The position numbers were made by a program, and so were the translations under genes. The notes under the pieces were generated by a model. That model saw only the letters and a list, made by a program, of their open reading frames with translations. It did no database searches and was not told the origin of the DNA. Of a stretch of DNA of 64,000 bases, positions 1 through 64,000 are shown piece by piece. Each line of letters begins with the position of its first letter. Positions within the stretch are counted from its first letter, which is position 1. Origin of the DNA: Thalia democratica. Lineage: Eukaryota. The stretch spans positions 34,224,001 to 34,288,000 of the forward strand of contig OZ241828.1 of the NCBI GenBank assembly GCA_965202585.1. Direction: 5' to 3'.

Positions 1-3000
1 GTAAAACTTAAAAAACTTTAATTTTGAAGAAAATATATCTTTTTATATATACAAAAAGTTTTGTACACTGACAAAGTAATTTCTGCCTTTTGTGACAACT
101 TGTATACTGAATATTGAAATAAAATATAAAACGTACAAAAACAGAAAATTAAACGTTTTACCTCTGTATCAAACCAATATCCAAGCGCTTATTTCGTATC
201 TAATACTGAGATTATACAGTTATAATTCAAACTATAAAAAACTAAAACTGTATGTTTATTTTCTCAGAAAATTGAAAAAAATGTTTGATATTGATAAACT
301 ACAACCTCTTTATTTTATATAAACAAATAATTTGTTCATCCTATCTATATATATTAAAAATAAATAACTAAAACAAATACTATTAGTTTTCAACAAAACT
401 ACAAATTACGTGTTTTGAAAGAAATACTGTTTAAAGGGCTGTTTAAATTCTACTTTAAATAAAATAAAGTGTTTTCAAAGATAGAAAAATTACCATTTGT
501 TGATATTTCAAACTTTTATTTTACAACAAAAAAAAAACATATATATTTTTTGCCTATGTCAATTGTAAAAAAAATCTTTAACAAATTTACTTACTGTTGC
601 TTTAGCAATGAAAATAAAAAAAATAACAAATGTTTAGAGACTACTTCTACTTAGTTGCAGTACCATGAATTTTTAGAGAATTAAACTTTCAAAAAGGTCG
701 GAGCTAAGACTATAATACATTCAAATGTTTTTGCGAAACGTAAAACTATCTTTTTAAAAACAAATGACCCTTGACATATTTGTTTAAAAGCTACCACTTT
801 GCTCATATATAAACTTTCTAAATCCTTTATTTTATGTAAATAATGAAGCTTTTATAAGTGCACATTACGTTTATGATTTTATGTAAACAGTTTAGAAGAA
901 CTTTTTTTTAACTTATATATAACAAATTCTATTTTAAAACAAATCTATATTGCTAAAACTATTGAAAGAAAAAATATATGTTGTGAAGCTTAATAGTAAT
1001 TAGTAAAATGGTTGTACAAGCAAAAATAATATTTATATTTAAAATAATGATTTTTATACTTAAAACTTATAGTTATACAAAAACAATCAATCCAAGCAAG
1101 GAGTACATATTAGAAAACGTAAATAATAACATTTATCGCCAAAGTTTATTAATTAGTTTAAGAATTAAGGAAACAAACAAAACTTTCACGTAAGTATTTG
1201 TTTTAAAACTTTAAACCTGTCTTGTTCATAAATATATTGTTTACAGTTAAAAAAATGTAGGCTAAATTTTATTTATAACTTATAACATATATGATAACTT
1301 TGTGGTTTTTTAAGTATTTAGTATAATAAGTGATTTGTAGGTGTGATCAATGTTTTCTATAATGCTATAACGTTCAAAAAAGTATTAAAAGTAAATGATG
1401 AATTGAGCTATATTTAGAAAGTGTTAAAATCTATAAATGAATGAATGATGGATAGTAAAAGAAGGTCTAAACTTTAACGGAACAAACATCAGTTTTCGTA
1501 CAAACACAACAATGTAAGGTTCACAGTTAACAGGCAGTTTGCCTCTTGACGTCATTTGACAACACGGATGTCGGAAATAATGACTATAATCAGTTTTCTA
1601 CTCGTTTATTTTTACTTCAACGCATAAATGAATAGTCGACTTAAGATTTAATGTTTTACCTAAGGAACTTTAGCTGTCTAAAATACTGATTTCGGCTAAG
1701 AAACTTTTAAAGCTCAACAATTAACATACTTTACGTACTAAAAATGACATTTATAATACTAGATATTTATTTTTCAAACAACGTTTGTGTAGATTTTAAA
1801 TAAGCAACGTCTTTCATATACAACCTTTTTAGTTTTAGAAGATATATGTTCCAGTGTTGTAAGTTTTCATCAGTAGAAAAAATAGAAGCAAGAAGATTCT
1901 ACAACTGTTACTCTTAGCTAATTTAACCCGAAGACATTGAATAAAATATTAAATTTTAGAAATAAAAAAGTATACTAGCTAAAGATAAGGCTAATTAATA
2001 AAAAAATTAAATTTTTAGGAATATTTTTTTACAGTTTAATCTAATTTATTTATTTAATTACAAGGCTTCAACTCCTTTAAAAAACTAAAATATACGATTA
2101 TTATGTTGTTAAAGATAATTTTTAATTATTCTTAAACGATTAGTGTCACTAAACACTGTTTAAGAAGATACAATTTTCAAATGTTTAAAACATTGATGTA
2201 TTTCTTACTTAATGATATTATTCGTTATTTTAGTAAATTTTATGTACTTTAATAACATACATAACAAACAAATAAAAATTGCAAGTAAAACATTATAAAT
2301 GCACAGCATTATATACAAAACTATATGTGTAAAAATAAAAAAACATGAGATCAATTGCGATATGAAATAACTATTTTAAACAAATACAAGTAAAATATAC
2401 ATAAAGACAAACTCACAATCAATAAAATGGTAAACAGCCATAAGGTTTCTTTTTTATTTACAAAAACTAAAAGAAAACATAGATTCCATTAAAATATGAT
2501 CAATTTGTATGCAGCGTCTATATAATAACTAATTCAAGTGTCAACTATTTGTTTATTCAGAACAAAAGAACAAAAAAGGTGGTGAAAATGAAAGTTTATT
2601 AAGTTAGTTTTGTTGCTTAAAAATGTACTATTAAACTTATATTTTACTGGTTTGATGGTTTTGAACTAGCTAGATCAAAGTTTTAGTAAAGTATATTGTT
2701 CGAATCTTTTGTTGTTCATAGCTTTCGCATTAATCGATAGATATTTAAACTATCAAACATGTTATTACATATACTAACTTAGATTTTATAAACTAAAAAT
2801 CTTCTTTAAATTGTTATATGTATTTCTAGATGTATCTTTTTAGTAGTTTTATATTTTTAAATGCTCATAAAAGTAGTAACAAAATCTTTATTAAAAATGC
2901 ATGTTTATTTAATACTTTAGAAATATGAAATACCAAATGTGCTAATCTAAGAGATGAAACAGCGTATTTTTAAATTTAATATATTATTTTCATTAGTTTT

Positions 3001-6000
3001 TTTACATAAAACCCAATATCAAAAATTAGACTTTTAAGATAAGCTTACAATTTTAAATGCCAGTTTTGCATCAAAGCTACACAAAAATTAAAACAACTCT
3101 TTAACTTAGCACCAAATTTAATACAAATAGTATTCTTCAATTCCTCTTTTCTTATACAAACTTCAAATTTTTATAACTTCAAAAATAATTTTTATATGTG
3201 TTAACTTTGCCTAATGCTTGTTTTTTAACGAGTTTTATGTTTTTTTTTCTACTGAATTAATAAGTATCTAAACTAAAAGTTTTAAAATTAAATGAAATGT
3301 AGAACTTAATTTCAAACTTAAATTATCTGGAAATTTCTTAAATATTTTCATATAAACTCTAGTTTCGATTTTATCAAAGAAAAACACTTTTCTTTAAACA
3401 TTTTTTTTCGAATTTGTTAGCGGTTAAACTGAAACTTTTAAAATTTTTTGAAATATTTAATAATTTAAGTTATATTAATTTAAAAATTTCAAGCTTCTAC
3501 GTTATAATAACTTTTCTGCTATGTTATAAGCAGTTTTTTGTCGACAATTTTTTGAAATATTTGATTTATAACTAATTTCTCTAGATTAAATTTAGTGTAA
3601 TCAGTTAGTAGGTTAACCGGTTTGAAGTACTAATCAGTATGTTTTGCAATATATGGCTTACTAAATTACTATTAAGGCTGGATATAATTAATTTATTCTT
3701 ACACTACTTTTGTAAGTTGTTATTTAAAAAAAGCATTAGTTAACTATGAAGTTTTAAATATTATTGAAGGATTTGTTAAAGTCAAGTTTTTTAGTCTCTA
3801 ATTTTAACAGTATAAGTCGAATAATAAGTTATTTTAAAGATAATGTCTTGACAATACAACAAGATTGTCACAAGAAATCAGTATCTGCACATTGTTTTTA
3901 GCTAGAATAATAAATATATTATCTAAAAGCTTAAACCATATAAATGAAATAAACTTATAAGTCTAATATTCACAGTACTTTTAACTTAATTCATCTTTAA
4001 ACGTAGTAACAATACTAGCATTATATATAAAAGTTTATTTGAGTAAAATTACTTTTTTTAACCTGTAACAAACTTTGTAAAACTGAAACATAAAAGCTTT
4101 TAATGGTATACTTTTTAATAACAAAGTTTTAAAACAGTTTCAATATAATAACAACAAGTTTTAAAAACTGTTTTTAAAAGAGTTATCTAAACTAGCAAAA
4201 AAGTTGTAATCGCCCCTTTTACCGTGACATAATATTGTTTTTTTTTTTTGAAATTCATGACAATCAAAATTTATTAAAAGTATCTTAATAGTTAAAGGGA
4301 CAAGAAAATATTTAATGTAGCTAAAATTGATGATTTAATCTCGCATCTGATAATTTATTGTGGTCAAAAGAAAAATTCTAATGATAAGCGGTATCATTAA
4401 TTTTGCATTGATTTGTAACTTAAGCTTCACCAACAAATTTATACATAACATCAAAGGTAATGCTTTAAAAAAAAATCAAAATACTATTTTCATGTTTCAA
4501 AAGCGCAAGTCTAGTTATAACTTATACTATTATCAATAAGTTATTATACTATCAGGTTTAGTTATATCGGTATAATGTTATTCTACGTTTTATTTAAAAA
4601 ATAGTCAATTTTTTGAAGGAATAAGTATGCTTTTTTCAAATTTTAACCAACTCACTAAAAAAAATGTCGTTTTACTTCGAGTATTTTTGATTTCAAAATT
4701 AAAATAAAACTAAAAAATACTGTGGATGATATACTATAATATTTAAATGCTAACAAAATAAAAGACGAATACAAAACAAGATAAAATTTTAGTGCAAAAT
4801 ATTTCTAAGTATCGTTTTGACAGTCATCCAACTGTAAATCAATGTTTATATGTTTTCAAAATCTGTATATCAAATTTAATGTTATATTCTCATTATAAAA
4901 AATATCAACAGTTTTCTAAATACATGTTGAATGAACTTTAAACGTACTGAAAATAAATTAAACTTAGAAAACTTACTTTTATAAAACTTAAAACAAATAA
5001 AATAAAATAAGTTAAACTTTTCAGAAATTCACAATTTTTTGTGTTGCTTTTTTTATTAAAAAATGATCAAAACTTCAAAGCAAAAACAGGATGTACCGTA
5101 TTAGTTTAAAAGTATTCGAGTTACCAAACAACCTGTTTATTTACAAAAAGGAGCTATGTAGCGTAATTTAATTAAATAATTATTTGAAAGGAAATGCTAT
5201 TGATCCTTTTGTAAATTGTTGCTAAGTTATGAAAAAGTATAAAGCTTTGATTGTGAACTCTCAAAGGTAATTTATATTAATAAAATTGAGCTTTTTTGCA
5301 TCGTGAATAAAAATGTAACTCAGTAGTCTTATTTCTTTATTCTCTTAAATGTTTTGTTTCATAATTCATTTTTTTAACTAAGTCACTTCTTTAGTATGTG
5401 GTTAAAAACTATAAAAGTTTAATATTTGTACATTAAAAGATTATCTAATTCTATGTGTAAAACTTTCTTTTTTTTTATAATTTTATATAAATGTATACTT
5501 TTTCAAAAATTGCAGATGATTGACTGTAAAATTTTAGTCGTATAACTTATAGTAGACAAAACAAAATTTTAAAGGTAATAATTAATGTGCCGTATAAAAT
5601 ATATGTAGTAAAAATTACTTTACATCCATATTATATAAAACATAGTAGCTGAAATACCTAAGCAAAAATCATAAATATCGTATACTTGTATTATCCCAAT
5701 TACTTCCTGAATTTAAGTATGTTTGTGTACAACTTATTTAAGTTTTATATGTTTTTTTGATAACTGGATGTTATAACTGTAAAATTAAATCAAATTTTTT
5801 TAACCATAGATGTCGTGTTTATTGATTTATACTTAACATTTAAAGGAATTTTAAAAAGAACAAACACATTTAAGAAACTATAAAACATAAAAAAATAATA
5901 AGCTTCTCCTTCATAAAAGTCATTTTTCTTGTTTATAACCTTAATTTAAGTAAAAACCATCAAATAATTTACTTTAAAAAATTTAAAGGACTAATTAAAA

Positions 6001-8339
6001 TATTATTGTTACTATTTTTCAAAAACCTAAAGTTAGTCTTACTAGTTAAAGAAAGGTTCTTTATAAAGCTTACTAGAAAAAATGTCATTAGAAATAAATA
6101 ACATATAATCTTTAAATAATGCCGAACACATATCTTAAATATTTTAAGCATAAAAAGTTATATTTATATTTTATGTTTAGTTTTAAATCAAAGTTGTAAA
6201 GTAAGCTCTTAAAAGGTTTGAAGTTGTTCAGTTCCATTAAAATTTTTGTCTTAAATCTTAGAAAAATCACAGGTATAATTTTTCAAAAACATCAAAGAGT
6301 TCACGCATTAGTAAGGAATAAAAATGGTTTTAAGTAAAATTTATGGATAACTGGATGTCACGAAAAAGTGCTTATGAAAATGCGAGTAAACGTGATTTGT
6401 AACGAGTATTAGTACAATGTGAAGAAAATATTGTCTTCATAATCTCATAAGCTGTTTTGTTATGGTTTGAAACGAAAACAAACTTTGTTATTTTCCACCA
6501 ATTTGTTCATTGTTGTCTGTGTTTTGGTTTGGGTTTCGCAGTTGTGTAAAAATTATAAAAATAATTTTAGTCTTGATTAATATTTTCAAAAACTTTGTAA
6601 ACAGGATTAAAAATATATTTTAGTTATTATTATGATTAAGTGTTAAAAGATATAACAATATAAATTGCATTTTAGAAATTTCTAGTAATACTTCCTCCTT
6701 TTAGATTTGATAGTAAAACACTAGTAGTTGTATCAGTTAGTTTAACAGATTTGCAAACTGTTTTTTCAGCTAGCAAATAAAAAAAAAGTGTTATCTTAGT
6801 TAACATTTCTTATAAATTGATTATTTGTTATATAGTTAGGCTTCAGTTATGACAACAAACATCTTCTATTACTCAAATTAAGATATTTTGATCCAAAAAA
6901 TTAATAGTTCTCTGTGTTTACAATATATTTATCTAAATAGTAGTTTTATAGTGAAAAGCAATAATTGAAAAAATAGTGAGGAAATTGATAGTAAAAAACT
7001 CTCAATTATGTTATAAATAAAATTTCATTAAGATCTACGTAATAATTTAAAATTAACTTATATAACTAAGCGAATTATAAAATATTTTTTTAACTATAAA
7101 AGTTATTTTTTTTCATAAAACCTTAGTAGTTTTATATTTACGTTTAAATAACTCTTACATAAATTTAAAACACTTTCTTTTTATACACATACAAACCAAA
7201 ATTGAAAACTACCTCAATTATTTCTAACATTCTTTAATTTTTTCGATGATAATAAAACATTATATTTTAGAAAACTTAAAAACAAAGAAACATTTATAAA
7301 AAAGGTGATCAAAAAGTAATTTAAAATTTTAGATATATTGAAAACTAATTAAAATACTTTACTATAACTCCTTAAAAATAAACTTTTGTTGTTGGCTTAA
7401 TTTTTTAATTATAGCCTATTAAGATCGTTTTTGTGTTTTTCGTTACTAAGTTGTAATTAAATCATTAATTTGTCTTAAGTTTAAAGTATAAATAAGTTTT
7501 AATAGAGTAAGTAAGTTTAGAAAAATAGTTTTCATTCCATTACAATTTTAAATAAAATAAAAAAAAATGAGTAAAACAGAATATGATATTATAATGAGAC
7601 TAAACAAAAACTTAAGTCAAGTTTTTTTTTTAAAAAACATTATAATTATTTGTTCAAATTATAACACGAGCTGGTAAAACCAAATCAGTCAGTTATACAG
7701 TAGCAAATAATATGTAAAGTTTTTAAAGATTAAGTTAATTTGACGTATAATTGATCTTATAAAATTAGATTAAACAGTTTTGACCATTTCAAATAAATAT
7801 TCGCATATAAACACATGAAATAAAAAATAAACATTGAATATAAAAACCTTATATACTAAAAATAGTATAAATAATATAAAATACATCAATAAAAACACGA
7901 TAAAACTGTATGTTTTATTATGTTTTTTTTTATGTTTAATAAATATTCCAAAAGAATCTTAAAAACAATATTTATGTGTAAAAATCTCAGCTTAACCATT
8001 TTCTTTTCACATAAATCTAAATTTTTCTATATAAAACAAAAATAAGTGCAAAACTGATCGTAATAAAGATTAATTTTTTCGAGTAATGTCTAAGTTACTG
8101 GAGTATTTTCAATAAAAAAAGTGTTTAGTATATAGTTTTAATACATTAAACAAACGTTGAAAAGACTATTTTTTAAAACTTAAGCAGGCTATAAATATAT
8201 AAAACTTTTCACAGAAGTAAATTTTAGCATAAAATAAGCGTAAAATTCTCGTTTTCCATTTTTGACAAGGTTATAAATACACAAAAAATCAAAGTTTGTT
8301 TATGTTATTTCAACACAGAAACGACCTCCCGCAAATAGC

Positions 8340-8480
8340 TTTCAGAACTTTTCGCAATTCTGATTGGTTCACACGCTCATACACCTGCAGGTTTAAGTTG
8401 CCATGACAACGAACAATACTGTGAATTATGACATCACTTAACCATGATCAGCTACCATACACTTTACTGCATCCAACTTC
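8340..8480. promoter_or_regulatory. Candidate enhancer: inverted CCAAT + RFX X-box + CRE-like site
   Basis: ATTGG 8363-8367, GTTGCCATGACAAC 8397-8410, TGACATCA 8429-8436 in a GC-richer island; same motifs in copy 2 (X-box at 54574-54587). Confidence 0.45.
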
Positions 8481-10679
8481 ATGCACCGTTTGATTTGTAA
8501 AGAAAATTTGAAATTCAATATGAGTAGCTGTAATAAAAATTATGAAACCATACCATGCAAATAATTAAAGACGTTCAAATTTATAGCAACAATTTTCTAT
8601 GGTTACTAAACGTTTAACTTTATAAACTTAGTACATTTCTTTAAAGTTTTACATTTTTATTATCAGTTATGTAGTTGTCTAGTTTATAAAGTTAGTAAAT
8701 GACATACATAAATTAAAGTATATTAAGTCATGTTTTTCTAAGCTATGTTTTTATTAATTCTTAAAAACTATTGATTAATTTTTATTTTTAACAAAAAATA
8801 AATTCTAAACGTACAATTTCTTGTCAAAAAATATTGGAACTTTAATATTACTAATTTTGATTGACAAATTCTTTAAACAAACCATAACTTCTGCAATCTA
8901 AGACCAAATAAAAGAAATTGATACTATTGCAAGAAATAAAATAATATTTTATAAAGATAACTTTGGTACAACGTCGAAATGAAAAAACTTCTTATTAAGT
9001 TACTTTTGCAATTTAAGACTCAACTATATTAATAAAATTCAAAGATCCTGATATTGTAAAAAAAAATAAAATTTTGAAGTAAAATAGTTGGTTTTTGTAT
9101 CAATCTAGTTAAATGTATTTTTTAAGAGTTACTTGAAACTCTTATTATTCACAATGGAATGTTGTATCCTGCTGTAGGTTCTAAATTTCAATTTACAAAC
9201 AAACGAGCTTTTAAGTGTGAAGAATCTAGTTTTATAATAATTTGAGTGATTTATTTGAAAAGTACTTTTAATTTTTTTAGTATTCTAGTATTACTATAAA
9301 AAGCTTTTAGTAGCAATAATAATTTTCAATTAATTGAAAATATATGGTAGAAAATGACTTCTATAAAGTTCTAAAAAGTATTAAATTGTTCTCATAAAAT
9401 ATTTTATTGTATTCTAATACATTTATTGCATATACATACATGTTATCTCTGTTTTAAGTATAAAAAAAAATTGCTATAACAATATCATAAAAAATGATTG
9501 TTTACTTATGACATAAGTAGTCTTTTTAAAGTTATTTTTACTTACAGATTTTTTCCTTTACTTTATAGTAAAGTAACTTTTAAATAATCATAACCTCGTT
9601 TATCAATTCAATATGTGTACCTATGATTTACAATTTATAGTAAGTTAATTTGTAAAAGCTATATTTTTTTATATTAATATATTTTCTTAAAAATAATATG
9701 TTTAAAAATATTTTTTAACTTTGACAAAAACTCATATAACTTCAAAATAAACAAAAAAATGTACTAACTCAAATTAAAAACTTTAATACAAAAAAACGCA
9801 TAAATACAAAGGTAATATAAATAGAATACCTCTTAAATGATATAATTTTCAAAATAGATATTTCAAAGACAATATCAACTTCAAATATAAAACGTAATAT
9901 GTTTTGAATAGAATACCTTAATTTTTTTAAAAAGCACCACATTACTTTGTTTTTATCAAACACTAGACTTACAAGCCAATATTCGTTAGTAAACTTGTAA
10001 TAAATGGAATGCAGCAAAAAAAAAGGGAAAATATTTTTTTCTAATTTCCACATCAGTCTTAGTGAAAAAATCAATTTAAAAACATGCATGTCAAATAAAT
10101 GTGTTAAACAAGCTAGTCAAAAGCAAAAAAAAAAGTATACAATAGTTTTATTAAAAAAGTTAGATTTGCTAGTTGTAATCATGTAAACATTTACTTCTTA
10201 AAACTAACAAAAATATATTATTTAAGTTTTTCAAACTGTACTTTATGTATGTAAATTGTTGTTTGTGATTGTTTGTCATTATTTTTGTTGTTGTATATAA
10301 AACGTTTGTTGAATTTTTCGATGTTTAAAAGTTTTATGTATAGCTTCTTAAAAGTTTAAAAATAGTGTCTAAATTTTAGCTATCAACTATTTTCTCTAAC
10401 GTTTATTTCCATACTATAATAAGTTTATTTCTTAAAATATCATAAATATGAAATAATTATTTTAAATTACATTTAAAATGTTACAAAATTTGGCTGATTA
10501 TTTAGCTGAGTTTAACTTTAGAACAACTTTTTTTTAGTATAATTTTTTTTTAAATACTAATATTCACGGTAAAAATGGAACATTAAAGTTAACCGTTTTC
10601 AATTTATATGTGATTTTATTTATTTAAACTCGAATACCTGCTGTATTATAAATAAGTGATCTATGTTAATGATGATACT

Positions 10680-12200
10680 TTTTTAACTCAAATTTAAGCC
10701 ACTCAAAGCGATGTTGAGCTAAAGCAAAGCCCCAATCACGTTTTGAGAGAATGATGATGAAAAAATTGATTGATTTTTTATAAAACATTCTCGTATTTGG
10801 CAATTCAGTGCACCATGCATGCGCAATACCGGTTAGAGTGTTATTTTTTTTTTATTTAATTTTTTGTTAACTTGTTTCCTGTTGTTTAGTTTAAGATAAC
10901 AGCTTAGTTTAATTTTTCAATACTTTTAACAAGCTTTTAGACAAATGAGTCAGTTTTCAGTTGGTTTTTCAATTTTTGCCTATGTTGTGAGTCGTAATTA
11001 ATTAAATTATTCTTAGTAATTGTCTGAGAAAACAAATAAAACGTTGAATTTGCTCAATCGAACCTTACGTTGACACTATATAACTACTTTTAAAAGTATA
11101 TTAATAGAAACCTGAACTTTTTATGTTTACCAGTAGATTTGTGATACTTTTGTTTCCGATTGCAATCTAAGCAAAGTTGCAGAATTAATTCAAATATGCA
11201 ACTCTTAAATGTCAATTGTTATTGAACTTGCGCAAATATAAAACTTCAAGTTTACCTCTCACTATTGCTACCTTCTTTCTTATCGCTTTTTTCAGTTTAA
11301 AATTTCAAAGTTTATTCTTATTGCCACTAATCAGCGTGGCGTCTCATCTCTACATAAAGTAAATAAAGTTTAAGATGATTTCAAAGATAAAAGGTTGTTG
11401 AAGATGAACACTTGACCTTGCTCGTATTTGTTTGTTCATATTTGTTTGCATCTTTTTAAGTTTCAGTCTTCAAATGTTTGCTAATTGCTTAGTGGAACGG
11501 CTATAAATTGAGTTTATAACCAATAGAAACAGATCGGGGGTGTTAAAAGCAATCAATATTTTTCCATCTTTAGCAATGCTGATCAGTTTTAATGATTTTT
11601 TGGGTGGTCTTTTGGCTACTATCAGCTGTTGTTTAGCTCCCCTTATTACCGGTAGCAACCTCAAACTGTTTTGAGTCATAATCGGCTTACAGTTAACAGT
11701 AAGTATGCAGGATGTTTTAAAAACTGCCTTTAAAAACAGCAATCAGGTTTTCTTACTTGTTTATTATGTCTTATATTTATGAACGAAAAGTATTTTACAG
11801 ATTTTAATGTTTAAAAAAAAAATTTAGTTTAGATAATTTATTTTTATGTAGAAAAATCATAAAATTAACAAAAAATTTTTATTAGAATTCAAACAAATCA
11901 AAAAAATTTCAAACAATGTCTAGAAAAACATTTTTTTTTGTCAGTTCAGTTACGCTTACAACACTTCTTTGGCGCTGAAAGTTCTGATTGCATTATTTCT
12001 TCAACTTCTTATAATCAGCAATCAACGGCTGTCGAAACTGTATAAACACGCCTATAAACTAATTGGTGTGCTAATTTTTTGAACTGTAAAATAAGTTTTG
12101 TTGTTTTTCGAAGAAAACCGTAGGCATACAACTAGCTTTCGCGTTCTGCAACACAGTGATAAGTCTGAATACTTCCTTAATGTATGTTTACAATGCAACG
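10680..12200 (+). promoter_or_regulatory. Putative robo proximal promoter / 5' non-coding exon region
   Basis: GC-richer islands upstream of an acceptor (TTATTGCAG, 12836-12844) that opens the ATG-containing exon; CCAATCA at 10732; NRF1-like TGCATGCGCA at 10816-10825. TSS not determinable. Confidence 0.35.
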
Positions 12201-12988
12201 AATTCGTTTGTATCACTAATCTACTTTAAGTCTATAAAAATGATATTAAGTTTTTAATTTGTTGTAAGCGTGTGAATTACTTTGAAGTTATTTATTATTT
12301 ATAAAGTGTTTTGACTTTGTTATAACGGTTAAGCTGTTGAAAAGGCATTGCACATATTAACCGGTATAAGTAAGGGTTGAAAAGAAAATGTTTTATATAT
12401 TAATAGCGTTAGTGTTATGTTTGCTACTGTTAACACTTTTTTTTTAAACAGCTTGTTAAGTTTACTTAGTACTTGTAACTTGTTTTTTATCCGTTACCAA
12501 ATTCTTTAATAGACGACAAATTAATATTTAGTATGCATTTTTCATCAAACCCTTTAATGTAGTTAAAAAATCAAATTGCTTTTATACAATGTTTTTACTA
12601 TCCTTATAAAAGTACCTATTGTATGAAAGTGCGCTCTACTTGTTATGAAAGTAATTATTCGTAAAGACTTTTTCAGTTGTTATTTAAAAAAATTATGAAA
12701 TAACTTTTTTTTACACTAAAATTTAAAGTAAGTATATTTGGATATTTTAGTTATAACTTAAATATTGTTAACAGAAGTATGATATATAATATTTTAAACA
12801 AACCAATACTTAAAATTACTTTTCTAATATATAAGTTATTGCAGCTGTATGTGTTATATTAATTGAACTTAAATCAAAAAGTATGAAAAACTGAAGAATA
12901 CTTCTCAAACAACAAAAAGAAAAAACTAACAAAAAAAAACTTGAATTTTTCATGGAATTTTTGTATTTAAGTGCCTCAAGAAGTCATT

Positions 12989-13061
12989 ATGAGTTTAACA
13001 CGCAAGAGTCAAAATTGCCTGCTTTTTATCCAACTACTTTTCATTTTAATGGCAATTTCAA
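12989..13061 (+). CDS. robo: Exon 1: signal peptide MSLTRKSQNCLLFIQLLFILMAIS
   Basis: ATG at 12989, basic n-region, hydrophobic core, strong A|GTAAGT phase-1 donor that joins exon 2 in frame; retained in the duplicate copy. Confidence 0.8.
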
Positions 13062-16000
13062 GTAAGTTTCGTGCTTTTTTGTTATTCTTTTAAATAACTT
13101 ATTTTCTGCTTAGTTTTGTATGTTTCTAACTGTTTTTATAATTTCAAAAGATTATAATTTAGTTTATTTTATGGTTTAAAAGTATTGTTTACTAATAAAT
13201 AAACAGCCAACAGGTCATAAAAAAATCTAGTATATATAAAAACTTAATCTATATTATCTCCTAGTTTGTGTAAATTTCACTGAAACTAACTCTTTATTAC
13301 AAATAGTAAGACAAAATATCAAAAGCTTAGTCATAATAAAGAGTTTTAGTAGTAATATTTTTTCTCCAATAAAACCAACTTTTAATCAATAACAAAGTTT
13401 TGATAAATTATCATTTTTTATTGGGTTTTAAATCAAAAACTATTAACATATTTTTAAACATAATTTTTGGAAAATTAAGTAAAAGAAAAACAGATCTAAA
13501 AAAAATATAATAAAAATATTAAATTAGTTTTTAAAATATGATTTAGAATTTTTTACTTTGGATTTTTCGTTTAAATATAGTATTAATTATCAAGTACATT
13601 TTTGAAAACAATTGCTTAATGTACAAAATTTTTACTCATTTAGGGAACAAATCTTACTAGTAATTTATTTCATCCAACACAATATCACAATATATAAAAT
13701 TAATCATTGTTGGTTTTCACTTTGAATTTCTAATTAAAAAAAACTAAGTTTAAATTATATAAATGATTATACAAAAACAATACAAGAAATTTGCACGAAT
13801 TGAGAAAGCTATTTGTAGCTATTAGCAACCCGTGACCAACAGAGCATGTCTGATTTAGAAGCTTCAAACAATTCTGTTCAGTGATGCAAAAACGAAAGCA
13901 TCAGAAGTGAATGCAGCCAATTAGCATGACAAAATCTTGCCGACTCAATTAAGATCCATGATTTCTCTTGGGAGCGTAACAAGCTTTCTCGTTTCTTTTG
14001 AACTCAAAGTTGATTTTGCTATTTATTTTTAATAGTGAATTCATAACAAAAGGAAAATAAAAGGCAACAACTGAACATTCAAAAACTATCTAGTTTAATA
14101 TGAAAAACATTTTTTATAAAGTCTGTTAACGTTTAATTTTTATACTAGTGTCTGATTACTACAATATATACAGATACTTCTATTTTTTTAAATTGAAAAT
14201 AATAACTTGGATTAGCTGACACAAAAATAAAAAAGTATTGCTTGAAGTAAAACTTGTGAAATTATAAAAAAAATGTTTATTTTAATTTAAAAACAAATTA
14301 AAATCAGTTATAACTTTTTAATTTTGAAAAAACGCTTTTATTCAGATTGATGAATAATTTATTAAGCGAAAAAAATTGATTATTAAAAGCTACCGGCTGC
14401 TACATTCAGAACTTTAATGTTTTATTGGCGCCCTTATCAAACTTTATTTACATTATTTTGATTTAATTATAATTTAACTCACCGTGGCAATTTGTTTTAT
14501 TAATGCTATAATATCAACCCTTCAAATTATATAACAATATTTATGTTTTTATGAACCATGCGAGCTTTAATAAGTTGATTACTCAAGTTTGTAATAAAAC
14601 AGATGATCATAATAATTTTTCAAAATATTTAAGATCGTTTAATATATAAAAAGGATAGTTTTTGTAGTAGTTTTTTTATTCTTCGGATTGAAAGTGTCAT
14701 TTAACATACATTATAAACTGTCAAAAGAAAAATTTGTTTATACTATGCATATCTGGCATTAAACAAAATACAGTATTAACTAAGATCATAACCAAATGCA
14801 ATTATTCAAACTAAAATTTCAGAAAAAATTAGCAAAAGCTATACAGTAATTTTACTTTATATGCCTAAGTAGTAATACCTATATTTAAAGTCTTAACTTC
14901 ATTGAATTTTAATAAAAATATTGTAAACAAAAAAGTATATTGCTCATACATAAAATGATTATATGTTTTCAATTTAAGTACATTATAGTTGTTCATTTTA
15001 ATTAGATAACTTTATTGTAATAAAATGAGTAAAAATAAATACTTTATTGTGAGTAGAGAGCTTTTTAAAATTTGAAACTTGTATATATTCTCAGCAAAAA
15101 AGATGAAATTTTTTTAAAGTTTTAAAGTTTTTGGATAGAAATTCACACGGTATAACGGAAACTTGTCATAAAAAAGATTTTTTTATAGCCTTTAATTTGT
15201 AGTTTACCTTTGGCTTTCTACAATTGGAATTTGACAGTTTTAATGACCGTGTGGTGTATATACTTTTTTTATAGAAAAATAAATACATAAGACAGAAAAT
15301 AACTCTATTTAAAATTCAGCAAACATATAAAATGTAAAATTTTATCTTAAAATAACTTAAACGTGTTGATTTCAAATGTAACTTAACTTTCAAAGAAAAA
15401 TTCTTTGTATGCAAATTCACTCAGTTTAAGTCAAACGAAACATACTTCAAATGTTTAATAAAATTTGATCCTTGTGTTGAAACGCATCAATAAAAGTTTG
15501 TTGTTTGAATTCAAACTAGGTAGCAATACGTAATTCCATAAAGGATTCATATGTTTTATTTGTTTTACACAATTAAAATTTTGTATTAAAATATATGAAA
15601 AATTGGTTGTTTTACTAAACTTATTTATTATTCTTGATCATTTTCATTATCTACTGATGTTTGAACAATTTCTTTTTTAAACTTTAAATCCACGAGAATC
15701 AAAGAAAATATTTATAAATTATGACAAGAATGTTTAAAATAAATACTAAATAAGGATTAAATACATTGAGATGATTTTTGTAACCTGTTAATAAATTTAA
15801 AACATTTTAAAGATAATTTACAAAAAATATCTATGTTATTAAAAGTTTGTTTATTAAAAAAAGCTTTTTGTTGTTTTAATATCATGGTAGTTTATTTAAT
15901 TTCAAAAAAAAACAAATATAATTCAAATGAACATTTAAAACTTTAGTTTATTTTTTACTGTAAAAGGTAGTACAACTATTTATATAATACCGTATATAAC

Positions 16001-19000
16001 TTACAGAACACCTAAAGATAAAAATTAAAAAAGATTTATCAAAATGCAGTGCTGAAAGTTTTTAAGAATCAGTGATTGATGTGTTTGTTTAAAATACAAA
16101 CATAAAAACATACTCCTTGTTTATTTTCTCTAAGTTCAGTTAGTTAAACCACCCAAAAAACTTTCTGGCAATTAGTTTAATTTGCATAAACTTATTTACT
16201 AAAGATGTGCTTATTCTGTTATTTTACACAGTAAGTTGTAGAACAGTTTGTCTTATTTTAAATAGAGCAATTTACTTTGGTTTAACAGTAACTAATTACC
16301 TTAAATTTAGGATATAATATTTGGCAGTTAAGATGTTTTTGTTCATATAAGTTAAAACAAAATTTTGTTTCAAAACTAAATGTGTTAAAAAGCAATTATG
16401 TTTTTTTAAGCAAATATTCAATAAGCACAAATAAACACAAGATCATTGAAATTATTTTCATAACTGTCACATGTATAAAATTTTAGATTTATAAAGGTTT
16501 AAAAGGTTTATTTAAAATATTATTATTTTGAAGAGATATTAGATGAAGTATATAAGCTAATAAATACCTAGTTGTAAAGAATTTTTTTTGTAATACTTAC
16601 TTTACCCAATAGAGTTTTTTCAAACTTAAAAAACTAAAGGTAAGAGTATAACAATAAATATTTTGCTTTAATTAAAAAGAACGATAGTTCTTTGTTTGAG
16701 AAAAGCTCAACGTTCACGTTAGTATTTGAAAGGTGATATTTTGTGAAACAAAATACAAGTTCCCTCAAGAAAGTAAAAAAAAATCATGAGACGTAAAAGT
16801 TCAATTTTTATCAGACGACAAAGGCAAACAAGTTACAATAAATTTTAAGTCACTTCTCCACAACTAATAGCCCCTTTGCAAAGCATCGGTAAATCACCAC
16901 ATAGATCAAAGCAACATAGTAATATGCAAAAACTATTTGTATTAGAAACTCTTTTAACCTTTAAAATTTCACTGTAATAATTACAACTCTTGATGTATCA
17001 TTTAAAGTTGCTTTTGAAAATTTTTTTCCTGTTATACATTTGTTAAACTGTTTCTGACTAAGATAAAAACGAAAAAACTAAAAATAATAATATAAACTAA
17101 CAACTTTTGGCATTTAAAGATTGTGAAGAATGTAAGAAAACAACGGATAACAGAAAAATAGCTCCTGCATTTTTAGAAGAACCTCAAGGAGTTTATTACA
17201 AATCTTCAGCAGCAGTTAAACTTACTTGTCAAGCCAGAGGTGTCCCATTACCCGAACTTTCCTGGCTTAAAAATGGAAGAAAACCCGACAATTGTTAGTA
17301 TTTTAACTTTTTAAGTACTCTTTTAGATATAAGTAATTCACTTTCTCAATAATTACAGTTTGTAAAATTAAATATTTATTTGTAGTAATTAAAACGTCGA
17401 CTATAACTCAATCATTAATTTATTTATAGAAGTATTTTTTTCTTGTGTTACTTCAAACTAATTTCAATTTTTTTTCAAACAGTCAGAAGCATTACACCTT
17501 CGTTCAAGTGTGAAGATGGAGTTGTAAGTTTTATTATAAATATTAAGTAATAAAAAGTTATTTACTAACAAATAATCACTCAGGCAAAATCAACGTTGGA
17601 CTTCAGTAATTTGTGGAATGAAGGCATCTCAAATGTTGGTGAATGGACTTGTGTGGCGAATAATAAATATGGATATATAAAAAGCAAACCTGCTAACGTC
17701 TACATATCATGTTAGTTGTTTAAACCCACATTATTTAATAAAATAAATAAAGTTGTGTTAAGTTTTAGAAAACTTACCTAGATTTATTTTAAAATTGAAA
17801 GTTATTTCAAAATGATCTTCAACAACTTCTAGGTATTTTCTAGTTATGATTTTTTTTATTTTAATAAGTTCATATCAATCATTTAAACCCACATTAGAAT
17901 CTTTAAAATCTACGTTATATTCTAAAAGCTTGCACATATTTAACAACATAAAAACTTTGAATTTAAATTTAATTGTTAAAATACACAAAACTTTTGTATT
18001 AGTTTTATAAAGCATAGTCATATAAATCATTATGAAAGTCAGACAAAATTAACAAAACTCATTTCATAAACTATTAAACTCTTCAATATTTACTTTAGGG
18101 CCAAAAAAGTAAATGTCATTTAGTTTCATAACAACACAAGTTTTACCACCATTATTTTTATACTCTTTCTTAATGCTTGTAAAATTGTAAAATTTTATTT
18201 AATGACCACTCTAACTGTTTTTCCTTGTTAAGACGGTATTTAAAACACTTTGTTTTAATTTTCTTGTGATTGCGTGTCGTCTTCTAAAAACAAACTTTTG
18301 TTCAGTAAGTAAGACTTTTATCAAATAAATTGATTTTTGTTCTTATTCAAACTGCCGTTACGCTCGGTTAATTTTTGATGAACAAATTTATTTGTAAGCT
18401 CTTCCAATCGTAGTATTTGATTAAAACTGTCAGCCGTTGTAGTAATTTCTGTTTTCGTTCAATTCATATAACTTCCCTTATATTTTTCAAATTTATTCAT
18501 AACAACATAGTTTTTACATTAAGATAGTCTAGTTATGCTCACATTTCTTATCAGGTTTTTCTTAATAAGTAAACGATGTTTTTGGTCGTTGTTTAAAAGA
18601 AAAAAATTATAGCTTAACTAACTGTATTTCTTTATTTAAAATCAGATTTTGATTTAAAAGATTTTAAAATAAGATATGTAACAACGATCTCAAGTAAAAA
18701 TCTAATTCTCAACTTTATTTTATGGTGATAAAAAATCAAATTAACTGTTAAAATTTTAACACACTTCGCACATAACACCAAACAAACGTTTTACAAAACA
18801 TTTTATAATAGATCCTCAACTAATCTTATCATCATAACACTTGAACAAAAAATTGTTTGATAACTAAAATCATGCAAATAGTTTTAATACAATTTCTAAG
18901 ATGCAATTAAAGATTTATGGGTGTTTTTATTTACTGTTCGATCTTTAATACCAAATATTTTTGTTTTTTATTGATTATTTTCTTTGAAAATTTTTAGCAG

Positions 19001-22000
19001 CAGTAATCTGCAAATTTTATAGCTTATACTTCTTATTTAAAATATTAGCTTAAGCGAACCGTGTACTTTTATTTAACTTATTTTGTTTCAGCATTTAAAC
19101 AACAAGCACGTTTGTACAAATACTCAAACATTATACATAAATTTACTCAAAGTGTTCAACTACAAAGATAGTGTAAAATACGATCATTTTTGTAAAAAAT
19201 ACTTAGTTAATTTCTTAAATTATTTAAGAACATAAATACTTTGATTCAAAATACAAATTCTGAACAATGTTAAGCTGTTTTGTTTGAGAATTCCTTCAAA
19301 AAAATTTAAAGTTTTTGTTAAGCTTAAAAACATAAGTATTTCAGTCTTGCCAAAATAACAAGAATTAAAAATTTAAAGATCTCACGATAAGCCTGTAACT
19401 TTTAACGAGTACAATATCAATTCCCACGATTTCGCACTGTGAATATTTATAACATGTAAACAGACAATGTAAAAATTTTTAGTATATGCCAAAATATTAT
19501 ATTCTCAATAACAAACAAAGTTTTTATTTTGTTTATAAAAATATATAAATACTCTTATGTTTTATGAGTATAAACAAAATTAAATGCATCAATGAACAAT
19601 AAACATTTATATTTAAACCAACTTTTAAATACTTTAAAATGTTTATACTTTTAAATCACTGTATTACGTGTATAAGGCAAATTTCAAATGTATAGTTTTT
19701 GATAAATACTCTTATTTATATAGTTATATTCCTAACTTATTTTTAGAATAAACAATAAGCAAATTTAAAGTAAGTTATTGTTACTTTAAGTACTTTTAAA
19801 GTTATTTTATTCATAGTAAACTTTTGCTAACTTGACATAGCAGTAACGTTTTATTTATCTAAACAGTTTGTTTAAATTATAAATAATTTTGAATCTTTAT
19901 TTTTGCAGCTGTTGTTAACTAGTAATTGACAAACGCTTAACAAATTCACTACTATTTTGCTGTTACTTATTATAAATTGAATATTTTCTGACAAAAACAG
20001 TTTCACATTAGCTTTTTTTCTTGAAAATGTTATTTTTGGTCTTTTTTAGGGTATTTTAATTTTAATCCAACTTTTTTATAACAAAGACATGCCCCGAGAT
20101 ATAATCTTCTTAAAAACACATTGAAATCTTCCAAATATTTTTAGCTAAAACTAAATTTGTTAGTATTTTCATATTTTAACAAATAAAATGTTGAATAAAA
20201 TAATAGAAATTGAATAGTAAAGGTTGTAACTTCTAAACTCCAGTCAAATTTTGTTTAAAATTTAAGTAAAAGTAAGTCAGTTTTTTTAGAAGTAGGTTAT
20301 GGTTTTTAGTTGTTAGAATTATATAATAGGTAATTAAAGAAAGTTTAAACGTTAATAAAATACAATGTATTTTTTTTGTATCAAAATATACAATTAATAG
20401 TCATTTAAAATAAAACTTTAATAGAACTTCTGTCTGTATTTTATGTATAATAATTTTAAATTTATTCTTTTCTAGTGATATAATTCACTTATCAAAATTG
20501 ATTAAACAAAAAGATAAAACAAATTTTGTTGTATAAAACACAATACTTTTTATATACAACTTTGTTGTTTACAAATTTTTTTATTTACATATGAAAAGGT
20601 TTATAAGTAAGTTTTTTATAATACATTTTTGTGGTAATAAATAAATTATGAATTGAATAACTGATATAACGTAAACAATGTTAAACGTAAAAAGGTGAAA
20701 AGTAAACCTTGTGATTTAAACTTAATTAGTTTGATTTAAGTTAGGTCAAATTAAGGTTGTGGTAATTGTTTATTACAAGAAAATATTGTGACCTTTATTA
20801 TAATTAACATATTATTAGTATTTTATGTGATATTTTTATATTTTTTTGTATTTAAACTTAGATTTTACTTTAATACTTAAGACCTAAAAGTAATCAATAA
20901 TAAAGTTGTTTACCCTTAAATAATCTTCAAAGTAAGAATAGTTGGTACAAAAACATTTTATCCAAACGATAACAAATTAAAGTTTCGAAAAAAATTAAAC
21001 TTTTGTAGTATTTAAGCTTGAATCTTATTTTTATATGTCTGAATAAACTAATGAAGCATAAATTTATAATTTACTATTTATCATAAAGTAACCGTAGTAG
21101 TGTATCCGGCGAAGTAATTAATTAGCAAACTTCTCATCCCTAATATACTGAAATTTTATAAATTATCCCAAGGATATGAGTAAAGTAATAACTTTTACCA
21201 GTTTTAAATAATTTTCGACTTTTTAACATTTTATTTGATGAAAATTTTTGTTACTGTTTGAAAACTCCCTTCTTCTCAACGGGACATATTATTACGTCAT
21301 AATCCTTTTTAAATATAATAAAGAATTTAAACGTTTAACTTTTCTTTTAATTTTTAGGAGCATTTTTAACAAACTTTCAATTATTTTTTAGAGTTTTTAA
21401 TTTAAATTTTTATTTAGCGCGACTGATATTCATAATTCTAGATTAATCTTTAATTGTCATACATTTGTAAATATGCTTAGTTAATAACAAAATTGTAAGA
21501 AGCGCATTTCAAAATAAAGTTTTAATCCAGATTTTAAACAATGTTAGATGAATCACTACTTACTAACAAATCTAGAATTTAATTTAAGCTAATTATGTGT
21601 AATTTACAGTTGATCTGTTAAATTTTACTAGGGTGCACGTGTTAGTTAACAGCTGATATTTGTAAAAATAAATAAGCAATTCAATTTATCTGTCGCTTGA
21701 CTAATGGTTAAGGTATTTCCCATATCGATAATTTTATACTAAAAAAGTTAAGCGAGTGAAAAGTTAAATCTTGTTTAAGTAGTTTCAAGTGTAAGTTAAT
21801 TTGTATAAATTAATCAACACTTAATAGAATTACATTATTAAATAAAAACTTCTTGAACTATTTAATGCTGTTCAAGGTAAAAAAATTATCGTTTTTACAA
21901 CCAATAAGAAAAAAAAGCTTAATGCAAAGTTGTGTAGAAAAAAAAGTTTTTGGTGTTTTCAACCGTTTGAAGTCAGTTTGGCAGGTAGCTTAGATTTTAT

Positions 22001-25000
22001 CGAGAAAATAAACATCCAATGAACAATTTGGTCGCCTAACAATAATAACGACTGACGTTATCACAGTTTGAATCACAAATTTCTATTGAGTAATAACAAG
22101 TTTGGAAGTTTGCTCGATTCTTATGAGATTTTGTTTTCAGTACGCCGAACACATTAGCTAACAAGCGTAAAATAAAGAAAAATATCTAAACTAAGAAAAC
22201 AGAATTTAATATTTATGCTGTTTTTAAAGCTTTTTATAATGTTTTTTTTTACTACTTGATGCACACTAGTTTAAGCATTTCATACTGATATTTAGATATC
22301 TGTTTTGTTTGGAGACTATTGTTAGCTCATGTTCGTTAAATGAAATTGTATGAATTTCACAATTATTTTTATACTTTATTGACAACTTGTTGGAAAACAA
22401 TAAAGTTTATTTGTCAGCTTTTATTAGTTTTCTCGTCAGTATGTTATTCACTACCTAATATATTGTAATAAAAACAACTTAAAGTGTTTTTTTCAGGTTT
22501 GTTTCCAAAGTTACATTATCTTTAATTAAATATCTTTAAATAGTTGTATGTTGATGAAAAAGTCTCGTTTTAGAAATCTGTTTTCTCGTTAATTTGCAAT
22601 TTGATACACCAAAAAACATTTAAAATGTTATTTTTTGCTGTTTTTATTAAGTTTAAATGTTGTAACAATAAGCTAGTAAAATGAAAACAAAATTTAAGCT
22701 AGCATATTTTATAGTTATATTGTTGACACCACACTTTCTTATATCACTAAATATTATAAGTTATCTATCAACTGGTAAAAAAGTTAGGTTCAATAACTTG
22801 GAACTTTTTCTAATGGAAAATATTATACTTAAAATTTAAACAACAAATATAAGCTAAGAGGGCTACAAAACACAAACAGGTCAATTTGCTTTTGTAACTT
22901 ATACGACATATTTTTCTTAAGTACCACTTGATTACAATACTTTTACTTATTTGTTTTTTTGTTTATCATTTATCTATTTTTTAAACTTGATATTCTGTTA
23001 AAATATCTTATAATAATCTCAAGGAAATCTTTAAACTTATCTTTTCCAACTTTATTATATAAATTAAGCAAAATTCCAAATATGTTTAAGGCTTAACGTT
23101 GCTTTTAACGATTAAGTTTTTAGATTTTTTCAAATCTTAATTGCATAAATATTCGTCTACTTTTATAACTTGATTATAAATCATTTTTTTATTTAACTAC
23201 TATTTCTTTATAATTTGTGGTTTAATACTAAATAAACTAATTAAACACTGTAATTTGTTGATATAAAAAGTAAGTTTTATAAAAAATAGTCTTAAGATAT
23301 AAACTAGATTAAATGGTAGTGATATTTTAATAAACATTCGTAGATAATAAGATTTATCAAATTACTATCTAATTATAACAAGGTTACCATAATAATGATA
23401 AACTGTATATTTCGATTACTTCATTGATTAATATAAAGATTACAATATATGCCGTTTAGAATTTATTAAGAAATATGTTTGAAATATTTGTAAGTTTTAC
23501 AAAGTATCTAGTTTAACCTTTTAAATTTACGTATCGGCTTCAGTGCTTTTAAGTCACCTTTAAAGTAGTTTCGATTTCAAAATAATGAAAATTTAATGAC
23601 ACTTTTTATCGCTTGCACTTTTACTGACCAAATGAAAATGCTTCAACTCAAATGTAAAAAAACAATAAAAATGTGGACTTAAAATCAGAAACATTAGAAG
23701 TTTACTGAAGCTTTAATTAAGTCGAACCATATTAAAAATCCAATTCATGTATCAATGTTATTTCGGTCAAAAAACTTAAACTAAGTATAAATCACAGCAC
23801 TTTTTTTTTCAAATTTTACTATTAAACAATACTTGTTGCCTAGTTTAACATTTAAGTTTAAAAATTTATAATAATGCAATGATTAATTAAAAACTAAATA
23901 TAAATTGGTAATTAATCAGTCAAACTAATTATATCTAACTAATGTTATAAGGAGAAAATTGAACACTTTTACAGATTTAGTGTTTAAAAAATATACTATC
24001 ATAACAATTAAACTGCACAGATATCGAGAATTTCGTAGTCATGCCGTTTGATGTTGCTGCTTTGAAGGGAAACTCGGCCACTATACGGTGCAAGAAACCC
24101 GATGGACAGCCGGAACCAGAAATCACGTGGTTTTATCAGAAATCAGAAGGTTCCAGGCAGGAACAAGTTCGGAATACAAGAAAAAAGGTATAAAAAATAC
24201 AAAACATTTAAATATATTATTACTTTATTCAAAAATAGACAAAAACTAATACTGAAATTGTCATAAAAAAATTTAATATATATCAAAGTAAAATATTTTA
24301 CAGTTACTCCAAAGAGACAAATCAAGTCTGATAATATCTGATGTGAAACCTGAAGATAAAGGTTTATACACTTGTGTGGCATCTAACTCAGCTGGTACCA
24401 GGAAAAGCATTGCTGCTCAACTAACTGTACAAGGTATAAAAATGAGTTTTTTTTATTTTCAGTTTGTAGATCAAAAACTTATCATAAAACAGTAATATAC
24501 GTTATAAGCATATATCACATAAATTTTCTATAGTTTTTTTTAAGTTATGTTTTAGGTATATATGATGTTTATAGCTTCTATTTTTATAACAAAAACTGCT
24601 AACAATAAGTTGTACATTTTTAGCTTTATTTGCTTGTATATAAAAATGTATTGCTTTCTTTTAATTTTCGTTATAACACTTAAAGTTTAATGATTAAAAG
24701 CACAAAACTTGTAAATAAGAATTAGTTGAAAAATGACAGTCTTTTAATGATGTTTATTGTACATTATATCATTCCAGCTTTTAAGTTTTTAACAAGAAGC
24801 AAAAACAAATTGATTACTTAAAGTGAAATGCTTCAATCAAACGCATTATTTTATGTCGTTAAATAAATTTAAAAATAATCATAACACTCATACAAAATGT
24901 TCTCAAGTAGCTACAAGCAATTAAAATTATTTGTGATTGTACATAATTCGAACTATTTAGTATCTGTGTAAAACTTTTATTATAACATGTTCTTATATAT

Positions 25001-28000
25001 CTTTAATATGTTAGAACATATTAACTATCTTCAAACTTGAATCACATGTAAATCATTTTATAAATAAATATTTAAAGAGTTTGTGTCTCTTTGCAAAAAT
25101 CATGAAAATACTTTCATTTAATTGTAGGCTTAAAAAAGGTAAACATATTTTAAAAACTTACGAAAAATTGTTATTGTGAAAATGCAATTTTAGAAAGAAT
25201 AATTGTTAAAGTTGAAATAGCAGACTTATTTTAAACAAAAGGTAAAACTAAGTAAACAATTTAATGTTCAACTCTTTTTAAAAACCATAATTACTAACTT
25301 ACATTCTTTATTTATATACTTTTAACAAATAAGCATATATAGTTAGGCTCAATGTTTTAAAAAGTGTAACAACAAATATACCTAAATGGGGTTTTTGTTA
25401 TAAAATTATTAAAATTCTAAACAATATAACTTTTACGTCACAGAAATACCACACTTCATGGAAACTCCTGATGACGTTGCAGTTTACGAAGGAGAAAAGA
25501 TTGTTGTAAAATGCGAGGCATCAGGAAACCCAAAACCATGGATTTCTTGGTTCAAGGGTTCAGAAAGACTTCAAGATAATAGCAGGTTTGTGATTTATTG
25601 TAATAAAAAAATGTCGTTTGATGTTAGAAATACACTTTATACTTTTACCATTTAATACCTTAGAAATATTATTGAAAACAAAGCTTAGTCAGGGCACAAA
25701 TATAAAATACATTCCTAATATTTATATGTATCTGTGTTTATATAATTTTACTACTTTCTAAAAATGACTTTGTTTTTGGAAAAATTGACCTTAGAAAGCA
25801 ATAAATTTACAACTAGTTTTTTGAACTTTTACTTTTTTCCCTTTCTAAAGGGCAACTACTTATGTTTATTGGCAATTAAAAACTTGTTGTTTTATTTTTA
25901 CTCTTATATCTAAGCATAGAACAACGCAAAAATCTTTATAAAGCAGTCAATATACTTTTATTCTTTTAAAAGGTACGTATCTCATAAATTTTTTATACAT
26001 ATAGTTTTATAAACAGATTCATTTTATCTGATAAATCAAAAACATCTATTTTACAGGTATGAAGTATTACAAAATCAACTAGTAATCAAAAGTGCTCGAA
26101 CAACTGACACTGGTAGTTACTCTTGTGTTGCGAAAAACAACCCTGATACTAAAAAGATAGAATTCAATATTCAAGTTGAAGGTAATTAAATCTTAAACCA
26201 TTAAATATTCTATTGAAAAGTTTAATTTCCAATATTTATCTAAGTTGTTAAGCAATTTCTTTATAACTAATTTTAATAAAATTATGACAAATTTTTCATT
26301 TGTTTATTTGTCATAGAAGCTCGATTTCATATAAAATTTAATGGCAAACTAAGCTTAAACTTTAAATATTATAACAACTTAAACAATAGAAACTTTAGAA
26401 AAAACAAAATATCGAAAAAGTATTTCTCCTATAGTTTTTTAACTAAGATTATTAAAACAAAACTGAAATTTTTATCTAGATAGTTTTATTTTACAAAATT
26501 TTAACAAGTATAAATACTGAAAAAACAGCTAACAATGTAGCTAATATTGTAAGGTCATAACTTGCTTAATCAGTTTAATTAAGTTTATTTAACATGTGAC
26601 ATATACAAACAACAACTGAAGGGTCAACCTTAAACAATTTGCTATATTATCACAAGATAAGGATGTTGAAAAATAATTTATTATAAAAAAGTCTTAAACA
26701 AGACAAATAGATATGGTAAATGTTTTCAGATCAACCTGGTGTTATATTTTCTGAATTAACAGTCAACGAAGGTAGCAATATAAAAATTGACTGTCGAATT
26801 AGCGAGTCTGGAAATTTAAAATGGAAACTTCCGAGAAGTAAACAGTTTATTAGATACTCTTGTATTTATGCTATAATCTTTACACTCATGGTATTTTTCT
26901 ACAGGGATAACCGACTTGCAAGATCCTTACAATTCAAGACTTTTGTTATCAGAAGAAGGAGACAAACTTGAAATAAGAGATGTGAATTTAATAGATGCTG
27001 GAGAGTATAGATGTTTTTTTGGTGAAAAACAACACGGAATTAACCTGCATGTTACAGGTTTAAATACATATTTATACATGTATATTAACATGATAGTAAC
27101 TTAAAACCTTGTGTGTTTTGAGTCTTAATAAAAGAGCAAACTAGTTTATAAAAATTTTAATAAAAGCAAACAGTAAAATTTGCGTTTGATATTCATGACT
27201 AAATAATGCTTACAAGCTTTAATCTAAGCTTAATCACTTTTTATTCATACTTTGTTTCCTTATAACCTAACGTAAGGTCTTGTCTACTTTTCACGGTCGT
27301 TTAAACAACTAGTACAGATTAAAAAGAACTTTTTACTCTAATTGTTAAAAAGTTTAAACATAGAATCACAATAAAAAAGTAATTACTCATTTTTTAAAAG
27401 GTTAATTTTAGAATTAATATAACTTACTTTACTTAATTTGAATCTAAAGAAATTCTTAGCTTTAACTTATAACTTGTTAACTTTTGTTCTTAAACTACCA
27501 AAACAAATCTAATAATAGAACGATTTATTTTAAATGAGTCCAAAAAAAATGTTTAATTTTAGAACAATTAATGTTTTAATAGTATTATTCATTATTAAAA
27601 ATATGTTTACCACAGCTGCATCAAGACCAGTACCTCCCATTGTGACAAGCGCTTCAGGTGATACATTTAAATTTTTGGGAGAAATGGTCACTTTTAAGTG
27701 CTCTTACATGACCAGATCGCCCGAAACAGTCAAGGTTGAGTGGTTAAGGGACGATAACCTCATGTCTGAATCTGCTTATGGGGGTCGGGTTAGTTTCCAT
27801 GACAACCCGAATGAAAAAAAAATTTGGCTAAAGATTTTTCAAACAAAGGTACGATTTTATTGATATTAGTAACTGAAACCATTTAGCCTTTACTAAACCT
27901 TTCAAACTGTCTCTTTAAATAGTAAATGGCAATTTTCTATTTATATAGTAATACTAAAATTTTAAATTGTCTAAATTGAACGCTAGTAGTGTTTTGAAAT

Positions 28001-31000
28001 AGTTTTAGAGAAAACATTTTTATGGTATCGATTTTCTTAGTAAATATATTAAACTATAAATGTTTGAATAATTATTAAGAATTTTCTTTTAACGGATCTC
28101 CTAATTTAAAAGTTTCGAAATGTATATATAATATTTTTAATTAATCTACTTTTTTTCTTAGACTAATGTGATGATTAAAACAATTGAACTATAAGTTTAT
28201 ATGCTACATTAATCTATATTTTAAGTTACCATCTGTTACAAAATAAAGTATAAATCTTTTAAAGTACAACAACAACGGTAAATCTTTTTTAATAGCAATC
28301 TGATAGCGGAATGTATAGTTGTCTTGTATCAGATGAAAACGGAAAAACTTCTTTTTCAATGAAACTAACTATAGCTTGTTAGTTAATGATTTTTCCTTTT
28401 TTGGATATTTCAAATTGTCTAAGTGTATAGAGTCTGTTTTAATAAATCACTGCTACAAAACATTTAGTAAATAGTTAAGTGTTACGTTTTTTTAACATAA
28501 AAACTGTTTTAAAAAACTTCTTAAATACCAAAATGTATCAAGAAAAAACAATCTAAAATTATATGTACACAATTTCTAATTAAAGTTTTAATGCTAAAGA
28601 AGTTTACTCAAATTTTAAACTAGTAATAAAAAAACTACCAAAATATTAATTTATTTAGCCATAGGAGATCAATTTCAAGACACTTCGGACGCTGAAGAAA
28701 AGATTCCGAAAATTTTAGGTTACCCTGAATTAGTTTCATCAACAAGTGACTCATTAAAATTAAAGTGGAGTCCTTCAATATTATCAGTTGATGATCAACC
28801 AGTTCACTACGAACTTGCATACTTTCAGTGAGTCATTTTTATTTAGAACTAAGTCAGTTTTCACAGCAAGCTATTAAAGTTTTGTTTACTTCTTGATAAG
28901 GATCAAAAATAATAAATAAATGAAGTAGTTTTAAAAATAATAAGGCAAAAGCTATATAAAAATTTTGTATTAAGTCTCAAAAAATTACTAGTAAACAGTT
29001 TTTTGACAGTATATGATACGCTTACTTTTAATATATTATTAATATAATGTTAATTGTGTAATGTTGGACTCAGGTATCAAAACCTTAGCCACTTAAACAG
29101 GACACATAATGAGAAAAATAAAAATAAAATACATTTCTATTCAACAAAAAATAAACATAAATAAAACATTAAACAAATTTTGAATTATAAAAACCTCATT
29201 AATAAGTTTAAACTTGTTTGATTGATATAAAAGACGATAACTTAGTACATACAAAGATATTTGTACAAAATTAATAAAAGTTTTTTAATAGTCTGTTAGG
29301 GTAGGCGTAAGGAAATAAAACTAATTAGTATTACAAATAGATAAAAGAAGAAATCACTAGTTAATTTGGATGGGGTAAACACTATAAAAAATATTTATTT
29401 ATTTTTCTCTTATGTTTTTGTGGAAAGTTACTGAAATTTACTGATATGTATACTATTTGAACTAAATTTCTTTAGTTTAAGCAAAAATGTTCCACCCTTT
29501 TACACGATACTACATCCTGTGGTAACTAATTTTTAAAATTTAATTTACTAACATCAAGAATAAAACATAAAATCTAAATAAAAGCATTAAAATAGTTGAT
29601 TGTGCTTATAACTGTAGTTAATCTTATAATAATTACTTCAGGATAGGACAAAAGTTAAAAGAATGGAATGTGATGCCAAGAACACTTTCTACTGAGGTTG
29701 AAATAAATAGACTTCAACCTTCAAAACCGTGTTATATAAAATTACAAGCTTTTAATGATTATGGAGCAAGTCAAACATCAATTGTACCAATCGCTTACTA
29801 CACACAAGGTTTATTACTTTTATCTATTTATTTATTTTTATTTTAAAACTCTTAGTTTGCGTTTTAATTGTTAACTTCATCCTCAAACGTTATTATCTAA
29901 AATTTAAACAAGTAAGTAAAACTTATTCAACTTGATATGAGATATTCAACATACTTAATTAAATTTGTGTTTAAGTTAAAAATTAAAAAAAAAAACACAA
30001 AATTATAAACTAGTATAAACTAATACTAAAGTGTTTACTGAGCTAACTAAAGTAAAAAAAAAACAGTAAAATTTTCTGCCATCTTTTGTTATACTCTACT
30101 GAAAGATAAAAAGTTGACATTTGAATGGATTTCAGAAGCGAACGTTGTTTAAAAATTATCACCGTTTCGATTGTGTCAAACTTTGACTTATCGCTATTCA
30201 TCATCAAGCATTTAGTATTCAAATTAATTTCACGGGATTTACTACATTTTATAAGTTTTTTCGGTAAAAACAACTTACTTGTGCATTAGCACAAGTTTAG
30301 TTGCAGCGAAGTTGTAATTACAAAGTAAAATCTTTCTTTTTTCGTTAAACACACTTAAAAGTGCTTGCATTGTCTCCTTTAATGGTTTCTTTTAGCAAAG
30401 TAAAGATCTAATTTTGCTTGCATAAGACACGCCTAATCCATAATTAAATACTTTAAAATGGGTCGTCTTTAATAGTGATGAATTAAACTTTGTTTACTTA
30501 GCCTATATTGGTTAGGGTAGTGCTTGGTCATTAATCTTTTTTTATTGCAATTCATCTAAAAATTTATTTTACAGAGCTTGGATACGACAATAAATCAGAA
30601 AATGAAATATTTTTTAAACCAAGAATATTTGATGACAGTTTAGAAGCCTCATTAGTTTATGTTTCAAAACAGAAGTTCTTGCAAATTAAATGGAACATTA
30701 AAGACGAAGAAAACGTTTGCAGTAAAATTGACGGATTTCAAATCAGATCATATTTGTTTAATGGTAAAAATGATGAAGTTGAACTTGACGCTGTTTCTTG
30801 CAATCAGAGGTAAACTAACATCATATTATGTGTTTAATTAAATATAAATATTATTTTTGAAATATAAAACGGCAAGATTTAGTAAAAACATCTAATTTTA
30901 ATTGAAAGTTATACTAAACATTAGTAATAATAATTGAACTCATAAACAATTTCATTATTTCGAGTTACTTATTTTACAACAGGTTTTATAACTTACCTAC

Positions 31001-34000
31001 TGAGCAAGGATATAATTATGCTGTTGAAATATTAGCATATGCAGGAAAATCAGTTGAAAAATATTGGATTTCAGCAACTGTTACGTCTGAATTACAAGGT
31101 GAATTTTACATAATTAATAGAAAACAATCATAAAAGATCACAATTTTATAAAATATTAATGTTTACTTAATAATAGTAATAAGTTTTTACTATTTTATAA
31201 GTATTTAAAAGCGGGTTAATATTTTGAATAAAAATGATTTAACGGATATATATTTATTAAATTTAGTGATAATTCTTCAACCAATCAAGATTCGAGACCA
31301 TCAAAAAACCGATGATGGTTTAGAAGTAGTTTGGGGCCTTCCGAACTTACGAAAACAATTTAATGACGTCATTGATTATTACGTCATCACTTGCAAAGGA
31401 AAAATGAAAACTAAAGTCTCGTATTTTGAAGCTAAAGAACTTTCTCAACTAGATGAAACTAACGTGACTTCAACTTGTTCTAGTTTTAGTTTTGATGAAG
31501 TGAAGGAAGTAACATTAGAATTTGTAACAAAATTAGGAGGTGGTCCGTCTTCAAAAGTTTCGTTTGTTGGTTAGTTTTGAAAAATATTAACTTTTTTTTG
31601 TTTACAATTTTTCTTAATACTAGTTATACGTTGATAGTATTTAGTTTATTACAAAATACACGCACTGCACTGCTTGTTTTTAATTATCTTAAACTATACT
31701 CACAGTAGCAAAAGACAAAATAAAAGAAGTAACTACACAAGTATCAACAACAACGACAACGGAAAGACCTAAAAGCAACACTATGCCCCCACAACAAGAC
31801 TTTTGGACAACCACCACGGGATATATTGTCATGGCCTGTGGTGGATTTGTACTGATTTTAGCAGTCGTTGTGTTTTTCTATGTACGTCGAAGAAAGAATC
31901 CAAAGTTTTTGAATAGACCAAGTAAGTCTTGTTTTCGTTTTAAATAATATGTAGATTTTTATGTATATTTAAACTAAAATTTTTAGTTAACCATTTGACA
32001 CGATTCACTTCAATTTCCCACGTGGGTTCTTGTGCTTCAACACTTCAAGTGGCAGGTTTTTATAAATGTTTGTAAAGAGTCACGATGTCTTATTTCAATA
32101 AAAGACTTATCAAAAGAGAAAAGTTATTATGTATTTGATTCATTGTAAAACTGTCCATGTATTTAGATAAAAAAATAAATATACTTTACTATAAAAAATT
32201 TTCTCAATTATAAAACTTAGAAAAATAGCTCGATGTGTGATCGAAAATAATTTGGTTTCAATTTATTTTCCGGCTTCCGTGTTGTCAATTGACTTAAAGT
32301 TGAAAACTGCCTGTTAAATATTAATTTTACAACATTGTACTTGCATGCCAATTGATGTTTATTCCGTTAAATATTGATTTTCTATTACACCCCTATTCAT
32401 CATACTCTTACTTGGCAAGACACAATAACCGTCTATTAGCCGAATACAGTCTATCAATAATGGCCTATTGAAAAAGGTTTACATAATTCTGTTATCATTG
32501 TAAATAGCGCTATGTATTGTTCACATTGTTTGAAGCTTTATAACAACATAATATATTAGAGTTCTAATTTTATATAACAATTAACAAAGTGTTTTAACAT
32601 AATTTATATATTTATAACAAAACCAACATTAGTTTAGACCATTTAATCTTATAGCGTTCACCTGTGTACACCATAAATTCAAATACGTATGTACTATTGT
32701 ACAGCAGATTATAATGAAAATTGGTTCCGAACTCACAATTATTACAAGTGCTTAAAAATTTTAATCTATGTTTTTTACGAAAAGTGTTTAAAAAAGTTTT
32801 AACTTTACAATCTGCTTTAATTTGATTTTTTTACAACAGGTAGTCACAGATACAATCCACCCTTACACCAGTTTGATATGGGTATCCTTGATAAGCCCGT
32901 CCCTTCATATAACAACCAAACAAACTACTCTAAAACGGGTGATCGCGTTGTTGGCAATGGTGGTGAAAGTGTTTATATTTCACCTTCCGGAGTTTCCCTA
33001 AATAATTACAATAATCTTAATGTGAATGGCACTTGTCATCAAAGCTCTTCAAGGTTCGTCTTTAAATAACTTTTTTTTACTTATGCAAATCATTTAAAGT
33101 ACGTTTTTAAGAGTAAAGTGTTGATTCAGGCAACAGAAACAAATGAAATTATGATTTTGAATTTTTAAAACTAGTGATGAAGCAAAACTTTATTAACTTT
33201 ATACTGTTATCTTATTTGTTTGTTAAACCAATTAAAACTTTAAACTCATAGACTATTAAGTAACTGAATACCATTTTTAAAGTTTAAAAAGATCTTATTC
33301 GGAAAAGTTTTAAGCAACATTTAACATAAGCAGTTTACAATATTTAGATAAGGGTTTCCCAAAGCGGGCTATATCAATCTTTTTTGGAGCGATTTTGGTT
33401 TTTGGGGGTTTAACTAGTTAGGCGGCGAAAAAGCAAATTGGTAATAGTTGTAAAGGAGCAATAACTAAAAACTGAGTGAGATTATTTTTCAAATTTCCGG
33501 GAATTTCTAGAAAATTGAAAACAATTAATGTAATAAATCAAAGGAAATCGTGATTAAGATATTTAAAGTAAAATAAAATGTAGAAGAACCCTAATAATTT
33601 GTCTAAACTATAAACAACGCTTATTATACACTTATATTTTTAATTAAATAATAAAATATTATTTTACAGAGGAGGATCAGTAAGTGATACACTTCAGCAA
33701 TCTCCTGTTTATTCATATATGAATGGAAATAATAAAACTTTCAACCAGCAAAACTACTCAATACAACCTCGAATGCAAGTTTCAGTACAGAATAAACTAT
33801 GTTTTGTTTTATTAGTCAAACGATAAACAATTAGTTTAACTCTGAAATAGTAAAATAAATTAGTTCTGTATAAAATACTGTTTTTGTTGTTGTTTTTAAA
33901 TATTAATCATTCATTCTTTTTAATAAAACAAAATACGAATTTTAATTTCTACTGTTGATTTTGTAATTGTACCTGCATGTTTTAATTTTGAGAAAACCTA

Positions 34001-37000
34001 GACATAGAACTAAAGCAAAAACTTAAGCTTATAGTAAGTTTAAAAACTAGTATTTTATTTTTACTTTCTCAAGAAACTGATGTTACTAAATATTTAAGTT
34101 AAATTAAAAATATGTTTATTATAAAACATAACCATCTAAAACATTTTTAACTTTTTAGTTTTCTAATAGAATACTTGTTTTTATACTTGTTTTAATAAAT
34201 CAAAAAAGTTTTTATATCAGATATCACCTAAACGGTTTAAAAAAAATATATAAAATACTTCTTTTAAAACTTTGAAATTTATCGATTACTTAGTCATTAA
34301 AACAAAAGCCTACATTATGACAGAAATTTTTTTAGCTTATTTTGTCTAACTTAGTTACGTGATACACATTATGTAAAACTAATATATTTTTTTCAAAGTA
34401 TGCTTTATTTTAGCTTACAAGAGAAACATCATGAACACAATAAATCAGCACCTAGTCCACAATTATCGCAAAAAATTAAAGCTAGCCAACTGTAAGTGAC
34501 TTTATTTTATATTTTGTAAAAAAAGGTATAATAATAAAAACTATAAAAAATATTTCAAAATATAAAACGAACATTTATTTTTAATTATTCTTTTTCAATT
34601 TTAACTCTGATTAATCTAGTATATGACAATTAAATACAAATTTATCGATTCGTATGAAAGTTTGCAAAAAAACTTTTCTGCTCGTCTTGAAAAGTTTTAT
34701 ACTTTTTTTAAACTTTATTGTATTTTTTAATACAATTATTTTCTAGTTTTAAACGAAAGTCAAGTTTCTTTTTTAAGTTAAAAAAAAAGTCAAACTTCTA
34801 TTGCAATTAGTGTTTAATATTCAAAGAAAGTCTACAATAGAAATTGATAAGTGCTAACTATTATTTGAACTTTATAATTTATCTTTTAGAAGTCTGAGTA
34901 GTGGAAGTATGCTACATTCTGCCGATGGAAGATCTACTAATTCAGGTCAGCAGAGAAGAACAAATTATCCAGACGACATTTCAACTCAAAAACGAATTAA
35001 TTTGCAAAGTTCGCAGTCAGCTGTTAATAATAGCAGAAACCAGTTGCCATTCCAAAATCAAGAGCAAAATCAAAGTTATACAAATCAAAGGTACATTACT
35101 AATAAATATAAAAAGTTTAGTAAAAACCATTTGTTTTTTTTAATGATCTTGTGTTATAATGAGACGTATATAATATCAAACCTTAAAACCTGTTGCAAAA
35201 ACTCTTAGAAAATTGTTTTTAGACTTCAAGGAAATTATCAAAACAATCAACCAATTTTAGTTGCAAGTGCCTCAGCTATCAATACTAAGATGAATGTCAC
35301 AAAAAGAATACCTCGTAAGTTTATAAAATATATGACATTTTATTTTGTAAGGTTGTTTTTCATTTTGTAATAATATTTTTCAGCTAAAAGTTCATATATG
35401 ATGAATTCACTTGGAGGACAAAACGTTGTTTCCATGACAACTGACGACCAATACGCTTCTTCAGGTGAAGAATCATTTGACATGCCGTCTGCATCTCAGG
35501 TGGGAGTAGCGCCACCTAGCAACAATCACTACAACCACCGTAGCAACCAACAGGGTCAGTTTCATCTAGCAACCGTGGAAGAAGTAGCAACAGCAAGCAA
35601 TCGTATCCATGACAACGACCCGTTGCTAGAAAACCCCCATCAAAACTTTAATCAAAGACGTCAAAATCACGGAAGCGCGACGAATTCTTCTGTGACGTCA
35701 TACAACCATCATACGGGCGACAGCGGAATGAGTGCTGGTCAGGCTAGCAACGAGCATAGCAGCGTTCGTAGTGACGTACCACGTGACCACGTACCTGCGT
35801 TTATAGATGAGAAATTTGTTGGGTCGCCACCAATGAGTTCAGTTTCTGTTCATAGCGGATACAACAGCACAGCTTCGAGTTGTTGGCAGTTTCAGCAGCC
35901 GAAAACAAGAAATCATCCAGCAAATCAAGTGATTCCTGAAGAACTTGATTGCGAGCAACAAATTCACAGTAAGTTTTTGTTTTGATTTTCTCTTAGCAAA
36001 AAGTCTTTAAGTTTTGAAAAAAAATTGTACTTATTTACTTTCGATTTAGATAAATGTTAGCATTTGCAAGCTACTTCTTATTTTACCCTTTCATACATTG
36101 TTAATTAAACAAATATGTAATACTTAATAAATAAATAAAAAAGTTACTATTACTTTTTAGTTTTCAAAATTTATAATATGTTTTTTACTTTTTCTCAAAT
36201 AACAAAACAATGATATTATTTTATTTTTCTAAGTTATTAAATACAAAAGTTAAGTATTTTTTTTCTAAGTTTAAAATACTTTCCAAAGTGAAGTAATCAA
36301 TTAGTTGCAAGGCTAAGTCGGAAATGACATAATGTAACTTTTACAGTCTAAAAGACAAACTTAGCTGAATCGATTTTTTTATTTGAACGCTCGTAAACTT
36401 ATTCGATTTTCTATGTGTGAATTATAAAAGATTTTAGCTATATTTCGGTTTTTTTACTATAAATTTTTAAGAACTTTTGGAATTCACCACATATGTAGTT
36501 TTGCAAACTTTGTAGCATTTTGATAATCAAACTGAGTTATTTTTATATAATTTTATTGAGTTAAATTTTGTTATTTAACATAAACTTAAATATTTACACA
36601 GTTTTATAAAGTTGATGAATTTTAGCTTTATACTTTAAAATCATTATAATTTATTGCAAGTAAACTTTTATATATTTGTATAACGTTTTTTTTAATGTAA
36701 TTTATGTTAACTTTATTGGTTAAAACACCTAAAGTGGTATTTAACATGCTAATATGTTACTATCAAATGTATAAAATATTATAGTTTTTAAGTGTTATTA
36801 AGTTAATTTTTTTAAACCAAAAACTATTAAAAAATTTACTGTAATATATTCAAAAAAATATCAGTTTCTCAGAAGTACTAACCACAGTAATACGTTGTTT
36901 TTGATTTATTAAAACTTTTAAAAAAGTTTAGTATACTTATTGTTCTATGAAAACTTTTTTTGCGATGTTTTTCTTTAAAAACCCTATGTATTTAAACTAA

Positions 37001-37418
37001 ACTTAAATAGTTAAAATCTTACATAATATTTAATCATTAAATAATATTCTAAATAATTTTTCCCTACAACATTAAAACAAAACCAAAAATTCAGATACAA
37101 ATACATAAAAGTAATAATAACTACACTAATTTTTTTTTAAATAAAGAAACTTATACGAACCTTAATTTGAAATTCGTAGTAAAAAAAATATTTATTTTCA
37201 GTTAAACAAACAAATTTATTAAACATATTAAATTAAATAAAATTTTTCAAACAGATAAGAACCAACATGGTAACTACCACACCACGGCGCAAAAGAGTCA
37301 GTTGGGTTACTTAGCATCAGGATCAGCCCCTGTAAGACTTCCTTCACGTCATGTCCATTATTTAACTTCTCCCGTCGAAGTTTCTACCTCAGATTTCTAC
37401 AGCGATCAAAGTCAATGA
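12989..37418 (+). CDS. robo: Roundabout (Robo)-like axon-guidance receptor, 26 coding exons, ~1420 aa: SP-5xIg-3xFN3-stalk-TM-cytoplasmic tail
   Basis: Manual exon chaining: the phases match throughout and the exons total 4269 nt = 1423 codons including TGA. 5 Ig + 3 FN3 + TM is the Robo/CDON layout. Ig2 'CKKPDGQPEPEITW' and 'GLYTCVASNSAGTRKSIAAQLTV' resemble Robo Ig2 (CQPPRGHPEPTISW ... ERESEVAELTV). 'RPVPPIV' resembles Robo 'RPPPVI' at the start of Ig5. Family assignment is from recalled motifs, not a database search. Confidence 0.8.
17120..17293 (+). CDS. robo: Exon 2: Ig1 N-half (N)CEECKKTTDNRKIAPAFLEEPQGVYYKSSAAVKLTCQARGVPLPELSWLKNGRKPDN
   Basis: TTTAAAG acceptor, GTTAGT donor; Ig 'LTC.A.G.P.P.L.W.KNG' motif; matches ORF 17107..17298. 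Confidence 0.9.
17483..17523 (+). CDS. robo: Exon 3: Ig1 middle (F)RSITPSFKCEDGV
   Basis: TTTTTTCAAACAG acceptor, GTAAGT donor; phases 1->0 bridge exons 2 and 4. Confidence 0.8.
17584..17710 (+). CDS. robo: Exon 4: Ig1 C-half AKSTLDFSNLWNEGISNVGEWTCVANNKYGYIKSKPANVYIS
   Basis: 60-nt intron with TACTAAC branch site (17563-17569); 'G.WTCVA.N..G' Ig motif; GTTAGT donor. Confidence 0.9.
24021..24187 (+). CDS. robo: Exon 5: Ig2 N-half (Y)IENFVVMPFDVAALKGNSATIRCKKPDGQPEPEITWFYQKSEGSRQEQVRNTRKK
   Basis: CACAG acceptor, AAG|GTATAA donor; Robo-type Ig2 motif. Confidence 0.9.
24304..24433 (+). CDS. robo: Exon 6: Ig2 C-half LLQRDKSSLIISDVKPEDKGLYTCVASNSAGTRKSIAAQLTVQ
   Basis: TTTTACAG acceptor, G|GTATAA donor; 'D.G.YTC.A.N..G' motif. 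Confidence 0.92.
25444..25585 (+). CDS. robo: Exon 7: Ig3 N-half (E)IPHFMETPDDVAVYEGEKIVVKCEASGNPKPWISWFKGSERLQDNS
   Basis: CACAG acceptor, AG|GTTTGT donor; I-set 'CEASGNPKP.I.W.K' motif; ORF 25458..25655. Confidence 0.92.
26057..26181 (+). CDS. robo: Exon 8: Ig3 C-half (R)YEVLQNQLVIKSARTTDTGSYSCVAKNNPDTKKIEFNIQVE
   Basis: TTTTACAG acceptor, G|GTAATT donor; 'DTGSYSCVAKN' motif. Confidence 0.92.
26730..26837 (+). CDS. robo: Exon 9: Ig4 N-half (D)QPGVIFSELTVNEGSNIKIDCRISESGNLKWKLPR
   Basis: TTTTCAG acceptor, A|GTAAAC donor; 'V.EG....I.C...W' motif; ORF 26720..26971. Confidence 0.85.
26905..27057 (+). CDS. robo: Exon 10: Ig4 C-half (R)ITDLQDPYNSRLLLSEEGDKLEIRDVNLIDAGEYRCFFGEKQHGINLHVT
   Basis: 67-nt intron, TTTTTCTACAG acceptor; 'L.I..V...DAGEYRC' motif; ORF 26916..27104. 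Confidence 0.9.
27616..27848 (+). CDS. robo: Exon 11: Ig5 N-part (A)ASRPVPPIVTSASGDTFKFLGEMVTFKCSY...EWLRDDN...KIWLKIFQTK
   Basis: CCACAG acceptor, AAG|GTACGA donor; ORF 27534..27863. Confidence 0.9.
28296..28377 (+). CDS. robo: Exon 12: Ig5 C-part QSDSGMYSCLVSDENGKTSFSMKLTIA
   Basis: TTTTTTAATAG acceptor, T|GTTAGT donor; 'DSG.YSC' motif. Confidence 0.9.
28659..28827 (+). CDS. robo: Exon 13: linker + FN3-1 N-half (S)IGDQFQDTSDAEEKIPKILGYPELVSSTSDSLKLKWSPSILSVDDQPVHYELAYF
   Basis: TTATTTAG acceptor, CA|GTGAGT donor; FN3 'SL.L.W.P ... Y.L.Y' pattern. Confidence 0.88.
29642..29808 (+). CDS. robo: Exon 14: FN3-1 C-half (Q)IGQKLKEWNVMPRTLSTEVEINRLQPSKPCYIKLQAFNDYGASQTSIVPIAYYTQ
   Basis: ACTTCAG acceptor, G|GTTTAT donor; FN3 'L.P...Y...L.A.N..G.S' pattern. 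Confidence 0.9.
30575..30809 (+). CDS. robo: Exon 15: FN3-2 N-part (E)LGYDNKSENEIFF...LQIKWNIKDEENVCSKIDGFQIRSY...DAVSCNQ
   Basis: TTTTACAG acceptor, AG|GTAAAC donor; open for 77 codons; 'W...IDGF.I.Y' FN3 pattern. Confidence 0.85.
30983..31098 (+). CDS. robo: Exon 16: FN3-2 C-part (R)FYNLPTEQGYNYAVEILAYAGKSVEKYWISATVTSELQ
   Basis: TTTTACAACAG acceptor, G|GTGAAT donor; phases 2->1 fit. Confidence 0.85.
31267..31569 (+). CDS. robo: Exon 17: FN3-3 (V)IILQPIKIRDHQKTDDGLEVVWGLP...IDYYVITC...LGGGPSSKVSFV
   Basis: ORF 31224..31574; 'L.V.W..P ... I..Y.I ... G.GP.S' FN3 pattern; G|GTTAGT donor. Confidence 0.9.
31706..31921 (+). CDS. robo: Exon 18: Thr-rich stalk + transmembrane helix (YIVMACGGFVLILAVVVFFYV) + RRRK stop-transfer
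   Basis: CTCACAG acceptor, A|GTAAGT donor; 21-residue hydrophobic run followed by a basic cluster. Confidence 0.92.
31987..32055 (+). CDS. robo: Exon 19 (possible cassette): (I)NHLTRFTSISHVGSCASTLQVA
   Basis: 65-nt intron, TTTTTAG acceptor, GCAG|GTTTTT donor; 69 nt, symmetric phase 1-1, open. The frame is kept whether or not it is included. Confidence 0.6.
32840..33053 (+). CDS. robo: Exon 20: cytoplasmic SHRYNPPLHQFDMGILDKP...GGESVYISPSG...CHQSSS
   Basis: TTTTTACAACAG acceptor, AG|GTTCGT donor; ORF 32878..33069. Confidence 0.85.
33350..33593. mobile_element. Degenerate MITE/relic related to the end of the Buster element, in robo intron 20
   Basis: AGGGTTTCCCAAAGCGGGCTATATC...GGAGCGATTTTGGTTTTTGGGGG...GGCGAAA aligns with the reverse complement of 59415-59496. 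The far end (GAACCCTA, ~33586-33593) is weak and no TSD is seen. Confidence 0.6.
33670..33774 (+). CDS. robo: Exon 21: cytoplasmic (R)GGSVSDTLQQSPVYSYMNGNNKTFNQQNYSIQPR; ends at an inferred GC donor
   Basis: TTTTACAG acceptor in phase 2; 3' end inferred at AT|GCAAGT because no phase-2 GT donor exists. Confidence 0.7.
34414..34491 (+). CDS. robo: Exon 22: cytoplasmic (I)LQEKHHEHNKSAPSPQLSQKIKASQ
   Basis: TTTATTTTAG acceptor, CT|GTAAGT donor; phase 2 end matches exon 23. Confidence 0.75.
34890..35090 (+). CDS. robo: Exon 23: cytoplasmic (L)SLSSGSMLHSADGRS...QNQEQNQSYTNQ
   Basis: TCTTTTAG acceptor, AG|GTACAT donor; ORF 34909..35208. Confidence 0.85.
35223..35314 (+). CDS. robo: Exon 24: cytoplasmic (R)LQGNYQNNQPILVASASAINTKMNVTKRIP
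   Basis: TTGTTTTTAG acceptor, C|GTAAGT donor; phases 2->1 fit. Confidence 0.85.
35384..35968 (+). CDS. robo: Exon 25: large cytoplasmic exon (P)KSSYMMNSLGGQ...VIPEELDCEQQIH
   Basis: TTTTTCAG acceptor, A|GTAAGT donor; ORF 35398..35985; most GC-rich stretch of the gene. Confidence 0.92.
37255..37418 (+). CDS. robo: Exon 26 (terminal): (N)KNQHGNYHTTAQKSQLGYLASGSAPVRLPSRHVHYLTSPVEVSTSDFYSDQSQ*
   Basis: TTTTTCAAACAG acceptor in phase 1, open to TGA at 37416-37418, GC-rich island relative to flanks. Confidence 0.8.
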
Positions 37419-40400
37419 AAATGCTTATACGCATACATTTATCTTTGCTAGGTTGTTAGGTAATTTTTTCTATTCAGTGCTGGTTCTTATTTAGAGTTAT
37501 CGATATTTTATATATATTTCTTTGTGGTGAATTTTGTTTTAAATTTTATGACAAATTTCTTAATTTTTCCACTTTTCTAGCAGCAAAATAGATTAAATAA
37601 GTAAATTAAAAAATGTCTAGATAGTACTTTGCTTTAAATCTTACTAATTTTTTAGCTTCTTATTTCTAAAAGCTTTTTATTTTGTCGAAAATGTTCAAAG
37701 CTGCTGTTATTTTGTAATTAAGACTATTTATTGTTAAACTCAATCATATATATTGCTAAGTTTTTTATATTTGTTTTTAAACATGAGAAAATTAAAACTT
37801 CGTTTTAAAATTGATTTTCGACTTTTCAAATTTATTTTTCTTTAAAAAATAAACTCTTAAAAAAGCAAATGCTCATTTAAAAAAAAATTATCTAATAAAT
37901 AATACAAAAAGTTAAATGTAAAGATGCTTGAAACTGATTTAAACATTTTGTTTTTATTTGCTTATTTAGGTCTTACTTATAAACTTTTATAAATATTAAC
38001 GAAGTTCAGTTAAATGAATATGTTATGACGAAGTTGCAGATATAAATTTTACGAACGTCAAAAGAAAAAAGTAAAATTTTTTCACAAAAACCCGATTGAT
38101 TTAAACCGGCAATTGTTTCTTCTGACTTTGCAATACTAATACAATTAATTCTGAAGTGCAGTTTTACTGTTAGACAAATAAGTCATTTGTTTTGAGTTTA
38201 ATACGACCTTTGACACGAGACAATTGTATTTTGTTTAAGAATAGTTTATGAAAGTGTAACAAATAAGCTTTGTTTGTAAATGTTAAATTTTCAGACTCAA
38301 TTTTGAGGTAAAAATACTTTAAACGTAATGAATAATCACTGAAGTACGAGTATTTTATATTTATGTAAAGAGTATAAAAAGAAACGCTTTTATACATCAT
38401 CATTAAACCGTGTATTTCATTTTATTAGAAGTTAAAATCAGTGTACTCAACTATATTACAGATTAATATGCCAATAGGCGCTTGTTTTTTTATCAGTCCT
38501 TTTTAAAAGTTTAATTAGTAAAACTTATATTATTTTAACGAAAAATACTAATAGGAAGTACGAAATCCTAAACATCATAGTTTCAAGTATTTTATTGTTT
38601 GTATAGCAATATATTAATTCTTTAAACAACTTATTAGATTTGTTTTTAACTGCTGATGCCGAGAAAAGAATAAATACTTAAAACTAAGCAAACATGTTTA
38701 TAATTACTACTTTTTTAGTGTTGCTTTACTTAAAATAAATAGCACTTGAAAGATAAGACAATAAAAAATTATTAGCTCATACTGGCTTATCAGTCAGTGT
38801 TCTAGTAACTAGGACTTATTAGCGTTGAAATCATCGTCATTTGTAAACTTGGGTTCATTTATAATTTGGCTGGTATAAAATAACTAGCTTTTAAATTTAA
38901 TAATATTTTTTGTTCGTTTTTATTAAAATTAAAAAATAACTAAAACCAAATAAACTTCATTATTTTTACATTAATAAACTTGAATGTGTGAATTATTTTG
39001 AATACTTAGAAAACAAACAAAAATATGTTGCTTTTAATATAAGTTTAATGACATAAACATTTAAAATTATCTTTTAAATCTTTTGTTTTATTTTACGTTA
39101 TTGGTTAAAGCTTAAGAAGTTGCGATTAATTATTTTTTTATATTTTGTAGTAATAAATTTTAAGTTTTAGAAACTTAAATAAAAAAACATAGAATCTATA
39201 ACCAACTATAAAAAACGGCTTTTAGTTTTGTCTTTTACATATCTTGTAAGAAAACAATGTATTTCATCAGTAGTATTGCTTCAGATAATTTTTTTTAATA
39301 TAATCTAAGTATAAAATAGTTGAAAAATGCTTATTTTAAATTTTTTTTATGTTTTTTAGAACTAAATAAAAATTTCTAACTAAATAACTTTTTGTTTATT
39401 GTTTACTATCCGTGATTTTGTTTTTGTTCTTAAAAACAAAAATTCTTACATTTTCAACAACTCGAATACTAGTAGTTACAAAAATTTCCAAAAAGTCTTT
39501 TGTATTCGATTTGAAAAACATTATTTTTTTCTATGAAGGTTTCAAATTTTATCAACAAACACCATTACTAAAACAAGCTTTTTAGTCGAGTTAGTTTTGT
39601 TTTAATTTTGTTTATAAAATAGTAAATAGTTATTACAACTAGAATTTCAAATGGAATTTTATATATTATGGAATAATTATGTAAAAAATTCAAATAAACT
39701 TTGAATAAAAATTCATTATACTGTAAAATATTAGTTTCTTCTAAAAAATTAAAGCCTACCTTTAAACTAGTATTGAAACACAACATAAACTTTAAAGAAG
39801 AGATAGTAGAAATCCTCTGTGGTGGTAAAGTTTTGTTTTTAAGTGTTTTAATTGACATATCGTTGCTTTATCTTTGTCATCGCTAAAAAAGTGTAGTAAA
39901 TAAACAAAAGTAAATTAAAAACAAACAGACCGTATATTTTGCAACAATCCCAAAACACGATTTGTAGGCTTGTAGTTGGTAACAATAGAAAAGAGAGTCT
40001 AGTTAGTACGATTTTTTTTGTGTTTTCAGGAAAAATGAAAAACGAAGCTTAAGACCATCTTTAAACGTCATAAAAAAATCATAGTTTTTCATCTTTTCAA
40101 ATGCCTTTTTAATTTAAAAAACAATTTTATATTGCATTTATCCATTCTAACTATAAACATTAAAAAATAATTTATTTGATAAATTATTTCTACTTATTTT
40201 TTTTCCTTGTAGTGAAGTAATAAACTTTGAATTAAATAGACTGCTTAAATAATAATAAAAAATACTGATTTAATTTGTTAAATCAACAGCTGCGCGACAT
40301 GAAAAATACATTTAATTAAACTTTTACTGAACGATGTTCAAATTTTAAACATATGTTAACAAGTAAAAATGTCTTGCTGTTTTAATGAATACTAAAGTGA

Positions 40401-43400
40401 AGAATTAGGTTTTAAAGCACAGCCAACACAATCATTAAAAAAACTGTGCTTATTTATAACTAAAAACCTAACTTTAAAATGTAAGAGTTTTTTCGCTAAA
40501 GTTCTTAAAAAGCTCAGTATTGTCTTATAAGCTGTAAATATAAGGAGTCAATTAATTTATGCTAGGTCGTACTTAATAAGTTTACAATCAGTTAATTGTC
40601 TAAAACAAATTTAAACTAACTAAAGTTTAGGCCTATGTAGAAAACTTAAATAACCATTTGCAAATTGGTTCCATCTTGACTTTTGAATTTAACCAATTTA
40701 GTACAAGCATAATTAAAACATAGTTACTTTGTATATTTTTTCATGTTTTTTCATACAGTTTTTGCATTAAGTAACTTTTATGAACAATATGTTTAAAAAA
40801 TGATGCAGTCTTGTACGCAACTATTTACGCAACACATGTTTACTAATAACTACGAAACAGTATACAACAAAAAAAATAGTAAAATTCACCACATTAATTG
40901 AGTAGCTTTTATGCGAATATATCAACAAGTTTAATTACTTATATTAAAATCAAACTACTTAGTTCTTAAAAAAAACAACATTTATATATATATTTTGATT
41001 ACCTTCACACTTTTAATATGGTGATGCACTTAGTAAAAAAGAACTTAAATAGTAAATTTTTTGAGGATTAATAAAATCATATAACAAAATTTATCATCTC
41101 CGTTATATTCTAAAAATATATTTTAGGCTCCTAAACACTACCCGGAACTACATAATTTGTATATAACAAGCTAAAAACACATTGAATTAATCGTAATTTG
41201 CAATGAGATAAATTTATAATGTTTTTCATGATTATGTTTCTAATATATTTATCAACAATATTGAAAACATCTGAAAGTTAACGTAATTATTTTTTCTACA
41301 AAAAAAAAAAACAGTGTGTTTAAAAGTTTAAAATTTGAAAAGCGTTTTTTTTATTTGAAGGCTCATTAGCAAAATGGATTTTGAAAAGCTAATTGTTTTT
41401 ACCATATGGGGAAAAAAATTCTATCAGTTTCAGCATTAAAATATAACTTTTAATTTATAATCTTTTTTCAAAAAGTTAGATACATAAACACACTATAATA
41501 AATTTACTACGAGTTTTTGACTTATGCATAAAACATTTTCTACAGTTATTACAAGTTCTACTTTAACAATTGTCTTCTTTTTCCAACGCTTAACAACGAC
41601 AAAGATTTTAATATTTTCACAAAAAATAAAATAAGTTTGATTTTTTAATTGTTTTGTTCAAAACGATTATTAAATTTAAATTGTCAAAACAACTAAACTT
41701 TCCAAATATCTGATAATTGCTATTCTATAACTAATTTTAAAACAAAAGTCATTCCACCAAAAAACAGAAAAAAAAAACACAGTAATGTAAAACGTTGTTT
41801 AAGTAAAGTAGCTAAAATTTTTGAACAATAATAAGGTTAATATTATAAAAATTAGACTTAAATTTAGATTTATTGTATTAAAAATCAAAAAATATAACTT
41901 TTTAAATGATAAGATAAATAAATGAAATTATGTTCACATCTAAAAGAAATAATTGTTTCATAAAAAATTGCTTCAATTTTGTTTAACATCAAAATAAAAA
42001 AAACATTAGTCTTTACTTTATATAAGCAGCTAGTAAGATAATATATAGTTTTTGTTTATTTGCGTTCGACTTACATTATTAAATAACTCTAATTGTGCTT
42101 TTTAAGTTGATCTGTGTATTATTTGTTATTTCACATTAAATATTATTAAAATTTTATGTAACTGAAATTTTGTTCCTTAGAAAACTAAAAATTAATCATT
42201 TTATTAAACAGTTTTAATACTTTTAATACAATTTTTTTCAACGGTTAATAATTTATTAAAGTGAAATTTTGTAAACCAAGTTATTTTGTTGTTCTTTATA
42301 TGTAGTAAAACTTTTAATACTATATAAAAACTTTAACAACTAAACTTTAAACAACAGTGAGTGGTTTTTTGAAAATGTTTTAGTTTAATGAAATATTTTA
42401 CTTAAATATTGTTTTTGGATTGCTTTATAAAAAAGTGTTTTAGGCTTTTCACTTTAAACGAAATTTAGATTTCTAAATAGACTGTCTTTTGAATAATTCT
42501 TAATGTTTTGAAAATATACATTTTATGACAATGGTGTAATAACTTATTATCGAAAAACTACTTTAAAATTTTTAAACTTGTTACAAAACTTTAGTACAAA
42601 AAACTTTGTTATTACTAATCGTAAATTGAAATTGTAGAATTAAAAAACGAAATTTTCACTCCATTAGTCATTGATATTAACAATAGTTGGCTATGAATCA
42701 ACACGTACGATCACCCTTATATTATTAGCAGGTTTTTCTTTACTAATCTTAGTTAAGAAGAATTTACATTGAGCAAACAAAAAATGAAAAGTTAAGTAAC
42801 AGAAAAGTTTTCAAATACTAGTTTATTAAAAAACAACATTTTAAAACAGAATGACGTGTTTTATATACTATCACTTATCAAATTTTATATTATACAAAAT
42901 GTAATGCTTTATAAAAAGTTTATAGAATTATATTTAATAAAGATTTAAAAAGTAAAGTTTTTACCTTTTAACCTCTTAAAAATTGAAAGCTTTTCATAAT
43001 TTGAATATAAACTTAGTGTTCTTAGAGCTCTTAAGACTTTTAATACAAATACTAGTTATAACAATTAATACAACAACTAAGATAAATTGAAATTCAACTC
43101 CTAAACAAGTAAAGCTTCAAATATACCTGTATTTATAAATAAAACTTTCAAACTTTTGAATCAATAATCTTTTGTGATCGGAAAATTACTAGCAGCTGCA
43201 AAAACAAACTCAAATTAAGCTTTAAATAAACTTCTAATCACCACATTGCTATCTTGCCAAACAAAAAATGTTTTAAGACGTCGACACAAAAAAAAACATG
43301 AAGAGAGTTTACGAGTTTCAACATCACAAAATTTTTATCCAAATATTCCATTTAAGACCTAAAACAAATTAAGAAACTTTAATGTTTTTAAGTTTTAAAG

Positions 43401-46400
43401 AGTTTTATTTTTCACTCTTTAAAAACAAATTACGATAAAACAAACGTTTAATTTTTTTTTCTTATTTAAAACAAAGTTTTTAACCAAAATTATTTTAAAG
43501 TTTTATTATATTGTGCAAAACACCTAATACCTTCATTTTATTTGGTTTCATTAAGTATAATTTCATATAATTAAACTTTTAAAACTTTGCCTATATAAAA
43601 ACGTATGTGCAGTACTCACATTATATATATTTAAAACAAAAAACTGTTAGAATACAAAACATAAAAAAATATATAAAGAGAACTATCTTTTAACAACCAG
43701 ACGTTTGAAATAACTTTAAAGAGTATATAATAATAACTCGTGTTTGATAAAACCTTAGTCCGACTATTGATGTCATGCTTGATTGAAAAAATGACCTATT
43801 TTTTCAACTATAAAGTATAACACAAAATTTCAAAGTTAAAGTTACTTTTATACTGCTAGAATCATAAATATATACCGTTAAAATTCACAAAATAAAAAAT
43901 TTATAAAAAAGGACACTGTATTAGCTAGTACAAGTTGAGTGTTATACTTCAGTATTTACTATTAAACAAACACAAGTATGTAGTGATAAATTGTCGTTCA
44001 AATATACCCGGGTTTCAATCAGTCAACCCCGTAAAAACAAACATTAATTGAAAACTGTCAATCATAAGCATGAACCTAACAGGCAAATGTGAGAGTGCTT
44101 TTTTTAGTTTGACAAGTTTTACTCAAATATAAATGATTTTAACATAATAAGCAACTTAATAAATATACTCCGTTTAATATCACTTTTACAATGAAAAATA
44201 CAACTTACGTAAAATTAATTTCACTTTAACTAAGCTTTATTGTTCTTAGAAATTTTTGGAATTTTGTCAAAATAACTTATGTGGTAAAACATCTAAACCG
44301 TGTAGATTACTTAAAACAAGACTTATTAATTTTTATAATTTGCAATATATTTTGAGGTGCAAAAAATCAGCATTGACTTACTGAGTTTTAAATAGTTTTA
44401 ACAATATATACATATCTTTATATTTCATTATTCAATTTTATTTGAAACGTCATAATTTTGTGATTTTTTTTTTGTGTGATTATTTAAAAATTCTGCTATG
44501 TACTTTATTTCAATCTGAAGATACGTGTTAAACGTTGAAATTTAGTAAACGATGCGAAAATTAGTTATTTTTTGTATTATGAATATACTTATGTTTAAAT
44601 TATTTCTTCAAATAGAATGTAACTATATAACTACTCAGTACTTAATAGTACGAGAATGCTTTCGGTGTAGCTTTAAAACTTTATTTTGAATTTTTTTAGA
44701 AAGTTTTTATACTTTTTAGTTAAATTTTCCAGAAAAAAAGAGTTACTAATCTTTTACATATATCAATATATTTAAAAAAATTTAAAGATCTAAATTAATA
44801 AGAGCAGATTTATACAAAGAAAAAAAAAGATAAAAAGCGTATTTTTAAATTGTTTTGTTTAAAATTTTTCTTTTCTATTACTACTTATTCAAAACGAAAT
44901 GTGTTTAGACTTTGTTGTCAAGCATTAAATTAAAAGCGATACAGCAGTTATAACTTTTAAATCATTGCAGTAGGTTTAGTTTTCTTATATAGCTAATTAT
45001 TCTCTATTAAAAAACTCAGAAAATTTAACAATAAAAATATTTTGAAAATAATGTTATGTTTGTAATTTTGTTCATCATATATTGTAATGTCATAGATTAT
45101 TTTTGCTGTTATGCCAAGTTTGGCAAATTTACCTTATAAATAAAAGTATATGTAAAAGTTAACGTTATTTAAGATTATGATATTACAATACATATTTTCA
45201 AGAACTATTTTAAATTTTTATCAAAATAAGTTGTTTGTTTCTACTAAATTAGACTTAGTGCAAAGTTTACGCAGATTGTTTTTTAGTTTTGTAGTAAACA
45301 TTATAACGAAACCCATTAAATTTTCTTATAGCTCGTGCTCATAACAAAAGCTTAAAACTATTTGAGATATTTGTCAATAGCTAAATTTTCTTAAATATAA
45401 TTTTAATGCAATTGTTCAATATTTTAATATTCTTTTATGGTTTGTAAAGCATTATTTTATCAGTTGTTTTCTTTGAAAATTCAAAAAATTATGTTTTTAG
45501 TATTAATAATACAAGAAAAAACATAACATTTTTTCTTGTATAAAAAGCAAAATCTTAAAACAACACTCTACGGTTTTCCAAAAAAACAAAACATAACTTA
45601 AATACTACAACCAAAAACAATGTACAACAGCAAACAACTTGTTCAGAACAAAAAATATTCTTGTTTTCAAATTTACAAACATCTGTGTTGGCAACTTTCT
45701 AAAAAAAAGTTATTTACCATCCAATTTACATACTTACTTAAGGTAAGTAAACGTTATTAATTATTTTAAAGAATATAAGTTAAATATACACTAGCTAAGA
45801 ATTTCAAAACTTTGTTAAACTTTTTAACAGTTCTTAGTATAAAATACATATTTCCTTTTTAGTCTACTGTTTCTAATTATGTTGTTCCACTTAGCATAAC
45901 TTTAGAATTGTTTTCAAAATTAATTACAATATGATTGTTTATCTTTACTTAAATTTGTTTCTCAATTTACTTTAAAGTAAACCTCTTGTTTGAATAAACG
46001 TTTATCTATCACAATTGTTTATAAAATTCAATAGCTTGCTAAATCGAAATGTTGTTTTGCACAAATTTAAAAAAGAGAACTCAGCAAACTGCGGCTTGTG
46101 AAGTTAAATTTTATATAATACTTTAAAACTTGTTTTATACTTTGAAGTGAAAAAGCTGGTAAAACTTAAAAAACTTTAATTTTGAAGAAAATATATCTTT
46201 TTATATATACAAAAAGTTTTGTACACTGACAAAGTAGTTTCTGCCTTTTGTGACAACTTGTATACTGAGTATTAAAATAAAATATAAAACGTACAAAAAC
46301 AGAAAGTTAAACGTTTTACCTCTGTATCAAACCAATATCCCAGCGCTTATTTCGTATCTAATACTGAGTTTATACAGTTATAATTCAAAATATTACAAAA

Positions 46401-49400
46401 CTAAAACTGTATGTTCATTTTCTCAGAAAATTGAAAAAAAATGTTTGATATTGATAAACTAAAACCTCTTTATTTTATATAAACAAATTAATTGTTCATC
46501 CTATCTATATTTTTTAAAAATAATTAACTAAAAAAAATACTATTAGTTTTCAACAAAACTACAAATTACATGTTTTGAAGGAAATACTGTTTAAAGGGCT
46601 GCTTAAATTCTACTTTAAATAAAATAAACTGTTTTCAAAGATAGAAAAATTACCACTTATTGATATTTCAAACTTTTATTTTACAACAAAAAAAAAACAT
46701 ATATATTTTTTGCCTATGACAATTGTAATAAAAATCTATAACAAATTTACTTACTGTTGATTTAGCAATGAAAATATACAAAATAAAAAATGTTTAGAGA
46801 CTACTTCTACTTAGTTGCAGTACCATGAATTTTTAGAGAATTAAACTTTCAAAAAGGTCGGAGCTAAGACTGTTATACATTCAAATGTTTTTGCGAAATG
46901 TAAAACTGTCTTTTGAAAAATAAATAACCCTTGACATATTTGAATAAAAGCTACCACTTTGCTCATATATAAACTTTCTAAATCCTTTATTTTATGTAAA
47001 TAATGAAGCTTTATATAAGTGCACATTACGTTTATGATTTTATGTATACAGTTTAGAAGAACTTTTTTTTAACTTATATATAACAAATTCTATTTTAAAA
47101 CAAATCTATATTGCTAAAACTATTGAAAGAAAAAATATATGTTATGAAGCTTAAAAGTAATTACTAAAATAATTGTACAAGCAAAAATAATATTTATATT
47201 TAAAATACTAATTTTTATACTTAAAACTTATAGTTATACAAAAACAATCAATCCAAGCAAGGAGTACATATTAGAAAACATAAATAATAACATTTATCGG
47301 CAAAGTTTATTAATTAGTTTAAGAATTAAGGAAACAAACAAAACTTTCACGTAAGTATTTGTTTCAAAACTTTAAACCTGTACTCTACATAAATATATTG
47401 TTTACAGTTAAAAACATGTAGGCTAAATTTTATTTATAAATTTTAACATATATGATAACTATGTAGTTTTTTAAGTATTTAGTATATTAAGTGTTTTGTA
47501 GGTGTGATCAATGTTTTCTATAATGCTATAACGTTCAAAAAAGTATTAAAAGTAAATGATGAACTGAGCTATATTAAGAAAGTTTTAAAATCCATAAATG
47601 AAAGAATGATGGATAGTAAAAGAAGGTCTAAACTTTAACGGAACAAACATCAGTTTTCGTACAAACGCAACAATGTAAGGTTCAGAGTTAACAGGCAGTT
47701 TGCCTCTTGACGTCACTTGACAACACAAATGTCGGAAACAATGACTATAATCAGTTTTCTACTCGTTTATTTTTACTTCAACGCATAAATGAATAGTCGA
47801 CTTCAGATTCAATGTTTTACCTAAGGAACTTTAGCTGTCTAAAATACTGATTTCGGCCAAGAAACTTTTAAAGCTCAACAATTAACATACTTTACGTACT
47901 AAAAATGACATTTATAATAATAGATATTTATTTTTCAAACAACGTTTGTGTAGATTTTAAATAAACAACGTCTTTCATATACAACCTTTTTAGTTTTAGA
48001 AGATATATGTTCCAGTGTTGTAAGTTTTCATCAGTAGAAAAAATAGAAGCAAGAAGATTCTACAACTGTTACTCTTAGCTAATTTAACCCAAAGACATTG
48101 AATAAAATATTAAATTTTAGAAATAAAAAAGTATACTAGATAAAGATAAGGCTAATTACTAAATAATTAAATTTTTAGGAATATTTTTTTTACAGTTTAA
48201 TCTAATTTATTTATTTAATTACAAGGCTTTAACTCCTTTAAAAAACAACCATTAAAAAACTAAAATATACGATTATTATGTTGTTAAAGATAATTTTCAA
48301 TTATTCTTAAACGATTAGTGTCACTAAACACTGTTTAAGAAGATACAATTTTCAAATGTTTAAAATATTGATGTATTTCTTACTTAATGATATTATTCGT
48401 TATTTTAGTAAATTTTATGTACTTAAATAACATACATAACAAACAAATAAAAATTGCAAGTAAAACATTATAAATGCATAGCATTATATACAAAACTATA
48501 TGTGTAAAAATAACAAAACTTGAGATCAATTGCGATATGAAATAACTATTTTAAACAAATACAAGTAAAATATACATAAAGTCAAACTCACAATCAATAA
48601 AATGGTAAACAGCCGTAAGGTTTCTTTTTTATTTACTAAAATTAAAAGAAAACATAGACTCCATTAAAATATGATCAATTTGTATGCAGCGTCTATATAA
48701 TAACTAATTCAAGTGTCAACTATTTGTTTATTCAGAGCAAAAGAACAAAAAAGGTGGTGAAAATGAAAGTTTATTAAGTTAGTTTTGTTGCTTAAAAATG
48801 TACTATTAAACATGTATTTTACTGGTTTGATGGTTTTGAACTAGCTAGATCAAAGTTTTAGTAAAGTATATTGTTCGAATCTTTTGTTGTTCATAGCTTT
48901 CGCATTAATCGATAGATATTTAAACTATCAAACATGTTATTACATATACTAACTTAGATTTTATAAACTAAAAATCTTCTTCAAATTGTTATATGTATTT
49001 CTAGATGTATCTTTTTAGTAGTTTTATATTTTTAAATGCTCATAAAAGTAGTAACAAAATCTTTATTAAAAATGCATGTTTATTAAATACTTTAGAAATA
49101 TGAAATACCAAATGTGCTAATCTTAGAGATGAAACAGCGTATTTTTAAATTTAATATATTATTTTCATTAGTTTTTTACATAAAACCCAGTATCAAAAAT
49201 TAGACTTTTAAGATAAGCTTACAATTTTAAATGCCAGTTTTGCATCAAAGCTACACAAAAATTAAAACAACTCTTTAACTTAGCACCAAATTTAATACAA
49301 ATAGTATTCTTCAATTCCTCTTTTCTTATACAAACTTCAAATTTTTATAACTTCTAAAATAATTTTTATATGTGTTAACTTTGCCTAATGCTTGTTTTTT

Positions 49401-52400
49401 AACGAGTTTTATGTTTTTTTTTCTACTGAATCAATAAGTATCTAAACTAAAAGTTTTAAAATTAAATGAAATGTAGAACTTAATTTCAAACTTAAATTAT
49501 CTAGAAATTTCTTAAATATTTTCATATAAACTCTAGTTTCGATTTTAACAAAGAAAAACACTTTTCTTTAAACATTTTTTTTTCGAATTTGTTAGCGGTT
49601 AAACTGAAACTTTTAAAATTTTTTGAAATATTTAATAATTTAAGTTATATTAATTTAAAAATTTCAAGCTTCTACGTTATAATAACTTTTCTGCTATGTT
49701 ATAAGGAGTTTTTTGTCGACAACTTTTTGAAATATTTGATTAATAACTAATTTCTCTAGATTAATTTTAGTGTAATCAGTTAGTAGGTTAACCGGTTTGA
49801 AGTACTAATCAGTATGTTTTGCAATATATGGCTTACTAAATTACTATTAAGGCTGGATATAATTAATTTATTCTTACACTACTTTTGTAAGTTGTTATTT
49901 AAAAAAAGCATTAGTTAACTATGAAGTTTTAAATATTATTGAAGGATTTGTTAAATGTCAAGTTTTTTAGTCTCTAATTTTAACAGTATAAGTCGAATAA
50001 TAAGTTATTTTAAAGATAATGTCTTAACAATACAATAAAATTGCCACAAGAAATCAGTATCTGCACATTGTTTTTAGCTAGAATAATAAATATATTATCT
50101 AAAAGCTTAAACCATATAAATGAAATAAACTTATAAGTCTAATATTCACAGTACTTTTAACTTAATTCATCTTTAAACGTAGTAACAATACTAGCATTAT
50201 ATATAAAAGTTTATTTGAGTAAAATTACTTTTTTTAACCTGTAACAAACTTTGTAAAACTGAAACATAAAAGCTTTTAATGGTATATTTTTTAATAATAA
50301 AGTTTTAAAACAGTTTCAATATAATAACAACAAGTTTTAAAAACTGTTTTTAAAAGAGTTGTCTAAACTAGTAAAAAAGTTGTAATCGCCCCTTTTACCG
50401 TGACATAATATTGTTTTTTTTTGAAATTCATGACAATCAAAATTTATTAAAAAATTCTTAATAGTTAAAGGGACAAGAAAATATTTAATGTAGCTAAAAT
50501 TGATAATTTAATCTCGCATCTGATAATTTACTGTGGTCAAAAGAAAAATTCTAATGATAAGCGGTATCATTAATTTTGCATTGATTTGTAACTTAAGCTT
50601 CACCAACAAATTTATACATAACATCAAAGGTAATGCTTTAAAAGAAAATCAAAATACTATTTTCATGTTTCAAAAGCGCAAGTCTAGTTATAACTTATAC
50701 TATTATCAATAAGTGATTATACTATCAGGTTTAGTTATATCGGTATAATGTTATTCTACGTTTTATTTAAAAAATAGTCAATTTTTTGAAGGAATAAGTA
50801 TGCTTTTTTCAAATTTTAACCAACTCACTAAAACAAATGTCGTTTTACTTCGAGTATTTTTGATTTCAAAATTAAAATAAAACTAAAAAATACTGTGGAT
50901 GATATACTATAATATTTAAATGCTAACAAAATAAAAGACGAATACAAAACAAGATAAAATTTTAGTGCAAAATATTTCTAAGTATCGTTTTGACAGTCAT
51001 CCAACTGTAAATCAATGTTTATATGTTTTCAATATCTGTATATCAAATTTAATGTTATATTCTCATTATAAAAAATATCAACAGTTTTCTAAATACATGT
51101 TGAATGAATTTTAAACGTACTGAAAATAAATTAAACTTAGAAAACTTAATTTTATAAAACTTAAAACAAATAAAATAAAATGAGTTAAACTTTTCAGAAA
51201 TTCAAAATTTTTTGTGTTGCTTTTTTTATTAAAAAAAGATCAAAACTTCAAAGCAAAAACAGGATGTACCGTATTAGTTCAAAAGTATTCGAGTTACCAA
51301 ACAACCTGTTTATTTACAAACAAGGAGCTATGTAGCGTAATTTAATTAAATAATTATTTGAAAGGAAATGCTATTGATCCTTTTGTAAATTGTTGCTAAG
51401 TTATGAAAAAGTATAAAGCTTTGATTGTGAACTCTCAAAGGTAATTTATATTAACAAAATTGAGCTTTTTTGCATCGTGAATAAAAATGTAACACAGTAG
51501 TCTTATTTCTTTATTCTCTTAAATGTTTTGATTCATAATTCATTTTTTTAACTAAGTCACTTCTTTAGTATGTGGTTAAAAACTATAAAAGTTTAATATT
51601 TGTACATTAAAAGATTATCTAATTCTATGTGTAAAACTTTCTTTTTTTTTATAATTTTATATAAATGTATACTTTTTAAAAAATTGCAGATGATTGACTG
51701 TAAAATTTTAGTCGTATAACTTATAGTAGACAAAACAAAATTTTAAAGGTGATAATTAATGTGCCGTATAAAATATATGTAGTAAAAATTATTTTACATC
51801 CATATTATATAAAACATAGTAGCTGAAATACCTAAGCAAAAATCATAAATATCGTATACTTGTATTATCCCAATTACTTACTGAATTTAAGTATGTTTGT
51901 GTAGAACTTATTTAAGTTTTATATGTTTTTTTGATAACTGGATGTTATAACTGTAAAATTAAATCAAATATTTTTTAACCATAGATGTCGTGTTTATTGA
52001 TTTATACTTAACATTTAAAGGAATTTTAAAAAGAACAAACACATTTAAGAAACTATAAAACATAAAAAAATAATAAACTTCTCCTTCATAAAAGTCATTT
52101 TTCTTGTTTATAACCTTAATTTAAGTAAAAACCATCAAATAATTTACTTTAAAAAATTTAAAGGACTAATTAAAATATTATTGTTACTATTTTTTAAAAA
52201 CCTAAAGTTAGTCTTACCAGTTAAAGAAAGGTTCTTTATAAAGCTTACTAGAAAAAATGTCATTATAAATACATAACATATAATCTTTAAATAATGCCGA
52301 ACACATATCTTAAATATTTTAAGGATAAAAAGTTATATTTATATTTTATGTTTAGTTTTAAATCAAAGTTGTAAAGTAAGCTCTTAAAAGGTTTGAAGTT

Positions 52401-55400
52401 GTTCAGTTCCATTAAAATTTTTGTCTTAAATCTTAGAAAAATCACAGGTATAATTTTTCAAAAACATCAAAGAGTTCACGCATTAGTAAGGAATAAAAAT
52501 GGTTTTAAGTAAAATTTATGGATAACTGGATGTCACGAAAAAGTGCTTATGAAAATGCGAGTAAACGTGATTTGTAACGAGTATTAGTATAATGTGAAGA
52601 AAATATTGTCTTCATAATCTCATAAGCTGTTTTGTTATGGTTTGAAACGAAAACAAACTTTGTTATTTTCCACCAATTTGTTCATTGTTGTCTGTGTTTT
52701 GGTTTGGGTTTCGCAGTTGTGTAAAAATTATAAAAATAATTTTAGTCTTGATTAATATTTTCAAAAACTTTGTAAACAGGATTAAAAATATATTTTAGTT
52801 ATTATTATGATTAAGTGTTAAAAGATATAACAATATAAATTGCATTTTAGAAATTTCTAGTAATACTTCCTCCTTTTAGATTTGATAGTAAAACACTAGT
52901 AGTTGTATCAGTTAGTTTAACAGATTTGCAAACTGTTTTTCAGCTAGCAAATAAAAAAAAAAGTGTTATCTTAGTTAACATTTTGTATAAATTGATTATT
53001 TGTTATATAGTTAGGCTACAGTTATGACAACAAACATCTTCTATTACTCAAATTAAGATATTTTGATCCAAAAAATTATTAGTTCTCTGTGTTTACAATA
53101 TATTTATCTACATAGTAGTTTTATAGTGAAAAGCACTAATTGAAAAAATAGTGAGGAAATTGATAGTAAAAAACTCTCAATTATGTTATAAACAAAATTT
53201 CATTAATATCTACGTAATAATTTAAAATTAACTTATATAACTAAGCGAATTATAAAATATTTTTTTAACTATAAAAGTTATTTTTTTCATAAAACCTTAG
53301 TAGTTTTATATTTACGTTTAAATAACTCTTACATAAATTTAAAACACTTTCTTTTTATACACATACAAACCAAAATTGAAAACTACCTCAATTATTTCTA
53401 ACATTCTTTAATTTTTTCGATGATAATAAAACATTATATTTTAGAAAACTTAAAAACAAAGAAATATTTATAAAAAAGGTGATCAAAAAGTAATTTAAAA
53501 TTTTAGATATTTTAAAAACTAATTAAAATACTTTACTATAACTCCTTAAAAATAAACTTTTGTTGTTGGCTTAATTTTTTAATTATAGCCTATTAAGATC
53601 GTTTTTGTGTTTTTCGTTACTAAGATGTAATTAAATCATTAATTTGTCTTAAGTTTAAAGTATAAATAAGTTTTAATAGAGTAAGTAAGTTTAGAAAAAT
53701 AGTTTTAATTCCATTACAATTTTAAATAAAATAAAAAAAAATGAGTAAAGCAGAATATGATATTATAATGAGACTAAACAAAAACTTAAGTCAAGTTTTT
53801 TTTTTTAAAGACATTATAATTATTTGTTCAAATTATAACACGAGCTGGTAAAAGCAAATCAGTCAGTTTACAGTAGCAAATAATATGTAAAGTTTTTAAA
53901 GATTAAGTTAATTTGACGTATAATTGATCTTATAAAATTAGATTAAACAGTTTTGACCATTTCAAATAAATATTCGCATATAAACACATGAAATAAAAAA
54001 TAAACATTGAATATAAAAACCTTATATACTAAAAATAGCATAAATAATATAAAATACATCAATAAAAACACGATAAAACTGTATGTTTTATTACGTTTTT
54101 TTTTATGTTTAATAAATATTCTAAAAGTTACGAATCTTAAAAACAATATTTATGTGTAAAAATCTCAGCTTAACCATTTTCTTTTCACATAAATCTAAAT
54201 TTTTCTATATAAAACAAAAATAAGTGCAAAACTGATCGTAATAAAGATTAATTTTTTCGAGTAATGTCTAAGTTACTGGAGTATTTTCAATAAAAAAAGT
54301 GTTTAGTATATAGTTTAATACATTAAACAAACGTTAAAAAGACTATTTTTTAAAACTTAAGCAGGCTATAAATACATAAAACTTTTCACAGAAGTAAATT
54401 TTAGCATAAAATAAGCGTAAAATTCTCGTTTTCCAGTTTTGACAAGGTTATAAATACACAAAAAATCAAAGTTTGTTTATGTTATTTCAACACAGAAACG
54501 ACCTCCCGCAAATAGCTTTCAGAACTTTCCGCAATTCTGATTGGTTCACACGCTCATACACCTGCAGGTTTAAGTTGCCATGACAACGAACAATACTGTG
54601 AATTATGACATCACTTAACCATGATCAGCTACCATACACTTTACTGCTTCCAACTTCATGCAACGTTTGATTTGTAAAGAAAATTTGAAATTCAATATGA
54701 GTAGCTGTAATAAAAATTATGAAACCATACCATGCAAATAATTAAAGACGTTCAAATTTATAGCAACAATTTTCTATGGTTACTAAACGTTTAACTTTAT
54801 AAACTTAGTACATTTCTTTAAAGTTTTACATTTTTATTATCAGTTATGTAGTTGTCTAGTTTATAAAGTTAGTAAATGACATACATAAATTAAAGTATGT
54901 TAAGTCATGTTTTTCTAAGCTATGTTTTTATTAATTCTTAAAAACTATTGATTAATTTTTATTTTTAACAAAAAATAAATTCTAAACGTACAATTTCTTG
55001 TCAAAAAATATTTGAACTTTAATATTACTAATTTTGATTGACAAATTCTTTAAACAAACCATAACTTCTGCAATCTAAGACCAAATAAAAGAAATTGATA
55101 CTATTGCAAGAAATAAAATAATATTTTATAAAAATAACTTTGGTACAACGTCGAAATGAAAAAACTTCTTATTAAGTTACTTTTGCAATTTAAGACTCAA
55201 CTATTTTAATAAAATTCAAAGATCCTGATATTGTAAAAAAAAAAAATAAAATTTTGAAGTAAAATAGTTGGTTTTTGTATCAATCTAGTTAAATGTATTT
55301 TTTAAGAGTTACTTGAAACTCTTATTATTCACAATGGAATGTTGTATCCTGCTGTAGGTTCCAAATTTCAATTTACAAACAAACGAGCTTTTAAGTGTGA

Positions 55401-56479
55401 AGAATCTAGTTTTATAATAATTCGAGTGATTTATTTGAAAAGTACTTTTAATTTTTTTAGTATTCTAGTATTACTATAAAAAAGCTTTTAGTAGCAATAA
55501 TAATTTTCAATTAATTGAAAATATATGGTAGAAAATGACTTCTATAAAGTTCTAAAAGTATTAAATTGTTCTCATAAGATATTTTATTGTATTCTAATAC
55601 ATTTATTGCATATACATACATGTTATCTCTGTTTTAAGTATAAAAAAAAATTGCTATAACTATATCATAAAAAATGATTGTTTACTTATGACATAAGTAG
55701 TCTTTTTAAAGTTATTTTTACTTACAGATTTTTTTCCTTTACTTTATAGTAAAGTAACTTTTAAATAATCATAACCTCGTTTATCAATTCAATATGTGTA
55801 CCTATGATTTACAATTTATAGTAAGTTAATTTGTAAAAGCTATAACTTTTATATTAAAATATTTTCTTAAAAATAATATGTTTAAAAATATTTTTTAACT
55901 TTGACAAAAACTCATAGAACTTCAAAATAAACAAAAAAATGTACTAACTCAAATTAAAAACTTTAATACAAAAAAACGCATAAATACAAAGGTAATATAA
56001 ATAGAATACCTCTTAAATGATATAATTTTCAAAATAGATATTTCAAAGACAATATCAACTTCAAATATAAAATGTAATATGTTTTGAATAGAATACCTTA
56101 ATTTTTTTAAAAAGCACCACATTACTTTGTTTTTATCAAACACTAGACCAGGGTTTCCCAAACTCATTTACTAAATCGCCCCCTTTTCAGTAACTTGAAA
56201 AAAAAATCGCCCCCCACGATTTTACAAAGTAGTTTTTCTTTTGAGTACAAACTTTTGAGCTAAAAAAAGTTGTGTTCGAAATGTAATTTAGTCTTGTACT
56301 TCTTATGCACGCACTTTTGTGTTCAAAGTAGTTTACAGGGCTTAAGAAAATAATTTACAGTTTTTTCTTAGAAGCCCAGTAAAGTGTATTAAAATACTTA
56401 ATTATTAAAAAGCCTTGAGTAATCTGTAATCAATCCTGTTTAAATATGATCTGTTCTGAAACTATTGAAACTTTTAGGT

Positions 56480-56814
56480 CAGTGGTGGACAACTTTTGTA
56501 GTCAGCAATTCATATTTACTAAAAAATATTTTTTATTTTCAACTCGTTAGAAAATGTAATTGCGGGCTGCATGATTTAGAAAAATTACAAATAAGAAAAT
56601 TAAAAAACTCGAGCAAAATTGTAATAAAATGATTTAGTATTATTGTGATCTAGGAAATACTTTTGTGAACTGAAAACGAAATAAAAGCGTATATCAAAAT
56701 ATTAGATATCAAAAACTAAATTTTATTTATTTTGCACAAGTAGTTTTCAATTTACTTAGCGGGTCGAAATTCGACTGGATCTGCGACTGGATCTGAGCCG
56801 TCACTACCCACCTG
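56480..56814. mobile_element. Possible old hAT-type MITE nested inside the Buster element
   Basis: Starts CAGTGGTGGACAAC, has GCGGGCTGCAT internally, and ends with CGACTGGATCTG x2 and GAGCCGTCACTACCCACCTG, resembling decayed hAT MITE ends; no TSD found. Confidence 0.35.
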
Positions 56815-58478
56815 AAATCTTAACTTAAACCTGACATTTTAATAATATCTCATATAACAAATTTTGGACAGTTAGAAGTTAATACTAAGTAACTTATTTA
56901 AGCCGCACAAAATACTTAAATTACTTTATAAATAGGCTTTTTTAAAGTATCTATACCAGAGATTAAAAAACTATAAAAGAATTAACAGTTTATTTTACAC
57001 ATAATAAAATATATATTAAAATATTATTTCTGATCTAGTTAAAGGAAGTTTGACCGACTGGTTGATTATCTCACATGAAAAGTGGTTTCATCAACAGCTT
57101 CAGTAAATGCAGTAAATTTACTAATTTCAATGCTAAGATATATTGTAAGCAAGTTAGTTGTAAAGTTAAAAATTTAATTTCTAATTTTTTAAACTACTTG
57201 TTTTGTAGTAGAATACCATGAAATAGCATTTGACTTGGAATAATCTTTAGGGAACTAAACCTTAATTCTAACAATTTTTTTTCTTTATTTAAATTCGAAA
57301 TAAAAATCCAATGTTTTACAGTTAATTCTGTGAACAGAAAGTAATCATTAAAAAAAACTTTTAACTAGGTTTAAGTTTTGTTTTGTAACTGTAGCAATCT
57401 TTTTGATGGCTTATTTAATTCTGTTTAAAAAGTTTTTTTTTTCTAGCTATTAGCCTACAATAATTTAACAGAGGAAAATAGTGAAAAACTAAAAGCTAGT
57501 GTTGAAGTATTAAAATAAACTAAGTATATTCTAATTGCTAATATATATTGAATTCAGATAAAACAAAAAGTTTTATTAATACAAAAAGCTTGTATTAATA
57601 GTTTAAAACTCCTTTTATTATAATAAACTTTTGAACAATAATAAATCAAGTTAGAAAATAAAATTGTGTTTAAGAAACTTTTAAATGAAAAAGTAGAAGT
57701 CATTTCAAATAGAAACCTCAAATTTATACTCTTTTAAAACCAAAAAAAAACATTTTAGAAATAAAAACTTTAATGGTTGTCAAAATATTACAATCAGATA
57801 ATAGTTTTATAGTGATATAAGTTGTACACAGATTAAACTAGAAATAACAAAAACCTGTCAAATAAAGTTCTTTCAAACAAATATTTTAATCACTATGCTA
57901 TAAAAACTTTTAGTGTAATGTAAAACAACGAACATCAACTACAAAATTAACCAGGTCAAAATAAAATTATTAAAATCTTTAAAACATAAACCATTTAATA
58001 AACCGCTTGAGTTTGCACTTTGAAAAAAATCTAAGAAATTTATTACCATATTTTATTTTACAAAATGACAAATTTCAATATGCTATACGCAATGATGTTA
58101 TGAATAAACATGAAATCCACTAAAACATAAAACAAACTTTCATTAAAAAAAAAGATCTATATAAGCTATTAAATATTATATATATTTTGTTTTATTAATA
58201 TTTAGTTAGTAATAGACTTTACTTTAGTTAAATTTAAGAAAATATAAATTTGCACTTTTTTTTGGGTAAAAAGTGCGAACTCAAGAGGAAGTCTACCGTA
58301 AATAATATTTATTAGGCATTATGCAAACCTGTTGTAGAATAAATAGCTTAATAAAGTTGTTATTATAAAAAGACTACTTAAATACAATACAAACCAGGTT
58401 AAATAAGAAATACTTCAAAAGATCAAATAAAATTAAAAAACTTTCATAAAATAATGTCTGCTACTGAAGTCTAATATA

Positions 58479-58864
58479 ATGTGAAGGATGAGGAGTATGA
58501 CTGCTTGCAAGTTTTTCTAATCTGATTCTTAATAAGTAAAATAGAGCCTTAAGTCACCTCCTTTATAAATATCTAGAATAGACCTTTTGCTCAAGATGTT
58601 GATAACTGAACTGAAAGCTTTCTCAACAACATAGCTAGAAGGAAAAGCTTTAAACAACAATCTAAATTCCTCTAAAATGATTGGATACTTTTGCCTTAGT
58701 TTTTGTTGAGTCCAAAAGCTTTCATATCGTTTTTTGGAAGAATTTACTTTAAGTTCAAGGTCAGTTTGTAAGTCTGAGAAGGTTTCCTGTAAGTCGTATA
58801 CTTCAAAAGTATTTGCCTCGAAGGGATCCATACTTTTATCTATATGATAGCTTTTATGTGTCAA
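58479..58864 (-). pseudogene. C-terminal fragment of a Buster-like hAT transposase (dimerisation-domain region), frameshifted
   Basis: ORF 58529..58864 has 'FW.Q...YP...AFPSSYVVEKAFSSV...RSILDI..GDLRL'. An adjacent frame continues 'LEKLASSHTPHPSH', matching the HPSH C-terminus I recall for Buster transposases. The N-terminal part is missing. Confidence 0.88.
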
Positions 58865-61800
58865 ATCTAAATTTTACTACTTAATATGTTAAAATTGTTA
58901 AAAATTCCAGATTTTTTCCAGGTTATTTTTGCTTAAATTGTCAAATTCTAGGTTTTATCAGGTTTCTAGGTAAATTGGCAACCCTGTATAGTTTTATTTC
59001 TTAGTATAACTTAGTGACTTTTCAAAAAGCAACTGGAAATATCATGAGGTGATAGTTAGTAATAAATAACATAGATTTTTACAAACAATTTATAACCCCA
59101 AATAATATATATGTCAGGTTACAAAATAGTGAGAGGGATTCCAATCGTCTATGATATATGTAATTGTTAAATATGGAAATATATAAATGAAAATATAATA
59201 TTTATTATAAAGTAGGAGTCATAAGCACAAGATTTTTTTCTTTTTTTTTTTCATAAATAAAATAAACTTTTTTGTTTAAGTTTTACCTCAGGGCCAAATA
59301 ATTAATAGCAAGCTAAAAATAGTAAAATAGCAAGAAAAAAAGTAAAAATCTTATGACAACCCAAAATTTTAAAATCGCCCCCTTTTCGCCCCCTTACTAG
59401 TTATCGCCCACCCTTTCGCCCCCTTACTAATTATCGCCCCCCAAAATACTAAAATCGCCCCCAGGGGGGCGATTTCGCCCACTTTGGGAAACCCTGCACT
59501 AGACTTACAAGCCAATATTCGTTAGTAAACTTAAAATAAATGGAATGCAGCAAAAAAAAAAAGGGAAAATATTTTTTTCTAATTTCCACATCAGTCTTAG
59601 TGAAAAAATCAATTTAAAAACATGCATGTCAAATAAATGTGTTAAACAAGCTAGTCAAAAGCAAAAAAAAGTATACAATAGTTTTATTAAAAAAGTTAGA
59701 TTTGCTAGTTGTAATCATGTAAACATTTAATTCTTAAAACTAACAAAAATATATTATTTAAGTTTTTCAAACTGTACTTTATGTATGTAAATTGTTGTTT
59801 GTGATTGTTTATCATTATTTTTGTTGTTGTATATAAAACGTTTGTTGAATTTTTCGATGTTTAAAAGTTTTATGTATAGCTTCTTAAAAGTATAAAAATA
59901 GTGTCTAAATTTTAGCTATCAACTATTTCCTCTAACGTTTATTTCCATACTATAATAAGTTTATTTCTTAAAATATCATAAATATGAAATAATTATTTTA
60001 AATTACATTTAAAATGTTACAAAATTTGGCTGATTATTTAGCTGAGTTTAACTTTAGAACAACTTTTTTTAGTATAATTTTTTTTTAAATACTAATATTC
60101 ACGGTAAAAATGGAACAATAAAGTTAACCGTTTTCAATTTATATGTGATTTTATTTATTTAAACTCGAATACCGAATGATGATACTTTTTTAACTCAAAT
60201 TTAAGCCACTCAAAGCGATGTTGAGCTAAAGCAAAGCCCCAATCACGTTTTGAGAGAATGATGATGAAAAAAGTGATTGATTTTTTATAAAACATTCTCG
60301 TATTTGGCAATTCAGTGCACCATGCATGCGCAATACCGGTTAGAGTGTTATTTTTTTTTATTTCACATCATTAAAAATAAGAAATTTTTTGTTAACTTGT
60401 TTCCTGTTGTTTAGTTTAAGATAATAGCTTAGTTTAATTGTTCAATACTTTTAACAAGCTTTTAGACGAATGAGTCAGTTTTCAGTTGGTTTTTTCAATT
60501 TTAGCCTATGTTGTGAGTCGTAATTAATTAAATTATTATCAGTAATTGTATCAGAAAACAAAAAAAAAGTTAAATTTGCTTAATCGAACCTTACGTTGAC
60601 ACTATGTAATTACTTTTAAATGTATATTAATAGAAAACTGAACTTTTTATGTTTACCAGTAGGTTTGTGATACTTTTGTTTCCGATTGCAGTCACAGCAA
60701 AGTTGTGAAATGAGTTCAAACATGCAACTCTTAAATGTCACTCATTATTGAACTTGCGCAAATATAAAACTTCAAGTTTACCTCTCACTATTGCAACCTT
60801 CTTTCTTATCGCTTTTTTCAGTTTAAAAATTTCTAAGCTTCATTCTTATTGCCACTAATCAGCGTAGCGTCTCAGTTCTACATAAAGTAAATAAAAATTT
60901 CAGATAATTTCAAAGATGAAAGGTTGTTGAAGATGAACACTTGAACTTGCTCTTATTTGTTTGCTTTTTATTTGTTTGCATCTTCTTAAGTTTCAGTCTT
61001 CAAATTTTCGCTAATTGCTTAGTGGAACGGCAATAAATTGAGTTTATAACCAATAGAAACAGATCGGGGTTGTTAAAAGCAATCAATATTTTTCCCTCTC
61101 TAGCAATGCTGGCCAATTTTAATGATTTTTTGGGTGGTTAGTTGGCTACTGTCAGCTGTTGCTAAGCTCTCCTTATTACTAAGCCTAAGTTTTGAGCCAT
61201 AATCGGCTTAAAGTTAACAGTAAGTGTGCAGGATGTTTTAAAGACTGCCTTTGAAAATCAGTTTAGCTTTTCTTTCCTGTTTGCTATGTTTTATATTTAT
61301 AAACGAAAGTATTTTACAAGTTTTTATGTTTGCAAATAATGTTCAGTTCAAATGTATATTTTTGTGAAGAAAAACATAAGAATAACAAAACATTTATACT
61401 TGATTGCAAACAAATCAAAGAAATTTCAAACAATGTTTAGAAAAACATTTTTTTTTGTTAGTTTAGTTACGCTTACAACACTTCTTTGGCGCTGAATGTT
61501 CTGATTGTATTATTTCTTCAACTTCTTATAATCAGCAATCAACGGCTGTCGAAACTGTATAAACACGCCTATAAATTTGTTTGGTGTGCTAATTTGCTGA
61601 ACTGTAAAATAAATTTTGTTTTTTTTCAAAAAAAAAGTTGACATACAAACAGCATTAGCTTTTTACAACGCAGTGATAAATCTGAATACTTCCTTAATGT
61701 ATGTTCACAATGCACGGAATTCGTTTGTATCACTAATCTACTTTAAGTCTACAAAAATGATATTAAGTTTATAATTTGTTGTAAGCGTGTGAATTACTAT

Positions 61801-62497
61801 GAAGTTATTTAGTATTTATAAAATGTTTTAACTTTTTTATAACGCTTAAGCTGTTAAAAAGGCATTGTACATATTAACCGGTATAAGTAAGGGTTGAAAA
61901 GAAAATGTTTTATATATTATAGCGTTAGTGTTCTGTTTGATACTGATAATCCTTTTTTTTAAACAGCTTGTTAAGTTTACTTAGTATTTTTAACTTGTTT
62001 TTTTATCAGTATCCAAGTTCTTTAATGAGACGACAAATTAAAATTTACTACGCGTTTTTCATCAATGTAGTTAAAAAAATCAAACTGCCTTTATACAATG
62101 TTATAACTATCCTTATAAAAGTACCTATTATATTAAAGTGCGCTCTACTTGTTATGAAAATAATTATTCGTAAAGAATTTTTCAGTTGTTATTTAAAAAA
62201 ATAAAAATAATAACTTTTTTATACACTAAAATTTAGAACAAGTATAGTCGAATAGCAAAGTTATAGCTTAAATATTGTTAACAGAAGTATAATATATTAT
62301 ATCTTAAACAAATCCAATACTTAAAATTATTTTTCTAGTATATAAGTTATTGCAGCTGTATGTGTAATATTAATTGAACTAAAATCAAAAAGTATGAAAA
62401 ACTGAAGATTACTACTCAAACAATAAAAAGAGAAAACTAACAGAAGAACTTGAATTTTTCATGAAAATTTTCTATTTAAGTGCCTCAAGAAGTCATT

Positions 62498-62570
62498 ATG
62501 AGTTTAATACGCAAGAGTCAAAGTTGCCTGCTTTTTATCCAACTACTTTTCAGCTTAATGAAAATTTCAA
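62498..62570 (+). CDS. robo: Exon 1 of the second robo copy: MSLIRKSQSCLLFIQLLFSLMKIS
   Basis: Homologous to 12989-13061; ATG and A|GTAAGT donor intact; 4 amino-acid changes. Downstream exons would lie outside the window, so function is unknown. Confidence 0.6.
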
Positions 62571-64000
62571 GTAAGTTTCGTGCTTTTTTGTTATTCTTTT
62601 AAATAATTTATTTTCTGCTTAGTTTTGTATGTTTCTAACTGTTTTTATAATTTCAAAATATTATAAGTTAGTTTATTTTATGGTTTAAAAGTATTGTTTA
62701 CTAATAAATAAACAGTCAACAGGTCATAAATAAAACTAGTATATATAAAAACTTAATCTATATTATCTCCTAGTTTGTGTAAATTTTACTGAAACTAACT
62801 CTTTATTACAAATAGTAAGACAAAATATCAAAAGTTTAGTCATAATAAAGAGTTTTAGTAGTAGTATTTTTTCTCCAACAAAATCAACTTTTAATCAATA
62901 ACAAAGTTTTGATAAATTATCACTTTTTATTGGGTTTTAAATCAAAAACTATTAACATATTTTTAAACACAATTTTTGGAACATTAAGTAAAAGAAAAAC
63001 AGATCTAAAAAAATTATACTAAAAATATTAAATTAGTTTTTTATATATGATTTAGAATTTTTTACTTTGGATTTTTCGTTTAAAGATAGTATTAATTATC
63101 AAGTACATTTTTGAAAACAATTGCTTAAAGTACAAAATTTTTACTCATTTAGGGAACAAATCTTACTAGTAATTTACTTAATCCTACACAATATCACATA
63201 TCACAATACATAAAAGTAATCATTGTTAATTTTCACTTTGGATTTCTAATCAAAAAAAAAAAACTAAGTTTAAATTATATAATTCATTATACAAAATAAT
63301 ACAAGAAATTTGCACGAATTGAGAAAGCTATTTGTAGCTATTAGCAACCCGTGAAAAACAGAGCATGTCTGATTTAGAAGCTTCAAACAATTCTGTTCAG
63401 TGATGCAAAAACGAATGCATCAGAAGTGAATGCAGCCAATTAGTATGACAAAATCTTTCCGACTCAATTAAGATCCATGATTTCTCTTGGGAGCTTAACA
63501 AGCTTTCTCATTATTTTTGAACTCAAAGTTGATTTTGCTAGTTATTTTTATAATTCATAACAAAAGGAAAATAAAATGCAACCTCTGAACATTCAAAAAC
63601 TATCTAGTTTAAATTGAAAACCATATTTTTTAAAGTCTGTTAACGTTTAATTTTTATACTAGTGTCTGATTACAATGTATACAGATACTTCTATTTTTTA
63701 AATTTAAAATAACTTGGATTAGCCGACACAAAAATAAAAAAGTTTTGCTTGAAGTAGAACTTGTGAAATGATAAAAAAAATATTCATTTTAATTAAAAAA
63801 CAGATTAAAATCAATTATAACTTTTTAATTTTGAAAAAACGCTTCTATTGAGATTGATGAATAATTTATTGAGCGAAAAAAATTGATTATTGAAAGCTAC
63901 CGGCTGCTACATTCAGAACTTTATTGTCATTATTGGCGCCCTTATCAAACTTTTTTTACATTATTTTGATTTAATTATAATTTAATTCACCGTGGCAATT

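Follow-up and report, generated by a model that had tools for sequence, protein, structure and literature searches.

A probable tandem segmental duplication with a putative chimeric receptor gene in a paralog cluster of Thalia democratica

Unequal crossover between tandem paralogs is known to produce chimeric genes, as in haemoglobin Lepore and anti-Lepore, the red/green opsin arrays and the glycophorin A/B hybrids. Receptors of the Robo family can also lie side by side as paralogs, namely ROBO1/ROBO2 and ROBO3/ROBO4 in vertebrates, and robo2/robo3 in Drosophila. One account describes ROBO4 as an ohnolog of ROBO1 (PMC6389290). Neighbouring copies in an assembly may also be false: in such duplications a gap in the assembly or in depth mostly separates the copies, which have haploid depth (Ko et al., bioRxiv 10.1101/2021.04.09.438957 / PMC9516828). 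In the zebra finch, a true haplotype-specific tandem duplication was shown by long reads (bioRxiv 10.1101/2021.04.09.438957, Extended Data Fig. 4b).

Here we analyze a window of 64,000 bases from Thalia democratica, in which we identified two adjacent copies of a long segment, A and B, within a cluster of receptor paralogs. With a probability of roughly three in four, we consider that these represent a real tandem segmental duplication of ~48-49 kb that arose by in-register unequal crossover between adjacent paralogous receptor genes. Like the Lepore, opsin and glycophorin cases, this event would involve adjacent direct paralogs, an in-register crossover, the gain of one unit, and a hybrid gene whose 5' part comes from one paralog and whose 3' part comes from the other. 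It would differ from them in its site of exchange, an intron of poor conservation where ~11-19 bases are shared, whereas theirs is a long tract of identity, and in that the swapped module is a whole receptor cytoplasmic tail. The locus also resembles the Robo pairs in consisting of linked single-pass receptor paralogs with five Ig and three FN3 domains. However, the family has at least eight members in the genome, more than is usual for Robo, the conserved CC motifs were not found, and membership in the Robo family is putative.

Extent of the repeat and anatomy of its junction

Self-BLAST and MAFFT re-alignment of the window revealed a direct repeat with 98.15% identity over 9,957 aligned bases (1-9968 against 46159-56148), continued at 93.4% over 4,461 bases (9961-14492 against 59497-64000); the two stretches have 8,300 20-mers in common, against 0 in shuffles. 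The offset is 46,158 bases as far as 56148 and 49,536 beyond it, because copy B holds a 3,348-base transposon. These results bear out the first-pass annotation, which had reported a direct repeat of at least 14.5 kb lying ~46.2 kb downstream, and had predicted both that 37.5-46.1 kb would have its counterpart upstream of base 1 and that a second exon 2 would lie near 66.6 kb: 34192-46158 indeed pairs with C4:34209829-34224000, to the left of base 1, and an Ig1 exon ORF is found at 66627-66836, corresponding to 17101-17295 in copy A.

The whole structure was read from a self-alignment of the 264-kb assembled region comprising the window and 200 kb of flanks (Table 1). Unit A starts in a tail intron of the upstream paralog Z, and is followed by unit B in the same orientation with no intervening sequence. 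Their junction falls inside the window, where the annotation had placed neither breakpoint, an error due to the fact that the partner sequence lies to the left of base 1. A tandem duplication of the robo locus had been proposed; the arrangement is tandem, with whole units of 48.4 and 49.6 kb, but the unit is not one whole locus. It comprises the 3' tail exons of one gene, the intergenic region that follows and the 5' body of the gene downstream and, since it spans tail to body inside a pre-existing paralog cluster, the middle gene would be a chimera. Sequence is free of Ns from -80000 to 81175, which takes in the junction, and the sole gap is a run of 100 N at 81176-81275, within copy B and 2.5 kb short of its end.

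Table 1. Features of the duplicated locus, in window coordinates (negative positions lie to the left of base 1).
Feature	Position	Strand	Basis or remarks
Unit A, window part	1..34210	+	whole unit -14171..34210, 48,382 bases; 264-kb self-alignment
Unit B, window part	34192..64000	+	whole unit 34192..83756, 49,565 bases including the 100-N gap
Copy of 1-14492, stretch first flagged	46159..64000	+	98.15% and 93.4% identity
A/B junction	34192..34210	+	19-base overlap of the two homologies; holds TCAAAAAAGTT, common to Z and B; no Ns
High-divergence A-B island	11000..21000	+	B partner ~60500-70600; 4-12% substitutions per kb
hAT-like transposon, copy B only	56149..59496		3,348 bases; absent from A and C551
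Candidate signal-peptide exon	11408..11503	+	suggested by hydrophobic ICLFIFVCIFLSFSLQMFA, conserved in Z, A, B, D
Gene A, B-type body	17101..33066	+	exon ORFs and translations
Gene A Ig1 exon ORFs	17101-17295, 17569-17712	+	ORFs; Pfam I-set/Ig_3 halves
Gene A Ig2 exon ORFs	24005-24190, 24292-24492	+	ORFs; Pfam I-set/Ig_3 halves
Gene A Ig3 exon ORFs	25413-25652, 26013-26186	+	ORFs; Pfam I-set/Ig_3 halves
Gene A Ig4 exon ORFs	26720-26968, 26877-27101	+	ORFs; weak Pfam I-set/Ig_3 coverage
Gene A Ig5 exon ORF	27534-27860	+	ORF; Pfam I-set/Ig_3 halves
Gene A FN3-1 exon ORFs	28619-28828, 29622-29843	+	FN3 read by eye
Gene A FN3-2 exon ORFs	30535-30810, 30918-31130	+	FN3 read by eye
Gene A FN3-3 exon ORF	31209-31571	+	0.94 against fn3 clusters in atlas
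Gene A TM exon ORF	31693-31944	+	TM segment GYIVMACGGFVLILAVVVFFYV
Gene A first tail exon	32840 to ~33021	+	acceptor at 32840 backed by RNA contig
Gene A Z-type cytoplasmic tail exon ORFs	34858-35205, 35374-35982, 37206-37415 (span 34858..37415)	+	paralog comparison

Sliding identity shows that copy A is B-like to the left of the junction (96-99%, against 60-87% to Z) and Z-like to the right (97-99%, against 10-87% to B). Close to the switch point, aligned identity falls to 0-15% between A and Z just on the left, and to 10% between A and B just on the right. The switch lies in register within homologous introns of the two paralogs, with only ~11-19 bases shared at that point, and it is very unlikely that scaffolding or a random chimeric read would make a join in this way. 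Genome-wide, the only matches to the 201 bases around the junction are A (100%), Z from 34192 (96%) and B to 34210 (82%); apart from A itself, the left half is matched only by B and the right half only by Z. This led us to reject a dispersed repeat at this point (loose ends at 34140, 34239 and 34255). A 43-mer spanning the junction is unique in the genome, and the junction pattern was found nowhere else in the assembly, where it could have marked an independent haplotig.

This anatomy bears directly on the possibility of an assembly artefact, in which A and B would be two haplotypes of one unit placed in series within the contig, and the true genome would hold Z and a single X-type gene. The locus does recall the false heterotype duplications of Ko et al. 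in having adjacent copies a few percent apart, a heterozygous animal, and leftover unplaced haplotig-like contigs. The N gap in copy B would also fit, as would the short Logan contigs (at most 500 bases, bubbles popped) over 31501-37500, of which no listed piece bridges 34192-34210, an A-specific one without mismatch extending to 34162; depth is uninterpretable from such contigs. The exact 43-mer had no match in JGI metagenome contigs, which is uninformative. Unlike those false duplications, however, the two copies here are joined without the gap that usually marks them, and the join has the anatomy of a homologous exchange. As so few bases are shared and identity is low to the left and to the right, there would be no overlap able to mislead an assembler, and one that stacks haplotypes is unlikely to yield such a junction. 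The caveat of the first-pass annotation, that two alleles might have been assembled in tandem, is thus made unlikely by the junction, although the short Logan contigs gave no exclusion. We consider an artefact distinctly improbable, and infer that the animal's DNA carries the junction.

Copy-specific events further support a real duplication. A 1.8-kb segment is present in copy A only, and the transposon in copy B is bordered by 8-base target-site duplications (CACTAGAC, at 56141-56148 and 59497-59504) and ends in terminal inverted repeats (CAGGGTTTCCCAAA). hAT transposons are characterized by an 8-base target-site duplication and short terminal inverted repeats. Dozens of copies of this hAT-like element, with 90-98% identity, are scattered over many chromosomes. 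Its 114-aa ORF (58532-58873, reverse strand) has no Pfam match, hAT transposase and dimerisation domains included, and we probably have here a copy that is decayed or non-autonomous.

Receptor genes of the cluster

The locus contains at least five receptor genes with five Ig domains, three FN3 domains and a TM segment. In addition to A and B, these include Z, which is ~78% identical, D, which is inverted and ~85% identical, and E at C4:34.487 Mb; fragments are also present. Comparison of these sequences indicates that the cluster was duplicated and inverted before the A/B event, and that the locus has duplicated repeatedly. The exon ORFs are conserved and open in all four of the paralogs compared (Z, A, B and D), and the exon differences between A and B are both synonymous and non-synonymous. 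Together with the earlier duplication at the locus, these open frames are in favour of a real duplication.

The tail exons of gene A to the right of the junction are 95-100% similar to those of gene Z, against only 78-93% to those of gene B (protein level). Since the junction lies in register in homologous introns, gene A reads as a chimera, with a B-type ectodomain and a Z-type cytoplasmic tail.

The order of the exon ORFs, from Ig1 to Ig5, then FN3-1 to FN3-3, the TM segment and the tail exons, reproduces the Robo ectodomain layout followed by a long tail. This part of the robo label given by the first-pass annotation stands, whereas the identity itself is putative. The layout is not exclusive to Robo, being also that of CDON. 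Robo proteins carry conserved cytoplasmic motifs, CC1 (PYATT-like) and CC2 (LPPPP), and Ig1 is the most conserved of their Ig domains. A regular-expression search of the Z, A, B and D tails in all three frames found neither motif, although diverged motifs could escape it. Exon searches score titin, contactin, DSCAM and Robo alike. Against solved structures, DSCAM, ROBO2 (at its Ig1 position) and neurofascin tie on score for the first Ig1 exon, and the second matches only titin and contactin. Robo is matched at the Ig2 position by Ig2, but below titin, DSCAM and contactin, and Ig3 matches Robo2 at its Ig5 position. An all-database search with one Ig exon recovered only giant multi-Ig (titin-like) proteins, none colinear with the gene, and an atlas search with the tail exon gave no usable match. 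We therefore regard the genes of the cluster as predicted single-pass receptors with five Ig domains, three FN3 domains and a long tail, in the Robo layout, and as candidate Robo members only.

Divergence between the copies and the unplaced contig

Divergence between A and B is a mosaic, ranging from 0.4 to 14% per kb. The first island of high divergence (Table 1) takes in candidate exon 1, intron 1 and the Ig1 exons; a second one, in A at -11000..-7300, reaches 6-14%, with neighbouring bins at 0.4-1%. We examined whether the islands might be conversions from Z or D and found no support, A and B being about equally distant from both (identity to D of 82.8-89.3% for A and 82.1-86.7% for B).

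An unplaced contig, C551, represents a third copy. We mapped C551:1-27018 through match tables that give integer identities only, the table for A 10001-20000 being without most of C551. A-type and B-type segments alternate along C551 in a near-perfect patchwork, with clean B-A-B switches and ~11 private sites in 12.4 kb; it differs by ~0.1% from A or B in the intergenic region, against 7-14% in the adjacent gene body. Being nearly identical to A in some places and to B in others, it shows that the A-B differences segregate like alleles. The mixture, together with the divergent gene body, suggests structural heterozygosity. One end of C551 lies less than 600 bases from the point equivalent to the gap in copy B, and this neighbourhood is thus hard to assemble. 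We rejected C551 as the filler of that gap, because the similarity of its first 556 bases to the contig beyond the gap is only 97%, and to the contig before the gap 92%.

These data also bear on both sides of the artefact. Over most of the unit, A and B differ on an allelic scale, with a baseline of 0.4-2% that is within the range of allelic heterozygosity in marine invertebrates, C551 combines variants of the two types, and its presence as a leftover indicates that haplotig removal was incomplete. However, an artefact would leave three different X-type gene bodies, those of A, B and C551, to be explained in one diploid animal. Unless C551 lies elsewhere, these imply that at least one haplotype carries two or more copies. 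Moreover, the sample's short contigs show a third allele at 32601 besides the letter of A and B. A real duplication would here resemble the zebra finch case, where the duplication lies inside one contig and the other allele is without it. C551 would fit as a differing second haplotype, with the difference that the evidence here comes from this additional contig and from the additional allele in the short contigs. We infer a different structure for the other haplotype, of which C551 would be the representative.

The first-pass annotation had seen a very young pair caught while diverging, which the mosaic and the patchwork of C551 make doubtful: much of the difference between A and B may be inherited allelic variation or gene conversion. 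The duplication might accordingly be real but older, with at least ~10% divergence as in the islands, and its copies homogenised in patches by gene conversion or repeated unequal exchange (concerted evolution), so that the regions at 0.4-2% would reflect homogenisation and not age. The sharp borders of both islands, the switches of C551, which resemble conversion tracts, and the many paralogs available as partners would agree with this. However, over 20 kb of the low-divergence sequence is non-coding intergenic DNA with insertions in common, a long stretch for conversion tracts, no donor is evident among known paralogs, with neither A nor B visibly nearer to Z or D in the islands, and inherited allelic diversity gives the same pattern. 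We hold an older, homogenised duplication to be somewhat unlikely.

The contrast within C551, the jumps from 0.4% to 14% between A and B, and the shuffling of tails and ectodomains among paralogs would also fit a receptor locus that is hypervariable and recombining, in contrast to a quiet pair of axon-guidance genes. Its haplotypes would be deep and maintained over long times, and exchange would be frequent, under diversifying or balancing selection, as at the self/non-self recognition loci of invertebrates. We regard this reading as quite improbable; it would make the A/B duplication a structural variant that segregates.

Origin and meaning of the proposed duplication

An in-register unequal crossover, the origin that we favour, would have taken place between Z upstream and an X-type gene downstream, yielding the series Z, then a chimera of X body and Z tail (gene A), then a gene with X body and X tail (gene B). 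The repeated unit would thus consist of the Z tail, the intergenic region and the X body. The crossover may have occurred between chromosomes carrying different alleles, or gene conversion may have followed; the mosaic divergence would be explained in both cases.

Tandem duplication by unequal crossover is a textbook and ordinary route of gene-family growth. For annotation, the gene count of the family hinges on whether A and B are two loci or one, and the mosaic C551 is a warning that the region is structurally heterozygous. If real, the duplication would be a clean natural module swap, in which a new gene combines the ligand-binding ectodomain of one paralog with the signalling tail of another, and the hybrid, still nearly identical to both parents, would be well suited to the study of how such genes are expressed and persist.

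Extent of the direct repeat and the receptor genes it carries

Self-BLAST of the window, followed by re-alignment, recovered a direct repeat in two blocks, 46159-56148 matching 1-9968 (98.15% identity) and 59497-64000 matching 9961-14492 (93.4% identity), and the two stretches have 8,300 20-mers in common, against none in shuffles. By these measures, the repeat of ~46-kb period that the first-pass annotation had reported at a robo locus is real. To map its extent, 80 kb on the left and 120 kb on the right were joined to the window (flank positions are counted from window base 1) and the resulting 264 kb were self-aligned. This delimited two units, A and B (Table), with 96.1% identity across 45,484 aligned bases, in a source genome of 802 Mb and roughly 23% G+C. 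Alignment of the flanks bore out the proposal that 37.5-46.1 kb corresponds to sequence left of base 1, and the second "exon 2" predicted near 66.6 kb was found as an Ig1 exon ORF at 66627-66836 (copy A counterpart 17101-17295). The same annotation wrongly placed both breakpoints outside the window, as the A/B junction lies at 34192-34210. The only Ns in the 264 kb are those of a 100-N gap in copy B, where they separate the FN3-3 exon from the transmembrane (TM) exon.

Long ORFs are conspicuous in the AT-rich DNA of the locus; in order, they read as Ig1 to Ig5, each split over two exons, followed by three FN3 domains, one TM helix and a number of tail exons. Pfam identified I-set/Ig_3 half-domains in Ig1, Ig2, Ig3 and Ig5, and weakly in Ig4, and the FN3-3 exon grouped with fn3 clusters of the atlas. 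This exon series, with open frames, is present four times in the 264 kb: in A and B, in an upstream paralog (gene Z, 75-83% DNA identity to A), and in an inverted downstream paralog (gene D, at 143-175 kb, 82-89% identity). Partial copies of the exon 1-Ig1 region (67-93% identity) located between genes B and D, at C4:34339751-34347350 (window 115.7-123.3 kb; C4 is contig OZ241828.1, on which the window occupies 34224001-34288000), probably represent a truncated paralog. Upstream of the cluster lies a C2H2 zinc-finger repeat ORF with the HTGEKPF linker (-73278 to -72973). The left flank also includes extended arrays of AAT/ATT-type microsatellites, which translate as poly-N/I/L/Y ORFs (-55826 to -44600), and local 1.8-kb duplicates of 98% identity (-55131 to -53277 with -48298 to -46445, and -49989 to -48172 with -46452 to -44637).

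Concerning the "robo" label, the layout of five Ig, three FN3 and a TM helix fits, but the exon matches are unspecific and the tail motifs were not found, and the label is not established. In single-exon searches, titin, contactin, DSCAM and Robo score alike, and the Robo order is kept only partly. A regular-expression search for PYATT-like and LPPPP motifs found neither in the four tails covered (Z, A, B and D), and an atlas search with the tail exon gave no recognisable relatives. An all-database search seeded with one generic Ig exon retrieved giant multi-Ig proteins only, none of them colinear with the gene. We call these genes Robo-like by layout.

Table. Coordinates of the repeat units and associated features
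Feature	Coordinates	Length	Remarks
Unit A	window -14171 to 34210	48,382 bases	264-kb self-alignment
Unit B	window 34192 to 83756	49,565 bases	264-kb self-alignment
hAT-like element	window 56149-59496	3,348 bases	copy B; 8-base target-site duplication CACTAGAC; terminal inverted repeats CAGGGTTTCCCAAA
Assembly gap	window 81176-81275 (C4:34305176-34305275)	100 N	inside copy B, 2.5 kb before its end
Gene E tail exon	C4:34487309-34487938		95% to the 203-aa query

The A/B junction and a probable tandem duplication

Four-way alignment around 34.2 kb, followed by a base-level view, revealed an abrupt switch of homology within gene A. From 32.5 to ~34.2 kb, A is 96-99% identical to B and 60-87% to Z, whereas from ~34.21 kb it is 97-99% identical to Z and 10-87% to B. 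The letters of gene A read ...CTTGTTTTA up to the junction and ATAAATCAAAAAAGTT... beyond it; only TCAAAAAAGTT is common to Z and B at this point, the two homologies overlapping by 19 bases. The junction falls at homologous positions in one and the same intron of the two paralogs, which separates the first tail exon (starting at 32840) from the second (34858-35205). When the 201 bases surrounding the junction were compared with the whole genome, the only matches were A itself, Z from position 34192 (96%) and B as far as 34210 (82%); a 43-mer spanning the junction is unique.

If the parental type of the downstream gene is called X, the order is gene Z, gene A (X body and Z tail) and gene B (X body and X tail), and the repeated unit consists of Z tail, intergenic region and X body. 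This is exactly the arrangement expected from an unequal crossover between two chromatids or homologues, one contributing gene Z and the other an X-type gene. The paralogs would have been aligned in register and, because the exchange would be intronic, the hybrid gene A would have formed with its reading frame intact. Exons are open in both copies, and their differences are synonymous as well as non-synonymous.

Based on this junction anatomy, we consider the tandem duplication to be probably real (roughly 0.75). It is unlikely that A and B arose instead as an assembly artefact, such as the uncollapsed haplotype initially envisaged. False heterotype duplications are marked by haploid depth, one-copy k-mers and discordant reads, and a gap or unsupported sequence separates the copies (bioRxiv 10.1101/2021.04.09.438957); however, no gap separates A from B. 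Moreover, the join offers no overlap for an assembler to follow, because the two parental sequences share little identity over hundreds of bases to either side, and a random chimeric read would be very unlikely to fall in register in two paralogous introns.

The stretch is present in two runs of the same sample, in one run of another study and organism label (X3), and in marine metagenomes and metatranscriptomes, as Logan contigs of at most 500 bases, whose depth is unusable. An A-specific contig extends with zero mismatches to 34162, and none of the contigs listed bridges the junction. Many of their alternative letters are B letters on its left and Z letters on its right, as predicted by a real duplication and an artefact alike. 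At site 32601 the sample has a third letter, neither A nor B, at lower depth. Run X3 has half of the words of window 31501-37500, in contigs 97-99.5% identical with private variants and many B-type and Z-type letters; its source is either the same species, labelled differently, or a relative very close to it.

Divergence of the copies and a third copy

In a per-kb profile of substitutions, most of the unit has an A-B divergence of 0.4-2%; the value reaches 6-14% in an island at A -11000 to -7300, 4-12% in another at 11000-21000 (which takes in candidate exon 1, intron 1 and Ig1), and 20% in the final 200 bases before the junction. Within the 11000-21000 island, both A and B lie at about the same distance from Z and D, so that gene conversion from either of these paralogs is not evident.

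A third copy is found on C551, an unplaced contig of the same assembly (at least 41.9 kb, opposite orientation), which spans A-equivalent positions -6654 to 32275 of the unit. At sites where A and B differ, it is B-type, then A-type from ~-6000 to -300, then B-type again, with only ~11 private differences in the 12.4 kb compared. Deeper in, its identity to B is 93% (exon 1 region), 87-90% and 86-92%, against ~97% between A and B. Its outer end carries satellite-like repeats also found upstream of gene Z. Its terminus lies less than 600 bases from the point equivalent to the N gap of copy B; it is not a simple filler of that gap, its first 556 bases being just 97% like the contig that follows. 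The assembly thus holds three X-type bodies; unless C551 has its place elsewhere in the genome, a single diploid animal would have to carry two or more of them on one haplotype. Structural heterozygosity would be the simplest reading, one haplotype carrying A and B and the other a different, more divergent arrangement.

Two readings of the A-B differences remain. Either the crossover joined chromosomes with pre-existing alleles, so that most of the differences would have been inherited and the event itself could be very recent, which fits the patchwork of C551, or the duplication is older and was in part homogenised by gene conversion. That a robo pair has been caught while diverging is not established.

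C551 lacks the hAT-like element of copy B, and 1.8 kb at -4225 to -2445 are present in A and C551 and missing from B. More than 30 further copies of the ~3.35-kb element, at 90-98% identity on many chromosomes, point to a young hAT-like family that was probably active recently; its ORF has no Pfam match. A dispersed repeat of ~500 bases in a receptor-gene intron (29026-29527; copy B equivalent ~78586-79082) has dozens of copies on all large chromosomes (80-86% identity), and a ~160-base repeat (44428-44598) has many across chromosomes (81-89%). A very abundant ~215-base element (-18815 to -18601), found in dozens of places in copies 92-97% identical, looks like a SINE or MITE.

The receptor family and its transcription

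With the 203-aa tail exon as query, the cluster on C4 yielded five copies, namely genes A (100%), Z (98%), D (95%) and B (94%), together with a fifth, gene E (95%). More distant relatives occur on contig C2 (54415704-54416171, 58905803-58906249 and 59032924-59033388; 52-64% protein identity) and on unplaced C1462 (9734-10183; 56%), two of them with an internal stop, and decayed fragments lie on C4 near 62.88, 65.98 and 66.03 Mb. Because of this distribution, the receptor genes form a lineage-expanded family rather than one locus.

Contigs from a marine metatranscriptome cover tail exons at 32840-32892, 33685-33744, 34944-35090 and 37335-37419, one contig connects 33015 to 33668, and the acceptor at 32840 is canonical. 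Each contig has 1-3 differences, so that the source may be any paralog or wild relatives; these data show that the receptor family is transcribed in the sea, in contigs not assignable to gene A itself. The event would be ordinary in kind, belonging to the well-known class of unequal crossovers in a tandem gene family, and its product would be a neat chimeric receptor.
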